Virus record (IMG/VR): IMGVR_UViG_3300031951_000234
Location: 1 to 51,591 of that record
Reading direction: 5' to 3' (one strand)
DNA from: a virus
Lineage: Duplodnaviria; Caudoviricetes
Length of the DNA stretch: 51,591 nt
Shown here: positions 1-51,591 of the stretch, piece by piece
Layout: every line of letters starts with the position of its first letter
How positions within the stretch are numbered: position 1 is the stretch's first letter
Translations under genes and position numbers: made by a program
Notes under the pieces: generated by a model
What the model was told of the DNA's origin: nothing
The model's input: only the letters and a program-made list of their open reading frames with translations
The model's database searches: none

Positions 1-301
1 CCTGACGTTTATCAGGACGGCGGCGATCAAGAAGATGAAGAAGCCCTGGTTCCTCGGTGTTCCGAACGAGCAGGGCGGCTACGACGGCGGCCACACCGAC
101 GAGGATCTGTACTTCTGGAAGCGATTCAGCGAGGCCGGGAACAAGTTGGGCATCGCCACGCAGATCAGCGTCGGCCACGCCGAACTGATGATCACCTGGC
201 CGTCCCGCCAGGTCGAGGGCGGCAAGATCCAGCAGCACACGACCGACTTTTGGAACAACGGGCGAAAGGCGCCCAAGGAAGCCTGGGGGGCAGTGCCATG
301 A
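1..301 (+). CDS. Glycosyltransferase-like (GT-A/GT2) protein, 5'-truncated C-terminal part
   Basis: Frame is open from the window start; '..KKMKKPWF..EDLYFWKRFSEAGNKLGIATQISVGH' resembles the GT2 C-terminal ED..F..R....G....H motif. Confidence 0.6.
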   Translation, partial: LTFIRTAAIKKMKKPWFLGVPNEQGGYDGGHTDEDLYFWKRFSEAGNKLGIATQISVGHAELMITWPSRQVEGGKIQQHTTDFWNNGRKAPKEAWGAVP

Positions 302-495
302 AGATCCGCATCCTGAAGTCGTTTTCCGGTTACCGCGCCGGCCAGGAGTTCGACTGGGGCGACGGCATGGCCCGCATCTACATCGCCCGCGGCATGGCCG
401 AGCGGGTCGAGGAGCGGGTCGTCGAGACTGCCGCCGTCGAGGAGCGTGCCGAGCAGGCCACGATCCAGCAGCCGGCCAAGAGGAGGGTAAAGTGA
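298..495 (+). CDS. Small virion-associated protein, typical between capsid and head-tail connector
   Basis: ATG overlaps previous TGA; MKIRILKSFSGYRAGQEFDW..IARGMAE with basic C-terminus. Confidence 0.6.
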   Translation: MKIRILKSFSGYRAGQEFDWGDGMARIYIARGMAERVEERVVETAAVEERAEQATIQQPAKRRVK

Positions 496-1142
496 CCGTC
501 AGCATCACCTACGGGTCGCCGCAGCAGCCGTCCAGCGGCATCACGCCGTATCGCAGCCTCGTCCGCTACGCAGCCCCGTCCGTCGAGCCTGTGACGCTCG
601 CCGAGGCGAAGGTGCAGTGCAAGGTCGATACCAGCGACGACGACGCCTACATCTCAAGCCTGATCACGATGGCGAGGCAGTACGTCGAGGATACGCTGGA
701 CATCAGTCTCATCTCACAGACCTGGGAGGCTCGGTACGACACCTTTCCGCTGTGGGAGATCATCCTGCCCCGCCCCCCGATGGCGAGCGGCACGGTCACG
801 GTCACCTACCGCGATGAGGGTGGGCAGACGCAGACGCTCTCGTCCGCGTCAGCCGCCTTCCAGACCGACCACTACGCCACACCAGGCCGCATCTACCCGC
901 TCTACGAGGGCGTCTGGCCTGCCGTCCGCGGCGACGAGAACAGCGTGGTCGTCCGCTGGCCGGCTGGCTACGGGGCCAGCGGCGCCAGTTGCCCAGGAGT
1001 CACCAAGACTCTGATTCTTCTGTTGGTCGCCCACTTCTACGAGCATAGGCAGCCGGTTGTCGCGGGCTTCAGCCAGGTCGTCGATGTGCCGCAGACATTC
1101 CACACGCTCCTGGCAGCGTCTGGATGGGGTGGATACCGATGA
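492..1142 (+). CDS. Head-tail connector protein (HK97 gp6 / phiE125 gp8-like)
   Basis: EPVTLAEAK..C.VD..DDDAYISSLI..AR.YVE and LLLVAHFYEHR motifs; position. Confidence 0.9.
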   Translation: MTVSITYGSPQQPSSGITPYRSLVRYAAPSVEPVTLAEAKVQCKVDTSDDDAYISSLITMARQYVEDTLDISLISQTWEARYDTFPLWEIILPRPPMASGTVTVTYRDEGGQTQTLSSASAAFQTDHYATPGRIYPLYEGVWPAVRGDENSVVVRWPAGYGASGASCPGVTKTLILLLVAHFYEHRQPVVAGFSQVVDVPQTFHTLLAASGWGGYR

Positions 1143-1624
1143 GCCTCTCGGCACAGGTACAGGCGACGGTAACGGCTCGCAGGCTATCGCAGAGCGGCCT
1201 GACGCAAGCCATCACCGAGCACCCGCTGTCGTTCTTCTTCGACGTAGGCGACTGCACGACCGTGTGGAGCGACCGCAGGACGTTTTCCAGCGGGTTCGAT
1301 GAGATTGATTTTGCTGCCACAGGACTGTCCGTCGTCAAACTGCTGTGCCTGAAAAATCTGTCGCAAACGAATCAGATCGCCCTCTCGGCCGGCTGGACGG
1401 GCAGTCAGTTCAGCGTCTTCAGGCAGGACGTGACCAGTTGGAACTTCAGCCCGATGATCAACCTGGGCAGCCTGACGCTGCGGGGCTACCCGATCCGCGA
1501 GGGCGGCGCGTTTCTGCTGTCCTGCCCGAACTCCGCTGGGTTCGGCACAACCGTCGGCGGCAGCATCCTCCGCGTCGGCGGGACGGCTGGGCAGGAATAC
1601 GAAATCTACGTCATGGGGACTTGA
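1139..1624 (+). CDS. Putative virion structural protein (paralog of 1628-2149)
   Basis: Shares MxL.AQ(V/I)Q, VWSD.RT, L.(L/I)KN and Y(E/D)I...G motifs with the next ORF. Confidence 0.6.
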   Translation: MSLSAQVQATVTARRLSQSGLTQAITEHPLSFFFDVGDCTTVWSDRRTFSSGFDEIDFAATGLSVVKLLCLKNLSQTNQIALSAGWTGSQFSVFRQDVTSWNFSPMINLGSLTLRGYPIREGGAFLLSCPNSAGFGTTVGGSILRVGGTAGQEYEIYVMGT

Positions 1625-1627
1625 ACG

Positions 1628-2149
1628 ATGGCACTCGCTGCCCAGATCCAACTGTCGATCCTGGCCCACGAAACGTCGAGTGGCGACATCTCGCGGACAC
1701 TGCGTGCCACGCCGGCCAACTATGCGCTCGCGCTGACGGACGGCACCGGGGCGAATCAGGCCCAGGTCGTGTGGAGCGACTCGCGCACTATTGCCACAGG
1801 TGCATACGAAGACCTTGATCTGACTGCGCTGCCGGATGATCGCGGCGTCGTCTCTTTCTCTTCTGTGTCTGTTCTGTACATCAAGAACAACTCTCCGGCT
1901 GATTACATTCTCATTGGCGGCGAGTGGGACAACAGCGCCGAGCCGCAGCACCCTTGGGGCTTTGCGTTGAGGAGGGGTGCTGGCGGCGGATCGTACATCC
2001 TCCGCGGGGGCGCGTGCGTCTTCGTGTCGCAGCCGGCAGACGACAAGATGCCAGTTTTCAGCACAGACAAGCGACTGCGAATTAGCGCCAACGAGGGGGC
2101 TGTCGGCGCCTACGACATCGTCCTCATCGGCGAAGGCACGGTCACATGA
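1628..2149 (+). CDS. Putative virion structural protein
   Basis: Beta-rich; LTDGTGANQAQVVWSDSRT..DLDLT; lies in the neck operon. Confidence 0.6.
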   Translation: MALAAQIQLSILAHETSSGDISRTLRATPANYALALTDGTGANQAQVVWSDSRTIATGAYEDLDLTALPDDRGVVSFSSVSVLYIKNNSPADYILIGGEWDNSAEPQHPWGFALRRGAGGGSYILRGGACVFVSQPADDKMPVFSTDKRLRISANEGAVGAYDIVLIGEGTVT

Positions 2150-2463
2150 TCATCGGCCGGATGCGAGAGCGCGTGACGATCAAGTCGCAGACGGAGTCGC
2201 GCAGCCCGTCCGGCGAGATGACGTTCAACTGGGACACGACCGTCGCGACTGTCTGGGCCAGCGTGGACGGCCTGTCGGGCAGGGACATCCTCCAAGCCCA
2301 GCAGGCCAACGTCATCGCCACGCACAGGATTCGCATTCGCTATCGAGCCGACGTGTCGCACACGAACCGCATCATCTGGCGAAACAGGACGATGGAGGTG
2401 GCGAGTGTCGTCGAGCGAGACAACCGCTCCGTCCTTGAGATGCTCGCGCGGGAGGTGCAGTAA
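2146..2463 (+). CDS. Head-closure / head-tail adaptor (SPP1 gp16-like)
   Basis: GRMRERVTI..W.TVATVWASV..THRIRIRYR..RIIW motifs. Confidence 0.9.
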   Translation: MIIGRMRERVTIKSQTESRSPSGEMTFNWDTTVATVWASVDGLSGRDILQAQQANVIATHRIRIRYRADVSHTNRIIWRNRTMEVASVVERDNRSVLEMLAREVQ

Positions 2464-3212
2464 TGGCACTGATGATCGACGCAACGATGCCGCGCGACTT
2501 CTCGGGCCAGACGGCGAACGAGATTGTCTCGGGTTTCGTCAGCGTCCGCACGTTCGGCGCCAGGGAAGTTGCCCAGGCACTGGAAAGGATGGCAATTCGC
2601 GCCGGGCAAGACCCAGGAAGGCTCAAGGCCAGGGCGGCGACGAAGGCAGCCAAGATCATCGAGAAGGCGTACAAGGACAAGATCCGCAACGTCACGGGGA
2701 ACCTCGGCAAGTCGATGACGACGCGGATTCGACAGTACGACGGCGCGACCGTGGCCGTCACGGGGCCGCGTGTGACTGGTGCCGTCGGCGCTGACCCAGA
2801 GAAGGGAAGTGGTAATCACAGTTGGCTCCTTGAGTTCGGCACGGGGCCGCGAAAGCCAGGATCACAGAGCCGCCGCGCGTATGTCAACGTGCATCAGGCG
2901 ATCAACGGCCGTATGAAGAAGGTCGGCGGCTTCAATAACTCCCAGTTTGAGAAGATGGGCCGAGGCTACTACTTCCTCATGGGAAGCAAGAACGAGCCGA
3001 CGCGGCAGGCCAAGGCGGGGAGCGGATATCCGCACGATTTCCTCCCTGACGGCAAGGGAGGAACGCGGCCGTTCTTTCTTCGGCCCGGCGAGACATACGG
3101 TGCCATGCCGGCCCAGCACACGATGGAGCGAACGATTTCAGAGAACTCCTCGGCTGTCATGGCCGCCCTGATCGCAAATATGCAGGGATACATTGACGAG
3201 TTGTCGAAATGA
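2463..3212 (+). CDS. HK97 gp10-like neck / tail completion protein
   Basis: TGNLGKSM, HSWLLEFGT and MPAQH motifs; position after head closure. Confidence 0.75.
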   Translation: MALMIDATMPRDFSGQTANEIVSGFVSVRTFGAREVAQALERMAIRAGQDPGRLKARAATKAAKIIEKAYKDKIRNVTGNLGKSMTTRIRQYDGATVAVTGPRVTGAVGADPEKGSGNHSWLLEFGTGPRKPGSQSRRAYVNVHQAINGRMKKVGGFNNSQFEKMGRGYYFLMGSKNEPTRQAKAGSGYPHDFLPDGKGGTRPFFLRPGETYGAMPAQHTMERTISENSSAVMAALIANMQGYIDELSK

Positions 3213-3634
3213 TCATCAAGCCAGAGGACTACATCTATTTCCGGCTGGTGTCGTCGCCGGCCGTGGCAAGGATCGTGGGCTTCAACGTCTACCCGATCGC
3301 CGTGCCTAAGTCGGCCGGGTTTCCGTTCATCGTTTACAAGCGGCAGAACATCATTCGAGAGTCGAGCCTGACAGGGCCGATGTTCATGCCGCTCCTGTCG
3401 ATTCAGGTGGCCTCCTGGGCCATGTCGCACGACGCGGCAAGGGAACTAGGGGACGAGGTTCGCCTTGCTCTGGATGGCAACACCGGCACTGCCGCCGGGG
3501 CTACAATACAAGATATGAGGCTAGTCTCCGAGACGGACGACTACCTCGACCCCACGGCCGTCGGAGCACAACTCCCGCCGGCCTACGAGGTCAGGCAACT
3601 GTATCAAATCAGGTGGCAAGAAGCCGCTTCGTAA
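3209..3634 (+). CDS. Tail terminator (DUF3168 / gp17-like)
   Basis: VG..VYP...P....PFIVY, QV..WA....A..L...VR.ALDG. Confidence 0.85.
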   Translation: MIIKPEDYIYFRLVSSPAVARIVGFNVYPIAVPKSAGFPFIVYKRQNIIRESSLTGPMFMPLLSIQVASWAMSHDAARELGDEVRLALDGNTGTAAGATIQDMRLVSETDDYLDPTAVGAQLPPAYEVRQLYQIRWQEAAS

Positions 3635-3672
3635 CCTACAGGTCACGACACTAGCGCAAGGAGGCGCGACAC

Positions 3673-4008
3673 ATGGCTGGAGTTTCCGCACAGGGGCTGA
3701 CGTTCTCGTTCGGCGGCACGACCCTCACCGTCACCTCGGTTCAGGTCAATGACACGCAGGATCTCATCGACGGCAGCCACCTGGGCATCGCCCCGAACGG
3801 CAAGCGGGAGTACGTCGGCGGCTTCGCGACCGACCGCGAGGTGCAGATCGATTACATCTCGACGAACGTGCTGTCTGCCGGCACCAGCGGCGCGCTGTCC
3901 ATCACCGGCCCAATGTCCTTCAACGGCAACGCGACTCTGTCGTCGGCGTCGATCGGCGGCTCCGTTGGCGCCCTTATCAGCGGGAGCGCGACCTTCCGAG
4001 TCGCGTAA
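3673..4008 (+). CDS. Short tail-tube-like protein 1
   Basis: Strong RBS AAGGAGG; position after terminator; ID.SHLG, GSATF motifs. Confidence 0.65.
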   Translation: MAGVSAQGLTFSFGGTTLTVTSVQVNDTQDLIDGSHLGIAPNGKREYVGGFATDREVQIDYISTNVLSAGTSGALSITGPMSFNGNATLSSASIGGSVGALISGSATFRVA

Positions 4009-4014
4009 CGCGAC

Positions 4015-4398
4015 ATGGCTGGGTTCACAGCGCAAGGGGCGACGTTCACGTTCGCTGGATCGCTCGGCAGTTTTGCCGGTGCGATCACGGGCATCAACGT
4101 CGAGACGCCCGTCGCGGAGATCGTCGATATGACATCTCGCGACGACCCGACGGGCCACGCGATCAAGGTGCCGACAGGCGAGTGGACGGGGGGCCGCATC
4201 TCCGTTGACTACATCGCCGTGCAGGGTACAGGCGACCTTCAGAGCCTCGTCCGCGGCGTCGGCAGCCTGACGTTCTCGTCGGCAAGGCTCAACGTCACGC
4301 GACGTTGCATCCTCGAATCTGCAAATACGGAAGGTCGAGTCGGCGACCTGATCCGCGGTTCTGCAACCTTCATTCCGACTGATTACCAAGGAACCTGA
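4015..4398 (+). CDS. Short tail-tube-like protein 2 (paralog of 3673-4008)
   Basis: MAGxxAQGxTFxFxG N-terminus and GxVGxLIxGSATF C-terminus shared with previous ORF. Confidence 0.65.
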   Translation: MAGFTAQGATFTFAGSLGSFAGAITGINVETPVAEIVDMTSRDDPTGHAIKVPTGEWTGGRISVDYIAVQGTGDLQSLVRGVGSLTFSSARLNVTRRCILESANTEGRVGDLIRGSATFIPTDYQGT

Positions 4399-4401
4399 CA
4401 G

Positions 4402-4776
4402 ATGGCTTTGAGCAAGGCGAAGATCCTGGCGGCGAAGGACGTGAAACTCTCGGCGGCGATCCCGGTGCCGGAGTGGGGCGGCGACGTGTACATCAAGACG
4501 CTCTCCGGCACCGAGCGGGACGCCTTCGAGGACGCCTACTCCGAGAGCCGGATGAAGCAGTTCCGCGTCCGCTTCCTCGTCCTCACGCTCTGCGACGACT
4601 CCGGCGAGCGTCTCTTCGGCGACTCCGACATCGACGAACTGGGCAAGAAGAACAGCGTCGTCATCAACCGCCTCTTCGACGCCGCGTGGAAGCACAACGC
4701 GCTGACGAACGAGGCCGTGGAGTCGCTGGGAAACGGTTCACCGAACGACCAGAGCGGAGGTTCTACTTCACCCTAG
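4402..4776 (+). CDS. Tail assembly chaperone (lambda gpG-like)
   Basis: VPEWGGDVYIKTLSG.ERD.FE motif; directly upstream of tape measure. Confidence 0.9.
   Translation: MALSKAKILAAKDVKLSAAIPVPEWGGDVYIKTLSGTERDAFEDAYSESRMKQFRVRFLVLTLCDDSGERLFGDSDIDELGKKNSVVINRLFDAAWKHNALTNEAVESLGNGSPNDQSGGSTSP
4728..4734 (+). other. Programmed -1 ribosomal frameshift slippery heptamer G GGA AAC
   Basis: X XXY YYZ in frame near the chaperone end; the -1 frame is open to 5042 with chaperone-like sequence. Confidence 0.85.
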
Positions 4777-5042
4777 CGCTGGCGCTGGGGAAGACGGTCA
4801 AGCAACTCCTGGCCGAGATCGACAGCGAGGAGTTGGCCGAGTGGTACGCCTTCGACCAGCGGTGGCCGCTTGGCAACTCCTGGCAGCAGACCGCCAGGAT
4901 CTGCCGGACGATCATGGCGGCCAGCGGGAACTACAAGCGGATACCTGACGAGGACGTGTTCATACCGGCCACGAAGAAGCCGAAGCAGTCGCAGGACGCG
5001 ATGATTGCCGAGTTGATGAAGTTGCAGAATCCTCAAGGATGA
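4728..5042 (+). CDS. Tail assembly chaperone gpT part (expressed as a G-T fusion)
   Basis: RRFYFTLALALGKTVKQLL.EIDSEEL.EW.AF typical of gpT; no good own start codon. Confidence 0.8.
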   Translation, partial: GKRFTERPERRFYFTLALALGKTVKQLLAEIDSEELAEWYAFDQRWPLGNSWQQTARICRTIMAASGNYKRIPDEDVFIPATKKPKQSQDAMIAELMKLQNPQG

Positions 5043-5046
5043 GACA

Positions 5047-8000
5047 ATGGCCCGCGGCTACCTCGGCAAAATCTCTGCTGTTGTCGCCATCAACACTGGT
5101 GGCGTTAAGCCAAGCCTCAACACCGCCAAGAAGGACATCGAGTCTTGGGGCAGCACGGTTGGGTCGCGTATACGCGCCACTTCAGAGGCAGCAAAACGCT
5201 CTGTAGAAGGCATCTTCACGCCTCTCCAGAAGTTGCAGGCGGCTGTTAACGCCGCCAATCGCAACCCGCTCAAACTTGACATTCCGAACGTCCGAGCCTA
5301 CCTAGACCTGGCGAGGGCTGTCGAGCAGATCAGCAAGCCGCTTGGTGCGGCCCAGAAGCAGTTCACCGGCCTGTCGCAAGGTGTCCAGACGGAACTGCTC
5401 CCTGCGTTTCGGGCAGCACAGAAGCAGGCCACGCAACTATTCGACGCTATCTCGTCGGGCGCGAAGGTTAGCGACCGCGACTTCGCGAACACTGAAGCCA
5501 GGATCAACCGCGTCATCCAGGCGATTAGCCGGGCCAACGAGGCCAGCCAGGCCGTTCGCGGCTTGGCGACCGGCCAGGAGTTGCGGTTTCGCAACCCGGA
5601 GTTCCTGCAAGCCACAAACCGGGCTTCCTCGCTCCAGCAGCAGGCAGCAGCCTTGTCGCCAGAGGCTATTGCGGGCCGAGGGATCGTCAATCTCATCGGC
5701 CAGCAGCGACAGGCTGCCGACGAGGCCGAGCGGCTGCGGAGCACGATCGAGCGGATCACGATTACCCGCCGAGGCGATGCGCAGGTCGCGCAGCAGGCGT
5801 ACTCGCAGCAGTTGGCTGCTCTAGAGCGAATCAACGACGAACTACAGCAGCAGATCGGACTCGCGCAAGCAGCGGCCGGTAGGAGGTCTGCGTTTGATTC
5901 GCAGGAACTAGACCGTCGGAGCGGAGCGCTTGCACGACGCAATGCGAACTCATTTGAGGACGCGACTGCCGGAGTCATGGGCTTCTCAAGGGGCCAAGAC
6001 GAGAGACTCATTGGCCGCATCACGCCATCCATTGACAGCGTGATCGTCAGGATCAGAGAGTTAGACCAGCAGTATCAGGCTCTCCCAGAGGCAGCAAGGG
6101 CGGCGCTTGATCCACAAGTAAATCAACTGAACTCCATCGCCAACGCAGCCAGAAGTGGAGCAGCGAGCGTCGGCGTTCTTGAAGACGCATACAACAGAAC
6201 CCGCGTGAGCGTTGAGAGCGCAGCGGAGGCAGTAAGGGCGTCGGAGTTTCAGTTCACGCCTGGTGACCCAACGGGCGAGTTCGGCCCGCCTCGGCCGTCC
6301 ACGCCCCTGCCACCTGACTACCTCCGCGGCCGCGCTGTATCCGAGGCCAGCGCGGGCCTCGGCACTGACATCGCAGGCCCACAGCGTGCGCTCGACAACC
6401 TCCGAGGCGCCATCGGCTCCGTCAAGGGTCAGATCGACTCGCTGCCTGCTGGCCTGCGCGGACAATTCATCCCTGCAATCCAGGGCGCAGAGGCAGAGTA
6501 TCGACGACTGTATTCGACTGCGAGAGTCACGACGGCAGAGATCCAAGAGTCGGCCACTCGGCTCGCCACGCTGGAACAGGGCATCTCCAGGGCATCCAGT
6601 GCCGCCCGGCAGTTCGGAGGCACGTTCGCCCAGTTCAGGGACAGCCTTGAAGCCAGAGGCGCTGCCGGCGGCCTTGAGTTCCTGCGCACAGCCCTGGCTA
6701 GGGCGACTGGTGACGCAACCAGAGCCGCCGCAGCCGTTGACAGGCTCGCCGAGGCATACCAAGAGGCAGCGAGCACGCCGGGCGGGTTTCAGCGAAACGC
6801 TGCGGAACTTCAGCGGCTCTCAAACGAGGCAATCGAGGCGACCGCAGCCGTCGAAGGCGTCGGCCAGAGCCAGGCGGCACTGCAACGGGGATTCGCCAGG
6901 ACTGGCGACGTGGCCCGCGGTGCCTTCGGCAACACCGGCCTCGCCATCCAGCAGGCAGCGTTCGCTATCGACGACTTCTTCTCGGTCACTGGCGGCCTCG
7001 ACCAGCGCATTCGTGCCGCCGGAAACAACATCTCGCAACTCGGCTTCATCATTGGCGGCACGACAGGCTTGATTGCCGGCATCGCTGCGTCTATCGGCTC
7101 GCAGTTAATCGTCGCCCTGATCAGATGGTACAACGAGGGCCGCACGACGGAGGATCAGGTCAAGTCGCTCAACGACGCGCTCGCTCGTCAGAAGTCGCTC
7201 GTCGAGGATCTGAAGCAGGCGTTTGAGTCCCTCGGCGACTCCATCGCAAGGCGGGCGTTCTCGGAGCCGGCGCAGCAGGCGAGGGAGTTTGCCAAGTCGC
7301 TTGATGAAATAACAAAGAAGCAAAAAGAGTCAAGGGAAAAGAGGATCGCCGACCTCGACCCGTATGTGCAGCGAGAGCGTGCGGAGCAGGCCCGCATTCA
7401 ACGCGAACTTGAGAACGAGCAAGACCCAAACCGCCGCGTGGTGTTGCAGCGTGATCTTCGTAGGGCGCAGCGTGGCGAGCGAGCAGTTACCGAGGGCTTG
7501 ATTGCCGGAGCACCGACGACACAGCGTGACCGCGACAGAGAGATCGCTGGGCTTGAGCGTGTATTCACAGATGTAAACGACAGGCTGTTTCGTGAGGGCG
7601 GCGTCGGAAGACCTGTCGCTAGAAACCAGGCGCAGCAGTTGATCGCCAGCATCCAGGGAGGATCAGCAAGCGATCAGACTACGCAATTACGCGACCAGCA
7701 GCGAGCAATTGATAACGAGGCGAGGTCAGGACGACTTAGCAGGCCGATTGCAGACCAGGCCATCGCACAACTTGAACTTGTTATCAACAGGCTTGAGTTT
7801 GCTGCGGAAACAGCAACAGACGAACTGTCTGTTCGGATCGCCCGCTCCTCCTTCGCCGCCTCGCTCGCCATCGAGGATGCCCAGAAGGACGTTGCCGACG
7901 CCATCCGCCGCGGCGTGCAGGGTGCTGGTGAGTTCAGGAACGAACTTGACAAACTCGCCCGTGAACTGAATGCGGCGCAGACGGAACTAACGAACGCGCA

Positions 8001-9321
8001 GTCGATTGATAGCAGCCCTGAAGATCGAGAGCGTGCCGTCAGGGCCGCGGAGGCTCGGATCGCAGGAGTTCAGGCGAGACAGAACGAGGTCGATGCCCGC
8101 GCCAGGGCCGTTCGCACGGGCCGCACGTTCGGCGGCGATCGGACAACTGCGGCGCTGTCGGCGCTCCGCGGCGACGAGCGACTTGCAAACGAGTTCGCGA
8201 GAGCGCAGGCTTTCCTTATTCGAGAAATTGAGAAAGAAACAGATTTTAGAAGGAGACTTGACCAAGCAATAGCGTCTGGCGACGACGCTGCTGTGAAGAA
8301 GGCGACAGAGGAATTGGAGATTGCGCAAAAGGCCAGCGAAGCCGCCGCCGCCTATGGAGAAGCAGTCGTCGCGTTGGAGGACGCGCTTGGTCGCATTCGC
8401 AAGATTGCGTCCGGCGCGCTGTCGCAGTCCGAGCAAATCGCCGACAATGCGCAGCGCAATCTGACCGACAACCCCACGGCCAGAAACAGGCAGGCCAGGG
8501 ACGAGGCTGAATTGCAGTTGATTCGAGATCGTGAGCGCATTGCTATGGCGAATAACGCGCTTGACAGTAGACGGTCTAGTATTCCAGGCGGAGGAGACAA
8601 AAGAATAGACGAGATCAATGCAGAGTTAGAGGCAATCACACAAGAGCGCAAGCGTCTTGAGGAGCAGGCCAGCAAGCCTGGTGGTGCGTATCCTACACCA
8701 GACGAAGTCCAGCGCCTCGCCGACCGAGAAGCGCAACTTCTCGCCGAGCGTGAGACAAGGCTGTACGAACTCACCGAGGCAGAACGAAGGCAGATCGACG
8801 CCATCAACGAGGAGATCGCCGCCAGAAGGCGAATGATTGACTTTGAGGACGAGGTTCGCAATCGGCGTAACCCCGTCGGCAACGACATCCGCGGCCTCGA
8901 CCTTCTTGAGAGGCCAGGCCAGCAAGCCGCGCGCGAACTGCGTCAGCAGATCGCCGACATCCGCGCGGCCACGCAGGCAAATGTGGCACTAGCCATCAAG
9001 GAGGGCCGGTTCGGCGACATCGCCGCTGCGCAGCAGCAAGGCAAGGAAGCGGAGCGGAGAGCACAACTGGAAACCTTCCGCCAGCAAGCCCCAGCCATCT
9101 TCGGCCTCGCCGACTCCGTCGCCAACGCCGTCCTCCAAGGCCCGTCCCGCGCCGCCCTCCAGCCGACCGACGTTTCGACCGTCGAGGGGTCGCGCGAACT
9201 GACCCGCCTCCTCCGCGGCGACGACGCGGCGAAGGATCAGGCCAACATGGTCGAACTTCAGCGTGAGGCCAACCGCCTCCTCGACATCATCGCCAACGGA
9301 CAGCCACAGGTAGCCAACTAG
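5047..9321 (+). CDS. Tail tape measure protein
   Basis: 1424 aa, Ala/Gln/Arg-rich helical protein after G/T chaperones; central hydrophobic segment. Confidence 0.92.
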   Translation: MARGYLGKISAVVAINTGGVKPSLNTAKKDIESWGSTVGSRIRATSEAAKRSVEGIFTPLQKLQAAVNAANRNPLKLDIPNVRAYLDLARAVEQISKPLGAAQKQFTGLSQGVQTELLPAFRAAQKQATQLFDAISSGAKVSDRDFANTEARINRVIQAISRANEASQAVRGLATGQELRFRNPEFLQATNRASSLQQQAAALSPEAIAGRGIVNLIGQQRQAADEAERLRSTIERITITRRGDAQVAQQAYSQQLAALERINDELQQQIGLAQAAAGRRSAFDSQELDRRSGALARRNANSFEDATAGVMGFSRGQDERLIGRITPSIDSVIVRIRELDQQYQALPEAARAALDPQVNQLNSIANAARSGAASVGVLEDAYNRTRVSVESAAEAVRASEFQFTPGDPTGEFGPPRPSTPLPPDYLRGRAVSEASAGLGTDIAGPQRALDNLRGAIGSVKGQIDSLPAGLRGQFIPAIQGAEAEYRRLYSTARVTTAEIQESATRLATLEQGISRASSAARQFGGTFAQFRDSLEARGAAGGLEFLRTALARATGDATRAAAAVDRLAEAYQEAASTPGGFQRNAAELQRLSNEAIEATAAVEGVGQSQAALQRGFARTGDVARGAFGNTGLAIQQAAFAIDDFFSVTGGLDQRIRAAGNNISQLGFIIGGTTGLIAGIAASIGSQLIVALIRWYNEGRTTEDQVKSLNDALARQKSLVEDLKQAFESLGDSIARRAFSEPAQQAREFAKSLDEITKKQKESREKRIADLDPYVQRERAEQARIQRELENEQDPNRRVVLQRDLRRAQRGERAVTEGLIAGAPTTQRDRDREIAGLERVFTDVNDRLFREGGVGRPVARNQAQQLIASIQGGSASDQTTQLRDQQRAIDNEARSGRLSRPIADQAIAQLELVINRLEFAAETATDELSVRIARSSFAASLAIEDAQKDVADAIRRGVQGAGEFRNELDKLARELNAAQTELTNAQSIDSSPEDRERAVRAAEARIAGVQARQNEVDARARAVRTGRTFGGDRTTAALSALRGDERLANEFARAQAFLIREIEKETDFRRRLDQAIASGDDAAVKKATEELEIAQKASEAAAAYGEAVVALEDALGRIRKIASGALSQSEQIADNAQRNLTDNPTARNRQARDEAELQLIRDRERIAMANNALDSRRSSIPGGGDKRIDEINAELEAITQERKRLEEQASKPGGAYPTPDEVQRLADREAQLLAERETRLYELTEAERRQIDAINEEIAARRRMIDFEDEVRNRRNPVGNDIRGLDLLERPGQQAARELRQQIADIRAATQANVALAIKEGRFGDIAAAQQQGKEAERRAQLETFRQQAPAIFGLADSVANAVLQGPSRAALQPTDVSTVEGSRELTRLLRGDDAAKDQANMVELQREANRLLDIIANGQPQVAN

Positions 9322-9334
9322 AAGGAGCATTGCA

Positions 9335-9703
9335 GTGGCAGACATCAGTTACAGCGTGTCGTACAGGGTATCGAAGGACTTCCTCAACGCCCAGGTGGCG
9401 GCCGGGAACATCACGGCCACCATGACCCTCACAGGGCTACAGACCCAGACTCTGACGCTCTCGACGAACGCCGTCAACATCTCGACGGCGAATCTGGGCC
9501 AGGTCGGCCTGGCGTTCTTGCAGAACCTCTCCACGGCCACGGCGTCCACCTGCGCCATCGGCATCGAGGCCGGCGGCTCGTTCGTCGGCTTCACGACCCT
9601 GCGGGCCGGCGAGCCGGCGATCCTGCGGATGACGCCCGGCACGTCCTACTCGGCCAAGGGCGTCAGCGGCACCCGGCTCCGCGTGGACATTACGGAGGGC
9701 TGA
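9335..9703 (+). CDS. Putative tail structural protein
   Basis: RBS AAGGAG + GTG; beta-rich; follows tape measure. Confidence 0.55.
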   Translation: MADISYSVSYRVSKDFLNAQVAAGNITATMTLTGLQTQTLTLSTNAVNISTANLGQVGLAFLQNLSTATASTCAIGIEAGGSFVGFTTLRAGEPAILRMTPGTSYSAKGVSGTRLRVDITEG

Positions 9704-9704
9704 A

Positions 9705-10844
9705 ATGCCTAAGATCACTCGCGAAATAACATCCGGCACCCAGTTCTCCCGGTCGTCGGAGAACAACACGGTCGCCGACACGCAGACGCGGGCCTTCCGC
9801 GTCATCCTGAGTGAGCCGAACGAGGTCTTCAACATTCAGGACGAGTGCCAGGTCAGGATCGGCGACCAGCACCCGTACAACACGAACATCTACTGCACGT
9901 CGTTCGACGCGAAGTACGAGGGCGACAGCCGGCTCGTCGTTCTCTGCACGTTCAACTACTCGTCTGGCTCTTCGCAGGAATCAAGTTCAGGGGGCCAAGA
10001 TCCTTCGAGTTACTCACCGGACGTGCGGCCTGCGAACTGGTCAACGAGCACGTCACTGATTGAGACGCCTGTTTATAACTGGTTTTTTAGGCACAAATCA
10101 TACGAATGGCTACCCGTAGAAACGGCGGCGGAAAATCCAGTCGGAGATATATACGAAGGAATAACTCGACTAACGAGCCTGGTTAATATATCTATTGAGC
10201 AGCCAGAGTTCGTCGATCCAACTCGACACAATATGTACGGAGGATACATCAATAGCGAGGAGATCAATCTCGGCTCGCTCAAAATGAAGCCGCATACCGT
10301 CATGTTTCGGGGCTGCCAGTCACAGCCGTATGTTGAAAGTTGGGGTGGATCGACGTACCGCGGCTGGAAGGTGACATACGAGTTTGCGTATAAGCGCAAT
10401 GAGACAAAGATTCATCCTTTTGCTGAGGCTGCCAGTGAAGTAACCGTCGATCTTGGGTGGGACATCGCTGTTCCGCAGACCGGACTGAATGTCTTCGCTT
10501 TTGATCCGCCTGGAGTCGCCGGCCAAGATGACGTGTATGGTCAGCCGCTCCAGCATGGAGACGAAAACTCAGACGACGCCGTTCTTCGGCAATTTGCTGG
10601 CAGAATTGTCGAGCCTCCGCGACTATGCACCGGAATCGCAGCCGGCGAAAAGGTGCGTGCGATGGTCAAGGTCTTCTCCTACAGGGGCGGAGGCGCATCG
10701 CAGACACCGTCGGCCTCTCCCATTCCGCTCAACTACGGCGGAACGCCACGCAGCAAGGATGCCGACCCAAAAGTGTATGTTCTGGGCTACCAAGTCCAGC
10801 CATCCATCAATCTCACGACGACCCTGAAACTGCGGCTGACCTAA
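9705..10844 (+). CDS. Putative distal tail / tail-tip protein
   Basis: 379 aa in tail operon; position-based call. Confidence 0.5.
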   Translation: MPKITREITSGTQFSRSSENNTVADTQTRAFRVILSEPNEVFNIQDECQVRIGDQHPYNTNIYCTSFDAKYEGDSRLVVLCTFNYSSGSSQESSSGGQDPSSYSPDVRPANWSTSTSLIETPVYNWFFRHKSYEWLPVETAAENPVGDIYEGITRLTSLVNISIEQPEFVDPTRHNMYGGYINSEEINLGSLKMKPHTVMFRGCQSQPYVESWGGSTYRGWKVTYEFAYKRNETKIHPFAEAASEVTVDLGWDIAVPQTGLNVFAFDPPGVAGQDDVYGQPLQHGDENSDDAVLRQFAGRIVEPPRLCTGIAAGEKVRAMVKVFSYRGGGASQTPSASPIPLNYGGTPRSKDADPKVYVLGYQVQPSINLTTTLKLRLT

Positions 10845-11215
10845 TGTCTCGCCAAGAGCGGTACTTCATCGGGCCGAAACTGCTCTCCGACATACGCCAG
10901 GTCGTCGGGAGAGTGGACGGCATTGCGTACAGCACGTCTGGGCCGTCGCAGAATGTGATTCATCAGGGGTTGATGCAGGACTCGTCGTCGTCGTCGTCGT
11001 CGCGCCTCCGCATCGGCAAGACGACCGCGACGTGGAACAAAGGCACGCTCGCGACCATCACGCTCTGGGAGACTGGCACGCCGCCGAACGAGACGCAGGG
11101 CGGCGGCACCATCGAAAACGTCGTCAACAAGTGGGCCACGGTTGCCAGCGGCAAGTGGGTCGGCATCCAACGCGCCAAGAACGGCTCCTACTACCTCGTC
11201 GTTTCGGAGTGCTAG
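10844..11215 (+). CDS. Putative tail-tip accessory protein
   Basis: ATG coupled to previous TAA; ends YYLVVSEC. Confidence 0.5.
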   Translation: MSRQERYFIGPKLLSDIRQVVGRVDGIAYSTSGPSQNVIHQGLMQDSSSSSSSRLRIGKTTATWNKGTLATITLWETGTPPNETQGGGTIENVVNKWATVASGKWVGIQRAKNGSYYLVVSEC

Positions 11216-13285
11216 ATGGACGTTCTGGCGTACATCGCGAGCGACCCGACCGTGCTGCCGCTGTGGGCGGCGTTTCTTTTCGCGGCAGGGATGTACCCGA
11301 TTGGTCTGATTTTCGGATGCTCGCCGTGCTGCGAACCGTGCAATGTATGCGAAGAAGGATCGCTGCCGGAAACGCTCACCGTCACCGTGGAAGGCTACGA
11401 AGACACGACCCAACAGGGGCCGTTTATAACGTCGCTCCAGTTCGATTCGTGCTGGGATACGCTGCCGGAGCCCTACACGCCAAGCAAGCCGGCCGGAAGG
11501 ATCACGGCGCCCGGCGGCACGCCGGGGCCGATCACCGCGACGGAGATTACCGATGGCGGATCGCGCTATGCGATCCTCGGGCGGGAGGCGCCCACGCTGA
11601 CAATTACCGGCGGTTCCGGCACGGGCGCCGTGTTTTCCGCTGTGCTGGATGAATCAACGATAGGATGCGAAATCCCGGTCTGGTCGCTGGAATCCGCGAC
11701 GGTCGAGGATGGCGGCAGCGGCTACGCGGACAACGAATCGGCAACGATCACGGCGGCAGTTGGCGATACCGTGGTGTTGGAAGCGGAGGCAAGCATCCGC
11801 ACGGTGTTTGAACCGCCCACCGTGACGGTCGCCGCGACCGGCGCCGGAACGGGAGCATCGCTGACGGCAACGCTGCGAGAGAAAACCGGGCTGCCTTCGT
11901 ATCAACACAAGGAATGGGAAATCGACACCATTTCGATCGTGGATGGCGGCAGCGGCTACGAAGAATACGACGCGCTAGATTTTACGGTCGATGTGGGCGA
12001 GGGCGGTGCGCTGGCGGTTGTATCCGTTGACGGCAGCGGCGTTATCGTTTCGGTGGCGATCGTGAACCGCGGCACGTTCTTTTACGATACGGGAGTGGTG
12101 GAATCGCTCTACGTTTACACTGCCGGCGAATACTACCGCGAGAATGCGGCGCTGCCCGCAATCGTCGCGCCGATCGACGTTACCGTGATCCAATCCGCGC
12201 TATCGCCTAGCGTCGGCACTGGCGCGGAGTTGCAGGCCAACGTGGACGATGACCCCGATAGCCCTACATTCGGGCAAGTTGTTTCGATAACAGTTCTAGA
12301 CGGCGGCGCGAACTACCTTGCATACGAATACGTTCCGGCCGCGTGCTGCAAGGAATACCACAACGGAAAAACATACGTTCTACGGCGCGCGAAATCGCAG
12401 GGGGATCAACTGTTTCACGTTCTCGGCGGTATGTCTGGGCCATGCCGATATGAGCAAGCATTCTGCGGCGTGTACGGAAGCGGAGCGCTTTGGTATCCAT
12501 CTGCCGGGCTTACTGGCCTTAACGGGATAGAGGTTGTCTACAACGGGCCGGCGGTTCCGCCTACTGTGCGAATCCAAGACGCGGAAACCCCCGGCTTGGC
12601 GGGCTGCAACCGCACGCTGGTTTCCACAACGCTGATCGAAAACTGTAGTGAGTTCTCATTCACCGCAACGAACAGCGCTGACGATGTGACGGCAACCGTA
12701 ACGCCGGGCGGAACATACGATCCCACGTTCGGCGCAGGGATGGAAAACGAGCCTCACATTTTCACGGGATATAACCGCAGGTGTGCGCCGTGCTGCCACG
12801 GTGACGATACGCCGCCCGACGAAATCGAAATCGATTTGTCGGCTGCCGATGGGCCTTTTGTCGAACCCGTGACGTTTGTTTTATCGCAAGTGATCGGAAC
12901 AACGTGGACATTTTCGCCGCCCGCAACCATAGGAGGGCCTAATTTCTTTTTCGCTTTTATCGATCCGCCGGGGGTCTATTTCGCGAATCTCGGGATTAGT
13001 GTTTCCGTAGAGCCTTGCCAGTTCACCGGATGCGAACATTGTTGGATGAAATGCCGAACGTCGGTCGGAATAGCGTATGTGCTTGGCGCTCAAACCGGAA
13101 CCGGTGGCAGCGGAAGCGTCAGCGTGCTGTATTCAAACGCCCTTGATTGCGACGATTGCGATGACACTACCGAAACCGGAATCTGCGAACCCAAGCCAGG
13201 AACGTACACGCTAACTACAGACGAACCCTATTCCTACATTGACGACGGCAACCCTACGGGGGAGTGGACGATCGAAATCAAATGA
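11216..13285 (+). CDS. Cys-rich putative tail-tip / receptor-binding protein
   Basis: 689 aa; repeated DGG(S/A)xY beta motifs, Cys clusters, hydrophobic N-terminus. Confidence 0.5.
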   Translation: MDVLAYIASDPTVLPLWAAFLFAAGMYPIGLIFGCSPCCEPCNVCEEGSLPETLTVTVEGYEDTTQQGPFITSLQFDSCWDTLPEPYTPSKPAGRITAPGGTPGPITATEITDGGSRYAILGREAPTLTITGGSGTGAVFSAVLDESTIGCEIPVWSLESATVEDGGSGYADNESATITAAVGDTVVLEAEASIRTVFEPPTVTVAATGAGTGASLTATLREKTGLPSYQHKEWEIDTISIVDGGSGYEEYDALDFTVDVGEGGALAVVSVDGSGVIVSVAIVNRGTFFYDTGVVESLYVYTAGEYYRENAALPAIVAPIDVTVIQSALSPSVGTGAELQANVDDDPDSPTFGQVVSITVLDGGANYLAYEYVPAACCKEYHNGKTYVLRRAKSQGDQLFHVLGGMSGPCRYEQAFCGVYGSGALWYPSAGLTGLNGIEVVYNGPAVPPTVRIQDAETPGLAGCNRTLVSTTLIENCSEFSFTATNSADDVTATVTPGGTYDPTFGAGMENEPHIFTGYNRRCAPCCHGDDTPPDEIEIDLSAADGPFVEPVTFVLSQVIGTTWTFSPPATIGGPNFFFAFIDPPGVYFANLGISVSVEPCQFTGCEHCWMKCRTSVGIAYVLGAQTGTGGSGSVSVLYSNALDCDDCDDTTETGICEPKPGTYTLTTDEPYSYIDDGNPTGEWTIEIK

Positions 13286-13605
13286 CGGCGCTTTGCAATT
13301 TCCGCGATTCGCTCACTTGCCCGGCCTGCGGGTATGTGGCAAAACACCCGCGAACGCTGCGACAATGCCGCCCGGTGCCGCCGAAGGTCTGGCAGCCCAT
13401 CATGGTCGGCGACCTCGTCGAGCAGGCGCTGACCAGCGTCGGCATCACGAAGGAGCGGGTAGAGAAACTGACCCGCACCGAGGGCAAGCCGGGTGGCTGT
13501 GGCTGCGGTGCCAGGAAAAAGTGGATGAACGAGCAGGGGGCCAAGGTGCAGCACGCCATCCGCGATGCTGGCATGGCAGCATCGAAGTTCTACTTCGGAA
13601 AATGA
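13282..13605 (+). CDS. Small Cys-containing hypothetical protein
   Basis: CxxC near N-terminus; GDLVE.AL..VGITK..V and CGCG.RKKWMN motifs. Confidence 0.6.
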   Translation: MTALCNFRDSLTCPACGYVAKHPRTLRQCRPVPPKVWQPIMVGDLVEQALTSVGITKERVEKLTRTEGKPGGCGCGARKKWMNEQGAKVQHAIRDAGMAASKFYFGK

Positions 13606-13642
13606 CGTTCCCTTCCCAGGCTACTGGCCTATACTACTGGCT

Positions 13643-13942
13643 ATGCCCAGCGACCACCACTTCACGCTGCATGGCCTCCGGTGGCTCCTCCGGTTCACGC
13701 GGCTGCGCGGCCAGGCCGCCGGCTGGGCGTATCTGCCCGATGCGAAGCGGCCGCAGATGCAGCGCAAGATCCTCATCGACGACCGCCTGAAGAATCGCCC
13801 CCTCTTGGAGACGATCCTGCATGAGTGCCTCCACGTCTCGTTCCCGTCGGCCAGCGAGGAACACGTCACCGAAAGCGCCAGGGACATCGCCAGAGTCCTC
13901 TGGACACTCGGCTACCGCATCGACGAAGACAAAACTCCTTGA
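13643..13942 (+). CDS. HExxH zincin-like metallopeptidase-fold protein
   Basis: LETILHECLH motif with downstream E. Confidence 0.65.
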   Translation: MPSDHHFTLHGLRWLLRFTRLRGQAAGWAYLPDAKRPQMQRKILIDDRLKNRPLLETILHECLHVSFPSASEEHVTESARDIARVLWTLGYRIDEDKTP

Positions 13943-14171
13943 CGCGATCCTCGGTGACGACGACCTCAACAGCGTCCGCTGGAAGACGTGGTTCGAGGAT
14001 CTGCCGGAGGACGCCCAGGCAGAACTGTATCAGGTCAAGGCCGCATGGCGCAGCGGCATGATCTCGCGGGGCCGGCGAGCCGTCGCCAAGACGATCGCGA
14101 AGCACCTCCACGATCGCGGCTTGTCGCAGGTCGGCCACAGCGGAGTCGAAGCGTGGCTGTCAAAAGACTGA
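13821..14171 (+). CDS. Small hypothetical protein, possibly HTH (start uncertain)
   Basis: Coding-like C-terminal part (WFEDLPEDAQAEL..VEAWL) fills the gap to the next gene; no clear start codon. Confidence 0.45.
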   Translation: MSASTSRSRRPARNTSPKAPGTSPESSGHSATASTKTKLLDAILGDDDLNSVRWKTWFEDLPEDAQAELYQVKAAWRSGMISRGRRAVAKTIAKHLHDRGLSQVGHSGVEAWLSKD

Positions 14172-15283
14172 TCGACGACGTGGCCGGCGAACAGGTCACG
14201 AAGAAGATCGACGGCGATGCCGTCGAGGCCCGCTCGACGAGCCGCCGCATCAAGACGGTGGACGACTTGCTGCGTCATATCGAGGCGGATATGACGCAGT
14301 ACGTCGTCGCCGCGTCGGAGGCCACGAAGTGGGAGTGCGGCGACGGCGAAGGCGGCAGCATTGAACTGCACCGCGTCTTCGTCAGGCTCAAGCCGCGGGG
14401 CGGCCCGACGACCCGCGAAATCGTCGAGGGGATGATCCAGGCGGCGAAGAGGCAGATCCGGCTGCCGGCCCGCAAGGCCGCCAAGCGGACGGCGAGCGGC
14501 CAATGGCAACTCCTCGTAGTCTCCGACACGCACTTCGGCGCCTACGCCTGGAACCAGACAACCGGCGGCCAGGACTACGACCTGGGCATCGCCGAGGCCC
14601 GCGTGGCTGACGCTGGCAGCAGGCTCCTGGCCGTAGGCGATGACTGCAAGCCTGCCCGCCGCACGATCGCCCTGCTGGGCGACATCTTCCACTTCGACAC
14701 GCCGGCCGGCACGACTACCTCCGGCACGCCGCTGGAGCGGGATGGCCGGCTCCAGAAGGTCTTGAATGTCGCCTGCGATGTGATCATCGGCGTCATCGAG
14801 CGGTCAGCGGAGACGGCGCCGACGGACGTGGTCGTCGTGAATGGGAATCACGACGAGGTTTTAACTTGGGCGCTTCAGCGAGTTCTCGTCGAGCGGTTCG
14901 CCAGGCACCGCGGCGTGCAGATCGACCGCGAGTTCACGGGCCGCAAATACATCTGCCACGGCAAGAACCTCCTCGGCTTCGCCCACGGCCACAAGGCGAA
15001 GGCCAAACTCCCGCAGATCATGGCGCTTGAGCGGCCGCAGGAGTGGAGCCAGAGCATCTACCGAGAGTGGCACACCGGACACCTCCACCACCAGGCCGCC
15101 GCGAACAACAAGCCGCTGGACAGTCTCCAGGGCGTGATCGTGCGAACGGCACCGACGATCTGCCCGCCGGACGACTGGCACTCAACCGGCGGCTTCATCG
15201 GCGCGCGGCAGTGCATGGAGACGTTCTTCTACCGGCCAGAGGGCGGCCTGACGGCGATGCACGTCGCGGGAGTCGAGCCATGA
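14153..15283 (+). CDS. Calcineurin-like metallophosphoesterase
   Basis: SDTHFG, LGDIFH, NGNHD, HGH and GHLHH motifs. Confidence 0.9.
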   Translation: MAVKRLIDDVAGEQVTKKIDGDAVEARSTSRRIKTVDDLLRHIEADMTQYVVAASEATKWECGDGEGGSIELHRVFVRLKPRGGPTTREIVEGMIQAAKRQIRLPARKAAKRTASGQWQLLVVSDTHFGAYAWNQTTGGQDYDLGIAEARVADAGSRLLAVGDDCKPARRTIALLGDIFHFDTPAGTTTSGTPLERDGRLQKVLNVACDVIIGVIERSAETAPTDVVVVNGNHDEVLTWALQRVLVERFARHRGVQIDREFTGRKYICHGKNLLGFAHGHKAKAKLPQIMALERPQEWSQSIYREWHTGHLHHQAAANNKPLDSLQGVIVRTAPTICPPDDWHSTGGFIGARQCMETFFYRPEGGLTAMHVAGVEP

Positions 15284-15774
15284 TCCTCGAACACCGCTCT
15301 GACCTCGACTGGCTGCGGCAGGCGTGCGTGGCGGCCACGGGGTCGCACGACCCCAGCACCCAGAACGGTGCCGTCCTCGTCCCAAGGAGCGGCTACGTCA
15401 CGCTCGCGCACAATTCGATCCCGGCTGGCATCAACCCGCTGCCGGGCCGGCTGGATCGGCCAGTCAAGTACGACTTCGTCGAGCACGCGGAGCGGGCGGC
15501 GATCTACAAGGCGGCCAGAAACGGCACGCCGACGCTGGGGGCCAGGCTGTACTGCCCGTGGTTCGCCTGTGCCGACTGCGCCAGGGCGATCATCTGCTCC
15601 GGCGTGATCGAGGTCATCGGCCACATCCGGCCGCGGGCGGCCACGCCGGAGCGGTGGACGGCGACGATTGTGCAGGCCGAGGCGATGCTCCGCGAGGCCG
15701 GCGTCGGGATGCGCTGGCTGGCCGGGCCTGTGGGCGTGACGATTCGCTTCAACGGAGAGGAGATGAGGCTGTGA
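15280..15774 (+). CDS. dCMP deaminase
   Basis: S.DPSTQNGAV, HAERAAI and CPWFACADCARAII zinc motifs. Confidence 0.9.
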   Translation: MILEHRSDLDWLRQACVAATGSHDPSTQNGAVLVPRSGYVTLAHNSIPAGINPLPGRLDRPVKYDFVEHAERAAIYKAARNGTPTLGARLYCPWFACADCARAIICSGVIEVIGHIRPRAATPERWTATIVQAEAMLREAGVGMRWLAGPVGVTIRFNGEEMRL

Positions 15775-16319
15775 TTATTGGGCTTTGCGGGCAGGCTGGG
15801 GCTGGGAAAGGGACGGTCGCGGAAGCCCTCGCATGGCGAGGGTTCGCGACCGTCTCCTTCGCCGACCCACTCTACGCCGCCATATCCGCCATCACCGGCC
15901 TGCCGGTGTCCGACCTTCAAGACCGCACCAAGAAGGAGGTGCCGATCGACTGGGTCGGCACATCGCCCAGGCGGCTCTTGCAGACCCTCGGCACCGAGTG
16001 GGGCAGGCAGATGATCCGCGACGACATCTGGATTCAGGCGACCATGCGGCGGATGCTGCCGGGCGGCGACTACTGCGTCCCTGACGTGCGTTTCGACAAC
16101 GAGGCGGCGGCGATCCGCGAGGCCGGCGGGCGGATCTGGCGGATCGTGCGGCCGGGCCACGCCGTGCTCGACGAGGCGGCGGCGGCACACGCCAGCGAGG
16201 CGGGGATCAGCGAGCAGTACATCGACGCCGTGATCGTCAACACCGGCAGCCTCTCAGACCTGGCAACGGCCGTGGAAACCGCCATGACGAGGCTACTGGC
16301 CGGTACAATGGAGGTATGA
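15771..16319 (+). CDS. Deoxynucleoside monophosphate kinase (T4 gp1-like)
   Basis: GLCGQAGAGKGT P-loop, FADPL, RRLLQTLGTEWGR, DVRFDNE, HASE. Confidence 0.9.
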   Translation: MIIGLCGQAGAGKGTVAEALAWRGFATVSFADPLYAAISAITGLPVSDLQDRTKKEVPIDWVGTSPRRLLQTLGTEWGRQMIRDDIWIQATMRRMLPGGDYCVPDVRFDNEAAAIREAGGRIWRIVRPGHAVLDEAAAAHASEAGISEQYIDAVIVNTGSLSDLATAVETAMTRLLAGTMEV

Positions 16320-16630
16320 CTGCGCAGGAGTTAGGGCAAGGAATGCTGGATGCGATGCTCCGTATTGGAGAGCGGTTCGGAGTGCCGTGCCTGATCCTGG
16401 CGGTTTTGCTGTATTTCACTCGGGAGGCAGCGATTGCCGTTCACGGCACTGTGCTACAGCCAGTCGTGCGGAGTCACGTCGAGTTCCTCGAAACGACGAG
16501 CGAGACGCTGCGTGAAATCGGCGACGTGCAGCGGCAGCAGGCACAGGCTCTTGGGGAACTCTCCAAGGGACACAACGAAATGCGAGTGCTTGTCAGAGAG
16601 TACGTCGAAGGCAATCGCAGGGGGGGGTAA
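16316..16630 (+). CDS. Holin-like single-TM protein
   Basis: N-terminal TM (FGVPCLILAVLLYF) followed by coiled coil. Confidence 0.45.
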   Translation: MTAQELGQGMLDAMLRIGERFGVPCLILAVLLYFTREAAIAVHGTVLQPVVRSHVEFLETTSETLREIGDVQRQQAQALGELSKGHNEMRVLVREYVEGNRRGG

Positions 16631-16633
16631 CTG

Positions 16634-16945
16634 ATGGGATACGATCAGACCCCAGGAAACCTTCCGATATCGTTCGTCCGCGGCGACTCGTTTTCTTCGC
16701 TGCTCGACTTTAGCATCAACCTGACTGGCTACACGTTTGCAGCCTCGCTTGTCTCTGTCGTGACGGGCGCAGAAGTCGCGGCTCTGACATCTTCTGTCGT
16801 GTCGGCGTCGAACGGCCAGGTCAACGTCTCGCTGACATCGACGCAAACTCTGGCCCTAGCACGCGGGACGTATCAGTGGAAGTTTGTCTGGACGCAAGGC
16901 AACGCCGTCCGTACAGCACTGACTGGCTTTGTTGAGGCGCTGTGA
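16634..16945 (+). CDS. Baseplate/fibre adaptor-like protein
   Basis: RGDSF..NLTGYT..GQVNVSLT..QT..L..GTY.W pattern of BppU-N-like small proteins. Confidence 0.5.
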   Translation: MGYDQTPGNLPISFVRGDSFSSLLDFSINLTGYTFAASLVSVVTGAEVAALTSSVVSASNGQVNVSLTSTQTLALARGTYQWKFVWTQGNAVRTALTGFVEAL

Positions 16946-19824
16946 TGCCAATAGAAGCAAAAGCGTCAAACGAGCAGATATCTGTTTCCGTAGGCGAAAC
17001 GCAGATTGACGTGGCCGTGAGCGGAGGCGTCGGGCCTACGGGGAGTAGCGGCGTTGTGTCTGTTGCCGCGCCGCTCACAAACTCCGGCACATCGACGGCC
17101 GCTTCAATTGGTCTGTCCGTCGGCTCTGGCCTTTCGGTGTCCAGCGGCAGCCTCGTTGTAACTCCTGGGACATATGCGGCAGCAAGCCATACGCACACGG
17201 CATCGCAGATCACCGACTTCACGACGGCGGTCGTCGCCGCCGCGCCGCCCACGACCAACGCGAGCCTGCTGACCAGCGGCACGCTGCCCGATGCCAGGCT
17301 GTCGAGCAACATCGCCCGCACCATCGACATCTCATCGGCCGTCGCGTCCCTGGTCAACTCGTCGCCCGCCGCCCTGGACACGCTCGGCGAGTTGGCTGCG
17401 GCCCTCGGCAACGATGCCTCGTTCGCCACGACGGTGACGAACAGCCTGGCGGCGAAAGCACCGATCAACAATCCCACGTTCACCGGCACCGTCGGCGGCG
17501 TCACGAAGGCGATGGTGGGGCTTGGTAATGTCCAGAACGTGGACGCAACGGCGAGGGCGAACCACACCGGGACGCAAGCCATCTCGACTGTGACCGGGCT
17601 TCAGGACGCCCTCGACGGCAAGGCGGCAACGTCGCACACCCACGCCGCGTCGAGCATCGTCAGTGGCACGCTGGACTTCCCGCGGCTGCCGTTCACGGTG
17701 ACGTACCCGGTGCGTGCCGTGCATGTCGGCGGTGTCCTTCAGTTCAACTCCGGGGCGTTCTTCACGACGCCTACCTACGGGCAGCCGGGGGCCGCGGCGT
17801 GCGATCTCGGGACGTTGGCGACGATGCAGTACCCGGCAACGTCTGTCGCCGTGGACGTGTCGGCAAATGCGGCGCAGTACCTCACCGACAACCCCGGCCG
17901 CGCGCTCACCTACTCGTCGCTGGAAGTCGCGTTGATCGACGCCGCCAACCGCATCGTCGGCTGGGGAGCGACGGCGTCGAACCCGTCGCTCAACGCGCCC
18001 AACGGCACCGGCGGCACCAGCATGACGGTGTCGCTGCTCGCGTTCCCGACGTTGTCGGCGGCGTGGGTTCTCGGTGGCGGGCCGACAACCGGCACGAACG
18101 CCGCCGACATCGCCCCAATCACGGCCTACAAACTCTGCCAGAGCAGGCACCTCGACCTCGACCGCACCGATTGGGCGAACATCCCAAACAAGCCCACGTT
18201 CGCCACGGTGGCGACCAGCGGGTCGGCTGCCGACCTCACCGGGACGCTCGCCGCAGCGAGGCTCCCGGCCAGCGGCGTCTCGACCGGCACCTACACCAGC
18301 GTCACGGTGGACACCTACGGCCGGGTGACGGCCGGGTCGTCCCCGGCGGTGGCCTACTCGTCCCTGTCCGGTGTGCCGTCCACGTTCGCTCCGTCGGCAC
18401 ACACGCACGGCAACATCACGAACGACGGCAAAATATCGGGGGACAATGCCGGAAAAATCCTGCTGACGGACGCCAACGGATTCATCATCGCCGCTGATTC
18501 GTTTGAGTTTGGCAGCGGCGTCGGACAGATACATATCGACGGCCTGGCTACAGTTGCGTATACCGGAAGTTATGCAGACCTGACGGGCAAGCCGACGATC
18601 CCGGCCGCGTACACGCTGCCGACCGCCACGGGCAGCGTTCTCGGTGGCGTGAAGATCGGGAGCGGCATCAGCATCGACGGCAACGGCGTGATCTCGGCGT
18701 CTGCTGGATACACGCTGCCCAACGCCACGACCACCACACTCGGAGGCGTGATCGTTGGCTCTGGGCTGTCGGTTTCGAGCGGCACCGTGTCGCTCGCCTC
18801 GCACACTCACGCGGCGAGCGACATCACCAGCGGCACCATCGCCACGGCCAGGCTGGGCAGCGGAACGGCATCTTCGTCCACGTTTCTGCGCGGCGACCAG
18901 ACGTATGCCGCCGCACCGGTGACGAGTGTGGACGGAAGCACTGGCGCGGTGACCGTCACGAAAGCGGAGGTGTTGGAGTTCACGCGGTCGTCCGCGCCTT
19001 CCGGTGCGACGGGGTCTTCCGGGGCGTGGGGATGGTCGGTGCCGTCGGCCGCCAAGCGAATCACCATCGAATGCGTCGGCGGCGGCAGCGGCGGCGGCAG
19101 CGGCCGACGCGGGGCGACGAACGAACAGCGATTTGGTGGCGGCGGCGGGTGCGGCGGCGGGCGTGCGGAGGTGAGTCTTTTTACCGCCATGCTCACTTCA
19201 CTAAGCCTGTCGATTGATGTCGGCGCTGGCGGTGGCGGTGGGTCGGCGGTGACAGCGGACAACACGAACGGCAACCCCGGATCGTCTGGCAATACTTCCG
19301 CCGTCTACTACTCGGGTGGGAGTTTTGCTGCAGCGCTGTGTCAGGCAAGGAACGCCGCTGGTGGAGGGGCGGCTGGCACGACGGCTGCGGGCGCTGGCGG
19401 CAGCAACTTTGCCATGTTTCCCGGCTCCTCTGGCGGTGCTTCTTCGACAAGTGCGGCAGGTGCATCCGGGGGCGAGGCGGCGAACGCCCCGTCAGGCGGT
19501 GGCGCTGGTGGAGGCTTAGACATCTCCAACAATGCCCGCGCTGGCGGCAGCGGCGGTCGCATCTCGCCGTACTCGGGGACGGCGTTTGGCGGCAGCGGCG
19601 GCGGTGCGACCGGAGGTGCCGGCGGCAACGGGCCGACCTACGGCTGGTGCGGCCACGGCGGCGGCGGCGGCGGCGCGAATCCTTCCGGTGCCGGCGGGAC
19701 AGGCGGCAACGGGGCTTTCCCCGGTGGCGGTGGCGGCGGTGGCGGCGCGAGCAGTAACGGAAGCAACTCGGGCGCTGGCGGCAACGGTGGCGACGGCATC
19801 GTGCGAATCACGGTGTGGTACTGA
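16945..19824 (+). CDS. Tail fibre with Gly-rich C-terminal domain
   Basis: SHTH repeats, ALDTLGELAAALGND, YTLP.AT...LGGV repeats, GGGGGG..GG.GGDG.VRIT terminus. Confidence 0.85.
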   Translation: MPIEAKASNEQISVSVGETQIDVAVSGGVGPTGSSGVVSVAAPLTNSGTSTAASIGLSVGSGLSVSSGSLVVTPGTYAAASHTHTASQITDFTTAVVAAAPPTTNASLLTSGTLPDARLSSNIARTIDISSAVASLVNSSPAALDTLGELAAALGNDASFATTVTNSLAAKAPINNPTFTGTVGGVTKAMVGLGNVQNVDATARANHTGTQAISTVTGLQDALDGKAATSHTHAASSIVSGTLDFPRLPFTVTYPVRAVHVGGVLQFNSGAFFTTPTYGQPGAAACDLGTLATMQYPATSVAVDVSANAAQYLTDNPGRALTYSSLEVALIDAANRIVGWGATASNPSLNAPNGTGGTSMTVSLLAFPTLSAAWVLGGGPTTGTNAADIAPITAYKLCQSRHLDLDRTDWANIPNKPTFATVATSGSAADLTGTLAAARLPASGVSTGTYTSVTVDTYGRVTAGSSPAVAYSSLSGVPSTFAPSAHTHGNITNDGKISGDNAGKILLTDANGFIIAADSFEFGSGVGQIHIDGLATVAYTGSYADLTGKPTIPAAYTLPTATGSVLGGVKIGSGISIDGNGVISASAGYTLPNATTTTLGGVIVGSGLSVSSGTVSLASHTHAASDITSGTIATARLGSGTASSSTFLRGDQTYAAAPVTSVDGSTGAVTVTKAEVLEFTRSSAPSGATGSSGAWGWSVPSAAKRITIECVGGGSGGGSGRRGATNEQRFGGGGGCGGGRAEVSLFTAMLTSLSLSIDVGAGGGGGSAVTADNTNGNPGSSGNTSAVYYSGGSFAAALCQARNAAGGGAAGTTAAGAGGSNFAMFPGSSGGASSTSAAGASGGEAANAPSGGGAGGGLDISNNARAGGSGGRISPYSGTAFGGSGGGATGGAGGNGPTYGWCGHGGGGGGANPSGAGGTGGNGAFPGGGGGGGGASSNGSNSGAGGNGGDGIVRITVWY

Positions 19825-19826
19825 AC

Positions 19827-20225
19827 ATGGCAATCGCAATCCTCAACTCGCTCGGCCAAGTGGTGACGTTCGTGCGAGACGACGTTCCCGAAACGTGGGC
19901 TCCTCCCGAAGGATGCACGGCCGTCCCTGAATCGGAACTCCCCGACGGCTGGGTGCGTGCGCCCGAGGAGCCGACGCCCGTGCCTGCGTCGGTCACGGCA
20001 AGGCAGATTCGTCTCTGGCTGGTCGCCCACGGCGTGTTGCTGGCGGCCGTCGAATCCGCCATCGACGCGATCCCCGACCAACGGACGCGGGACATGGTTC
20101 GCGTCGAGTGGGAGTACGCCCCCTACGTCGAACGCTCGCACCCAATGCTGGTGCCGCTTGCTGCGGCCCTCGACATGGACGAAGCGGCAATCGATCAAGC
20201 GTTCCGCGAGGCGGCAAGCCTGTAG
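19827..20225 (+). CDS. Tail-fibre-associated chaperone-like protein
   Basis: VP.SVT.RQ.RLWL, VEWEYA..VER.HP....LA..L......D..F..A family after fibre genes. Confidence 0.65.
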   Translation: MAIAILNSLGQVVTFVRDDVPETWAPPEGCTAVPESELPDGWVRAPEEPTPVPASVTARQIRLWLVAHGVLLAAVESAIDAIPDQRTRDMVRVEWEYAPYVERSHPMLVPLAAALDMDEAAIDQAFREAASL

Positions 20226-20227
20226 GG

Positions 20228-21085
20228 CTACCCCACCTTCGGAATGACATCCGGCGCCGCCTTCCCCTTGACCACGCGCGGGTCGAGGTAGCATCGCGTC
20301 GTCTGCGGGCTGGCGTGATCGAGGAGCCGCTGTGCCGACCCGCCTCCGGCCTCGTAGTATGAGGCGGTTGTTTTTCGGATCTTGTGGAACTTGTCCTTCC
20401 TCCCGGCGGGCAGCCCGGCACGCTTCAGGATGATCTCCAGCCGCTTCCAGAGGTATGAGCGGCCTCTGGGCCACGGGAAGACGAGGTCGTCAGGCCCGCG
20501 GTCGCCGCGGATGGCCGCAAGCGCCGCGGCCGTCGTCTCGCTGATCTCGCGGTATACGTCGGCTCGACGACCCTTGCGATCCTCGGCGATGAACAACACA
20601 GCGCCGCCCTTCACGGCCCGCCACCTGATGCTGACCATGGCAGTGCATCGCTCGCCAGTGTCGTAGGCGAGAAGCAGCAATGCCCGCCACCACAGGCCAC
20701 CCGGGATGCCGTCGAGCATCGTCTTCTCCTCCCCGGCCGTGACTAGGAGACGCTGAAACTCTTCAGTCAGCCAGCACTCCGGCACACGGCGGGGAACGCG
20801 AATCAACGGGATCGCCGGCCAAGTGTCCACCAGTTTCCGGCGAGCGGCGAACTCCCACAGCGCACGCAGTTGGCTGCGGTCTTTCGCCGCGGTCGCCGCA
20901 GCCCGCTGCCTGACGCGATGCGCCAGGAAGCGGGCCACGGTCACCTCCTCCAGATCGTCAAGAGTCGGCGGTCTGCCGAGGTACTTGGCGAACGGATTGA
21001 TCGTCATCTGGTAGATCGACCGCGTCCTATCACTCACGCCCTTCAACGGCGCGTACACGTCGTCAAGAAACTGTTGCAGTGTCAT
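20228..21085 (-). CDS. Tyrosine recombinase / integrase
   Basis: SAM-like N-domain; catalytic R (TGER), K (RKG), HxxR (HKIR), H (LDH), Y (TRCY). Confidence 0.9.
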   Translation of the reverse strand: MTLQQFLDDVYAPLKGVSDRTRSIYQMTINPFAKYLGRPPTLDDLEEVTVARFLAHRVRQRAAATAAKDRSQLRALWEFAARRKLVDTWPAIPLIRVPRRVPECWLTEEFQRLLVTAGEEKTMLDGIPGGLWWRALLLLAYDTGERCTAMVSIRWRAVKGGAVLFIAEDRKGRRADVYREISETTAAALAAIRGDRGPDDLVFPWPRGRSYLWKRLEIILKRAGLPAGRKDKFHKIRKTTASYYEAGGGSAQRLLDHASPQTTRCYLDPRVVKGKAAPDVIPKVG

Positions 21086-21122
21086 GGTGGCAAACCCCCA
21101 ACAAGGTGCCACCTCCATGCGT

Positions 21123-21326
21123 CTACGACACCCCCACGTCATGTGGCGGGCGACAAAAAATGTTCGTAATCCGACAGCGTGGATAGGTCATTCTGAACTT
21201 AGCGACCCAGATGGCGCGGGCCATCCTCTCTGCCTCCTTGGCAGACCTCGCCTGCACCACAAACTCGTCAGTGTCCTCCACGTCTCCGTCAATCCAATCA
21301 ATCAACGCGACCCATACCATCGTCAT
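21123..21326 (-). CDS. Hypothetical protein upstream of the integrase
   Basis: RBS AAGGAGG before ATG; 67 aa. Confidence 0.55.
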   Translation of the reverse strand: MTMVWVALIDWIDGDVEDTDEFVVQARSAKEAERMARAIWVAKFRMTYPRCRITNIFCRPPHDVGVS

Positions 21327-21360
21327 GCCTCCTTGCGGGTTATTCCGTCAGAGGCATTCA

Positions 21361-21389
21361 ACTGTTGCCGCCTCCACTCGAATTGTCAA
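21361..21389 (-). promoter_or_regulatory. Putative sigma70 promoter for the integrase operon
   Basis: TTGACA-17-AACAGT on minus strand. Confidence 0.45.
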
Positions 21390-21446
21390 CTTCGGCAGAA
21401 AAGCCAATGATTTACGGGCGTGACACTTACCCCGGAGAGGCAAACT

Positions 21447-21986
21447 ATGCGGCCCTATGCGATCGGCTCCTTTGAGGCGGCAGCCCTCATGGGAGTTCAC
21501 TACACGCAGCCCAGAAAAATGGTGGAAAAGGGGCTGCTGTCGGCCCACATCATCGTCGAGAGTGCCTACACCGACGCCCCGACCAGAAACTACGCGATCT
21601 ACAGCGCCCAGGAGTGCGAGGCGAACTGGGCCGAGTACGACGAAAAGTATCGGGCCAGCGGCGGCAAGACGGAGCGGCGGCCGAGGTCAAACCTCGAACA
21701 TCGGCCCGAGGCGCTGCGGCGGCTCAAGGACATCAAGAAGCACATCGACTTCGACGACGCGATCGGCCTGGGCGAGGCGGCCAAGGTGCTGGGCGTTCAC
21801 GCCTCCTTCGTCCCCCGCCTCATCTCATCAGGCTCGATCATGGGGCGAGTGGCGTGGAACCCTCGGGGCGCCACCAGTCGCGTCTACATCGTCTCGCGGC
21901 GTTCCTGCCAGCAGAACGTCAAGGCGATTCGGGCCGCCGAGGCCGCCGGAACGAAGAAGGGACGGCCGCGGAAAAAAGTCTCTTGA
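21447..21986 (+). CDS. Tandem excisionase/MerR-type HTH DNA-binding protein with C-terminal AT-hook-like motif
   Basis: Two EAA..(M/L)GVH..P repeats; KKGRPRKK tail; divergent from integrase. Confidence 0.7.
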   Translation: MRPYAIGSFEAAALMGVHYTQPRKMVEKGLLSAHIIVESAYTDAPTRNYAIYSAQECEANWAEYDEKYRASGGKTERRPRSNLEHRPEALRRLKDIKKHIDFDDAIGLGEAAKVLGVHASFVPRLISSGSIMGRVAWNPRGATSRVYIVSRRSCQQNVKAIRAAEAAGTKKGRPRKKVS

Positions 21987-22012
21987 CCTGTAGCCAAGGC
22001 GTCCGATAGATT
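21983..22012 (+). promoter_or_regulatory. Putative sigma70 promoter for the replication operon
   Basis: TTGACC-18-TAGATT then RBS AAGGAGG. Confidence 0.5.
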
Positions 22013-22036
22013 CTCCGGCCGTCAAGGAGGATCGCC

Positions 22037-23428
22037 GTGGCGCTGTGGAAGCATCAGGAGGAGGCCGTGACGTGGGCGTTCCCGCGGCGGCGGACGATCC
22101 TCAACCACGGCATGGGCAGCGGGAAAACCCGCACGACCATCGAGGTCTTGCTCCGCGACCTGGCGGCCGACGGCACGCTCAAGGCTCTCGTCTGCTGCCC
22201 GAAGGCCGTGATAGCGGCCTGGGTGAAACAGGTCGGACTCTGGTGTCCACACGTTCGCGTCGTGCCGCTCGACAAGGGTACGTCCGCGGCCAAGGAAAAG
22301 GCGCTGCTGGCCGCCCTGGCAGACACCTCTCCCCTGCTGGTCGTGTGCAACTACGAGAGCGTGTGGCGGATCAAGGCGGTCGAGAAGACCAAGTGGACGG
22401 CCCTTGTCTGGGACGAGATTCACCGGCTCAAGTCGCCCTCCGGCGTGACCAGCCGCTGGGCCGGCAGGATGGCGAAGGCAAACCCACAGGCCCGCAAACT
22501 CGGCCTGACCGGCACCCTGATCCCGCACAGCGTGCTCGACGCCTGGGCGATCTACCGGGCGATCGAGGCACCTGACTGCCCGACCTTCGGCACGTCGTTC
22601 ACGATCCACAAGGCCACCTACGCCGTCATCGCCGCCGGACAGAACTGGGTCGTAGGGTATCGCAATCTCCCGCAAGCCCACGCAAAGATCGCCGCCACAA
22701 CGCACCGCGTGGAGTCCAAGGACGTTCTCGACCTCCCCCCGATCTCCTACGACGACGTGGCCTGCGAACTGTCCCCGGCAGAGGCGAGGCTGTACCGCGA
22801 GGTGGAAAACGAGTTCTGCGCGGTTTGCGAATCCGGCGTCGTGACGGTCGCCAATGCCCTGGTGCAACTCCTGCGGCTCCAGCAGATATGCGGCGGCTAC
22901 GTCCGCTTCGACGACGACGACGTGTCGCAACTCATCGCCGACAATCCCGCCAAGGCCGCGGTGCTGCGTGATATGCTGGAGGATCTCCCTTCAGACGAGC
23001 CGGTCGTCATCTTCGCCCGGTTCACCTCCGACATCGCCGCTGTGCTCGAAGTCTGCCGCAAACTTGACCGCCCAGCCAGCGAACTGTCGGGGAAGAAAAA
23101 CCAGTTGGCCGATTGGCAGCAAGGCACTACAACTGTGCTCGTCAGTCAGATCCAGTCGGGCGGCATCGGCGTCGATATGACGCGCGCTTCATACTGCTGG
23201 TTCTACAGCCTCGGCTACAGCCTCGCCGAGTACGAGCAGGCCGTCGCCCGGCTGCACCGCCCTGGTCAGGCGAAGCACACGCACATCTATCACCTTACCG
23301 CCACGATCAACGGCCGCTCCACGGTGGACGGCCGGGTTCACAAGGCCATCAGGGAACGAAAGGAAGTCGTCGATGAACTCCTCGTTGGATACAAGCAACG
23401 CCTCAACGCTCGGCCCGCTTCTCGGTGA
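22037..23428 (+). CDS. SNF2-family (SF2) helicase
   Basis: GMGSGKT, DEIH, LTGT, GIGVDM, QAVARLHRPGQ. Confidence 0.92.
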   Translation: MALWKHQEEAVTWAFPRRRTILNHGMGSGKTRTTIEVLLRDLAADGTLKALVCCPKAVIAAWVKQVGLWCPHVRVVPLDKGTSAAKEKALLAALADTSPLLVVCNYESVWRIKAVEKTKWTALVWDEIHRLKSPSGVTSRWAGRMAKANPQARKLGLTGTLIPHSVLDAWAIYRAIEAPDCPTFGTSFTIHKATYAVIAAGQNWVVGYRNLPQAHAKIAATTHRVESKDVLDLPPISYDDVACELSPAEARLYREVENEFCAVCESGVVTVANALVQLLRLQQICGGYVRFDDDDVSQLIADNPAKAAVLRDMLEDLPSDEPVVIFARFTSDIAAVLEVCRKLDRPASELSGKKNQLADWQQGTTTVLVSQIQSGGIGVDMTRASYCWFYSLGYSLAEYEQAVARLHRPGQAKHTHIYHLTATINGRSTVDGRVHKAIRERKEVVDELLVGYKQRLNARPASR

Positions 23429-23822
23429 GATCACCGAGATCGACACGAAGGTCAAGGCGCTGGAGGCCGAGATCAAGGACTTGGGCAAGCGACGGGATGC
23501 GCTGGCCGCGCTGGCCGTCGAGGAGATGGCGGCAGGACGCCTGGACGGAGTTCGGGCTGCGGGACGGAGTTGGCGAATCGAGTGGGAGCACTCGGTATCC
23601 GCCACGGCGAGCAGTACGGATGCGGTGCTCGCCGCTGCACGAACCGTCGGCAAGGGGGACACCTTGCTGTCGGTCAACACCTCCAGGCTCAAGAGCCTGC
23701 TGAAGGAGTTGGCAACGGAGGCGGGCAGGGACGCCCGCCAGCCGTGGGCCGAAGGCACGCCGTTCGCGGGCCTCGTCAGCGAGTACGTCCGGCCGGTGCT
23801 GCGGCACCTGACGGTCGGGTGA
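23373..23822 (+). CDS. Coiled-coil hypothetical protein in recombination module
   Basis: N-terminal heptad pattern; lies between helicase and SSB-like gene. Confidence 0.55.
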   Translation: MNSSLDTSNASTLGPLLGEITEIDTKVKALEAEIKDLGKRRDALAALAVEEMAAGRLDGVRAAGRSWRIEWEHSVSATASSTDAVLAAARTVGKGDTLLSVNTSRLKSLLKELATEAGRDARQPWAEGTPFAGLVSEYVRPVLRHLTVG

Positions 23823-23889
23823 GAAGCGTGGCCGTCCGGCGTGTTGCCGGCGGCCGGTTGATGGATCGGTTCCGCTCAAGGAGAAAGCC

Positions 23890-24672
23890 ATGAGCACTGC
23901 GATTAGCACGAATGTGAAGACGATCGACTACCCGGCCCTCGCGCCGAACAGTCGGCAGGCCCAGATCATCGCCGCCAACCTCGAAGGCGAGCCGATGACG
24001 GAGCAGGACTTGATCCGCGTCCCGACGCCGGCCGGCGGCGCGACGACGTGGCAGATCGACGCCAACGGCAACACCGAGAGCACCGACGAGATCGTCGGCC
24101 TCTTGGTCGCCATCGGCAAGCGTGGCGTGCTGTGGCCGAAGGACGACCCGTCGGACATGCGCCCGGTGCTGGTGAGCAACGATCTGCTCATCGGCTACCG
24201 GACGAGCGACGACGTGGCCCTCGGGGATATCTCGCCGGCCGCCCTGGAGAAGTACCGTATCGGCGACCGCCGCTACGACTGGGCGGCATTGTCTACCAGC
24301 CCCGAGTTCGGCTACGGGGCCGGCAAGGGAGCCGGGAAGAAGGTCAAGGAGTCCCGCGTCCTCGCCATCCTCCGCGAGGGCGAGACGTGGCCGATCCTCG
24401 TCAGCGTCGGGCCTGGAAGTCTGCGGAACTGGCTGCCGTTTCAGAAGCGGCTGCCGTCGTTCCCGTGGGAGTGCGTGGTCGGCCTGAAGTTGACGAAGGT
24501 CAAGAGCACGGGCGGCCAGCCGTACTCCCAGATCGTGCCGCGGCTCGTCGGCGTGATCAGCGAGGAGCAGGGCAACGTCTCCAAGCGGGTCTACCACGAC
24601 TCGCTGACGGCGATGTTCAACGCCCCGCCGGCCGGCGCGGTCGTCACCCGCGGCGGCGACGACGAGGAGTGA
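23890..24672 (+). CDS. Putative ssDNA-binding / annealing protein
   Basis: RBS AAGGAG; acidic C-terminal tail (GDDEE); replication-module position. Confidence 0.5.
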   Translation: MSTAISTNVKTIDYPALAPNSRQAQIIAANLEGEPMTEQDLIRVPTPAGGATTWQIDANGNTESTDEIVGLLVAIGKRGVLWPKDDPSDMRPVLVSNDLLIGYRTSDDVALGDISPAALEKYRIGDRRYDWAALSTSPEFGYGAGKGAGKKVKESRVLAILREGETWPILVSVGPGSLRNWLPFQKRLPSFPWECVVGLKLTKVKSTGGQPYSQIVPRLVGVISEEQGNVSKRVYHDSLTAMFNAPPAGAVVTRGGDDEE

Positions 24673-24805
24673 TCCAAGTGCCGGGCCGGCGGCCACACTC
24701 CGCACAGGAGCCGGTCGCCCAGCCGGTGCGTGGCGCGTAACGACCGGAAGTCTGTCCGACCCTCTGCTGTTTCTCCCTTTCCCAGCATGGCGGCGGGCGT
24801 GAACA

Positions 24806-24847
24806 CCCCGCCGGGCCGAGCGCGAGCCGGCCCGGCGGGGGTTCTTT
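24806..24847 (+). terminator. Intrinsic terminator-like hairpin
   Basis: 13-bp perfect GC stem CCCCGCCGGGCCG/CGGCCCGGCGGGG followed by GTTCTTT. Confidence 0.6.
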
Positions 24848-24869
24848 AACACAGGCATGGAGGTGAGCG

Positions 24870-25595
24870 GTGGGCGGATCAATTGCACTCGGCGACAGGC
24901 ATACGGCGCTTCGCGAAGAGGGCGTGCGGTTCGCAAAGCAACTCATGCAGGATGACTCCATCGATGTCCTTGAGTCGCTGCTGACGCACCTCCGCAGGTT
25001 TAACGAGGAGAATTGCAGCCAGCCCAAGAGCGTCGGCGACATCTACGAGATCGCCTACCAGTGCATGAAGGAGGCCGCGAAGGCAGTCGGCGACGAGTCG
25101 TCTGTGAAGAGGAAGGTTCTCGACAGGCTCTCGCGGTACTTCCACATACACGAAGAGGTATCTGGGACGCACTGGAGCGGCAAAAGGATGAGGATCGACG
25201 CGATCATCACGCCGATCGACGACTCTGGCTGGAAGACGAAGTCGCCCAAGTTGGGCATCGAGTTCAAGAACTTCAACGGATTCAATCCGAGCGTGGACAT
25301 CAAGGACTACACGAAGTGGTGGGCGCAGTGCCACGACTACGCGGAGACGAACTTCGACGGCCACGGGTACGTTCAGGTGTTCTCATACAACGGCTTCTCG
25401 CACTACAGGCAGCGAGCGTCGAGCGAAAACGTAGCAGCGTTTGCCGTCCGCTTCTGGGGGCGTCTCGGAGTCGGCGAGATACAGCCAGACGAACTGCTGT
25501 TCGTGATGAACGGCACAAACAAAATCTGGAGCGAGCGGCGCGGCGTCATCGACGGCGCGAGGATTGCGATGGATCGAAAGTTTGGTAGTCGCTAG
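24870..25595 (+). CDS. PriCT-1-like domain fused to a PD-(D/E)XK nuclease-like domain
   Basis: N-term GDRHTAL..N...CSQP....I..IA; C-term RIDAIITP...GIEFK. Confidence 0.55.
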   Translation: MGGSIALGDRHTALREEGVRFAKQLMQDDSIDVLESLLTHLRRFNEENCSQPKSVGDIYEIAYQCMKEAAKAVGDESSVKRKVLDRLSRYFHIHEEVSGTHWSGKRMRIDAIITPIDDSGWKTKSPKLGIEFKNFNGFNPSVDIKDYTKWWAQCHDYAETNFDGHGYVQVFSYNGFSHYRQRASSENVAAFAVRFWGRLGVGEIQPDELLFVMNGTNKIWSERRGVIDGARIAMDRKFGSR

Positions 25596-25608
25596 ACGGA
25601 GTTAGCAC

Positions 25609-27405
25609 ATGGCATTCGAGTTTGACTTCAACGAGACGTTCAAGTGGTGCGCGTTGTACCTGTCCAAGGGGCTGCGGATCATCCGCCTCCACGGCATCTA
25701 CCCTGACGGTCGCTGCACCTGCGACGAGCCGGAGTGCGCCGTCGGGCGCTCGAAGGAGCGGAGTTGCGGCAAGCACCCCGTAGGCCGGGCGTGGGGCGAA
25801 GCCTACGCCCGCGACGAGGATGACCTGCTGGCCTGGGACGACGGCGTGCCGTTCAACGTCGGCGTCGTCCTCGGGCCTGAAGGCGGTTTCATCGACTGCG
25901 AGGACGACACGCCGGAGGGCAAGGCATTCCGCGAGTCGCTGGGGTTGAGCGACCTCGCCACTCCGTCGTGGACGAGTGGCCGCTCGACGCACCAACTGAT
26001 GCTGTTTGACGACGCCGTCTCGAACATCTCCAAGGCCGAACCGGGCGGCCTGGAGTGCCGCGTCGGTGGCGGCGGATCGCAGATTCAGAGCGTGCTGCCT
26101 CCGTCGTGGCACTACTCCGGCGTCCGCTACGAGTGGAAGCCTGGGCTGTCCATTGACGACGTTGCCCCGGTGAAGCCACCAAAGAACCTTCTGTTGCAGA
26201 TCGTCAACTACACCAGCGGCAAGTCGGCGGCCGGCGGCTCGACGTATCAGGGGCCGCTTGTGTTTCGCAAGGTCAAGGACGGAGAGGGGCGGCATCGCGC
26301 CCTCCTGCTCTGGTCGTGGCACAAGATTGTCCGCACCATCGACCCGCTGGATTCCGAGCAGCGGGCGGTGATCACGAAGGAGATTCAGGACGCCAACGAG
26401 AAGTACATCGACCCGGCCAAGTCGCCGTCCGAGGTGCTGTCGGTCGTCAACTCATGCTTCGAGCACTACCGGCGGAAGTTGGAGAGCGGCTGGTCGGCGA
26501 CCGGCAAGGACTTGACCGAGAAGGCGGTGACGCAGGAGGCCCAGGAGGCTGGCCGCGGCAAGGCGCCGCCGCCGGTCGGCGGCCTGGAGTCGCACGGCCT
26601 GGAGCGGTATCAGGTCGGCGAGGTGCAGGGCTACCGGCCGGGGAACTGGTCGATCCAGATGGTGCAGGGCGACCCACCGGAGGTCGTGCTCGTCGTGCCG
26701 GCGTGGAAGTCAACGCCGTGCAAGGGTCGCATCCATATGTCGTTCGACACCTTCCGGTCGGCGGCGAAGGTGGCGAGCACCGTGTTCCTCGCCACCCGCC
26801 GGGTGATCCTCGACGGCGACAGCGGCAAGTGGGTGTCGGTGTGGAAGGGAACCGACGCCAGCAAGAGGACGGGCGGCCAAAGCATCCCCGGCCTCATGGA
26901 GCAACTCGTCCAGCGGATGAACGCGCAGGACGAGATTCAGGTCGGCACCTCCAGCCTCCGGTACGCCCAGTTGGCCGGCTACGTCCTTCAGGTGCTCAAA
27001 AAGGCAACGAAGCCCAAGGACGAGGACAAGCCGGAGCCGAACGAGTCCGGCCGCCCCTGCTGGGTGACGCCCGACGAGTTGTGGCTCCAGTGGGGGAAGA
27101 TTTGGGAGGACATCGCCCGGACGCACCCCGACGTGGCCTCCGGCGAACGCCTGCGGGTCAGGGCGAGGCTGCTGGACGCCGTCGGGCAGCAGGACTTCGA
27201 CCACAAGCGGCACCGCTTCCAGACCGGCCGGATGGAGTACGTCGTCTTCACGAAGCCGTGGATCGACGCCCTGGAGCGGCTGGCGGCGGGCGAGGACGGC
27301 GATCAGCAAGGGAAGGCAGATTCCGACTCGGATTTTTTGAAAATCGAGTCGATGCGGAGCGTCACGCCGTCACTCGACGTAAGTCCAATGCTGACAGGCA
27401 CTTAG
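25609..27405 (+). CDS. Bifunctional primase-polymerase (Prim-Pol, AEP) with PriCT-1 domain
   Basis: CTC...C..GKHP, NVGVVLG...IDCED, SGRSTH, VLPPSWHYSG.RYEW; GEGRHRAL..ANEKY.DPA. Confidence 0.85.
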   Translation: MAFEFDFNETFKWCALYLSKGLRIIRLHGIYPDGRCTCDEPECAVGRSKERSCGKHPVGRAWGEAYARDEDDLLAWDDGVPFNVGVVLGPEGGFIDCEDDTPEGKAFRESLGLSDLATPSWTSGRSTHQLMLFDDAVSNISKAEPGGLECRVGGGGSQIQSVLPPSWHYSGVRYEWKPGLSIDDVAPVKPPKNLLLQIVNYTSGKSAAGGSTYQGPLVFRKVKDGEGRHRALLLWSWHKIVRTIDPLDSEQRAVITKEIQDANEKYIDPAKSPSEVLSVVNSCFEHYRRKLESGWSATGKDLTEKAVTQEAQEAGRGKAPPPVGGLESHGLERYQVGEVQGYRPGNWSIQMVQGDPPEVVLVVPAWKSTPCKGRIHMSFDTFRSAAKVASTVFLATRRVILDGDSGKWVSVWKGTDASKRTGGQSIPGLMEQLVQRMNAQDEIQVGTSSLRYAQLAGYVLQVLKKATKPKDEDKPEPNESGRPCWVTPDELWLQWGKIWEDIARTHPDVASGERLRVRARLLDAVGQQDFDHKRHRFQTGRMEYVVFTKPWIDALERLAAGEDGDQQGKADSDSDFLKIESMRSVTPSLDVSPMLTGT

Positions 27406-27491
27406 AGTGGACGGCGTTTGCGAGGCAGCGCACCGTCCAAGCGTCTTGGCGTGCGTAAGTGCTTGAAATACAAGGGTTTAAGTGTGGACGG
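27378..27491. other. Candidate replication origin / protein-binding array
   Basis: Two CGTAAGT-N15-(AC/GT)TTA quasi-palindromes plus three TGGACGG boxes, AT-richer, between primase and helicase. Confidence 0.4.
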
Positions 27492-27514
27492 TAACTTTTT
27501 TGGGAGGATAGGCA

Positions 27515-29167
27515 ATGCAGGCAGCGCGGGCAATTGGCGGGGCCGGGACGGGCAAAACGACCATGATGATCGGCATCATGGAGAAGGCGATGGATCGCCC
27601 AGAGGTCGCAGGCAACCCATTTGCCCTAGGCTTCTCATCTTTCACCAGGGCGGCCCGAGCCGAGGCTTCCGGCCGGGCGGCGGCGGCGTGGAACGTCCCC
27701 CAGGCCGATCTGGAGCGGGCCGGCTGGTTCAGGACGGCCCACAGCGTTGCGTATCGCGTCCTAGGGCTGTCAAAGGGCGAGGTGCTGGGTGGAGGCAAGG
27801 AAGACGACAAGTGGGTGTCTGAAGCCCTTGGGAGCGACGTGCAGGCCACCTTCGACGAGGACGAGGGGGGCGTGGCGGTCTACACGGGCGACCCCGTGGC
27901 GGCGGCGGCCCTGAACTACTGGTCGGTCGCCAGGAGCATGGTCTTGCCGCTGCGACAGGTCGTAGAGGCGGATCAGTCGCCCGACGCCCCGTCGGCCGAC
28001 GAGGTTGTGAAGCGGATCGAGGCATACGAGACGGCCAAGCGGCTCGACGCCCGGCTCGACTTCACCGATATGCTCTCCCGGTTCGTGGGCGTGAAGCACG
28101 ACCCGGCGACCGGGCCGATCTTCGGCACGCCCGAGGGGCTGGTGCCGGACGGCGTCGTCGGCTGGATTTTCGACGAGGCGCAGGACGCCAGCCGCCTGCT
28201 CGACCTGGCCTGCCGGAGGCTGGTGACGGGGGAGTCGTGCAAGTGGGCATGGCTCGTAGGCGACCCATACCAAGTTCTGTACTCATGGGCTGGAGCCAGC
28301 AGCGAGTATTTCATGTCGTGGGAGGTGGCGAAGCAGTCGGTGATGCCGAAGTCCTACCGCTGCCCTGCCCCGATCCTGGCCCTCGGCGAGCGTTGCCTCC
28401 AGCGTCTCGGCGACGACTACTGGGATCGAGGCATCGCACCGGCCGATCACGACGGCGAGGTCATCGAGAGCGACAACTTCGAGGACGACCTGGCCGACAT
28501 CGACCCCCGGCAGGAGACGCTGGTCATCGCCAGGACGAACCGGAATGTCAGCAAGATCGCCGCGATCCTCGACGACGTTGGCATCCCGTTCCGCCGCGTG
28601 AAGGCCAAGCAGGGCGCCTACAACCGCGACATGGGCATGGCGGCCCTGTGGAAACTCCAGCACGGGCAGCCGGCGACCGCCGAGGAGTGGGGGAATGCGA
28701 TCGATATCCTACCCTCCAAGACTACGGACGGCCGGACGTGGCTTGTGCGCGGCTCAAAGTCGGCCTGGAACCGCAACCTCGCCAACCAGTACGACCTCCT
28801 CTTCCCCGAGGATCTCGGCGCCGTCGGCGCGACCGAAGACCTCCGCGGGGCGATTGCCACGGGCAAGTGGAGCGGCCTGCCAGACGGCGGGTCGAAGTGG
28901 TACGCAGCCGCGCAGCGGTACGGCATCGAGGTCGTCGCCAAGCCGAAGGTGCGGATCGGCACAATCCACTCGGTCAAAGGCCAAGAGGCCGACAACGTCG
29001 TCGTGCTGACGAGCCAGGGCCACCGCATCAGCCAGAGCGAACTGGACGACCCGGCGCGGTATGCCGAGGAGCGTCGAATCGAGTACGTCGCCGTGACGCG
29101 GGCCAGGCGGCGGCTCGTCATCGCCCACGACCCCCGCGAGAAGTACAGGATGGAATTCCCGCTATGA
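27515..29167 (+). CDS. UvrD/Rep-like SF1 helicase
   Basis: GGAGTGKT, DEAQD, GDPYQ, SYRC, TIHSVKGQEAD, YVAVTRA. Confidence 0.92.
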   Translation: MQAARAIGGAGTGKTTMMIGIMEKAMDRPEVAGNPFALGFSSFTRAARAEASGRAAAAWNVPQADLERAGWFRTAHSVAYRVLGLSKGEVLGGGKEDDKWVSEALGSDVQATFDEDEGGVAVYTGDPVAAAALNYWSVARSMVLPLRQVVEADQSPDAPSADEVVKRIEAYETAKRLDARLDFTDMLSRFVGVKHDPATGPIFGTPEGLVPDGVVGWIFDEAQDASRLLDLACRRLVTGESCKWAWLVGDPYQVLYSWAGASSEYFMSWEVAKQSVMPKSYRCPAPILALGERCLQRLGDDYWDRGIAPADHDGEVIESDNFEDDLADIDPRQETLVIARTNRNVSKIAAILDDVGIPFRRVKAKQGAYNRDMGMAALWKLQHGQPATAEEWGNAIDILPSKTTDGRTWLVRGSKSAWNRNLANQYDLLFPEDLGAVGATEDLRGAIATGKWSGLPDGGSKWYAAAQRYGIEVVAKPKVRIGTIHSVKGQEADNVVVLTSQGHRISQSELDDPARYAEERRIEYVAVTRARRRLVIAHDPREKYRMEFPL

Positions 29168-29424
29168 CGCTAGAAGAGATCCTCGAAGACATAGCAGATG
29201 CTGACTTGCAAGGACGCGCCGAAGCATTCGCGGACATCCTGACGGCAATGGCTGCCAGGATTCCAGACAGGAAGCCTGACAGTCCAGACAACTATTCCCA
29301 AGAATATTACGGCAGAATTGCATTTGAGGCCGGTCAGGCAAGTGATGAGGCATGGGAGTGGCTGCGAAGTGAATTACGTCTCCTTGCTACGAAAATCCGA
29401 TCGTCTGCGGAGTTGTACATATGA
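29164..29424 (+). CDS. Hypothetical protein
   Basis: ATG coupled to helicase stop; lower-GC codon usage. Confidence 0.55.
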   Translation: MTLEEILEDIADADLQGRAEAFADILTAMAARIPDRKPDSPDNYSQEYYGRIAFEAGQASDEAWEWLRSELRLLATKIRSSAELYI

Positions 29425-29918
29425 GCACGCTTTTCGACGTTTCGCCCGACGAACCGACGCGCAACCGCCGGCCGAAGAAGCCGAAGGCCGAGCCAGCGGC
29501 GGTCGTGGCAGCGGCCTCGCCTTCAACGGCGACCGTCGTTCCGGCGGCCGCCCCTGCCCTCGGACGGCTCGACGAGGGCGTCGAGTGCATTGACCAGAAC
29601 TGTCAAGGCACGGCCCACGACATCATCGAGGAGGGGCAGCACGACCTGTCCGGCCTGGGAGCGATGGAGCCGGCATGGCTGGTGGAGTGCTGCTTCTGCG
29701 GCTGCGCGCGCTGGACGCGGCCCATCAAGGGGCATCTGAAACCTGTAGAAAAAGCCTTCTTATTTAGGGATGGCCGGTTCGCCGGCATGACGCCAGCCCA
29801 GGCAGCCCTCCAGCCGCGTGGCCTCGACTACCTCCGCTGGGCCGCCCAGAGCCACCCACGGCCGACCGTCCGCGAGGCGTGCGGAAAACATCTTGACCGC
29901 ATGTCCGGCGGCCTCTAG
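29421..29918 (+). CDS. Zn-ribbon protein with C-terminal F..GRF.G....DYLRW (DUF3820/ExoX-C-like) motif
   Basis: CxxxxC and CCxC motifs; FRDGRFAGMT..LDYLRWA. Confidence 0.55.
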   Translation: MSTLFDVSPDEPTRNRRPKKPKAEPAAVVAAASPSTATVVPAAAPALGRLDEGVECIDQNCQGTAHDIIEEGQHDLSGLGAMEPAWLVECCFCGCARWTRPIKGHLKPVEKAFLFRDGRFAGMTPAQAALQPRGLDYLRWAAQSHPRPTVREACGKHLDRMSGGL

Positions 29919-29921
29919 GCT
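29893..29921 (+). promoter_or_regulatory. Putative sigma70 promoter of csrA
   Basis: TTGACC-17-TAGGCT. Confidence 0.55.
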
Positions 29922-29950
29922 ACGCACCACGACAACGGAAGGAGCCGTAT

Positions 29951-30121
29951 ATGCTCGTCATCTCACGCCGCCGCGGCGAACGGATTCGCATCGGCGAAGA
30001 CATCGACATCATGGTCACGCGGATCGTGGACGGTCAGGTGCGCCTTGCCATCAAGGCACCGGACAACGTCAAGATCGTCCGCGACGAACTGGTAGCGAGG
30101 CCGATGGAGGCGCAGAAGTGA
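29951..30121 (+). CDS. csrA: Carbon storage regulator CsrA/RsmA homolog (56 aa, not in ORF track)
   Basis: MLVISRRRGERIRIGEDIDIMVTRIVDGQVRLAIKAPDNVKIVRDEL; RBS AAGGAG. Confidence 0.92.
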   Translation: MLVISRRRGERIRIGEDIDIMVTRIVDGQVRLAIKAPDNVKIVRDELVARPMEAQK

Positions 30122-30219
30122 CCTCCTCTATTCACATCTGGCTCAACGTCGCCTTCCTGCTCTCGCTCGTCGGCGCGGCGACGTATGCGACGTTCCTCCC
30201 GTACATCTTGGATGACTGA
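30118..30219 (+). CDS. Small membrane peptide
   Basis: GTG overlapping csrA stop; one hydrophobic helix. Confidence 0.45.
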   Translation: MTSSIHIWLNVAFLLSLVGAATYATFLPYILDD

Positions 30220-30521
30220 TGGCGAACCTCATTGACCTCTACGGTGCCGAGCGGGCGGTGTTCCTGTCGGCCTGGGTTGCGCTGGCGATTGCCGACCGCG
30301 TTCAGCAGGGTCTGGTCGAGGGCATCGCCTTCGACGACACGACGATGTTCCTGAAACTGGTCGCCGACGGCCTTGAGGCGGGCCAGGAATTGCCGACAGA
30401 CGAAGAGTTTCGGACGGCTGTCTCTGCCGTCGTCGTCTCGTACCCGTCGATCACCGCCACGTCGAGAGGCAAGGCATTCGCCGCGTTCAAGCAAATGCAG
30501 GAAGGTGCTGGGCGGGGATGA
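30219..30521 (+). CDS. Hypothetical protein
   Basis: Coupled ORF with coding-like codon usage. Confidence 0.55.
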   Translation: MANLIDLYGAERAVFLSAWVALAIADRVQQGLVEGIAFDDTTMFLKLVADGLEAGQELPTDEEFRTAVSAVVVSYPSITATSRGKAFAAFKQMQEGAGRG

Positions 30522-30775
30522 GCATCAAGGACGACCTCGCCGTAGCCAACCCCGACGCCCTCCTGGCAGACGGCCTTGAGGACGCCCTCGTCGGCTACAC
30601 GATCAACACGCACATGCCGCACGTCGCTGTCTACGACGCTGCGAAGTGCGTCGAGGTGCTGATGAAGCGCGACGGTATGACGCACGAAGAGGCCCAGGAG
30701 TATCTGGAGTTCAACACCTACTGCTGCTACGTCGGCCCGAACGGGCCGATCTACATCAACACGTCGGCTGGTTAG
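30518..30775 (+). CDS. Conserved phage hypothetical protein
   Basis: ADGLEDALVG..AVYD..KC...L...GMT.EEA.EYLEFN...YVG...P family pattern. Confidence 0.7.
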   Translation: MSIKDDLAVANPDALLADGLEDALVGYTINTHMPHVAVYDAAKCVEVLMKRDGMTHEEAQEYLEFNTYCCYVGPNGPIYINTSAG

Positions 30776-30833
30776 TTGGCCGGCGGCGCGTTGCCGTCCG
30801 GCAAAGTGGTTTCCATTGTCGAAGGAGTGAGAC

Positions 30834-31763
30834 ATGAATCGCGCAGTGCTTGCGAAAGGATCGTCTGCCGAGCGTTGGGAAGCGGAGAGCGACATCGAGA
30901 GCCTGGCCGCCGAGGGCCACGCCGCCACGTCGCGCATGTACCAGAAGGTTCGCGCCTACATCGTCCACGTCACGCCGGTGCTGGCAGAACTGATGCTGGA
31001 GCAGAACGTCAGAAACAGGCGTGTGTCCGAACGTCATATCACGGTCTTGTCGCAGATCATGGCATCGCGTGACATGAGGCTCAACGGCGAGACGATCATC
31101 TTCTCGTCGGACGGCCGGCTCCTCGACGGGCAGCACAGGCTGCTGGCGTGCGTGAAGTCCGGGGTCGCCTTCGACACGATGGTCGTGTTCGGCATCGATT
31201 CCGACGCCTTCGACACGATCGACACCGGCTCGACGCGCAGCACCGGCGACATCCTTGGGATCAATGGGATCGCGAGTGCGAACAAAGTGGCGAGCGCGGT
31301 TCAGGCTCTGCTTGCATTCGTTGACAACGGCGGGTTCCTGACCGGGTCGTGTGCGACCAACCATGTGCGGAAGGCAACGCCCGTGCTGGTGACCCGCGTG
31401 CTCGAAGCCCACCCAGGCATCTTCGACAGCATCAGCGCGATGGGCGGCCAGCGGCTCATGCGGGGGCAGCACGGCTACGCTCTGCACTACGTCTTCAGTC
31501 TGGTGGACAAGTCGCTGGCGTCTGATTTCTCCGACATCCTGGCGAACGGCTCCAGGGACATGGGCAGGCCGTTCTGCCGCCTGCGCGAGTCGCTGATCAC
31601 CTCGCCGCTCACAAACGAGACTCGCAGCGCGTACTCGGCCAAGGCGGTCTTGGCGTTCAACGCCGAGCGGGCCGGCGCGAGGCCGAAGATCCTGCGCGTC
31701 GGCGCGGATTGGCCGCGGGTTGACGGCCTCGACTTCGATGCCCTTGAGCGGTCGATGAAGTAG
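30834..31763 (+). CDS. ParB-N-like domain protein
   Basis: N.RNR, NGETI, G.LLDGQHRL.A, DTIDTG..RS. Confidence 0.7.
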   Translation: MNRAVLAKGSSAERWEAESDIESLAAEGHAATSRMYQKVRAYIVHVTPVLAELMLEQNVRNRRVSERHITVLSQIMASRDMRLNGETIIFSSDGRLLDGQHRLLACVKSGVAFDTMVVFGIDSDAFDTIDTGSTRSTGDILGINGIASANKVASAVQALLAFVDNGGFLTGSCATNHVRKATPVLVTRVLEAHPGIFDSISAMGGQRLMRGQHGYALHYVFSLVDKSLASDFSDILANGSRDMGRPFCRLRESLITSPLTNETRSAYSAKAVLAFNAERAGARPKILRVGADWPRVDGLDFDALERSMK

Positions 31764-31768
31764 AAACA

Positions 31769-31854
31769 CGCCCGATAGTTTGGAGCCGGCGGCAGCCACC
31801 GGACACGGAAAAACGCACCTCTAGGTGAAACCCCGTTCGACTCGGGTAGGGCGG
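31769..31854 (+). ncRNA. tRNA-like RNA with expanded D-loop and truncated anticodon arm
   Basis: Acceptor CGCCCGA/TAGGGCG, T8A9, D stem GTTT/AAAC, hairpin CACC-TCTA-GGTG, T arm CCCG-TTCGACT-CGGG. Confidence 0.5.
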
Positions 31855-31862
31855 CTTGAGCG

Positions 31863-32114
31863 ATGAAAACGTATCTTCAAGAACTGCGCGGTCAGGTTCG
31901 CGGCAACGCGAGGCTGCGGCGGCGGCTCGACCGCCTGAAGGCCAGGGTGCAGTGGCTTGAGGAGTGGATCGGGGCGATGGTCATCCACGCCGACAAACTG
32001 GGCTACGGCGACGACCAGATAGTGAAGAATGCGGCCAGGGAGATCGGATGGAGCCGCCTGCCGCCGGAAGATGTCGAGCGGATCAAGGCCGTCATCAGAG
32101 GGATGATGATGTGA
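31863..32114 (+). CDS. Hypothetical protein
   Basis: Coupled operon ORF. Confidence 0.55.
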   Translation: MKTYLQELRGQVRGNARLRRRLDRLKARVQWLEEWIGAMVIHADKLGYGDDQIVKNAAREIGWSRLPPEDVERIKAVIRGMMM

Positions 32115-32335
32115 TGACAGAAACCAACATCCTCATGCGCCTGGTAGCCATGCAGCAGACCCTGCGTAGCGTCGTCGAGTCGTGCAAGGCCACGGCGGCC
32201 GTCTGTGACGCCGATGGGGCCAAGGGGCTGGCGATGGCGACCCTCATGGTCGGAGAGTCGATCGCGACGTTCGCGAAGGCGCTGAACGATTACGTCCTCA
32301 AGGAGTACGAAGATGAAAGTGACGATGCGGTTTGA
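32114..32335 (+). CDS. Hypothetical protein
   Basis: ATG at 32114 coupled to previous stop. Confidence 0.55.
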   Translation: MTETNILMRLVAMQQTLRSVVESCKATAAVCDADGAKGLAMATLMVGESIATFAKALNDYVLKEYEDESDDAV

Positions 32336-32531
32336 TCTGCCCGAGGAGGACGACGAGCACAAGGCGGCACTCCACGGCCAGGACTACAAAAACGTGCTGG
32401 AGAGCATCGACCACTACCTGCGCGGCCAGATGAAGCACGGGGGGTTAGGTGAGGCAGAGTACGCAGCCTTCGAGGACATCCGCGGGAAACTGCACCACTT
32501 TCTTGATGAATACGGCGTCGATATCTATTGA
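32313..32531 (+). CDS. Conserved phage hypothetical protein
   Basis: MK.T..F.LPEE..E...A..G motif; RBS AAGGAG. Confidence 0.65.
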   Translation: MKVTMRFDLPEEDDEHKAALHGQDYKNVLESIDHYLRGQMKHGGLGEAEYAAFEDIRGKLHHFLDEYGVDIY

Positions 32532-32556
32532 CCGCCAGACTACAGGCCACCACAAT
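32528..32556 (+). promoter_or_regulatory. Putative sigma70 promoter
   Basis: TTGACC-17-CACAAT upstream of AAGGAGG RBS. Confidence 0.5.
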
Positions 32557-32583
32557 ACGCCACCCACCCACAAGGAGGCTCCC

Positions 32584-32877
32584 ATGCGTTCGATTCTGCT
32601 GGCTCTCTCGATCCTGCTCTGCGGCACCGCCGCCCAGGCCCAGACGACGACCGTGACGATCACGACCACTGCCCAGGACGACGCCGACCACATGGCCCGC
32701 ACCGGCGTGTTTGGTCACCGTGGCCGGCAGGGCCGGTGCCGCGAGGGCATCGGCTTCTCGACGGTGTCGGCCGACGACGCCGTCCGTCGCTGCTGCTTCT
32801 ACGGCCAACTGCGGCCCCGCGAGATCGGTGTCGCCAGGGGCCGTCGCGGGTTCTACGCGGTCATTCGCTACTGGTGA
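32584..32877 (+). CDS. Secreted small protein, minimal CAP/SCP-like
   Basis: Signal peptide ending AQA; AQ..A.HMA..G..GH, EGIG, CC, IGVA.G..G.YA. Confidence 0.6.
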   Translation: MRSILLALSILLCGTAAQAQTTTVTITTTAQDDADHMARTGVFGHRGRQGRCREGIGFSTVSADDAVRRCCFYGQLRPREIGVARGRRGFYAVIRYW

Positions 32878-32881
32878 GCAC

Positions 32882-33112
32882 ATGGATCGCGAAGCCGAGA
32901 AGTTCGTGAACGCTGTGTTTCATTTTCTGGCGGCGATCCTGATCGGAGTCGTGTCTCTGCTGGCGGCGTCGTTCATTGTTCAGTTGGCCTGGAACTGGTC
33001 GATGCCGCACCTCTTCGCACTGCCGGATGCGTCGTATCGCAACGCATTCGGCCTGACGCTGTTCGCGTGGGCAGCGCGTCTTGGTTCCGTCAGCACTTCC
33101 AAGGAGGGTTGA
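32882..33112 (+). CDS. Two-TM membrane protein
   Basis: Hydrophobic helices; WNW.MP.LF.LP...Y..AFGL motif. Confidence 0.65.
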   Translation: MDREAEKFVNAVFHFLAAILIGVVSLLAASFIVQLAWNWSMPHLFALPDASYRNAFGLTLFAWAARLGSVSTSKEG

Positions 33113-33113
33113 T

Positions 33114-33455
33114 ATGGCTCGCATGAGTTTTGACGTGGCCGAACTGCACAGGCTGTGGTACAGCAGCATGACCAACGCGGAGTTGTGCTACACGCTTGGC
33201 GTGTCGCGAGGCAGCCTTGATGTTCTCCGGGTTCGCTACAAGTTGGATCGTCGGCCGTTCGAGAGGAACAACAAGAAGGCCGAGCCGGAGTCGCCTACGA
33301 TCGAGGAGATCGAGGCCCGCGCCGCCGAGGTCAGGGCCAGGTGGTCGGACGAGGAGCATCTTCGTCGCCTCTGCTGCGCCGGCCGCCGCGAGTGGTCGCT
33401 GCCGGCCTACGCCTTCCATCGTCGCGATCACGCCTTCTCGGAGGCCAGTCACTAG
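33114..33455 (+). CDS. HTH-like protein with PT.EEI..RAAEVRA.WS.EE motif
   Basis: Paralogous motif in 40384-40689. Confidence 0.6.
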   Translation: MARMSFDVAELHRLWYSSMTNAELCYTLGVSRGSLDVLRVRYKLDRRPFERNNKKAEPESPTIEEIEARAAEVRARWSDEEHLRRLCCAGRREWSLPAYAFHRRDHAFSEASH

Positions 33456-33457
33456 CC

Positions 33458-33745
33458 GTGCGCCGTCCCTCGGAGCGATCAATCGTCGCCAAGGGAATGG
33501 CAGAGGCGCGAAGACTGGGCTTCTTCGTCATCAAGATCCACGGCAATCAGTACCAGATGGCTGGGATACCGGACGTGCTGTGCATCAGGGACGGCCGCGC
33601 CCACTGGATTGAGTTCAAGCGTCCTGGCGAGGAACCGACGAGGCTTCAGGTGCATCGGATGCGGCAACTTGAGGGCGTCGGGTGCAGGACGACCGTCGCC
33701 TGCTCTGTGAGCGACGTGCGAACCTTCCTTGAGGGCGTGGCATGA
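33458..33745 (+). CDS. VRR-NUC domain nuclease
   Basis: E..I, GIPD, IEFKRPG....LQ motifs. Confidence 0.85.
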   Translation: MRRPSERSIVAKGMAEARRLGFFVIKIHGNQYQMAGIPDVLCIRDGRAHWIEFKRPGEEPTRLQVHRMRQLEGVGCRTTVACSVSDVRTFLEGVA

Positions 33746-34854
33746 TCCGCTGCGGCGAGCCACAGATCGGCGAGGCCGAGATCGCAGCCGTCACCGACGT
33801 GCTGCGGGCGGGGAACCTCACCCGCGGCGAGGAGTGCGAGCGGTTCGAGCGGGCGCTGGCCGAGCAGTTGAACGTCCGCGGCGTGCTGGCCGTCTCAAGC
33901 GGCACGGCGGCCCTGCACCTGGCCCTGCTGGCCGTCGGCGTCCAGCCCGGCGACGAGGTGATCATCCCGGCGACGACGTTCGTCGCCACGGCGAACGCGG
34001 TGCTCTACTGCCGCGCGAAGCCGGTGGTCGTGGACGTTGACAGCACGACGTGGACGATCGACGTGGGCCAGGCCATTCGGGCGATCACGAAGAAGACCAG
34101 GGCGATCGTCCCGGTGCATCTCTACGGCGTTCCGGCCGACGTGGGCGGCCTGCTGCTCGTCTGCGACGACCACTACGCCCGCACGGGCCGCCGGATTGCC
34201 ATCGTCGAGGATGCCGCCGAGGCGATTGGTGCGATGCACATGGGCCGAGAGGTCGGCGCCATCGGCGATGCGGCGGCCCTCTCGTTCTACGGCTCGAAGA
34301 CGATCACGACCGGAGAGGGCGGCGCTGTCATCTGGCACGACGGCCGCGTCGGTCTGCGGGCCTGGCATCTCCACGGCCAGGCGCAGTCCGCGACGAAGCG
34401 CTACTGGCACGAAGCGCTTGGATACAACTACCGCATGACGGAGATGCAGGCGGCCCTCGGCCGCGTGCAGTTGGAACGGCTCGAAGTGTTCCTCGAACAC
34501 CGCCGCCAGGTGTTCGCCTGGTACGACGAGATGCTTCCGCAGACGTTCAAGCGACAGGGCGTCGTCGAGAGCGACCGGCACGGCTGCTGGGCCTACGCCG
34601 TGGTCAAGGAGTACAGCGGCGAGATGAACGCGCAGAAGACGGCACTCGCGCTGCTGGAGGCCGGCATCGAGACGCGGCCGATCTTCTACCCGCTGTCGCG
34701 GTTCCCGCACTTGGCCGGAACCAGCAGCCGCGACCACTACGTCGCGCACAGACTGAACAAGCATGGCCTGGTGCTGCCAACGCACTGCGGCCTGACCCGA
34801 GAGGACGTTGAGAAGGTATGCCAAGAGTTAAGAAAAGCCGCGTGCTGTTCGTAG
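33742..34854 (+). CDS. DegT/DnrJ/EryC1/StrS PLP sugar aminotransferase (perosamine synthase-like)
   Basis: SSGTAALHLAL, PVHLYG, EDAAEA, SFYGSKTITTGEGG, GYNYRM. Confidence 0.93.
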   Translation: MIRCGEPQIGEAEIAAVTDVLRAGNLTRGEECERFERALAEQLNVRGVLAVSSGTAALHLALLAVGVQPGDEVIIPATTFVATANAVLYCRAKPVVVDVDSTTWTIDVGQAIRAITKKTRAIVPVHLYGVPADVGGLLLVCDDHYARTGRRIAIVEDAAEAIGAMHMGREVGAIGDAAALSFYGSKTITTGEGGAVIWHDGRVGLRAWHLHGQAQSATKRYWHEALGYNYRMTEMQAALGRVQLERLEVFLEHRRQVFAWYDEMLPQTFKRQGVVESDRHGCWAYAVVKEYSGEMNAQKTALALLEAGIETRPIFYPLSRFPHLAGTSSRDHYVAHRLNKHGLVLPTHCGLTREDVEKVCQELRKAACCS

Positions 34855-35690
34855 GCGGCGGCCGCCGCGTCGGGCTGGCGAGGCTGTTCATCGAGCGCGG
34901 CGCGGCGGTGTACGCCTACGAGTCGAGCATCGACCAGCCCATAGCCGACGTGGCGAAGGAGGTGCTCGTCGGGCTGGACTTCGATGACCCCCAATGTGGG
35001 GAAGATATTTCTGCGTTCGTGGAACGCAGAAATATCACCCACATCGTCCCGCTAATGGACGAGGCGACGGTGGTCTGCGGCGGCCTTCCTGGGTGCATCG
35101 GCCCGCCGGCCGACGTGGCGATGCTCTGCCACGACAAACTTCACTACGCCAATTGGATGAAGGAGCATCATCCAGACCTGTATCCGACGCCGTCGATGCT
35201 CCGGTATCCGAAGTTTGCGAAGCCCCGGTTCGGCCGCAGCGCGCGGGGGACGAAGATCCTGAACCGTCCAGAGACGATCGAGATGAGTTCGGCCTGGGTG
35301 ATACAGGACTACCTCGAAGGCGACGAGGTGTCGGTGGACGTGTTCCTCCGCGGCGGCGAGTGCCTGGGCGGCGTGGCCCGCAGCCGCGACCGCGTCGAGG
35401 GCGGGGAGGTGGTTGAATCCAGGGTACTCCCTGCCGAGCAGGGAGTACCGTTGATCCTCGACGCCGCCGCCGTCGCCACCGACCTTGGCATCGTCGGCCC
35501 GGCCAACGTGCAGTTCAGGGGCGGGAAGATCATGGAGGTCAACTGCCGCTTCGGAGGCGGGTGCGTGCTCTCCGTCGCCGCCGGCTTCGACATGGTCGCG
35601 CTGGCCTTGGGCCAGAAGACCAACGGGCCGCCGTGGACGGTGACGCACGGCATGACGATGCGTCGGTATCACGCGGAGAGTTTTCGATGA
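34818..35690 (+). CDS. ATP-grasp protein (CPS-like, polysaccharide-cluster type)
   Basis: GGGRRV, CHDK, KPRFG.SARG, IQDYLEG.EVSVD, EVNCRFGGG. Confidence 0.85.
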   Translation: MPRVKKSRVLFVGGGRRVGLARLFIERGAAVYAYESSIDQPIADVAKEVLVGLDFDDPQCGEDISAFVERRNITHIVPLMDEATVVCGGLPGCIGPPADVAMLCHDKLHYANWMKEHHPDLYPTPSMLRYPKFAKPRFGRSARGTKILNRPETIEMSSAWVIQDYLEGDEVSVDVFLRGGECLGGVARSRDRVEGGEVVESRVLPAEQGVPLILDAAAVATDLGIVGPANVQFRGGKIMEVNCRFGGGCVLSVAAGFDMVALALGQKTNGPPWTVTHGMTMRRYHAESFR

Positions 35691-35947
35691 GCGACGACAT
35701 CGTCAACAGGCTGCGTGACCGGGCCTACAGCGGCAAAGTTCCAGACAGCCTGTCCGATGAGGCGGCGGCCGAGATCGAGCGGCTGCGGTCGCTGACGCGG
35801 TTTCAGGATGGCGTCATTCGCAGCGGCGACGTGGCGTGCCTGACACAAGCGGAGCGTGAGGCGTTGGAGGTGGCGTCAGTATGGGTGAACCCAGAGAGGC
35901 ACGCCACCCTGCGCGGCCTGCTGGAGCGGCTGGGAGGCCACCAATGA
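35687..35947 (+). CDS. Hypothetical protein, LT.AEREA...ATLRGLLERL family
   Basis: MSDDIVNRLR..EAAAEIERLR; shared C-terminus with next gene. Confidence 0.65.
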   Translation: MSDDIVNRLRDRAYSGKVPDSLSDEAAAEIERLRSLTRFQDGVIRSGDVACLTQAEREALEVASVWVNPERHATLRGLLERLGGHQ

Positions 35948-36273
35948 CTGACCGCGACACGTTCGCCGCTGCGGCGCTGACGGGGCTTCTCGTCCACGCC
36001 AATGACAGCATTGACGAGGAGACTTTGGACACCCCAAGCGACATCGCGTACACGGCCTACCAGATGGCCGACGCCATGCTCCGCGAGCGCGACCGCACAA
36101 CTCATACGCCTGTAACGGAACCTATGCTCAAAGAAAAACGGACAGAGGGTTCTGCCGTCCTGACCGACGCGGAGCGGGAGGCGGTGCATCAGGCAGCGAT
36201 CCGGGTGGAAGCGTTGTGCCAGCGCGGATCGAAACACATGGCCGCCACCCTGCGCGGCCTGCTGGAGCGGCTG
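35902..36273 (+). repeat. 31-bp exact direct repeat (35902-35932 and 36243-36273)
   Basis: CGCCACCCTGCGCGGCCTGCTGGAGCGGCTG occurs twice, at the 3' ends of adjacent genes. Confidence 0.9.
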
Positions 36274-36291
36274 TCGCCGCCAGCGACATAA
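35944..36291 (+). CDS. Hypothetical protein, LT.AEREA...ATLRGLLERL family
   Basis: RDTFAAAALTGLL..AY.MADAML.ER; shared C-terminus. Confidence 0.65.
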   Translation: MTDRDTFAAAALTGLLVHANDSIDEETLDTPSDIAYTAYQMADAMLRERDRTTHTPVTEPMLKEKRTEGSAVLTDAEREAVHQAAIRVEALCQRGSKHMAATLRGLLERLSPPAT

Positions 36292-36454
36292 GGGACGAAC
36301 GTGTCGCAAAAACGACGAAGCGACGACAAAACACTACGCCAGCCCGCACCGGCTCCGCGCCCTACGGAGTGTTTTCGGGACGGCTGGCAGCCCCTAGGCG
36401 ACACGCAGCCCGACAACGGCTTGGCGACGATGGGACGGGGGCAGTGGTTTTTAC

Positions 36455-36544
36455 GCATAACACGCGAGATCAACAGCCGCGAACAAAGGAGGCGGCACAC
36501 ATGAACGATACGAATGAGCGGTCTGTTGCATCGGATGGTTCGCT
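36455..36544 (-). mobile_element. Integron attC site 1
   Basis: Minus strand: R'' AGCGAAC-5nt-L'' GATGCAAC-AG[A]CCGC...GCGG-CT-L' GTTGATC-6nt-R' GTTATGC; two extrahelical bases at canonical positions. Confidence 0.88.
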
Positions 36545-36920
36545 GGCGAACGCATTGCGGCCAGCGGTGTGGGCGATTCTTAGCGAAAATGGGCAGTATC
36601 GACTCCCCGAGATTGTTGGCGGAGCGAAGGTGTGCAAGTTTTATGGCAATGACAGATACGTTCCGCTGTACGCCGAAGAGACGTTGAACCCTGTGTTGAG
36701 GATTGCGAATGCGTGCGGGAAGTGGATTCAGGTGAGCGAGCGGCTGCCCGAAGACGGCACATGGTGCTGGGTCGATTGGGACGGCCCAGGCGAGCCGTTC
36801 CCAGCGATGCGATGCAGTAGGTCGGCTGGCGGGTGGACGAACACCGACTGCTGGGAAGACTTCGACAGAGAGGTCACGCGCTGGATGCCGCTCCCTGCAC
36901 CACCAATAGACGCCAAGTAG
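36501..36920 (+). CDS. Cassette gene A: DUF551-like protein
   Basis: WIQVSERLPE ... VTRWMPLPAPP; RBS AAGGAGG and ATG lie inside attC1. Confidence 0.8.
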   Translation: MNDTNERSVASDGSLANALRPAVWAILSENGQYRLPEIVGGAKVCKFYGNDRYVPLYAEETLNPVLRIANACGKWIQVSERLPEDGTWCWVDWDGPGEPFPAMRCSRSAGGWTNTDCWEDFDREVTRWMPLPAPPIDAK

Positions 36921-36922
36921 CC

Positions 36923-37013
36923 AGCGAACGCCCGCGATCACCAGCGGCGAACACAGGAGCATGAACATGACACAGGAATCGAATAAGCCGTCTGGTGCAT
37001 CCGGTGGTTATGA
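36923..37013 (-). mobile_element. Integron attC site 2
   Basis: Minus: TCATAAC-CACCG-GATGCACC-AG[A]CGGC...GCCG-CT-GGTGATC-GCGGGC-GTTCGCT. Confidence 0.88.
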
Positions 37014-37188
37014 GCGCGGTCGGATTTGCCCTGTCCCGCCAGATGACCCCGTTGGCCCGTTTGTCGCAGCAATGATCCTTATCCCGCTCGTTGTCTGCTC
37101 GCTGGTTTTTGCCGCGACGGCATTCGGCAACCTGATGGCCTACGGACAGTTTTGCACGCCGCAGCACGGCGTCGTTGAGAAGCCATAA
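36961..37188 (+). CDS. Cassette gene B: small membrane protein
   Basis: RBS AGGAG and ATG inside attC2; hydrophobic segment; stop TAA inside the attC3 core box. Confidence 0.7.
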   Translation: MNMTQESNKPSGASGGYERGRICPVPPDDPVGPFVAAMILIPLVVCSLVFAATAFGNLMAYGQFCTPQHGVVEKP

Positions 37189-37270
37189 CACGCAGGATCA
37201 GCGGCTCGCGACCGCTGACGAAACTACACCGCAGACGGAATCGCGAGTCCGCTGCATCCGCTGGTTCGCA
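37183..37270 (-). mobile_element. Integron attC site 3
   Basis: Minus: TGCGAAC-CAGCG-GATGCAGC-GG[A]CTCGCGA...TCGCGAG-CC-GCTGATC-CTGCGT-GTTATGG. Confidence 0.88.
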
Positions 37271-37273
37271 CAG

Positions 37274-37636
37274 ATGCCATGCAACTCAGACCATCTTGAG
37301 GCGACCCACCTTGAGGCCGAGATGAGCAAGGTCGCTTGCCTGCTGGACGAACTTGACGGAAAGAAGCGAATAAATCGCGACCACTGGCGCGGCTACCACC
37401 CTCGCGTCTACAGTCAGCGGGTGAACGCCGACGAAATGACGGCCGAACTATGCTCGCGCCTTCAGGGCGTGAACGTTTCACAGTGCAGCCTTGAGATGCA
37501 GATTTGGTGGCGCGACCATCAAGAGGCAGACAAGAGGCGAGCCGAGAAAGCGATCAAGAAGGCCAAGACCGAGAAGCAGAAAAAAGCGGCACTCGCGAAA
37601 CTGACTCAGCATGAGCGGAAACTGTTGGGGCTTTGA
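37274..37636 (+). CDS. Cassette gene C: hypothetical protein
   Basis: MPCNSDHL..LC..L..WWRDHQEAD..ALAKLT..ERKLLGL; ATG 3 nt after attC3. Confidence 0.75.
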   Translation: MPCNSDHLEATHLEAEMSKVACLLDELDGKKRINRDHWRGYHPRVYSQRVNADEMTAELCSRLQGVNVSQCSLEMQIWWRDHQEADKRRAEKAIKKAKTEKQKKAALAKLTQHERKLLGL

Positions 37637-37642
37637 TGGGAT

Positions 37643-37685
37643 TGCGAACCAGAATTAGTCCGCCAGTTCGCAGCCTAATTCGGAC
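37643..37685 (-). mobile_element. attI-like / secondary cassette insertion site
   Basis: Core GTTCGCA (minus) exactly complementary to attC3 R''; not followed by an attC fold; nested short inverted repeats. Confidence 0.55.
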
Positions 37686-37736
37686 GAAGGTGCGGCTTTC
37701 GGCCGCAAGAACGATGCGACGGCGGGGAAACAGGAA

Positions 37737-37880
37737 ATGACCACCATCCGCGAGTGGCTGATCGACCTGGCGTTTCTGCGCATCGGCATCGTGCCGCTCG
37801 TGGGCGTAGTGTTGTGTGTCGGCATGATTGTCGGCCTGTGCATCGCAGCCGTGCGGTGCCAGCCGCCGGAGGATTTATGA
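37737..37880 (+). CDS. Small membrane protein (47 aa)
   Basis: MTTIREWLIDLAFLRIGIVPLVGVVLCVGMIVGLC; RBS CAGGA. Confidence 0.55.
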   Translation: MTTIREWLIDLAFLRIGIVPLVGVVLCVGMIVGLCIAAVRCQPPEDL

Positions 37881-38020
37881 GCACCCCGCTGATCCTCATC
37901 GTCGGCGTCGTCTACCTAGCGGTGGCCGTCGATCAGTTCCGCAAAGGCGACACCGGCATGGCGATCGCATGGTTCGGCTACGCCCTGGCAAACGTGGGCC
38001 TCGCTATGGTGGCAAAATGA
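37877..38020 (+). CDS. Small membrane protein (47 aa)
   Basis: LI..VG.VYL.V..DQF.KG..GM...WFGYALANVGL. Confidence 0.65.
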   Translation: MSTPLILIVGVVYLAVAVDQFRKGDTGMAIAWFGYALANVGLAMVAK

Positions 38021-38319
38021 AGACCGCGGTCGTGGATCTCGACGGCGTCCTGGCCGAGGAGCGGCCGGCGTTCGAGCACGCGCTGGCCGAGCCGCTGCCG
38101 GGGGCCGCCGAAGGCTTGAGGACGCTCAAGAGGCTGGGCTACCACGTCGTGATTCACACCGCCCGAGGATGGGGCGAGTACGCGATCACGACGCACTGGC
38201 TACAGGCGCACAGTATGGAGTATGATCTGCTGATCTGTGGCAAGCCGATCGCCGACATCGTCATCGACGACCGTGCCATTCGATTCCGGGGCTGGGAGGC
38301 TCTCACTGATGCCATCTGA
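38017..38319 (+). CDS. HAD-superfamily phosphatase (capsule-biosynthesis type)
   Basis: DLDGVL, HTARG, GKP.AD..IDDRA. Confidence 0.85.
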   Translation: MKTAVVDLDGVLAEERPAFEHALAEPLPGAAEGLRTLKRLGYHVVIHTARGWGEYAITTHWLQAHSMEYDLLICGKPIADIVIDDRAIRFRGWEALTDAI

Positions 38320-38848
38320 CACGGTTATTCGCCTGCGCCATCTGGTACACACATTCCTCCATCGCGACGTGCTGCCGTCGATCACGCAGGGCGATGCCGT
38401 GCTGGAGATCGGGCCGATGCACGCTGGGTCATGCCCGGTGCCAGAAGCCTTCGTGGACACGAAGGCCGCGGTGCTGGCGGCCGGCGGCGGATACACGTCG
38501 TGCGACCCAGACCCGGCGGCCGGCGCGACGATCTGTGCCGACTTCTTGGAGCCAACTGCGTTCTACGGCAACGAGCAGTTCGATCACATCGTCGCCTGCG
38601 AGGTGTTCGAGCACGTCCCGCGGGTGTGGGACGCGCCGGCCGTCCTGGCCGGGCTGCTCAAGCCCGGCGGCGTGCTCTGGCTCTCGACGCCGTTCATGTT
38701 TGAGAAGCACGGGCCGGCGCCTGACTGCTGGCGGTTCACCGACGACGGGCTGCGGGCGTTGTTCGGCAGGCACTTCTTCTTGGACGTGTGGGCCAGCGAC
38801 GGCCACGCCGAGCCGCTGCACTACTGTGCGAGGGCGGTGAAGCGATGA
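38309..38848 (+). CDS. Class I SAM-dependent methyltransferase
   Basis: VLEIGP, FD.IVACEVFEHV, LKPGG.L.LSTPF, DCWRFT. Confidence 0.88.
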   Translation: MPSDTVIRLRHLVHTFLHRDVLPSITQGDAVLEIGPMHAGSCPVPEAFVDTKAAVLAAGGGYTSCDPDPAAGATICADFLEPTAFYGNEQFDHIVACEVFEHVPRVWDAPAVLAGLLKPGGVLWLSTPFMFEKHGPAPDCWRFTDDGLRALFGRHFFLDVWASDGHAEPLHYCARAVKR

Positions 38849-39567
38849 GCATCATCTGCTGTTCCATGTGGTACGCCGACGCCGGAAAGCACATCGTCGA
38901 TCGCGTCCTGCACCTGTTCGGCAAGTCGGGCGTCGATCGGTGGATGTTCTCCGTCAGGCCGTCGAAGGACTGGACGCAGCACTTCCTGTCGCAACTGGCC
39001 GCTATGGCCGGCAAGGGCTGCGATGTGCTGCTTGAGGACTGGACGCAGCCGGAGGCCAGGATCGAGAGGCTGTCGCTGGCCGGTGACAACCTCCTGCAAG
39101 AGGCTGCCGAGACGGACTGCAAATATGTGCTGTGGCATGAGTCGGACTTGTTCTCACCGGACGACATCGTTGATCGCCTGAAGGCGGTCGATGGCGCAGC
39201 CGTTGGTGGCTGGCCGGTGCTGTCGCACTGCCCGTCCGCGCCGCAACTGGGCATCCACACGCGAAAGCGACTGACGCTAACCGAGTCGATGTTCTACGAC
39301 ACCTGGGGGTATCGGAAGGACGGCGTCCGCTTTGGCAACAAGCCACCACATCACGACTGCCACCTCCCAGGCGAGCCGTACCAGTTGGATAGCGTCGGCA
39401 GCGTGGTGCTGCTGCGAGCCGACTATCTGCGGCGCGGCGCACGCATGAACGGCAACGGCCTGGTCGGCCTCTGTGACAGCATCCGCGGCATGGGTGGCAC
39501 CGTGTGGTGCGACCCCCGAGTGCCGGTCGTGCAACCCCTTGAACTCTGGACTATGAACGATGACTAG
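38845..39567 (+). CDS. GT-A fold glycosyltransferase-like protein (Anp1/GT62-like)
   Basis: YVLWHESD, FYDTWGYR, LDSVGSVVL motifs. Confidence 0.6.
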   Translation: MSIICCSMWYADAGKHIVDRVLHLFGKSGVDRWMFSVRPSKDWTQHFLSQLAAMAGKGCDVLLEDWTQPEARIERLSLAGDNLLQEAAETDCKYVLWHESDLFSPDDIVDRLKAVDGAAVGGWPVLSHCPSAPQLGIHTRKRLTLTESMFYDTWGYRKDGVRFGNKPPHHDCHLPGEPYQLDSVGSVVLLRADYLRRGARMNGNGLVGLCDSIRGMGGTVWCDPRVPVVQPLELWTMNDD

Positions 39568-40387
39568 ACGACCTGAAATGGTGTGGCCCGTCGATCCCGA
39601 GTACCATGCGGATTACATCCGCATGGTCGAGCAGGGCCGCGCGGTGGCTGGCGACCTGACGGTCAGCATCGTCGCCATCGCCAGGAACGCGATGCCGCAC
39701 ATCACGAACACGCTGGCCCTGATCGACGAACTGCGGGCCGGCTGGAAGGCGTCGAACGTCTACATCTACGAGAACGATTCGGTGGACGGCACCGCCCAGG
39801 TGCTCGACGAGCACCTGGGCGTGGTCGTCGAGCACGATAGCCTGGGCGGCGAGGACGCCCGTGGCTTCGAGCCGGAGCGGACGATCAGGCTGGCCCACTG
39901 CCGCAACCGCTGCCTGGACAGGGGAGTCTCCAGAGGCTCCTCGGTGACGATCGTCCTCGACACAGACCCGCCTGGCGGCTTCAGCGTGGACGGCGTGTTC
40001 AATAGCGTTGCGTGGTTGGCCCAGAAGCGGAGCGAGCCGTCGGCGATGAAGGCCGGCGGGATGGCCTCCTACTCGCTGTTCAGGAGGCCCGACGGCGTGG
40101 CGCACTACGACGCTTGGGCGGCCCGCCCGCCGTCGTGGTGGCGGGATCGTAGGAACGAGATCGGCTTCCTCTGGTTCTCGTCGTTTCTGCCGCCCGTCGG
40201 CTCACCGCCCTGCCCGATGAACTCCGCGTTCGGCGGCCTGGGCGTCTACTGGACGGAGGCGATCCTGTCAGGCCGGTACGAGGGTGGCGACTGCGAGCAC
40301 GTCGCCCTGCATCGCAGCATGGCGAAGGCCGGCTGGCAGATGTTCCTGAACCCCGGCTGCCGCTATATCTCCGTCTGGGAAGAATGA
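39560..40387 (+). CDS. GT-A glycosyltransferase (GT69/CAP59-like)
   Basis: IARN, YENDSVDGT, LAHCRN, LDTD, YDAWA, SAFGGLGVY, DCEHV. Confidence 0.75.
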   Translation: MTRRPEMVWPVDPEYHADYIRMVEQGRAVAGDLTVSIVAIARNAMPHITNTLALIDELRAGWKASNVYIYENDSVDGTAQVLDEHLGVVVEHDSLGGEDARGFEPERTIRLAHCRNRCLDRGVSRGSSVTIVLDTDPPGGFSVDGVFNSVAWLAQKRSEPSAMKAGGMASYSLFRRPDGVAHYDAWAARPPSWWRDRRNEIGFLWFSSFLPPVGSPPCPMNSAFGGLGVYWTEAILSGRYEGGDCEHVALHRSMAKAGWQMFLNPGCRYISVWEE

Positions 40388-40689
40388 CCCCTCCATCGCG
40401 CCGGCGGATGACGCCGGAGGAACTTGCCGCATCCCTGGAGGGGGCAAACAGGAAGCGCAGGCTACGCCGCCGCTGGGCGTCCGACGCCAGCCTGGAGGAG
40501 TTGGCTGCGGAGTTCGGCGTCGTCGAGCCGGAGTTGCTCCGCATGGCCGAGGAACTTGGCCTCGGCCCGCGCGAGGCCGAGTGCTACCTCCCGAGCCAGG
40601 AAGAGATCCGCCTGGCCTGTTCCAGGCTGCGGGCTGGGTGGTCGGATGCAGAGCGTGAATCCCGCCTTTCGGGTAGGGGCGGCTGCTAG
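40384..40689 (+). CDS. HTH-like protein with PS.EEI....LRA.WSD.E motif
   Basis: Paralog of 33114-33455. Confidence 0.6.
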   Translation: MTPPSRRRMTPEELAASLEGANRKRRLRRRWASDASLEELAAEFGVVEPELLRMAEELGLGPREAECYLPSQEEIRLACSRLRAGWSDAERESRLSGRGGC

Positions 40690-40719
40690 AATGAGATATG
40701 CGACAGGACACGACAACTA

Positions 40720-40917
40720 ATGGCTGTCTCCGAGGTTCGACTGGTCGTCGCGCCACGCGAGGCGCGGCTGGTGCTCGTCCGAGACAACGAGGTTGTCGAG
40801 GAGGAACTCTGGAGGTTCGAGCGGGCGATGGGCCGCTCCGAAGCCGCGCAGGTCGTGAAAGCGGTCTTCGACTCGACATACGACTACATCAACTACGCGG
40901 TCAACGGTGACGATTGA
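40720..40917 (+). CDS. Hypothetical protein
   Basis: Operon-coupled ORF. Confidence 0.55.
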   Translation: MAVSEVRLVVAPREARLVLVRDNEVVEEELWRFERAMGRSEAAQVVKAVFDSTYDYINYAVNGDD

Positions 40918-41101
40918 AGATCACATCAACGACGTAAAGGAGTTGCAAAGCCGCTACGGCGACGACACGCCACCACTCATGTCGCGTGTGCCGGAGCCGC
41001 CGCCGAGTCACTGGGGGAAATTGACGAGCCAGAGCAGGACGCTCTCGCCGCAATACATCAAGTTCTTGAACAAGCACAAGGAGGTGCAGAATGGAAAATG
41101 A
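40907..41101 (+). CDS. Hypothetical protein
   Basis: Operon-coupled ORF. Confidence 0.5.
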   Translation: MTIEDHINDVKELQSRYGDDTPPLMSRVPEPPPSHWGKLTSQSRTLSPQYIKFLNKHKEVQNGK

Positions 41102-41369
41102 GGAAGACCTCTACGGCGCGGGGATGCCGATCCTTGAGAAGTTGAAACTTCTCGCCGAGTGGGCGCCGCTGATCGGCCGCCTCCAGGCCGTGATGGATGC
41201 CTCGACACCCGAGGAGCGTGCGCTGGCGATCGTCAAGACGCTCCAGTGGGCTGCGGGGAAGTCGGCGACCGAGATCGACGACGAGGCGCTGTTCCATCTG
41301 GAGGCCGTGCTCAAGTCGGAGGAGGGCAAGGCGTTCTTCGGCTGGGTCGTCGATAAGGTGCGCGGATGA
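41091..41369 (+). CDS. Hypothetical protein
   Basis: RBS AAGGAGG; 92 aa. Confidence 0.6.
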   Translation: MENEEDLYGAGMPILEKLKLLAEWAPLIGRLQAVMDASTPEERALAIVKTLQWAAGKSATEIDDEALFHLEAVLKSEEGKAFFGWVVDKVRG

Positions 41370-41623
41370 CGACGTTTCAGGCGGTCATGGCCGCCGCGGC
41401 CGTCATCACCGCAGCCGTCCCGCAGATCAAGCAGGCCGCCGGCTGGCTGCTGCGGCTGCCGACACCGACGCCGCCCGACCAGGCCGCTCCGTCGTACAGA
41501 GATGCCATCGCCAACCTGGCTGCCGTCAGGCTGCGGCTCAAGGCGACGGGGAAACTCGATGACGACCAGAAGCAGGCGATCGACGTGCTCACGCTTGCCT
41601 TGGTGGACGGGAGCGACGAATGA
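41366..41623 (+). CDS. Small membrane-anchored protein
   Basis: Hydrophobic N-terminus, Pro linker. Confidence 0.55.
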   Translation: MTTFQAVMAAAAVITAAVPQIKQAAGWLLRLPTPTPPDQAAPSYRDAIANLAAVRLRLKATGKLDDDQKQAIDVLTLALVDGSDE

Positions 41624-42102
41624 AGATCCCTGCGAGGTATGCCGTGGCAGCGGTGCTGTTGTTTTTCGCGTGGAAGGGTGCAGACCTGTCGCTGCCGTGG
41701 CCGCCGCCGCCGCACGACGAGGTCGCAGCCCCACGGCCCGAAAAGCCCCTGCTGGAGTGGGCCGAGCCGATGAGGGCCGTCCTGCCGAAGATGCTCCCGG
41801 CCGACCGCCGCTACATGGCTCGCTTCTACGACGCCTGCGCGTACATCATCCTCAAGGACGGCGACCGCCAAGTGCCGATCATCGGCACCACCGACCAGTT
41901 CGTGACATTCCACGGCGGCAGCCTACGCCTGGCGATCGAGAAGGCGAAGGTCGGGCAGTACCCCGGCCTCGCCGAGGCCATCGACCAGACGTTTGTGAAC
42001 GCGATGGGGGCCGACCCGAAGAAACTCGACCCCGACCCCCGCCGCCGGCTGGTTGCCGCCTGCGGCGTTCTCTCCTGGGTCTTCGGCATCGGCCATGAGT
42101 GA
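41620..42102 (+). CDS. Membrane-anchored / exported protein
   Basis: N-terminal signal/TM followed by Pro-rich linker. Confidence 0.6.
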   Translation: MKIPARYAVAAVLLFFAWKGADLSLPWPPPPHDEVAAPRPEKPLLEWAEPMRAVLPKMLPADRRYMARFYDACAYIILKDGDRQVPIIGTTDQFVTFHGGSLRLAIEKAKVGQYPGLAEAIDQTFVNAMGADPKKLDPDPRRRLVAACGVLSWVFGIGHE

Positions 42103-43093
42103 CTTCAGCCCACTCGACGCCTACTCCAGCGGCCTGATGGGCTGCCGGCCCAGCCCTAGGTCGGACGAGGAGTTCGCGGATCTGATTCTCCGTCGCGGCG
42201 GCGACCCCGACGGCGGCAGTGTGGCGCACCAATGGGAGTTCGCCGACGCTGGGAAGGGGAAGTTGACGCTGCTCTTCCCTCGCGTCATGGAGGTCTTCCC
42301 TGACTGCTTCCCAGGCCCGACGCAACTCCTCGGCGACTGTGTTGCGCGAGCGGCCTCAAACTGCCTGCTCACGTCGCTGGGCATGGAGATCGCCGACGGC
42401 AAGCCGGACGAGGTGACGGGCCACGTCGAGGGTGCGCCGGAACTGCCCGAGGCCGGCGTGAAGGCGGGGGTCGTCGCGGCCGAGAGTCTGTGGGCGTGGA
42501 GGGGGTACAACAGCGACGGCTGGATCTGCTCCGAGGCTGCCAAGGTGGCATCGAAGCAGGGGTTCCTGATCCGCAAGCCGTACCCGGAACTGAAGATCGA
42601 CCTGACGAAGTACACCGAGGACACGATCCGCCTGGGCGGCGCGAAGGTGCCGGGCGAGAAGTGGCTGGCCGAGTCGAGCAAGCACGTCGCCAGGACGGCG
42701 ACCTTCCTCAAAGGCCGCGAACAGGTGCGCGACTTCTTGGCGGCCGGGTATGGAGTTTTCCAGTGCTCGGCTCTTGGCTTCGAGCGGACGAGGAACGAGG
42801 ACGGCGTCAGCCGGCAGACGACCGTCTGGCACCACGCCCAACTCTGGCATGGCTATGACGACCGGCCGGAGACGATCCAGAAGTACGGTCAGGCTCTCGT
42901 CCTTTGGCAGAACTCCTGGGCGAGGTGGAACGACGGGCCGCGCCGCGTGCGCGGCACCGACATCGACATCCCGCATGGAGCCTACTGGGCCTTGGCGAGC
43001 ACGATCGACAAGTGCAACTGCATCGCCCTGTCCAGCGTGGCCGGCTGGCCGAAGCGGCAGCACACCACCTACGGAGCCGCTGGGAATGTGTGA
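42095..43093 (+). CDS. Papain-like (C1) cysteine peptidase
   Basis: Q..GDCV (oxyanion Q, catalytic C), WHHA...GYD (H), QNSW (N). Confidence 0.8.
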   Translation: MSDFSPLDAYSSGLMGCRPSPRSDEEFADLILRRGGDPDGGSVAHQWEFADAGKGKLTLLFPRVMEVFPDCFPGPTQLLGDCVARAASNCLLTSLGMEIADGKPDEVTGHVEGAPELPEAGVKAGVVAAESLWAWRGYNSDGWICSEAAKVASKQGFLIRKPYPELKIDLTKYTEDTIRLGGAKVPGEKWLAESSKHVARTATFLKGREQVRDFLAAGYGVFQCSALGFERTRNEDGVSRQTTVWHHAQLWHGYDDRPETIQKYGQALVLWQNSWARWNDGPRRVRGTDIDIPHGAYWALASTIDKCNCIALSSVAGWPKRQHTTYGAAGNV

Positions 43094-43097
43094 GCGG

Positions 43098-43397
43098 ATG
43101 CTAGTGGTGCTGATGGTCATCGTGTTCGCGGGCTGTAGGCCCGCCGAACACGATGACCTCCGTCCATTCGTAGCCGCGGCCGGCTACTACGCGGTCATGG
43201 AGTCGCAGGCCACGCCGACGCCTGCGCCACCGACCCCGAAGCCCGGCCCACGCACATGTGAGAATTGCAACGGCCTCGGGTATCTGACAGACGGCACCGT
43301 GCGAACGGTTTGCCCTGTTTGCAAGGGAAACAAAGTCATCAGCGGAGCAGTGCCATGCCAGAGCGGGACGTGTCGGTCGGTACTTATCGCCCGCTGA
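43098..43397 (+). CDS. Lipoprotein with DnaJ-type CxxCxGxG zinc finger
   Basis: Lipobox FAGC; CENCNGLG...CPVCKG. Confidence 0.65.
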   Translation: MLVVLMVIVFAGCRPAEHDDLRPFVAAAGYYAVMESQATPTPAPPTPKPGPRTCENCNGLGYLTDGTVRTVCPVCKGNKVISGAVPCQSGTCRSVLIAR

Positions 43398-43702
43398 AGG
43401 ATTACGTTCGTCGCCGCGGCGGCATACGTCTTTCCATGCACGGGGGGCTGCGCGAGCGTGTGGTCGAGGAGATCGTCGCCGCCTGGCCCGTCGGCTGCCC
43501 CGTCGAGCACCTAGAGGACGTTGTTCGTGCTCGAATCAGCATTAAGGTCAGGGAGAAGTATGGCAGCGTGATCGCCGTCATACTGCTCTCTGCCTTTATC
43601 AACGTGATCGTGCGTCTCGTCGTCGATTGGTGGCTGGAGCGACACTCGCATCGCGTTCTCATGCAGGGGTGGTCAGATGCCGCGAAGGGTGCCGACGTAT
43701 AG
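43370..43702 (+). CDS. Membrane protein with C-terminal TM
   Basis: YGSVIAVILLSAFINVIVRLVVDWW. Confidence 0.55.
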   Translation: MSVGTYRPLKDYVRRRGGIRLSMHGGLRERVVEEIVAAWPVGCPVEHLEDVVRARISIKVREKYGSVIAVILLSAFINVIVRLVVDWWLERHSHRVLMQGWSDAAKGADV

Positions 43703-43964
43703 GCCACCAGCGTTTCGCCGCAGGGACGAGGCGCGCCCCAGTTCCCACGAACGGGGGTACGGCTCGGCGGCGTGGAGGCGGCTGCGGCTACAGGTGATCG
43801 CCCGCGACGAGGGCGTCTGCCGCATCTGCGGTGGCGTTGTCACGGGCCGGGGTGACGTTGACCACATCGTGCCGAAGGCGGCCGGCGGCACCGACGCGCT
43901 GGAGAATCTCCAGTACGTTCATGCCGCCTGCCACTCACGCAAGACGGTCAGCGAGAGTCGGTAG
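43677..43964 (+). CDS. HNH endonuclease (terminase-associated type)
   Basis: RGYG..W.RLR..V..RD...C..CG, VDHI.P...GG....NLQ..H..CHSRKT. Confidence 0.92.
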   Translation: MPRRVPTYRPPAFRRRDEARPSSHERGYGSAAWRRLRLQVIARDEGVCRICGGVVTGRGDVDHIVPKAAGGTDALENLQYVHAACHSRKTVSESR

Positions 43965-44235
43965 CCTTCCTGGCGTTCTTTGCCTTCGCTGATCCGCCGG
44001 CCGCGCCCCACTCCCGCACCTTGGCCTGGTGCGCCTCGGAATAGTAGGGGTAATAGAACTGCTTCAGCGTGTCGAGCATCGATCGCTTGATGTAGTTCCT
44101 CCCCAGCACCTCGACCACGCACTCATGCCCGGCCTCCCTGGCCCGGTCGATCGCCCGATAGAAGGTTCGCCTGGGCGCGCCGATCTCGGCGGCCGCCTGC
44201 GGCACGGTCATGTAGTCATTCGTGTCGATTTTCAT
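43948..44235 (-). CDS. HTH DNA-binding protein
   Basis: MTVPQAAAEIG..RRTFYR. Confidence 0.65.
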   Translation of the reverse strand: MKIDTNDYMTVPQAAAEIGAPRRTFYRAIDRAREAGHECVVEVLGRNYIKRSMLDTLKQFYYPYYSEAHQAKVREWGAAGGSAKAKNARKATDSR

Positions 44236-44504
44236 CGTCGCACCACTCCTATCACGCTGTCTGCCAGATCCACGAAAGCCTCGCCGACACGCCGCAGCGG
44301 TCGCTGCGGCTCCTGCTGGATGACGACCGGCTGCCACACGGGCTGCGGCGCCGGTTGCCACGCAGGGGGATACTGCGTTGCCACGCTCGGGGGCGGCGCC
44401 TGCCGCTCCGCGAGAATCTCGCGGAGCAGGCACACGACGACGACGACGAGCACGGCCCGCCAAGTGTCACGAACCATGCCAAGTATAGGCTGGATAGTTT
44501 GCAT
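44232..44504 (-). CDS. Membrane protein with Pro/Gln repeats
   Basis: TM segment; WQP repeats. Confidence 0.55.
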   Translation of the reverse strand: MQTIQPILGMVRDTWRAVLVVVVVCLLREILAERQAPPPSVATQYPPAWQPAPQPVWQPVVIQQEPQRPLRRVGEAFVDLADSVIGVVRR

Positions 44505-44507
44505 GGT

Positions 44508-44795
44508 CTACTCCGGTTTGGCGGGGCCGACGCCGCAGGCGACGGCCTTGGCGGCGATCTCGTCGGCTCGGGCGTCGAGTTTCCTGGCCCGAATGCGCAA
44601 CTCGACCGCGCAGGCGGCGAGAGCCTCGGCCTCGGTGGCCGCGATGTGTTCGTGGCCTCGCAGCACCTCGTTGCCGTAACTGCGGCGCAGCAGGCGATGC
44701 TCGGCAGAGATCACCGTCGCTCTGTTCACGATCGCCTCGTCATTGACCGACACGAACGAGACGTACACGTCCTGACCGTCGAGCAACTGCATCAT
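44508..44795 (-). CDS. Hypothetical early protein
   Basis: RBS AAGGAGG on minus strand. Confidence 0.6.
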   Translation of the reverse strand: MMQLLDGQDVYVSFVSVNDEAIVNRATVISAEHRLLRRSYGNEVLRGHEHIAATEAEALAACAVELRIRARKLDARADEIAAKAVACGVGPAKPE

Positions 44796-44834
44796 CGGAT
44801 CGTCCTCCTTGTGGCACTTGTTGTGGTCTGTAGT

Positions 44835-45026
44835 CTATCGTCCTTCTTCGCCCTTGCGCTTCCGTTTTTTCGCCGCTCGCTTCCGCCGCCGCATCTCCTC
44901 CAGTTCGCGGACGGCGGCCTGGGCGACCCGGTTCTGGGCCTCGACGGCGGCCTCGCGGCTGGCGAGGCCGGAATCGACGAGGAACGAGAGCCAGCCGGCT
45001 TCGTAGTCGGTGATTCTGTTGGTCAT
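44835..45026 (-). CDS. Basic hypothetical protein
   Basis: MTNRITDYEAGW; Lys/Arg-rich tail. Confidence 0.55.
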   Translation of the reverse strand: MTNRITDYEAGWLSFLVDSGLASREAAVEAQNRVAQAAVRELEEMRRRKRAAKKRKRKGEEGR

Positions 45027-45271
45027 CAGCAACCGGACATGGCTGCCCGCTCCTCGATGTGGTGCGCCAGTTTTGAAATCTCCTCGTCGCTCCAGTTCGC
45101 CGCCCCGGACGCCTTGATGCCTCGAAGGGCATCGCGATCCGCGACTGGGCCGAAGCCGCCGCGTGCCATCGGCACTTCGTGTTCCTGCCATTTGTTGAAC
45201 ACGACGGCATTCCTGCCGTCTATGATCCGCACCTCGGTGTTTCTGATCGTCAGCATTTCGCTCTTCTTCAT
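45026..45271 (-). CDS. Hypothetical early protein
   Basis: GAGGAG RBS + ATG MKKSEML. Confidence 0.6.
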   Translation of the reverse strand: MKKSEMLTIRNTEVRIIDGRNAVVFNKWQEHEVPMARGGFGPVADRDALRGIKASGAANWSDEEISKLAHHIEERAAMSGC

Positions 45272-45342
45272 CGTCCTCTCCTCGTTTCGCCGCTCGGGGT
45301 TTCTACGCTCCGGGGTGGCGGCTGGCCGCCGGGGCGCGGGGT

Positions 45343-45654
45343 TCACTTACGCTTCTTCGCAGCCGCCTTCTTCTTCGGCTGCTGCTCCACTGGCGTGGCA
45401 CAGCAGAAGTCTGCCGCGTTGACCGCCAGGATCACCTCGTCGTCGCCACTCTCGCCCGTCTGCTGCCAAGCGCAGCACTCCTCGCTCCAGATTTCCGAGT
45501 ACCCTGCCGGAATGTCCTCCGCGTAGACGCACAGCATCCGCCGCCGCGCCATCGCGTTGACGATTGCCGCGCAGTCGTGGGTCGTCAGTTCAATCGTCTT
45601 GCCGTTCGCCAGTTTGCACTGGAGTTTCGTCGTCGTCGTCACCTTGCTAGCCAT
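45343..45654 (-). CDS. Hypothetical early protein
   Basis: GAGGAG RBS; 103 aa. Confidence 0.6.
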   Translation of the reverse strand: MASKVTTTTKLQCKLANGKTIELTTHDCAAIVNAMARRRMLCVYAEDIPAGYSEIWSEECCAWQQTGESGDDEVILAVNAADFCCATPVEQQPKKKAAAKKRK

Positions 45655-45717
45655 CTTCGCTCTCCTCTGGTTTCGCCGGCCGGGGCTGGCTGGGGTTCGG
45701 GTTGCTACGATCTGGGG

Positions 45718-45957
45718 TCACGCACTGGCTGCGGCAAATCCTTCGGCCGCCAGCCAAGTCTCCTCGGGGATGTTCGGCCGCATGCTCTGGTTCTCCATCA
45801 CACGCACATGCTCGCCAGCCGCAAACATCGCCTCGCGCACGGTCTGGTAGTTGCCGACGAGCCGGCCGTCGCAGCCGACAGAGATGTAGCCGCTCGTCGG
45901 GATCATCTTGAACTCGACCGTGTGATTCAGAACCTTGCAACTGGTGTACTGGGTCAT
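45718..45957 (-). CDS. Hypothetical early protein
   Basis: GAGGAG RBS; 79 aa. Confidence 0.6.
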   Translation of the reverse strand: MTQYTSCKVLNHTVEFKMIPTSGYISVGCDGRLVGNYQTVREAMFAAGEHVRVMENQSMRPNIPEETWLAAEGFAAASA

Positions 45958-46059
45958 CGTTCTCTCCTCTTTCTCTAGGTTTCCACGATCCAGGGGCCAC
46001 GACGGCCCGCTCCATGCCCCCGTGCCGGTTTCGCCGGCCGGGGGTCGGGGGCGGGTCGG

Positions 46060-46386
46060 CTAGGCGTTGTAGTCTGTTCCGCAGCATGTGCAGACACTAA
46101 CGGCGCCGCCGCGCTGGACGTTGATGCCGGCAGCGTCGATGGCCGGCGACTCACACTCCACGCAGGCCGGGCAGTAGGCCGACCCGTCGAGCCAGTACCA
46201 ATCTCCCGCCGCCATCGCAGCGGCGACGGCATCGGTGGCGTCTTCGATTGTTTTCGTGCTGCTCCTGTCGATTTCAAGGCCGTTCACCGTGGAAGAGTAA
46301 GTCCACGACCGGCTCCCAACCAGCATCCTCGCAGCGTCTTCCACGGTCGCCGCGCTGCTGCGGACGTTGTTCAGTTTCAGTTCCAT
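46060..46386 (-). CDS. Zn-finger hypothetical protein
   Basis: DGSAYCPAC...CTCCG; GAGGAG RBS. Confidence 0.6.
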   Translation of the reverse strand: MELKLNNVRSSAATVEDAARMLVGSRSWTYSSTVNGLEIDRSSTKTIEDATDAVAAAMAAGDWYWLDGSAYCPACVECESPAIDAAGINVQRGGAVSVCTCCGTDYNA

Positions 46387-46477
46387 CGTCCCTCTCCTCG
46401 TTTCGGGTTCCCCCGCTCGGGGGTCTGTAGTTTCGCTCAGTCCACGCCCGCCGGCAACGTGCCGGGCGGGGAAGCCA

Positions 46478-46756
46478 TCAGCCGGCGGGGCAGCAGTCGC
46501 CCCAGTATTCCACGAACGCGACGATCTCGTCGTTCGCCAACCCCTCGGCCACAAGCCGGCGGGCCGACTCCAGCGTGATGCAGTCGTGCGAGACGAGAAG
46601 GCCGCCAAGGGCGGGGTAGTCGTGTTCGCAGTAGGCGATCCAGTCGAGCGCCGGGTCGGCGGCCTCCAGGTCGTCGAGGTAGTCGAAACTCTCGGTCGAG
46701 AGCGGCACCCTGCCCGCCTCGGCGCAGTCCATGTAGAAGGCTTTCACGGCTCCCAT
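46478..46756 (-). CDS. Hypothetical early protein
   Basis: MGAVKAFYMD; follows promoter. Confidence 0.6.
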   Translation of the reverse strand: MGAVKAFYMDCAEAGRVPLSTESFDYLDDLEAADPALDWIAYCEHDYPALGGLLVSHDCITLESARRLVAEGLANDEIVAFVEYWGDCCPAG

Positions 46757-46841
46757 CGTTCACTCTCGTTTCTACGTTCGGGGTTCTCGTTCCTACGGTC
46801 GGGGCCAACGCGCCCCTGCCTTGTGTCTCGGTCAGTACCCA

Positions 46842-46870
46842 ACTCTAAGCATCGGCACAGCGGGTGTCAA
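46842..46870 (-). promoter_or_regulatory. Sigma70-type early promoter
   Basis: TTGACA-17-TAGAGT. Confidence 0.65.
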
Positions 46871-47168
46871 CTCCACAATCTTTCCGCCGCGATCCGACCC
46901 GTCGCACCCTGTACGGACGGGCGACGAGGCCCGGCACCCGCGACCGCCGCCGGCCGGCAACGTGAAGCACCGCATAGCCGCCGGTGCCGTAGGCCAGGAG
47001 CGTGACCCGCCCCCGTGCCGTCTGCTCGACGGCCACCAGGGTGAACACGCCGCGGGCGGCCATGCTGACGCGCTCGCCGTCTGCCAGCCGGTAGTAGGGG
47101 CCGCCGGCCACGCGAAACTTGTCGCCAGGGACGAGGGTCACGCGGGGGCTGAGTTGGTAGCCGGTCAT
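46845..47168 (-). CDS. Hypothetical early protein
   Basis: MTGYQLSPRV; ATG overlapping upstream TGA, GGAGG RBS. Confidence 0.6.
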   Translation of the reverse strand: MTGYQLSPRVTLVPGDKFRVAGGPYYRLADGERVSMAARGVFTLVAVEQTARGRVTLLAYGTGGYAVLHVAGRRRSRVPGLVARPYRVRRVGSRRKDCGVDTRCADA

Positions 47169-47434
47169 GCGGCACCTCCTCCGACGCGAGCGTCGAGCCG
47201 CGGGCCGCCGGTTTCCATGTTCCAGGCGGCCGTGGCCTTGCAGGCCGCCACCGTCGAGGCCGATCCCAGGTGGCCCTCGCTGATCACCTCGCCGGTCGCC
47301 GTGTTCGTGATGACGCCCGACAGGGTGTACCTCGGAAAGAACTCGCTCGGCTGAATCGCGAACCTGTAGGTGCAGCAGCGGGTGCTGCCCTCGCCGGTTG
47401 CGCCCGTCTTCGTTTTCGTCCACTTGATCGTCAT
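47165..47434 (-). CDS. Hypothetical early protein
   Basis: MTIKWTKTK; GGAGG RBS. Confidence 0.6.
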   Translation of the reverse strand: MTIKWTKTKTGATGEGSTRCCTYRFAIQPSEFFPRYTLSGVITNTATGEVISEGHLGSASTVAACKATAAWNMETGGPRLDARVGGGAA

Positions 47435-47515
47435 GTTTCCACCCTCCGGGTTGTCACGCTCGGGGCCGGCGCTCGCCTGCCTCACGCATCCATTGTCCCA
47501 TGCTTGTCAACGTAC

Positions 47516-47543
47516 AAAATACAGGTGCCACTTACTGCGTCAA
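47516..47543 (-). promoter_or_regulatory. Possible sigma70 promoter
   Basis: TTGACG-16-TATTTT in an AT-richer gap. Confidence 0.35.
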
Positions 47544-47603
47544 CACTAGGGCTAGTGGTGGACGAGTGTTCAATCGGCGGCACCTCGCTGGCACGGGGCC
47601 GCC

Positions 47604-47915
47604 TCACCGAATCGTCCACTCCGCGAAGCCGCCGGGCAGCGTCGGCGTTTCGTGCGCCGGCACCATGCCCTTAAGCGCACAGATCGTCGTGATGCCGCCC
47701 TCCCAGTGGACGCGCAGCGTCCGCGAGTAGCCGGCCTCGCCCGTGTACGGGCGACCGTAGTCCCTCGCATAGCCGCAGGACTTCCGGTCTGGCGCGAAGA
47801 CCGCCACGATGCCGGCCGCGATCCGCTCGGCCCGCGTCATCGCCGCCCAGGCGGCGTGGCGGGCGGCACGGTTCTGCCGAATCTTCGACACGGCGTGGGG
47901 GGTGTAGCCGGTCAT
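47604..47915 (-). CDS. Hypothetical early protein
   Basis: MTGYTPH; coupled to upstream gene. Confidence 0.6.
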   Translation of the reverse strand: MTGYTPHAVSKIRQNRAARHAAWAAMTRAERIAAGIVAVFAPDRKSCGYARDYGRPYTGEAGYSRTLRVHWEGGITTICALKGMVPAHETPTLPGGFAEWTIR

Positions 47916-48247
47916 GCGGCACCCCCTTCCGTCGCGATCTTGATCGCCCGCTCAACCTCGTCGGCCGCCTCCAGCAGGAGGTTGATCCCGTCGCCGTCGA
48001 AGTGGCTTCCGCAGGCCGATGCCTGCCGCAGCGTCGGCAGAATGAACTGGAGCGCCTTCAGCATCTCGGGGCTGGCCGCGATCAGTCGGGCATTCGCCTC
48101 GATAACGTCGTGCCGCTCGTCATCGTCGGGGTCGCCGGCATCCGGCACGTTGCAGATGCAGGCATCGCCGGCCGCCAGCACCTCAAAATCAGCATCTCCC
48201 CAGGCATGAATCGTCCAGGGGCCGGGGGTATGGGTTGCAGTTGTCAT
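47912..48247 (-). CDS. Conserved phage protein (HTPGPW...ANARLIAA.PEML family)
   Basis: Characteristic HTPGPW and ANARLIAASPEMLKAL motifs. Confidence 0.75.
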   Translation of the reverse strand: MTTATHTPGPWTIHAWGDADFEVLAAGDACICNVPDAGDPDDDERHDVIEANARLIAASPEMLKALQFILPTLRQASACGSHFDGDGINLLLEAADEVERAIKIATEGGAA

Positions 48248-48321
48248 CTCTCGTTCCTCCACTCGGGGGTGCTTCTCGTTCCGCCGGCCGGGGCAACGTG
48301 CCGCCGGCCGGGCATCGTCAG

Positions 48322-48555
48322 TCACTCTGGCGACCGCCAGTTCTCCTCCTCCATGTCCATCGTGCCGCTGGGCAGCGGCGTCATGTTGCTCAGTTCGCCT
48401 GCCACGGTCGTGTCGTATGCCTTCGCCATGCCCATGAACTCCACCATTGCGAGCCGCCGCACCTCGGCCGGCGTGGTGCCGGCCGGCACCTCCAGGGTCA
48501 CGCTCGACCGCAGGTAAACGTCCACCAGCACCGCGCTCGTCTTCGTCGCACTCAT
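48322..48555 (-). CDS. Hypothetical early protein
   Basis: MSATKTSAV; TLEVPAGT motif similar to next gene. Confidence 0.55.
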   Translation of the reverse strand: MSATKTSAVLVDVYLRSSVTLEVPAGTTPAEVRRLAMVEFMGMAKAYDTTVAGELSNMTPLPSGTMDMEEENWRSPE

Positions 48556-48658
48556 CGTTTCCACGCTCCAGGGGTTCTCGGGTTCACACACTCGGGGGCC
48601 ACGACGGCCACCGGCTCGACGCCACCCCGCGGGCAGGCGGCGCCGTGCCGGGGGCCGG

Positions 48659-48850
48659 CTATTCGTCCTGCTCGACGCCAAACGGCTCGACCATGAAATC
48701 GATGCCCGCCTCGGTGTTGTCGAGCATCTCGCGAAACTTCGCGACGGCCGCGGCCTTGATCACCTCCAGGCCGGCGTCGGTGCTTGCGTCGGTGCCACGC
48801 GGCACCGTCACGCACACTCCCGTCTCCATCCACACATCGAACTTGGGCAT
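48659..48850 (-). CDS. Hypothetical early protein
   Basis: MPKFDVW; GAGGA RBS. Confidence 0.55.
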   Translation of the reverse strand: MPKFDVWMETGVCVTVPRGTDASTDAGLEVIKAAAVAKFREMLDNTEAGIDFMVEPFGVEQDE

Positions 48851-48928
48851 CGTCTCGTTTCCTCGTTCCGGGGGGCATCGATCCGCGGGAGCCGGCAACG
48901 CGCCGGCTCCCGTTGGTACGGGCGGGGG

Positions 48929-49945
48929 TCAGGCGATGCCGAAGAGGCGGCGGAAGGCCGCATCGACGGCCGGCATCTCCTCGGGCAGCGGGTACGGGTA
49001 GAACTTCGGGCCGGGGGCGAATGCCGCGACCGGCACGATGTTCGCGAGGTAGTCGTTGTTTGCCTGCGACCGCACCCATGCTTCAAAGGCCCGCGCCATC
49101 ACCTCCTCGGGCAGCGACCAGTACCGGCCGCTCCGGGTGCGGTCGGCTTCGATGCTGCGGTTCTTCAGCGCGGCCGGCAGGGATCGGAGAGCCTGCCGCA
49201 CCTCGCCAGCGAGGCACTGCGATGCGAAGCCGCCCAGGCCCGCGGCCTCGCCGGCAACGTGATCCCAGGCGTGGAACCATTCGTGCGCGAGGCATCCGGC
49301 CCCGTTCGTCTTCGTGAGGTTGATCACCCGCCGGCCCGGCTCGTAGTGGGCAGCGGCTTTGCCGTGGCCGCGGGCGCCGAATGCGAGCGCGAGCCGGCCG
49401 CCGAAGGTGAGCGCGTCGGCCGCCAACCGCACGACCCCGGCGAGGTCGAGCAGCGCGTCGGTGGCCTGATTCAGGCAGGCGGCCCGGTCGGTCTGCCAGT
49501 TGCCGAATTCGACCCCGTAGGGGCGGAACGTGGCGAGGAACGATTCCGGCGTGGCATCGACGCCGCCGCGGTGATCGACACCGACGCGGGGGCGGTTGGT
49601 CGTGCCGCGGACCTTGTCCTCGGTGACGTTACCGGCCTCGCGGGCGGCCTCCCAGGCGGCCGACAGGATCGCGACGGCATCGGCCTGCCGGCGGAAGGCG
49701 AGCGCCTCGTCGCGGGTCGCGAACTCCGCGAGCCGGCGGTGCGCCCGGTCGCCGTCCTTGCAGGCGAAAATGCATCCGGTCGAGCGGTCCATGTACCATG
49801 AGAACTGGAGCGGCTTCCGTTGCCGCGCACGGGGGGTCGCCGTTTCGCCGGCCGGGGTCTGCCGCGGGCCGCGGGCCGCGGCGCGGTCCTTCGCCGCGCC
49901 GCCGATCTTGCGGCCAAAGTCTCCGATGGTGCCGATGGCTGTCAT
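48929..49945 (-). CDS. Polyvalent-protein-type zincin / LPD1-domain protein
   Basis: DFG.KIGGA.KD, GVEFGNW, LAFGARG.G...AHYEP..INLTK..GAGCLAHEWFHAWD, YWS...E..ARAFE, YP..EE. Confidence 0.8.
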   Translation of the reverse strand: MTAIGTIGDFGRKIGGAAKDRAAARGPRQTPAGETATPRARQRKPLQFSWYMDRSTGCIFACKDGDRAHRRLAEFATRDEALAFRRQADAVAILSAAWEAAREAGNVTEDKVRGTTNRPRVGVDHRGGVDATPESFLATFRPYGVEFGNWQTDRAACLNQATDALLDLAGVVRLAADALTFGGRLALAFGARGHGKAAAHYEPGRRVINLTKTNGAGCLAHEWFHAWDHVAGEAAGLGGFASQCLAGEVRQALRSLPAALKNRSIEADRTRSGRYWSLPEEVMARAFEAWVRSQANNDYLANIVPVAAFAPGPKFYPYPLPEEMPAVDAAFRRLFGIA

Positions 49946-50031
49946 CTCTCGTTTCCTCTCTCTGGGTCAGGGTTTCCACCATCCGGGGCCGCCGGCAACG
50001 TGCCGGCGGCTCGTTTGTCTGGGCTTGTGTC

Positions 50032-50646
50032 CTAGCAGATCGGCTCGGGGCCAAGGCCGACCGCGATGCCGACCGCCTCCGCGATACTCCGCGGCGACGG
50101 CAGCGGAGCGTGACCCATGACCGCGGTGTACGTCTCGCGGTTGCCATGATGGATGCAGGCCGCGGTGAACAGGATGCCGCGGCGCAGGTCGCGGGGGATC
50201 GTGCGCCACTGGGTGCGGGCTGCGATGGAGGCCCGCACGACGCGGGCGATCCGCATCATCCCCTCGGCAACGTGTTCGCGATCCACGACCCGCCGCACGA
50301 ATGCATGGTTGGCCTGCGAGAGTCGCAGCACCCTTCCCGCCCCGCGGCTGGGCAGCAGGCCAGGAACCGCGACCAGCGGCAGCCACGCATCGCCGGGGTG
50401 ACCGTCCCAGGCCGCCGGCACGGGCGACGGCTCGACGGGCCGCGGTGCCGCCGCCGGCCGGGAGGCTGCGACCAGGGGCCGCAGGCGGGCGGCCGTGGCC
50501 TTGATCTCGCGGTTCGTGTCCTGCGTCATGCACAGGAACCGCGACCGCCCGCGACCGTCGAGCCGCCGCAGCACCGTCACCGGCGCCAGCCGGCTGCCGA
50601 CCTTCACGCGGTATTCGCCGCCGATCTGAATCTCATTCTGTCGCAT
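50032..50646 (-). CDS. Hypothetical early protein with SH3-like N-terminus
   Basis: IGGEYRVKVG..LAPVTV..T.REI...AARLR. Confidence 0.6.
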   Translation of the reverse strand: MRQNEIQIGGEYRVKVGSRLAPVTVLRRLDGRGRSRFLCMTQDTNREIKATAARLRPLVAASRPAAAPRPVEPSPVPAAWDGHPGDAWLPLVAVPGLLPSRGAGRVLRLSQANHAFVRRVVDREHVAEGMMRIARVVRASIAARTQWRTIPRDLRRGILFTAACIHHGNRETYTAVMGHAPLPSPRSIAEAVGIAVGLGPEPIC

Positions 50647-50712
50647 CGCATCTCTCCTCGGGTTGTGGCCGGTTTCGCCGGCCGGGGTTGTAGTGGGTTG
50701 TGGGTTATGGGG

Positions 50713-50928
50713 TCAACGGATCACGCAGGAGTCGAGCATCTGCCCGTGCGAGAATGCATCGTCGGCAACGTCCGACCCGTACCGGGCGACGAGGTCGCGG
50801 GCCGCATCCATCGCGCGCCGCACGTTGCAGGCAACGGAGGCCCGGTAGAACCGCAGGCAGAGCAGATCGTAATCGTCTGCCGGCCGGGGCCGCAGCCCCA
50901 TCGAATCGGGATAGTGAATGAGTTCCAT
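50713..50928 (-). CDS. Hypothetical early protein
   Basis: MELIHYP; first gene after promoter. Confidence 0.55.
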   Translation of the reverse strand: MELIHYPDSMGLRPRPADDYDLLCLRFYRASVACNVRRAMDAARDLVARYGSDVADDAFSHGQMLDSCVIR

Positions 50929-50989
50929 CGTCGCGTTTCCTCTCTCGGGGTTGCCATGATCCGGGGCGACCGTCGCCCGCGGTAGGTGA

Positions 50990-51017
50990 ATCATAGCGGT
51001 GTCATCGGCAGTGTCAA
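50990..51017 (-). promoter_or_regulatory. Sigma70-type early promoter
   Basis: TTGACA-16-TATGAT. Confidence 0.6.
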
Positions 51018-51054
51018 GCCTAGGGAAACAGGGGAAAACTGAACCTTACGAAGA

Positions 51055-51324
51055 TTACAGGTTGCCACGGTCGGGGGTTCCGCCGGTTTCCGCGGACGGG
51101 GGGTCGGGAAATCGCTGGCGGTTCCGCTCGGTCACGCGAACGTGCCGCACATCGACGCTTTCCAGATGCAGCACTACCTCGGTGCCAGGGAGCCAAAATC
51201 GCACAACTCCGCGGCCCGTTTCAGAATCGATTTCATAGTGGGTTTTCACGCCCCACATCATCTCCAGGAATTCCATCGCGCCAGTGAATGCGGCGGCATC
51301 GTCTGCCGTGAATTTTCGTTTCAT
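51055..51324 (-). CDS. Hypothetical early protein
   Basis: GAGGAG RBS; 89 aa. Confidence 0.55.
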   Translation of the reverse strand: MKRKFTADDAAAFTGAMEFLEMMWGVKTHYEIDSETGRGVVRFWLPGTEVVLHLESVDVRHVRVTERNRQRFPDPPSAETGGTPDRGNL

Positions 51325-51342
51325 CGCTCGGGTTCTCCTCGG

Positions 51343-51412
51343 GTTTCTACGCTCGGGGTTTCTACGTTCGGGGGTTGCCCGTTTCTACGCTCGGGATGCA
51401 CTGGTTTCTACG
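51343..51412 (-). repeat. Four copies of CGTAGAAAC in one gene leader
   Basis: Plus-strand GTTTCTACG at 51343, 51358, 51381, 51404. Confidence 0.85.
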
Positions 51413-51591
51413 GGCGGGCCGCACCTGCCCAGGTGACGAGCGACGGCGGGCCGGCTCCCTCGGTGCGACGGCGGGCCGCACCTGCCCAGGTGACGAGCGA
51501 CGGCGGGCCGGCTCCCTCGGTGCGACGGCGGGCCGCACCTGCCCAGGTGACGAGCGACGGCGGGCCGGCTCCCTCGGTGCGACGGCGGGCC
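51413..51591. repeat. 57-bp perfect tandem repeat (3 full copies plus a partial, running off the window)
   Basis: Unit GGCGGGCCGCACCTGCCCAGGTGACGAGCGACGGCGGGCCGGCTCCCTCGGTGCGAC. Confidence 0.95.

What the first reader, a model, noticed from the sequence alone, without database searches (positions are those of the whole stretch)
36455..37649. Phage-borne integron cassette array with attC sites inverted relative to the genes
Seen: three 88-91 bp imperfect palindromes (36455-36544, 36923-37013, 37183-37270). On the minus strand each has the exact attC layout of e.g. aadA7: 7-nt R''(..AAC), 5-nt spacer, 8-nt L'' with an extrahelical base at position 4, a second extrahelical A three bases later, 7-nt L', 6-nt spacer, R' (GTT..). 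The core boxes match across each gene rather than within a palindrome: GTTCGCTGGC/GCCAGCGAAC around gene A (10/10), GTTATGA/CCATAAC around gene B (6/7), GTTCGCA/TGCGAAC around gene C (7/7). That is the footprint expected from circular cassettes integrated by G|TT crossover, giving cassettes 36461-36928, 36929-37188 and 37189-37648. Established: cassette ORFs normally read toward their own attC on the attC top strand. Here all three read the opposite way, co-oriented with the phage operon, and look like phage-type genes (e.g. DUF551). Inference: the phage uses integron recombination as a gene capture and shuffling platform, with cassettes oriented for expression from its own transcript.
Basis: partly seen in the sequence, partly recalled or inferred. 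Interest (0 to 1): 0.93.

Follow-up and report, generated by a model that had tools for sequence, protein, structure and literature searches.

The report
Backwards integron gene cassettes in phage
This phage carries three small swappable genes separated by folded-DNA recombination sites of the bacterial integron type, but the genes run the opposite way to normal and two of them start inside the site itself.

Summary
The three hairpins (36455-36544, 36923-37013, 37183-37270) are the only three hits in the window to a covariance model built from 125 related elements (66-74 bits).

- **Family.** It occurs in at least 118 uncultured phage contigs, in arrays of up to 14.
- **Link to integrons.** The family also forms long arrays in Planctomycetota and betaproteobacterial genomes. 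One array sits beside a full integron integrase in the standard layout.
- **Strand.** That layout shows the gene-sense strand of the phage is the attC bottom strand.
- **Orientation.** In bacteria the genes lie on the opposite strand in 55 of 67 intervals. In phages they lie on the same strand for 141 of 144 elements, and 98 of 144 hairpins hold the start codon.
- **Cassette ends.** The two ends of a cassette are complementary across the gene.
- **Breakpoints.** Swaps between phages break at the 5' AAC.
- **Integrase.** None was found in this phage or in 42 related records, so a host integrase acting in trans is inferred, not shown.

Phage attC clusters are published (PMC9892861). The inverted polarity and the start codon inside the site appear to be new. 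This scan has flagged the same family before on other phage DNA.

The parts
36455..36544 (+). attC-type site E1. The bottom strand is the + strand. R box GCATAAC / GTTCGCT. The loop holds AGGAGG and the ATG of gene A.
   Evidence: CM R1 73.7 bits, E 6.5e-20.
36461..36928 (+). Cassette A (468 nt): hairpin E1 plus the DUF551 gene (36501-36920). Its ends GTTCGCTGGC and GCCAGCGAAC are complementary 10 of 10.
   Evidence: Gene A has tblastn homologues in 18 viral loci and in L209.
36923..37013 (+). attC-type site E2. R box AGCGAAC / GTTATGA. The loop holds AGGAG and the ATG of gene B.
   Evidence: CM R1 68.3 bits, E 2.9e-18..
36929..37188 (+). Cassette B (260 nt): hairpin E2 plus a 75-aa hydrophobic ORF (36961-37188) with no family match.
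   Evidence: Ends match 6 of 7.
37183..37270 (+). attC-type site E3. Long-stem form with no start codon inside. R box CCATAAC / GTTCGCA.
   Evidence: CM R1 66.3 bits. Fold z = -4.57.
37189..37648 (+). Cassette C (460 nt): hairpin E3 plus the phrog_11759 gene (37274-37636).
   Evidence: 94.8% identical over window 37187-37649 to L113, with unrelated flanks on both sides. phrog_11759 E = 1.9e-30.
37643..37700 (+). Right-hand end of the array: TGCGAAC, then a unique stretch with short inverted repeats. This is the attI-side end when read on the top (minus) strand. Its function is unknown.
   Evidence: Absent from 250 other loci. In run X8 the same backbone is preceded by a different cassette end, and the switch is at GAAC (tables 7 and 8).
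20228..21142 (-). The only tyrosine recombinase in the window. It is an ordinary phage integrase, not an integron integrase.
   Evidence: PF00589 E = 4.7e-13. phrog_1 integrase. No TIGR02249 match at E <= 0.01.

Best explanation
The 1.2-kb stretch is an array of three integron-type gene cassettes with no integrase of its own, a CALIN in integron terminology.

**The sites.** Each 88-91-nt element is an attC site: single-stranded DNA that folds into an imperfect hairpin. It has an AAC/GTT R box, an unpaired spacer, an L box with two bulged bases, and a variable loop. The sites belong to one sequence family that also builds the chromosomal integron arrays of Planctomycetota and some Betaproteobacteria.

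**The inversion.** In the phage version the polarity is reversed. The recombining bottom strand is the coding strand, so each attC sits in front of its gene. In two of the three cassettes here the loop and 3' arm supply the ribosome-binding site, the ATG and about the first 13 codons.

**Inferred mechanism.**
1. An integron integrase from the host cuts between the second A and the C of the 5' AAC on folded bottom strands of phage DNA. That integrase is typically induced by DNA damage, as prophages are.
2. The cut releases circular cassettes of the form hairpin-gene-R box.
3. The circles insert at attC sites of other phage arrays.
4. Small accessory genes are thereby shuffled among unrelated phages while staying co-oriented with the phage operon that transcribes them.

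**Shown:** site architecture, homology to integron attC sites, polarity, complementarity of cassette ends, and exchange breakpoints.
**Inferred:** which enzyme acts, when it acts, and that the sites are still active.
For: **1. Structure under selection.** In 125 aligned elements the L-box helix is 96.1% paired. Pairs 19/74, 21/72, 24/68 and 13/81 covary. The covariation score is 0.237 against 0.090 in shuffles (0 of 500 shuffles reach it) and at most 0.082 when partners are slid. Two bulges always lie on the same strand.

**2. Same family beside integron integrases.**
- The model gives 105 hits (E <= 0.1) in 30 bacterial loci, in same-strand arrays.
- G005:C5 has a 326-aa intI (478.8 bits, cut-off 265) on the minus strand. 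It is followed by a + strand gene, a minus-strand site, another + strand gene and another minus-strand site. One of these sites has the textbook boxes GCCCAAC and GTTGGGC.
- G001:C71 has 12 sites, then an intI N-terminal part at the contig end, in the same relative orientation.

**3. Polarity.**
- In 13 bacterial arrays the longest ORF lies opposite the model strand in 55 of 67 intervals.
- Of 144 unique phage elements, 98 have an ATG inside the hairpin that opens an ORF running out through the 3' arm. A further 43 have a same-strand ORF starting within 60 nt, and 3 have neither.
- 135 of 144 have an upstream same-strand stop codon 1-16 nt before the end of the AAC.

**4. Cassette signature.** In 64 adjacent pairs, the 3' box of site n and the 5' box of site n+1 are complementary for a mean of 3.92 nt beyond the triplet. 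For a site's own two boxes the mean is 1.64, and for random pairs 1.58. The share reaching 4 nt or more is 61%, 20% and 11% respectively.

**5. Exchange unit.**
- The hairpin travels with the downstream gene: 33 pairs, mean hairpin identity 0.89.
- It does not travel with the upstream gene: 8 pairs, 0.65, against a background of 0.66.
- In 7 of those 8 pairs with the same upstream gene but a different downstream gene, similarity stops right at the AAC.
- Cassette C recurs in L113 at 94.8% identity from the AAC to GCGAAC, with unrelated flanks.

**6. Natural variants.**
- A contig in run X2 joins 36923 to 37644, skipping exactly cassettes B and C (720 nt). Six letters at the joint are ambiguous.
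- A contig in run X8 is identical over 37646-37793 but carries another cassette in front.

**7. Geometry.** The bulges lie on the arm opposite the AAC, which defines the bottom strand (Nivina 2016, passages read).
Against: - No integron integrase is present in the window or in 42 of 42 related phage records, 12 of which are at least 90% complete. The enzyme is therefore assumed.
- The host is unknown. There is no tRNA and no match in the phage collection.
- The bulge nearest the R box is C. The sites discussed by Nivina 2016 have G.
- Beyond AAC/GTT, the phage R boxes mostly do not fit RYYYAAC/GTTRRRY. GCATAAC fits 3 of 4 positions, and AGCGAAC and CCATAAC fit 2 of 4.
- Some exchanges break at the 3' GTT instead: L018/L068, L023/L056 and L004/L035.
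- 25 of 64 adjacent pairs show fewer than 4 complementary nt. Many of these have long gaps that may hide undetected sites.
- The X2 joint was found at 90% likeness in metagenome contigs, with 41 nt on the shorter side. It could come from a relative rather than from excision.
- Cassette genes A and C have no homologue in the bacterial arrays I fetched, so exchange with host integrons is not shown.
- IntegronFinder's attC model could not be run.
Confidence: 0.8

Rival explanations
1. The hairpins descend from attC sites but no longer recombine site-specifically. They persist as translation-initiation leaders. Gene shuffling happens by homologous recombination between the highly similar hairpins, as proposed for the promoter-stem-loop cassettes of T4-type phages (recalled, not looked up).
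For: - No integrase in 43 of 43 phage records examined.
- 444 hairpin pairs are at least 90% identical while only 4% of them share the downstream gene. This gives ample homology for recombination.
- Three exchange cases break at the 3' GTT rather than at the AAC.
Against: - Breakpoints fall at a 3-nt AAC next to a non-conserved 5-nt spacer, with no homology on the outer side. Homologous recombination would place them inside the conserved arms.
- The two ends of each cassette stay complementary over 4-10 nt. Only a folded or circular intermediate explains that.
- The bulges and stem covariation are maintained even in forms with no ORF inside.
Confidence: 0.1
2. The elements are primarily RNA structures in the phage's polycistronic mRNA, such as a translational operator or a processing site. 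Their likeness to attC is incidental.
For: - They lie on the sense strand in 141 of 144 cases.
- 98 of 144 enclose the Shine-Dalgarno sequence and the AUG.
- The 3' arm encodes a recurring peptide ending in S-x-A-S-x-G-S.
Against: - The same family lies antisense to the genes in bacterial arrays next to intI.
- 43 of 144 copies have no start codon inside, and short 49-56-nt forms exist.
- In E3 the frame through the arm is not the peptide frame.
- Complementarity of ends across a whole gene has no RNA rationale.
- No Rfam family matches.

An added RNA-level role is not excluded.
Confidence: 0.04
3. A phage-encoded recombinase acts on the sites instead of a host IntI. Candidates are the window's own tyrosine integrase at 20228-21142 or an unrecognised protein.
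For: - The window encodes a tyrosine recombinase.
- A small gene family with the C-terminus ...LRGLLERL often directly precedes the arrays.
Against: - The integrase lies 15 kb away and is a generic phage integrase with no IntI signature.
- The arrays occur in phages from 31 to 204 kb. I did not test whether they share any recombinase.
- The sites are shared with bacterial arrays served by IntI.
Confidence: 0.06

Closest known systems
attC sites and cassette arrays of sedentary chromosomal integrons. Here: those of Planctomycetota and betaproteobacterial MAGs, for example the integron at G005:C5 with a 326-aa IntI.
   Same: - Same sequence family: CGATCAGCGGC...G(T)CCGCTG(C)ATCG.
- Same R box triplets, spacer, two bulges on the bottom strand and variable loop.
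- Arrays on one strand.
- Complementary cassette ends.
   Different: - The phage arrays have no intI and no recognisable attI or Pc.
- The genes lie on the bottom strand, so the attC precedes its gene and often contains the gene's start.
- The cargo is phage-type (DUF551, phrog_11759).
- The R boxes depart from RYYYAAC.
CALINs (clusters of attC sites lacking an integrase) reported in phage genomes by Qi et al. 2023, Front Microbiol (PMC9892861; outline and section 3.4 read).
   Same: - attC clusters without intI inside phage genomes.
- That paper reports 17 CALINs. Five of six tested phage attC sites recombined with attI1 under IntI1.
   Different: - In the section read, the arrays highlighted are described as having the typical bacterial orientation. 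One phage has divergent sites.
- The section does not describe a coherent family spread over more than 100 phage contigs, genes uniformly on the bottom strand, or start codons inside the site.
Inverted cassettes in chromosomal integrons, mostly toxin-antitoxin cassettes with their own promoters (recalled). Nivina 2016 (passages read) notes only that a few cassettes carry promoters and that top-strand recombination inverts a cassette.
   Same: The ORF lies antisense to the usual cassette direction.
   Different: In those integrons the inverted cassettes are a minority inside otherwise normal arrays and rely on their own promoters. Here the whole array, and the whole phage family, is inverted. 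Expression presumably comes from the phage operon, with the attC acting as the translation-initiation region.

Membership tests
integron attC recombination site | Imperfect hairpin whose outer R box holds the conserved 5'-AAC-3' / 5'-GTT-3' triplets. | tested here: met
   AAC and GTT are invariant in 125 of 125 aligned elements, but the regex that selected them required both triplets. R1 aligns them in all three window hits.
integron attC recombination site | Extrahelical bases on the arm opposite the AAC of the recombining (bottom) strand. | tested here: met
   Bulged T (alignment column 70) and C (column 77) always lie on the 3' arm of the strand that carries the 5' AAC. The definition comes from Nivina 2016 passages. 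The proximal bulge is C, not the G of the sites discussed there.
integron attC recombination site | Unpaired central spacer between the R and L boxes, and a variable terminal structure. | tested here: met
   The spacer is 5 nt on one arm and 4 nt on the other, and is non-conserved. Loops range from 5 nt to about 45 nt, and whole elements from 49 to 104 nt.
integron attC recombination site | R' / R'' consensus RYYYAAC / GTTRRRY. | tested here: inconclusive
   Window sites: GCATAAC fits 3 of 4 degenerate positions; AGCGAAC and CCATAAC fit 2 of 4. A bacterial member next to intI fits fully, with GCCCAAC / GTTGGGC. Nivina 2016 states that only the AAC triplet is conserved in all sites.
integron attC recombination site | In arrays, each site's two R-box halves come from different cassettes, so complementarity runs across the gene. 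| tested here: met
   Across the gene the mean is 3.92 nt. For a site's own boxes it is 1.64, and for random pairs 1.58, over 64 pairs. In the window the matches are 10/10, 6/7 and 7/7.
integron attC recombination site | Homology to, or co-occurrence with, sites served by an integron integrase. | tested here: met
   R1 hits sites beside intI in G005:C5 (478.8 bits against the TIGR02249 cut-off of 265), G001:C71 and G004:C48.
integron attC recombination site | Detected by the IntegronFinder attC covariance model. | not testable with these tools
   The model is not available here. Rfam 15 gave no hit of any kind.
integron attC recombination site | Recombined by IntI at AA|C of the bottom strand. 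| not testable with these tools
   Only indirect evidence: exchange breakpoints at the AAC and a 720-nt cassette-precise joint in a metagenome contig.
complete integron | intI gene with an adjacent attI and the Pc promoter. | tested here: not met
   No TIGR02249 match in the window or in 42 related phage records. The end site at 37643-37700 is unique and uncharacterised.
CALIN (cluster of attC sites lacking an integrase) | Two or more attC sites in series with no nearby intI. | tested here: met
   Three sites within 816 nt and no intI in the 51.6-kb record.
canonical integron cassette | ORF on the top strand, followed by its attC. | tested here: not met
   All three window ORFs, and 141 of 144 in the phage family, lie on the bottom strand with the attC upstream.

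The most novel reading that the evidence does not exclude
Freshwater phages of Planctomycetota and/or Betaproteobacteria maintain their own pool of 'reverse' integron cassettes. They borrow the host's damage-induced integron integrase to trade accessory genes among unrelated phages. The attC has been re-used as a portable translation start (Shine-Dalgarno sequence, ATG and leader codons), so any inserted cassette is expressed from the phage operon. The reversed polarity keeps the phage and host cassette pools functionally separate, because a phage cassette landing in a host integron would face away from Pc. This would be a site-specific route to phage genome mosaicism that has not been described.
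Probability: 0.5. Interest if true: 0.85.

Novelty: new variant of a known kind. Interest (0 to 1): 0.78.

Why it matters
Phage genomes are mosaics, and how small accessory genes move between unrelated phages is mostly put down to homologous or illegitimate recombination. This case points to a defined, testable site-specific mechanism: integron recombination acting on phage DNA, with exact cut points.

It also bears on open questions in integron biology:
- How attC sites come to be attached to genes.
- Why cassette orientation is so tightly controlled.
- Whether phages and chromosomal integrons exchange genes.

An attC that also serves as the ribosome-binding site, start codon and N-terminus shows that these structure-specific sites tolerate coding function on the bottom strand. 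That is relevant to their use as engineering tools.

The cargo of small phage genes of unknown function is a ready-made list of candidate host-takeover or anti-defence genes.

Tried and rejected
- **Rfam.** The gathering-threshold scan of the whole window and the E <= 10 scan of 35800-38200 found nothing. Rfam gave no attC hit, so this says little.
- **Phage collection.** A blastn of 35800-38200 found no match.
- **tRNA.** No tRNA was found for host inference.
- **Genome pattern scan.** The scan of genome contigs stopped at 120 rows. Only 15 of the 120 loci (L121-L240) held one or more full elements by my regex, 21 elements in all. The rest look like chance matches to a short pattern.
- **Right-hand end site.** I looked for the sequence at 37653-37680 in all fetched loci and found it only in the window itself. 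I cannot say whether it is an attI-like docking site.
- **Phage cassettes in bacterial arrays.** Genes A and C have no homologue in the MAG loci other than the phage-like L209. The sample is small, so this is not evidence against exchange.
- **Model search in five MAGs.** Searching five integron-bearing MAGs with R1 for phage-type copies gave only array-type hits, and only 150 candidates per genome were scored.
- **Sequencing runs.** All runs were available only as contigs, so circular junctions and rare excision products could not be sought. Most joints have short sides (19-27 nt) at the repeated hairpins, and I disregard them as repeat-driven.
- **Host.** It was not determined. Small contigs with phage-type sites binned into a Planctomycetia MAG (L182) and into an unclassified MAG (L209) are too weak to use.
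- **Literature.** Searches (listings and abstracts) found no description of inverted phage cassettes with start codons inside the attC. Supplementary tables of PMC9892861 were closed and might list such cases.
Full report
**What is there.** The window is a whole uncultured-virus record of 51.6 kb, estimated 91% complete. It has tail-fibre, head-closure, helicase, exonuclease and integrase genes.

Between a sugar-modification gene block and its continuation lie three small + strand genes:
- gene A, 36501-36920, DUF551;
- gene B, 36961-37188, a 75-aa hydrophobic protein;
- gene C, 37274-37636, phrog_11759.

Each gene is preceded by an 88-91-nt imperfect palindrome (E1 36455-36544, E2 36923-37013, E3 37183-37270). 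For A and B, the Shine-Dalgarno sequence, the ATG and about 13 codons lie inside the palindrome.

Motif scans find exactly these three copies in the window. Folding energy alone is unremarkable for E1 and E2 (z about 0) and strong for E3 (z = -4.57).

A stricter regular expression recovered 144 unique full elements. They fall into about seven loop types and share these features:
- the outer triplets AAC and GTT;
- a non-conserved 5-nt spacer;
- a stem GATCA-N-C-N-GC / G(T)C-N-G-N-TG(C)ATC.

On an alignment of 125 elements, the inner helix is 96.1% paired with four covarying pairs. The covariation score is 0.237, against 0.090 in shuffles (0 of 500 reach it) and at most 0.082 when the partners are slid. 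Both bulged bases are always on the same strand.

A covariance model built from this alignment (R1) gave three results:
- it finds only E1-E3 in the window, at 66-74 bits;
- it gives 272 hits in 100 viral loci;
- it shows single-strand arrays of up to 14 sites (L076), 10 (L032, L074) and 9 (L042).

**They are integron attC sites.** The same pattern and model hit bacterial genome contigs. The model gave 105 hits in 30 loci, forming long one-strand arrays in Planctomycetota and betaproteobacterial MAGs. A search for the integron-integrase model TIGR02249 in five of those genomes found three relevant cases:
- **G005:C5.** A full-length IntI (478.8 bits, cut-off 265) is immediately followed by gene(+), site(-), gene(+), site(-). 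One site carries the textbook boxes GCCCAAC and GTTGGGC around the same L box as the phage elements.
- **G001:C71.** A Planctomycetota contig carries 12 sites and then the N-terminal part of intI at its end, in the same relative orientation.
- **G004:C48.** An intI in two frames sits next to seven sites.

These layouts fix the model strand as the attC bottom strand. That agrees with the published rule that the extrahelical bases lie on the arm opposite the AAC in the bottom strand, and that cleavage falls between the second A and the C of that triplet (Nivina et al. 2016, passages read). In the window the bulges are at positions 16 and 23 from the 3' end. Those are the position names the paper gives for attC-aadA7, although the nearer bulge here is C rather than G.

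**The genes are backwards.** In 13 bacterial arrays the longest ORF between sites lies on the strand opposite the model in 55 of 67 intervals, as expected for normal cassettes.

The 144 phage elements behave differently:
- 98 have an ATG inside the hairpin whose ORF runs out through the 3' arm;
- 43 have a same-strand ORF starting within 60 nt after the GTT;
- 3 have neither;
- 135 have the stop codon of an upstream same-strand gene 1-16 nt before the end of the AAC.

This is not a captured, flipped piece of a bacterial array, because in that case the genes would still lie on the top strand. The cassettes themselves are built the other way round.

**They behave as cassettes.** Across 64 adjacent site pairs, the 3' box of one site and the 5' box of the next are complementary for a mean of 3.92 nt beyond the triplet, and 61% reach 4 nt or more. 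For the two boxes of a single site the figures are 1.64 nt and 20%. For random pairs they are 1.58 nt and 11%. In the window the matches are 10/10, 6/7 and 7/7.

Comparing elements between contigs shows which parts move together:
- The hairpin travels with the downstream gene. In 33 pairs with a similar downstream region and a different upstream region, mean hairpin identity is 0.89.
- It does not travel with the upstream gene. In 8 such pairs the mean is 0.65, against a background of 0.66.

Printed alignments show similarity starting or stopping at the 5' AAC. This holds for 7 of the 8 pairs that share an upstream gene. Three cases break instead at the 3' GTT (L018/L068, L023/L056, L004/L035). 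That minority is what occasional top-strand recombination would give, but it is also compatible with other recombination.

Cassette C itself recurs in contig L113 at 94.8% identity from the AAC (37187) to GCGAAC (37649), with unrelated sequence on both sides.

Four metagenome runs gave further hints:
- Summed contig depth at the hairpins is 20-100 times that of the cassette bodies, so the sites are shared by many other molecules.
- One contig in run X2 joins 36923 to 37644, skipping exactly cassettes B and C (720 nt), with the six ambiguous letters GCGAAC at the joint.
- One contig in run X8 is identical over 37646-37793 but has a different cassette end (...GTAGCCACA) in front of GAAC.

These are contigs laid at 90% likeness, so I count them as moderate support only.

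**What is missing.** There is no integron integrase in the window. Its only tyrosine recombinase, at 20228-21142, is a generic phage integrase. None of 42 related phage records has an IntI match at E <= 1e-5. Twelve of those records are at least 90% complete, and their genomes range from 31 to 204 kb.

In integron terms the phage arrays are therefore CALINs, and the enzyme must come from elsewhere, most simply from a host integron. The host is not identified. Genes A and C have homologues in other phage arrays (18 and 3 viral loci) but not in the bacterial arrays I sampled. The phage and bacterial cassette pools may therefore be separate. The sequence beyond the last cassette (37649-37700) is unique to this record and its role is open.

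**How it most likely works.**
- **Shown:** a structure-constrained attC family shared with real integrons; bottom strand equal to coding strand; complementary cassette ends; swap boundaries at the AAC.
- **Inferred:** a host IntI cuts folded bottom strands of replicating phage DNA at AA|C. It releases hairpin-gene circles and inserts them at other attC sites, which preserves polarity. Every cassette therefore stays co-oriented with the phage operon and brings its own translation start.

The rivals are relic sites shuffled by homologous recombination, a purely RNA-level element, and a phage-encoded recombinase. Each explains part of the data. None explains end complementarity across genes together with AAC-exact breakpoints and homology to IntI-served sites.

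**Novelty.** Phage-borne attC clusters are published. Qi et al. 2023 (PMC9892861; outline and section 3.4 read) report 17 CALINs in phages, and five of six tested sites recombined with attI1 under IntI1. Four full-text searches turned up no description of a phage-wide family with uniformly inverted cassettes and start codons inside the attC.

This scan's own notes show the same family flagged earlier on other phage genomes and read the same way. I reached my reading before seeing them, and they are not independent evidence. I rate this a new variant of a known kind.

Noticed in passing
window 35687-36291: Two paralogous small genes (35687-35947 and 35944-36291) share an exact 31-nt repeat (35902-35932 = 36243-36273) that encodes ...ATLRGLLERL. 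The same gene family ends just before the first hairpin in many phage arrays. In L040 a homologue is itself a cassette gene.
   Followed up: partly
L012 about 2440-2500; L043 minus strand (offset about 433 on the reverse complement): 'Half elements': the 3' arm and leader codons of the hairpin follow directly after an LLERL-family gene, with no 5' arm. These may be decayed or fused sites.
   Followed up: no
window 37643-37700: The array ends in TGCGAAC, followed by a unique stretch with GAATTAG/CTAATTC and GCGAAC/GTTCGC inverted repeats. It is absent from 250 other loci. A metagenome contig has a different cassette joined to it at GAAC. This may be a docking (attI-like) site.
   Followed up: partly
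window 33742-35690 and 38017-39567: The cassette array splits a sugar-modification cluster: DegT-type aminotransferase, ATP-grasp enzyme, HAD phosphatase, a methyltransferase and further genes.
   Followed up: partly
L205 and L237 (Planctomycetota MAG arrays): Some bacterial attC sites of the family also carry GGA...ATG on the bottom strand (MPTDFIASPLH...). This resembles one phage loop type, so the coding leader may predate the phage version.
   Followed up: no
G004:C48 7714-8546 (L251): The integron integrase next to a Pirellulales array is matched in two frames (model positions 129-315 and 1-96). It is co-directional with the cassette genes. It may be a frameshifted or reverse-type integron.
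   Followed up: no
L209 (unclassified MAG, 3.3-kb contig): Nine model hits in 3.2 kb, with genes on the same strand as the sites and the top score to the phage model (90.7 bits). This is a phage-type array binned into a bacterial MAG.
   Followed up: partly

What the first reader, a model, noticed from the sequence alone, without database searches (positions are those of the whole stretch)
36481..37013. attC loops carry the ribosome-binding site, start codon and N-terminus of the cassette protein
Seen: attC1's variable loop holds AAGGAGG (36486-92) and ATG 36501; attC2's loop holds AGGAG and ATG 36961. Both ORFs translate through the right arm of the palindrome in the same frame, giving stereotyped N-termini (..ERSVASDGS.., ..KPSGASGGY..). 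Gene B's TAA lies in the next core box (CCATAAC). The attC2 loop also has two ACACAGGA motifs resembling CsrA sites. Inference: the recombination site doubles as a portable translation-initiation module, and its mRNA hairpin could gate expression. An 'S.AS.G(S/Y)' leader peptide would be a protein-level marker for finding such arrays in other phages.
Basis: partly seen in the sequence, partly recalled or inferred. Interest (0 to 1): 0.8.

Follow-up and report, generated by a model that had tools for sequence, protein, structure and literature searches.

The report
Phage cassettes starting inside attC hairpins
This uncultured phage carries three small genes packaged like integron gene cassettes but written backwards, so the folded recombination site sits in front of each gene and, for two of them, holds its ribosome-binding site, start codon and first 10-13 residues, a layout shared by many other phages.

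Summary
Three ~90-nt elements lie on the + strand (36455-36544, 36923-37013, 37183-37270). Each has integron attC anatomy: AAC, a 6-nt spacer, covarying arms with two bulged bases (T, then C 6 bp on), a loop, and GTT. The loops of el1 and el2 hold a Shine-Dalgarno site and an ATG, and the ORF reads through the 3' arm in one frame. Two corrections: gene B more likely starts at ATG 36967 than 36961, and the "CsrA-like" second ACACAGGA is not conserved.

The family is widespread in IMG/VR phage contigs. Of 120 copies, 72 have a loop SD+ATG with an ORF of at least 50 codons, against 0 of 120 on the other strand.

A covariance model of the phage copies also matches three bacterial cassette arrays, one beside a true IntI. 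There it lies antisense to the cassette ORFs. The phage genes therefore sit on the attC "bottom" strand, in inverted polarity.

Junctions between related contexts fall mostly at the AAC box, so hairpin and gene move together. A minority fall at GTT, giving in-frame leader swaps. The record has no IntI, so this is a CALIN-like array.

"Portable translation module" is partly supported. "Hairpin gates expression" is not supported by folds.

This scan has noted the same layout on other phage DNA before. I found no publication of it.

The parts
36455..36544 (+). attC-like element 1. AAC 36459-61; left arm GATCAACAGCCG 36468-79; loop with SD 36486-92 and ATG 36501; right arm 36519-32 with bulged T 36522 and C 36529; GTT 36538-40.
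   Evidence: Model R1 scores 81.1 bits, but this copy is part of the training alignment.
36501..36920 (+). Gene A, 139 aa. Its first 13 residues are encoded by the element's loop, arm and box. DUF551 domain at residues 74-135.
   Evidence: Pfam PF04448 E 9.6e-9; phrog_924 E 2.1e-12; translation.
36923..37013 (+). attC-like element 2. AAC 36927-29; SD AGGAG 36955-59; ATG 36961 and 36967; bulged T 36991 and C 36998; GTT 37007-09. Its left box CCAGCGAAC is the reverse complement of el1's right box GTTCGCTGG.
   Evidence: R1 scores 77.3 bits (training member).
36967..37188 (+). Gene B, 73 aa (75 aa if it starts at 36961), a small hydrophobic protein. Its stop TAA lies inside the next AAC box.
   Evidence: Three relatives at 39-41% identity, each behind a hairpin with a loop start. 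No Pfam or PHROG hit.
37183..37270 (+). attC-like element 3, a near-perfect hairpin with no start codon in its loop. AAC 37187-89; bulged T 37248 and C 37255; GTT 37264-66.
   Evidence: Fold z-scores -4.75 (DNA) and -4.72 (RNA). R1 scores 70.1 bits (training member).
37274..37636 (+). Gene C, 120 aa. It starts 8 nt after el3's GTT box.
   Evidence: phrog_11759 E 1.9e-30, protein residues 1-119 on profile positions 1-131.
37643..37652 (+). Terminal box TGCGAACCAG, the exact reverse complement of el3's right box CTGGTTCGCA. It marks the end of cassette C. No hairpin follows it.
   Evidence: There is no R1 hit here with filters off.

Best explanation
The region 36459-37649 is a short, integrase-less array of three integron-type gene cassettes in a phage, in mirror polarity. 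The sense (+) strand is the strand that in bacterial integrons is the recombinogenic bottom strand of attC.

Each cassette therefore reads: attC hairpin, then one small gene, then a stop codon at or inside the next AAC box. Because the hairpin lies 5' of its gene, its variable loop has been taken over as the translation start region. In el1 and el2 it holds the SD and ATG. The first 10-13 codons are the 3' arm (with its two bulged bases), the spacer and the GTT box.

Shown here:
- the anatomy and its covariation;
- the box-to-next-box complementarity;
- the inverted polarity relative to three bacterial arrays;
- the spread of the layout in phage contigs;
- junctions mostly at AA|C, with a minority at G|TT.

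Inferred:
- an integron-type integrase supplied in trans (most likely by the host) cuts the folded + strand at AA|C, so hairpin and gene move as one unit;
- rarer exchanges at the GTT box swap leaders in frame;
- translation really starts at the loop ATG;
- the leader peptide is a passenger of DNA structure rather than a functional signal.
For: 1. Anatomy. All three copies read AAC, 6 nt, GAT+arm, loop, arm+ATC, 5 nt, GTT, with T and C bulges 6 bp apart on the 3' arm. An attC 1 kb from a bona fide intI (TIGR02249 474 bits against a cut-off of 265) has the same geometry on the same relative strand.

2. Covariation. In 110 distinct copies the arm helix is 97.4% paired. Four of its 13 pairs change on both sides. 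Pair 24-68, for example, reads CG 38, AU 31, GC 27, UA 13, other 1. No shuffle of 500 reaches the observed score, and sliding the partner gives 23-45% paired against 89.7%.

3. Cassette logic. The right box of copy n matches the left box of copy n+1 at 5 or more of 6 positions in 24 of 38 consecutive pairs. The same test gives 19 of 119 for a copy's own boxes and 9% for random pairs. In the window the matches are 9 nt, 6 nt and 10 nt.

4. Polarity. Model R1 hits lie antisense to the cassette ORFs in three bacterial arrays (L253 beside IntI, L228, L218). In phage loci, 72 of 120 copies carry a loop SD+ATG with an ORF of at least 50 codons on the model strand, and 43 more have an ORF starting within 45 nt after GTT. 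The opposite strand gives 0 of 120. PHROG hits: sense ORFs 3 of 10, antisense ORFs 0 of 10. Genes A and C have Pfam or PHROG hits on the + strand.

5. Junctions. Of 25 downstream-body clusters seen twice or more, 19 keep one hairpin type under two or more upstream contexts, and 8 carry two or more hairpin types. Of 16 upstream clusters, 15 are followed by two or more hairpin types, and 2 keep the hairpin but change body. Alignments show identity starting exactly at AAC, or exactly at TGGTT.

6. Compactness. The stop codon lies 1-10 nt before the next AAC in 76 of 85 cassettes.

7. The leader varies with the DNA pairing. The V/A/G residue tracks the complementary base in the non-coding 5' arm (pair 19-74).
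Against: - No IntI is in the record: TIGR02249 gives 0 matches in a record estimated 91% complete. No recombination has been shown for these sites.
- By folding energy alone el1 and el2 do not beat shuffles (z between -0.83 and +0.05). The structure rests on covariation, not thermodynamics.
- Alignment A2 came from a pattern that fixed 21 positions (18 in the scan, plus the AAC filter), so only the free columns count as evidence.
- R1 was trained on the window's own copies.
- Junction counts come from related sequences and are not independent events.
- About a quarter of informative junctions lie at the GTT box, which the simple bottom-strand model does not predict.
- Open-frame coverage hardly separates the strands in this G+C-rich DNA: at least 0.9 of the segment is open in 81 of 113 sense and 45 of 113 antisense segments.
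- The second bulge is C, where the textbook attC has G (recalled).
- No expression data exist for this phage.
Confidence: 0.7

Rival explanations
1. The repeats are linkers for homologous or microhomology-driven shuffling, like the PeSL cassettes of T4-type phages. No site-specific integrase is involved, and the attC resemblance is convergent or vestigial.
For: - No IntI in the record.
- The right-box junctions share 12-14 nt of identical sequence (TGCATCnnnTGGTT), enough for short-homology recombination.
- One pair (L052 vs L080) differs in the loop but not the arms, which looks like conversion.
- Hairpin types are few (27) and shared by many bodies.
Against: - Most junctions lie at the AAC box, where only 3-6 nt are shared.
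- Homologous exchange does not need conserved bulges, a spacer or covarying arms.
- It does not explain why the right box of one copy complements the left box of the next.
- The region 35600-38000 has no sigma-70-like promoter match, where PeSLs carry a promoter (consensus scan only).
Confidence: 0.12
2. The phage's own short Xer-like tyrosine recombinase (20228-21142, minus strand) is the cassette recombinase, rather than a host IntI. That would make this a self-contained phage system.
For: - 22 of 30 element-bearing records of at least 25 kb hold exactly one tyrosine recombinase, and 10 of 10 of those at least 90% complete do.
- All 22 are relatives of the window's enzyme, full-length in 21, at 23-69% identity.
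- In 5 of 9 records that hold both a close relative of the recombinase and elements, the elements lie within about 1.1 kb downstream of the recombinase gene.
- Its N-terminal SAM-like domain resembles that of Xer and IntI enzymes.
Against: - Only 9 of 26 records with a close relative of the recombinase hold elements, and one complete 72-kb record has none.
- It scores only 45-52 bits on the Xer models and gives no match to TIGR02249.
- One integrase per temperate phage is expected anyway, and the region next to int is a usual place for accessory genes.
- In the window it lies 15 kb from the array.
Confidence: 0.1
3. The hairpins act mainly at the RNA level, as a translational operator, a processing site or a stabiliser placed before each gene. 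The recombination-site look is secondary.
For: - The sense strand equals the hairpin strand, so every mRNA carries the hairpin.
- The SD and AUG sit in a loop of roughly the size of a ribosome-binding site.
- el3 folds strongly as RNA (z -4.72).
Against: - An RNA role does not explain the box complementarity across whole genes or the junctions at AAC.
- The same geometry occurs antisense to the genes in bacterial arrays beside IntI.
- No Rfam family matches.
- 43 of 120 copies have no loop start at all.
- A dual role is not excluded.
Confidence: 0.05
4. The loop ATGs are incidental, and translation starts downstream of the hairpin.
For: - Gene A has an in-frame GTG at 36568.
- Gene C and 43 of 120 family members do start after the hairpin.
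Against: - SD-like motifs at proper spacing occur before the loop ATG in 72 of 120 copies, against 0 of 120 on the other strand.
- The frame is kept in 69 of those 72.
- GTG 36568 has no SD and would cut the conserved P-[AV]-[AV]-W motif that follows the leader in many cassettes.
- Gene B relatives at about 40% identity keep a loop SD+ATG although the arms differ.
Confidence: 0.03

Closest known systems
Integron attC sites and gene cassettes. Features as given in Loot et al. 2017, PMC5371416 (passages read).
   Same: - Folded imperfect hairpin with extrahelical bases, an unpaired central spacer and a variable terminal loop.
- Only the AAC/GTT triplet is conserved.
- The length of 80-83 nt falls inside the 57-141 bp range.
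- In arrays, the variable part of one R box matches the next site.
   Different: - The genes lie on the bottom strand, so the attC is 5' of its gene and its loop holds the SD, the ATG and the N-terminus.
- There is no IntI, recognisable attI or Pc in cis.
- The carrier is a phage.
- The second bulge is C.
CALINs (clusters of attC sites lacking an integrase) in phage genomes: Qi, Rajabal, Ghaly, Tetu and Gillings 2023, PMC9892861 (abstract and section 3.4 read).
   Same: attC clusters without IntI in phages. They report methyltransferase cassettes, and one such cassette occurs in this family (L040).
   Different: - They report 17 CALINs in all, and describe those of two virulent phages as oriented as in typical bacterial arrays.
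- The parts I read say nothing of start codons in loops or of inverted polarity as a rule.
ORF-11 in attI1, a start region inside a recombination site: Hanau-Bercot et al., as reviewed in PMC8876359 (passages read).
   Same: An SD plus ATG inside an integron recombination site, in an ORF that overlaps the crossover point, helps to express the adjoining cassette.
   Different: It lies in the double-stranded attI, not in attC. It is one site per integron. It is a short coupling ORF rather than the gene's own N-terminus.
PeSL mobile regulatory cassettes of T4-type phages: PMC2839356 and PMC4122927 (search listing and start of the abstracts only).
   Same: Repeated stem-loop motifs with expression signals flank small accessory phage genes and mark shuffling junctions.
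   Different: PeSLs are promoter-terminator motifs thought to work by homologous exchange. They have no AAC/GTT boxes, bulges or box-to-next-box complementarity. No promoter consensus was found here.
Homogeneous attC families of sedentary chromosomal integrons such as VCRs (mentioned in PMC5371416), and toxin-antitoxin cassettes with their own promoters (PMC11023631, passages).
   Same: A few closely similar attC types serve many unrelated cassettes. Some bacterial cassettes carry their own expression signals.
   Different: In bacteria the expression signals are not inside the attC loop. That a minority of bacterial cassettes is inverted is my recollection, not something I read here.

Membership tests
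integron attC site | Inverse R boxes with the conserved AAC ... GTT triplet | tested here: met
   Present in all three window copies. In A2 these columns were fixed by the search pattern.
integron attC site | Imperfect inverted repeats (L arms) kept by compensatory change | tested here: met
   Helix 2 is 97.4% paired, 4 of its pairs change on both sides, and 0 of 500 shuffles reach the score.
integron attC site | Two extrahelical bases on one arm of the recombinogenic strand | tested here: met
   T and C lie 6 bp apart on the 3' arm in all three copies. The positions are invariant or nearly so in A2. An attC 1 kb from IntI has the same geometry. That the textbook pair is T and G is recalled.
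integron attC site | Unpaired central spacer between the R and L boxes | tested here: met
   6 nt on the 5' side against 5 nt on the 3' side, at most partly pairable.
integron attC site | Variable terminal loop; total length 57-141 bp (PMC5371416) | tested here: met
   The AAC-to-GTT span is 79-83 nt in 186 of 205 copies and 47-48 nt in 19 of 205.
integron attC site | In an array, the variable part of one R box complements the next site's box, not its own | tested here: met
   24 of 38 for the next site, 19 of 119 for a copy's own boxes, 9% for random pairs, all at 5 or more of 6 positions.
integron attC site | Cassette ORF on the top strand with the attC at its 3' end | tested here: not met
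   Bacterial arrays have ORFs antisense to model R1. Phage ORFs lie on the model strand and start in or just after the hairpin.
integron attC site | Recognised by the IntegronFinder or HattCI attC models | not testable with these tools
   Neither model is on hand. Rfam has no match.
integron attC site | Recombined by IntI as a folded bottom strand | not testable with these tools
   This needs a bench assay.
complete integron | An intI gene beside the array | tested here: not met
   TIGR02249 gives 0 matches in the record. The only tyrosine recombinase is Xer-like and lies 15 kb away.
complete integron | An attI site at the head of the array | tested here: inconclusive
   37643-37652 carries the matching box but no hairpin. 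attI has no sequence definition that I could test.
CALIN | At least two attC sites with no integrase nearby (minimum of two as stated in PMC9892861) | tested here: met
   Three sites within 0.8 kb and no IntI.
PeSL (T4-type) | An early promoter joined to the stem-loop | tested here: not met
   0 promoter-like sites in 35600-38000. This is a sigma-70 consensus scan only.

The most novel reading that the evidence does not exclude
Phages keep their own large pool of integron-type cassettes in mirror polarity. In this pool the attC hairpin is at once the recombination site, the ribosome-binding site and the coding sequence of a short N-terminal leader. Exchange at the AAC box moves whole genes together with their start signals. 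Exchange at the GTT box joins leaders to new bodies in frame. The inverted polarity would keep the phage pool and the bacterial pool mutually silent when cassettes cross between them. The enzyme could be a host IntI used in trans, or the phages' own short Xer-like recombinase.
Probability: 0.35. Interest if true: 0.8.

Novelty: new variant of a known kind. Interest (0 to 1): 0.6.

Why it matters
Integrons are treated as bacterial devices in which the attC follows a promoterless gene.

If these sites are active, three things follow:
- phages have a site-specific route to shuffle small accessory genes, here DUF551 proteins, small membrane proteins and, in a relative, a methyltransferase;
- each cassette brings its own start signals and so can be expressed wherever it lands;
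- a DNA structure constrains the first 10-13 residues of many unrelated proteins.

It also gives a simple search handle for such arrays: AAC-N6-GAT ... ATC-N5-GTT, or the leader S-x-[AP]-S-x-G-[SY].

Tried and rejected
- Close phage relatives: megablast of 30000-45000 against GenBank phages found nothing. The ATP-grasp gene upstream found no relative in viral contigs. A synteny test of occupied against empty site was therefore not possible.
- Rfam: no family reaches its gathering score in the window.
- Folding energy: el1 and el2 are not distinguishable from shuffles, so I did not use energy as evidence for them.
Most are single chance matches of odd length. Only 7 loci carry the full anatomy.
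- Open-frame coverage as a polarity test: too weak in this G+C-rich DNA.
- Clustering gene bodies at 60% identity collapsed everything into one cluster. I redid it at 70% and 75%.
- PDB sequence search with the recombinase: no match.
- Sequencing runs: no RNA holder is listed.
- Laying contigs of four DNA runs: many joints land on the element boxes, but with sides of 21-28 letters and at 90% likeness. The tool warns that such joints come from other organisms or repeats, so I do not count them as excision products. One 813-letter contig of run X8 fits 36459-36892 and then stops fitting at 36459, the first base of el1's AAC. I take this only as a hint.
- CsrA reading: rejected, because the second ACACAGGA is not conserved.
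- Region 36295-36450 as a decayed fourth element: no R1 hit with filters off, so I dropped it.
- L099:6935-7022 was left out of alignment A2 (110 of 111 references used) because it looked like a chance match.
- For some searches I used the first 10 of 37 candidate cassettes, in locus order.
- Supplementary files of Qi et al. 2023 were not seen. They may list phages of this family.
- Not-in-print statement: it rests on searches (listings), on the abstract and section 3.4 of PMC9892861, and on the passages of PMC8876359 returned by the term search.
Full report
WHAT IS THERE. The window is a whole IMG/VR virus record of 51,591 bp, estimated 91% complete. Between an amino-sugar gene pair (DegT aminotransferase and an ATP-grasp enzyme) and a methyltransferase gene lie several small genes. 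Three of them are each preceded by a ~90-nt element on the + strand.

Each element reads: xxxAAC, a 6-nt spacer, GAT plus a 5' arm, a loop, a 3' arm plus ATC, 5 nt, then GTTxxx. The 3' arm carries two unpaired bases, a T and, 6 bp further on, a C. The arms differ between copies but stay complementary: CAACAG/CTGTTG, CACCAG/CTGGTG, CAGCGG/CCGCTG. The arm pattern occurs 5 times in the window against 0.15 expected. Only these three copies have the full anatomy.

It is correct in all coordinates. AAGGAGG lies at 36486-92 and ATG at 36501. AGGAG lies at 36955-59 with ATG at 36961. Both ORFs pass the 3' arm in the same frame, and gene B's TAA lies inside CCATAAC.

Three refinements apply:
- In el2 a second in-frame ATG at 36967 lies 7 nt after the SD, while 36961 lies 1 nt after it. 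The closest relative has only the second.
- The second ACACAGGA is not conserved.
- el3 has no loop start. Gene C starts 8 nt after its GTT box and matches phrog_11759 from residue 1.

Gene A is a DUF551 protein. Gene B is a 73-75-aa hydrophobic protein without a family.

CASSETTE LOGIC. The right box of el1 (GTTCGCTGG) is the exact reverse complement of the left box of el2 (CCAGCGAAC). The right box of el2 (GTTATG) complements the left box of el3 (CATAAC). The right box of el3 (CTGGTTCGCA) complements TGCGAACCAG at 37643-52, after gene C. This is what a circular cassette intermediate leaves behind in an integron array. The passage read in PMC5371416 states it for attC sites in arrays.

THE FAMILY. 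Of these, 120 non-identical copies in 82 sources (81 loci plus the window) have the full anatomy. Many stand in arrays.

Alignment A2 holds 110 distinct copies. Its arm helix is 97.4% paired, and four pairs change on both sides. Pair 24-68, for example, reads CG 38, AU 31, GC 27, UA 13, other 1. No shuffle of 500 reaches the observed covariation, and slid partners pair in only 23-45% of cells. The pattern fixed 21 positions (18 in the scan, plus the AAC filter). The covarying columns and columns 69-74 of the 3' arm were free.

Across 38 consecutive pairs, the right box of one copy matches the left box of the next at 5 or more of 6 positions in 24. A copy's own boxes do so in 19 of 119, and random pairs in 9%.

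A covariance model (R1) finds 282 copies in 86 phage loci, some in arrays of more than a dozen. In the window it finds only the three; the next hit scores 14.3 bits. A structure-based detector of my own finds 205 copies in 89 sources (88 loci plus the window), never on both strands of one source. Their AAC-to-GTT spans are 79-83 nt (186 copies) or 47-48 nt (19 copies).

START CODONS IN LOOPS ARE THE RULE. Of the 120 copies:
- 72 have an SD-like motif and ATG in the loop with an ORF of at least 50 codons through the arm, 69 of them in the S-x-A-S-x-G frame;
- 43 have no loop start but an ORF starting within 45 nt after GTT, like el3;
- 5 have neither.

The same test on the opposite strand gives 0 of 120. 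The stop codon of the cassette gene lies 1-10 nt before the next AAC in 76 of 85 cassettes. Three layouts recur: TAAC, TGAGAAC and TAGCCACAGAAC. Gene B is an example of the first.

Relatives of gene B at 39-41% identity sit behind hairpins with other arms (GATGAATGG / CCATTCCATC). They keep a loop SD+ATG and the same GGTTATGAGCGCGG junction.

POLARITY. R1 also matches bacterial DNA. In G001 two matches lie 1 kb and 2 kb upstream of an intI gene that scores 474 bits on TIGR02249, whose cut-off is 265 bits. They lie on the intI coding strand. The cassette ORFs lie on the other strand and end at the sites. That is the canonical layout, in which R1's strand is the bottom strand.

The same holds in two further arrays: L228 with 12 hits and L218 with 8 hits, whose ORFs lie on the opposite strand and in most cassettes end close to the next site. 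The G001 site shows AAC, 6 nt, 3 bp, a C bulge opposite, 6 bp, a T bulge, the geometry of the window's copies.

In the phages the genes are on R1's strand. Homology supports that strand: DUF551 and phrog_11759 in the window, and 3 of 10 sense against 0 of 10 antisense ORFs with PHROG hits in other loci. Open-frame length does not discriminate well. The phage cassettes are therefore mirror images of bacterial ones. The attC lies 5' of the gene, and that is why its loop can hold the start.

WHERE EXCHANGES HAPPEN. I compared 192 copies with at least 90 nt of flank on each side.
- Among pairs that share one flank at 80% identity or more, 39 break at the AAC box: 21 share only the upstream flank, and 18 share the hairpin plus the downstream flank. 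Ten break at the GTT box, and the rest are ambiguous.
- By clusters, 19 of 25 repeated gene bodies keep one hairpin type under different upstream contexts, and 8 carry more than one hairpin type. Of 16 repeated upstream contexts, 15 are followed by different hairpins, and 2 keep the hairpin but change body.
- Alignments show identity starting at AAC, or exactly at TGGTT. In one case the same body, 99% identical, carries the leader MSDDTKRSVASDGS or MKDEAEQSIPSRGS.

At 88% identity there are 27 hairpin types for 134-158 bodies. The el1 type has 16 copies before 12 bodies.

The majority pattern fits cleavage of the folded + strand at AA|C, which is where IntI would cut a bottom strand. The minority pattern may reflect rare top-strand events or short-homology exchange. 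The passage gives a 10^3 preference for the bottom strand. This step is inference, and the counts are not independent events.

WHICH ENZYME. The record has no IntI. Its only tyrosine recombinase (20228-21142, minus strand) is a short Xer-like enzyme. It scores 45-52 bits on the Xer models and shows only N-terminal similarity to the G001 IntI.

Relatives of it occur in 22 of 30 element-bearing records of at least 25 kb. In some relatives they lie just upstream of the array. However, only 9 of 26 records with a close relative hold elements, and one complete record has none. I therefore rank a host IntI acting in trans first and the phage enzyme as a live alternative.

Bacterial copies with the same arm consensus occur in Burkholderiales and other beta-proteobacterial MAGs. 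The host of this phage is not established.

EXPRESSION IDEAS. In predicted RNA ensembles of 75 loop-start copies, the SD and AUG are mostly unpaired (0.71 and 0.63) and the arms are paired (0.07 and 0.20). If the hairpin forms in mRNA, it displays the start region rather than hiding it. "Gating" therefore has no support here, though it is not excluded. No promoter consensus lies in 35600-38000, so the cassettes are presumably read from an upstream phage promoter.

The leader residues follow the DNA pairing: V, A or G at the second position tracks the partner base in the non-coding arm. Where the right box is GTTAG the frame would hit TAG, and those copies use another frame or no loop start. 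The peptide is best seen as a passenger of the DNA structure.

COMPARISON WITH WHAT IS KNOWN.
- attC clusters without an integrase in phages are published (Qi et al. 2023; abstract and section 3.4 read). They report 17 CALINs in all. For two virulent phages they describe orientation as in typical bacterial arrays. Five of six tested phage sites were recombined by IntI1.
- A start region inside an integron recombination site is known for attI1 (ORF-11; passages), not for attC.
- PeSL cassettes of T4-type phages (listing only) are a functional analogue without attC anatomy.
- Searches listed no paper that describes inverted phage cassettes with starts in attC loops. Supplements were closed.
- Earlier notes of this scan describe the same layout on other phage DNA. 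I tested the claims on my own data and did not take them as support.

VERDICT. This is a small, typical member of a widespread phage family of mirror-polarity, attC-type cassettes whose hairpins double as translation start regions. It is a new variant of a known kind. It has not been shown to be active, and its recombinase is unknown.

Noticed in passing
window 35902-35932 and 36243-36273: An exact 31-nt direct repeat encodes the ..ATLRGLLERL tails of two adjacent small genes (35687-35947, 35944-36291) just upstream of the array. In other phages, genes that end ..LLERLG stop in the TGAGAAC box of a following hairpin. These two genes may therefore be former cassettes that have lost their hairpins.
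   Followed up: partly
window 37643-37690: After the terminal box TGCGAAC come overlapping inverted repeats (TGCGAAC/GTTCGCA, GAATTAG/CTAATTC, GTCCG/CGGAC) but no attC-like hairpin. This may be the original insertion site or an attI-like end of the array.
   Followed up: partly
L049 (about 19 model hits in 5 kb), L065, L058: Related phages hold much longer arrays. They include a short-loop form of the element, with an AAC-to-GTT span of 47-48 nt.
   Followed up: partly
L321, L322, L323, L324 (records G056, G043, G012, G041): In these relatives the cassette array begins about 0.2 to 1.1 kb downstream of the Xer-like recombinase gene, on the same strand, after one or two ..LLERL-type genes.
   Followed up: partly
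L040:3001-3636: This 211-aa cassette gene starts at a loop ATG and matches DNA methyltransferase PHROGs (phrog_24333, E 1.2e-7).
   Followed up: no
window 43325-43412 (minus strand): A weak full-length match to model R1 (14.3 bits, E 0.064). It is probably chance.
   Followed up: no
window 36444-36580 and 37129-37265: In four metagenome runs the summed contig depth over el1 and el3 is many times that of the flanks (for example 3373 and 4605 against about 115 in run X1). Many other genomes in those samples therefore share the hairpin sequences.
   Followed up: partly
L228 (contig binned as Candidatus Kuenenia), 1504-7465: 12 model hits lie on one strand of a 7.7-kb bacterial contig, with ORFs on the other strand. 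This is a canonical cassette array whose attC arms closely resemble the phage family's.
   Followed up: partly

Follow-up and report, generated by a model that had tools for sequence, protein, structure and literature searches.

Integrons are regarded as bacterial platforms, and to our knowledge attC clusters in phages have so far been known only as scattered cases with no defined insertion site. The locus described here raises the question of what kind of sequence closes a cassette array in a virus, and by which enzyme cassettes might be joined to it. The window, that is, the whole stretch of DNA analysed (51,591 bases), is the entire linear IMG/VR virus record IMGVR_UViG_3300031951_000234, whose completeness is put at ~91% by CheckV, so that a gene such as intI could be missing from it. 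The record is a phage: it encodes tail-completion and tail-fibre proteins, a repair exonuclease, a dNMP kinase, an SNF2 helicase, a primase-polymerase and a UvrD helicase, and the cassette array with its terminal site sits in the early/replication region.

Upstream of the terminal site are three repeats of ~89 nt each, whose 3' arm motif occurs three times in the window against 0.06 times expected:

36455-36544, plus strand (= attC bottom strand): attC 1, R' box GCATAAC, crossover 36460/36461, 82.9 bits with the covariance model R1
36923-37013, plus strand (= attC bottom strand): attC 2, R' box AGCGAAC, crossover 36928/36929, 75.1 bits with R1
37183-37270, plus strand (= attC bottom strand): attC 3, R' box CCATAAC, crossover 37188/37189, 68.7 bits with R1

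On the plus strand, the 5' arm of each repeat reads xxxxAAC, six unpaired nt, GAT, a 6-nt stem, at least three paired nt and the loop, and the 3' arm reads an unpaired T, 6 nt, an unpaired C, ATC, five unpaired nt and GTTxxxx. All three copies possess R' and R'' boxes with AAC...GTT, L' and L'' stems, unpaired central spacers of 5-6 nt, and an extrahelical T and C with six paired bases between them, and the 6-nt stems are compensatory between copies (CAACAG/CTGTTG, CACCAG/CTGGTG and CAGCGG/CCGCTG). According to the part of Nivina et al. (2016, PMC5027507) drawn on here, the bottom strand of recombinogenic attC sites has 5'-RYYYAAC, spacers of 5-6 nt, and extrahelical bases opposite the AAC arm, usually G16 and T23, with a 6-bp stem between them; the window attCs match that description, the sole departure from it being a C where G is usual.

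In an alignment (A1) of 91 elements from the window, viral contigs and bacterial MAGs, which were chosen partly by the 3' arm with a matching 5' arm, i.e., by part of the structure, 98.6% of the cells pair, as opposed to 15-42% when the partner is slid, and five pairs change on both sides; a pair lying outside the selection criteria occurs as CG 31, GC 24, UA 19 and AU 11 times. R1, the covariance model of A1, whose training partly consisted of the three window repeats, found nothing convincing across the window beyond the three attCs. It matched all three attCs of a class 1 integron (24.8, 19.4 and 16.5 bits), on the strand that codes for intI1 and opposite to the one on which the cassette genes of this control are annotated, as well as arrays adjoining intI in three genomes. 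The R1 strand of the class 1 control runs array, attI, intI, as does that of three real integrons, two from Pirellulaceae and one from Burkholderiales; the plus strand of the window is therefore the attC bottom strand, and the array has its attI side on the right. Single-strand folding makes attC 3 alone stand out, as its long, almost perfect hairpin, whose loop lacks an ATG, beats shuffles (z -4.63 and -5.01), the folds of attC 1 and attC 2 being no better than shuffles. attC 3 is also very similar to attCs in arrays on Planctomycetota MAG contigs, and attC 1 belongs to repeat families D1, D4 and D12. Judged by sequence, the three upstream repeats are true attC sites and putative substrates of an integron integrase, and with three attCs and no IntI in the 51.6-kb record the locus is a CALIN.

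The original prediction counted three cassettes in the array, and four AA/C boundaries (36460/36461, 36928/36929, 37188/37189 and 37648/37649) delimit exactly that number:

36461-36928 (468 bp), plus strand: cassette 1, with an ORF at 36501-36920 for a DUF551 protein
36929-37188 (260 bp), plus strand: cassette 2, with an ORF at 36967-37188 for a hydrophobic product of 73 aa
37189-37648 (460 bp), plus strand: cassette 3, with an ORF at 37274-37636 matching phrog_11759 (E 1.9e-30)

The cassette 1 product matches PF04448 (E 9.6e-9) and phrog_924 (E 2.1e-12), and that of cassette 3 belongs to a phage protein family without known function, with a 69% identical relative in another viral locus (L048); domain and PHROG searches found no family for the cassette 2 product, the stop codon of which (TAA) falls in the next R' box. 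The two ends of each cassette are complementary, namely GTTCGCT in the attC of cassette 1 and AGCGAAC at its right end, GTTATG and CATAAC in cassette 2, and GTTCGCA and the TGCGAAC of 37643-37649 in cassette 3. R boxes alternate along the array (CATAAC..GTTCGC, GCGAAC..GTTATG, CATAAC..GTTCGC, then TGCGAAC), such that a cassette's own ends are complementary over 6-7 nt and neighbouring ends are not, as separately mobile cassettes predict. The ORFs of cassettes 1 and 3 lie on the plus strand and hence on the attC bottom strand, the reverse of the usual cassette direction. In cassettes 1 and 2, a Shine-Dalgarno motif and an ATG are found inside the attC loop, that of attC 1 providing the ATG of the cassette 1 ORF and that of attC 2 reading AGGAG followed by ATG. 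The same arrangement is widespread: of 189 cassettes in the viral loci, 161 have their longest ORF on the bottom strand, and 159 of 252 attCs contain an in-loop ATG with an ORF of at least 30 codons beyond the attC, accompanied by a Shine-Dalgarno-like motif in 136 of the 159.

The array lies among the following genes:

34818-35690: ATP-grasp gene, left of the array, followed by two small paralogous ORFs and three small ORFs
37737-37880 and 37877-38020, plus strand: two membrane-type ORFs of 47 aa each, at the position of intI in an integron

A HAD-type gene and a methyltransferase gene follow the two 47-aa ORFs on the right. Family searches assigned neither of these ORFs to a family; the second has relatives near arrays in 15 other loci. 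Relatives were obtained by tblastn among the retrieved viral loci, and the ATP-grasp protein as a query against viral contigs gave no close relatives by that route. Two loci (L023 and L089) hold a methyltransferase gene instead of an array between the ATP-grasp and HAD genes, so no empty allele can be read from them. An Rfam search of 36200-37900 returned one sub-threshold chance match and nothing else.

The right end of the array, which the original prediction took for an attI-like docking site, is composed of the following parts:

37643-37649, plus strand: terminal orphan R' box TGCGAAC, where cassette 3 ends and is fused to the site, crossover 37648/37649
37649-37690, plus strand: class B terminal site, candidate attI equivalent, consisting of CAG, an 11-6-11 palindrome and CGG
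37653-37680: class B palindrome, with left arm 37653-37663, spacer CAGTTC 37664-37669 and right arm 37670-37680
37692-37712, plus strand: downstream part of the site region, a GC hairpin (GCGGC-TTTCG-GCCGC) and then AAGAAC

The string with three inverted repeats is present at 37643-37690 as predicted: TGCGAAC (37643-37649) with GTTCGCA (37666-37672), GAATTAG (37652-37658) with CTAATTC (37675-37681), and GTCCG (37658-37662) with CGGAC (37681-37685). Among 12,886 sampled 48-nt windows of the genome, 100 (0.78%) contain two different perfect 7-nt inverted repeats, a frequency that is unusual but not extreme. The string was said not to be an attC, and this is borne out by R1, which has no match on it and gives 68.7-82.9 bits upstream; its single-strand fold is no better than shuffles on either strand (z -0.59 on plus, -1.19 on minus).

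The class B core recurs in seven viral-contig loci and two metagenome contigs, which together with the window make ten instances and eight distinct sequences (over the 117 nt compared, L043 equals L161 and L157 equals L158). Its conserved part consists of (C/A)AG, an 11-bp arm AATTAGGCTGC, the 6-nt spacer CAGTTC, the other arm GCAGCCTAAT(T) and CGG; the window copy is degenerate, with two mismatches in the left arm. Among the three inverted repeats, GAATTAG/CTAATTC is conserved and turns out to be part of this longer palindrome, and the other two (TGCGAAC/GTTCGCA and GTCCG/CGGAC) are not conserved. An A/T-rich box, AGAATTAG, occupies +2 to +9 after the crossover, and an R box is present; clear xTAAC/ATAAC repeats are lacking in class B sites, in contrast to the class A sites described below. 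The AAGAAC of the window is about 60 nt from the crossover, and class B relatives, compared by eye, share such a GC hairpin and carry xxxAAC at ~57-64 nt. In all ten instances an xxxAAC box comes immediately before the class B site, with a different cassette end each time: the R' box varies (GAGAAC, TAGAAC, CAGAAC, GCGAAC) and the site stays constant, so that a constant site is joined to variable cassettes exactly at AA/C (G/TT on the other strand). The original prediction is thus upheld as to conservation, the same site standing after arrays in nine other loci. The eight distinct sequences show no compensatory changes in the palindrome, and viral and metagenome contigs hold no empty class B allele, all assessable instances being occupied. 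Two of the eight (L159 and L162) have their spacer turned around with respect to the cassette side, an orientation for which an attI-like role does not account. As a host attachment site the class B palindrome was rejected: among 401 sampled Planctomycetota genomes it was seen in one, with a mismatch and a different spacer.

It could be argued that the string is a decayed terminal attC, or a functionless chance cluster of short inverted repeats, given that TGCGAAC..GTTCGCA resembles an R'/R'' pair, that the fold z is unremarkable, and that ~0.8% of 48-nt windows also contain two 7-nt inverted repeats. However, R1 has no match there, merely 16 nt separate the two boxes, and what varies among relatives is the left box, the right part being conserved over ~30 nt. 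We regard such an origin as very improbable.

Public sequencing runs bear on cassette turnover at the site. The stretch or part of it is contained in 20 of 23 listed public runs, from 16 studies, and four runs examined as contigs rather than raw reads show the existence of variants only. In run X7, a different cassette end stands before a sequence identical to 37646-37793 on a contig of 468 nt; in run X1, position 36923 is joined to 37644 on one contig, so that the end of cassette 1 comes to lie beside the site, and this joint has a depth of 266, 24 letters on its shorter side and six letters that fit either side. Contig depth rises ~25-35-fold at the attCs, which shows that the attCs are common to many genomes in the sample. 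Parts of the stretch that are without contig cover in X7 and X15 were left out of the evidence.

The class B site belongs to a larger phage family. The 3' arm motif search of viral contigs returned at least 118 stretches, and R1 identified 274 attCs in 118 viral loci, on one strand only within each locus and up to 15 in a single locus; a structural detector gave 401 matches on the array strand against five on the opposite strand. When a terminal box was sought downstream of the last attC by its complementarity to that attC, it turned up in 57 of 88 loci; in most of the 31 without one, the locus ends first. A second class of terminal site, class A, closes the majority of this phage group's remaining arrays; its 32 distinct flanks have the form AAC followed by CAGTGTTTCT..CGG..CCG..ATAAC and further (G/T)ATAAC repeats. 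Its subclasses start with CACATTTATA or with AAC followed by TTGTCATTAT, and many class A sites contain a stretch, CGGCCGCGAAACG, that is related by eye to the class B downstream region. In the class A palindrome, 76.6% of the cells pair and the covariation score is reached by 8 of 500 shuffles, which lends modest support to a conserved hairpin.

Class A also supplies an empty allele, recognized with the help of an element that borders the array on the left:

36380-36452, plus strand: conserved left-flank element that precedes the array

The core motif of this element is found in 32 viral contigs. The window and L109 have the element ahead of their arrays, and in L163 it stands immediately before an empty site: left element, R' box and class A site adjoin one another, 6.6 kb contain no attC, and the source record of 34 kb is rated 100% complete. 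L163 is an empty allele of the sister class A, not of class B; the empty site expected in relatives by the original prediction has therefore been found for one class and, in viral and metagenome contigs, not for the other. As a structured RNA, the left element folds no better than shuffles (z +1.65). A CAGTGG in the left flank of the window was considered as a class A site and rejected as part of this conserved element.

These observations bear on whether the terminal site does anything at all. The array might have entered only once, by attG-type or illegitimate insertion, and the palindrome might be a regulatory or structural element of the downstream genes. The site region is directly upstream of conserved small genes, which would suit this explanation. 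So would two published observations: as far as the sources cover it, IntI inserts cassettes at many genomic attG sites sharing a GWT consensus only (Loot et al., bioRxiv 10.1101/2022.09.11.507474), and section 3.4 of Qi et al. (2023, PMC9892861) describes inverted GTTRRRY-like motifs and a predicted terminator at a phage CALIN border. A passive boundary is nevertheless unlikely, in our view, as nine different cassette ends meet the same site at the same base, the same architecture is found in 32 distinct class A sites, and the empty site of L163 keeps its R' box. Homologous exchange cannot explain the junctions, because just three bases (AAC) are shared there. Pattern scans, which are weak tests, detected neither a sigma-70-like promoter within 36200-37900 nor anything like a terminator at 37643-37690.

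If the site is used repeatedly, the question becomes which enzyme uses it. A single candidate is encoded in the record:

20228-21142, minus strand: tyrosine recombinase of 304 aa, Xer/phage-integrase type, the only PF00589 match of the record, phrog_1 integrase

The claim that the only recombinase lacks the IntI insertion proved correct, and no intI was found elsewhere in the ~91% complete record. The best matches of the protein are generic Xer models at ~50 bits, TIGR02249 matches neither this protein nor any other in the record, and in the alignment the protein is without the ~29-residue IntI-specific block. No intI with the IntI-specific additional domain is present in the record, as it would be in a complete integron. 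Across 56 array-bearing phage records (the window, five complete and 50 further ones; 12 of the 56 at least 90% complete), none has an IntI match (TIGR02249) above the cut-off, one match of 17 bits among the 50 further records being below it. Viral contigs that do encode IntI number at least 476, and the best 80 of them are without phage-type attCs (R1 at most 38 bits). IntI is above the cut-off in all five MAGs with attCs of the same family (Pirellulaceae, Phycisphaerales, two Pirellulales and one betaproteobacterium), and Planctomycetota MAG contigs carry arrays of same-family attCs with up to 12 R1 matches, although some of these sequences were part of the R1 training. With MAG binning and attC similarity as the grounds of the assignment, the phage group probably infects Planctomycetota.

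It would be tempting to assign the movement of cassettes to the phage's own ~300-aa tyrosine recombinase; the site would then keep its role, the 11-6-11 palindrome would be the core-type binding site of this enzyme, and the platform would be self-sufficient and integron-like in looks only. Arms of 11 bp around a 6-bp spacer are the layout of dif/lox-type core sites, which the class B palindrome shares, and Xer recombinases act on folded single-stranded phage DNA. The window protein combines an Xer-like SAM-like N-terminal domain with a catalytic domain, and ten of the eleven complete records with an array or an empty site carry one PF00589 recombinase of 297-422 aa, eight of them above the cut-off; the flipped spacer of L159 and L162 would also fit an enzyme acting within the palindrome. 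However, an integrase of such a size is ordinary lysogeny equipment, its gene in the window is 16.5 kb from the site, and one complete array phage of 204 kb has no PF00589 match. Moreover, the IntI-specific block is absent, whereas in the attCs, which are of a host integron family, both extrahelical bases retain the exact geometry of IntI substrates. We consider it unlikely that the phage enzyme moves the cassettes, though it is a live rival to a host IntI.

We suggest instead that 37649-37690, or the region as far as ~37712, may be the constant attI-like recombination site of an integrase-less phage platform on which a host Planctomycetota IntI would act in trans, and we would give this reading a probability slightly above one half (roughly 0.55). 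A cassette consists of one attC followed by one small ORF. It would enter by recombination of its folded attC bottom strand, the plus strand of the window, with the site, strand exchange taking place between A and C at 37648/37649, so that the newest cassette would adjoin the site, the oldest would end at 36460/36461 beside the left element, and the array would grow leftward. The recombinase would be supplied in trans by the integron integrase of a Planctomycetota host during infection or lysogeny; what points to a host IntI is that the attCs keep the IntI geometry, that the phages are without IntI, and that the candidate hosts have it. Expression of the cassettes would follow the main phage transcription strand and make use of the start of translation that the attC contains. 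Binding of the site, recombination at it, the parts of it that matter and the enzyme involved are what we infer from the comparison of sequences.

If this is true, viruses keep a gene-capture platform while relying on a host enzyme, host and phage cassette pools are linked, and a hypervariable accessory-gene region in a phage group of freshwater metagenomes is explained. In the integron paradigm, a promoter on the attI side drives cassette expression; reversed cassettes with an attC-borne translation start would be a second departure from it. We speculate more broadly, and with clearly less than even confidence, that widespread phages, probably of Planctomycetota, might keep an integrase-less integron platform with at least two classes of docking site, filled in most relatives and empty in one or more, and a private pool of small cassettes in which the attC, on its recombinogenic strand, provides ribosome-binding site, start codon and N-terminal coding sequence; phage read-through would then express the cassettes in an orientation opposite to that of bacterial integrons, and the host IntI might swap the accessory genes in trans.

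It remains to place the site among known systems. Mobile gene modules of T4-type phages are bounded by promoter-stem-loops (PeSLs), and the present cassettes are like them in being small accessory phage genes with structured repeats at their borders that are shuffled between related phages. They differ in that the repeats have full attC geometry, belong to a host integron attC family and have AAC-specific junctions.

The likeness to attI is one of layout and a few bases. Taken from an E. coli plasmid and written in the orientation used here, attI1 has AAC followed by TTTGTTTTAGGGC and then by CGTAAC and CATAAC repeats. A real Pirellulaceae attI starts with AAC followed by TTGTTATTCA, comparable to the class A subclass with TTGTCATTAT, and a Pirellulaceae attI junction of AAC followed by TTGTTATTCACCC was found twice, with different first cassettes. 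Like attI1, the phage site is at the attI side of a genuine array and its AA/C junctions are exact; an A/T-rich box begins 3-5 nt after the crossover, the AGAATTAG of class B (+2 to +9) lying near the position of GTTTTAG in attI1 (+4 to +10), and class A sites also have further xTAAC repeats ~20-50 nt away. Unlike attI, for which adjacency to intI is a defining trait, the phage site is not between intI and the first cassette and has no intI beside it or anywhere in the phage; class B has a long palindrome with a 6-bp spacer rather than clear direct repeats; and by eye there is no detectable homology to attI1 or to three Planctomycetota/Burkholderiales attI junctions beyond a few bases. The attI-like docking site of the original prediction therefore stands as regards position, conservation and precision of the junctions, and the comparison with Planctomycete attI sites that it called for bears out a common layout and does not reach homology.

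The secondary, attG-like site that was offered as an alternative is unlikely, since the class B site is conserved over at least ~30 nt in its relatives and repeatedly used. The phage site resembles attG sites, as Loot et al. describe them in the portion relevant here, in that cassettes would be inserted outside a classical integron, into a double-stranded site with no neighbouring intI. It differs from them in that attG sites are very numerous and defined by GWT with small flanking motifs, whereas the phage site is ~30-60 nt long, conserved and a repeated target.

The closest known system is that of the phage CALINs. In the abstract and section 3.4 of Qi et al. (2023, PMC9892861), 17 CALINs are reported in phages, and five phage attCs are shown to undergo recombination with attI1 once IntI1 is provided in trans; these loci share with ours attC arrays without intI in phage genomes. 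Those two parts mention no conserved phage docking site, and the CALIN boundaries in the paper's supplement may bear on novelty. Among the papers listed by a literature search there was likewise none describing a conserved attI-like site in integrase-less phages or reversed cassettes with a start codon in the attC. Compared with the CALINs as described in those two parts, a conserved terminal site, cassette turnover and an empty allele are found here, together with bottom-strand ORFs that start inside the attC and up to 15 attCs per locus. Thus, attC clusters without an integrase were already known in phages, and the new part would be a conserved terminal site that appears to be used repeatedly for docking.

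Two features border the array on its left in the window:

36380-36452, conserved element immediately left of the array
35687-35947 and 35944-36291, two adjoining, overlapping ORFs that share an identical 31-nt terminal repeat (family D3)

The conserved element has a 20-nt core that is near-invariant across 32 viral contigs, mostly distant from arrays, and in L163, a relative whose class A site (the sister class of the candidate attI-like site found here) is empty, the element lies directly 5' of that site. It can be read as a peptide (..QPDNGLAT..), yet synonymous change in it is almost nil, and RNA folding of 36380-36452 revealed no fold (z +1.65). Relatives of both ORFs occur within or next to cassette arrays in other loci, and the pair may represent fossil cassettes whose attCs have been lost.

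In two viral loci (L159, 5976-6092, and L162, 13995-14111, both on the minus strand) the class B palindrome, which in the window marks the candidate attI-like site, carries the spacer GAACTG instead of the usual CAGTTC; the 6-nt spacer is flipped with respect to the cassette side, while the palindrome arms are the same as elsewhere. Another locus, L076, holds a unit of ~250 nt (~9415-9665) that has no attC, is bounded at each end by a CACAGAAC box and is placed between the class A site and the last attC-bearing cassette. A contig from the public sequencing run X7 (depth 12.3) fuses window position 35933 to 37737 with one letter between them, so that the first 47-aa ORF begins directly after the 3' end of a 35687-35947-like ORF. 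This joint may come from a relative that possesses neither the array nor the site.

Among the complete phage records in which either an array or an empty site occurs, 10 of 11 (L043, L071, L056, L004, L019, L024, L090, L096, L160 and L163) have exactly one tyrosine recombinase each, in open frames of 297-422 aa; the complete 204-kb record of L052 contained no tyrosine recombinase at E <= 0.001.

As for attCs themselves, the summed contig depth in another public run, X1, reached 2,700-3,900 at those of the window (36470-36576 and 37112-37325) versus ~105-125 in unique phage sequence, which indicates that the same attC types are common to many genomes in the sample. On the minus strand at 43325-43412, close to where the genes change orientation, a sequence weakly resembles an attC (13.9 bits, E 0.031); it may be either a decayed attC or a chance match.

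The stops of cassette ORFs tend to fall within or just ahead of the next R' box, the recombination box at the cassette end (window 36918-36929 and 37183-37189, and many loci), where the box takes the form TGAGAAC, TAGAAC, CATAAC or ..AAGTAGCCACAGAAC; stop codon and recombination box therefore overlap. At the other end of the ORF, in the window (36455-37270) and in viral loci L001-L118, the bottom, recombinogenic strand of the attC loops holds both a start codon and a Shine-Dalgarno motif, and approximately the first 15 codons for the cassette protein lie within the attC itself. In 159 of the 252 attCs, an ATG within the loop begins an ORF reaching at least 30 codons beyond the attC, and the bottom strand holds the longest ORF in 161 of 189 cassettes. 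The class 1 control, an E. coli plasmid integron, shows the opposite arrangement to these phage cassettes.
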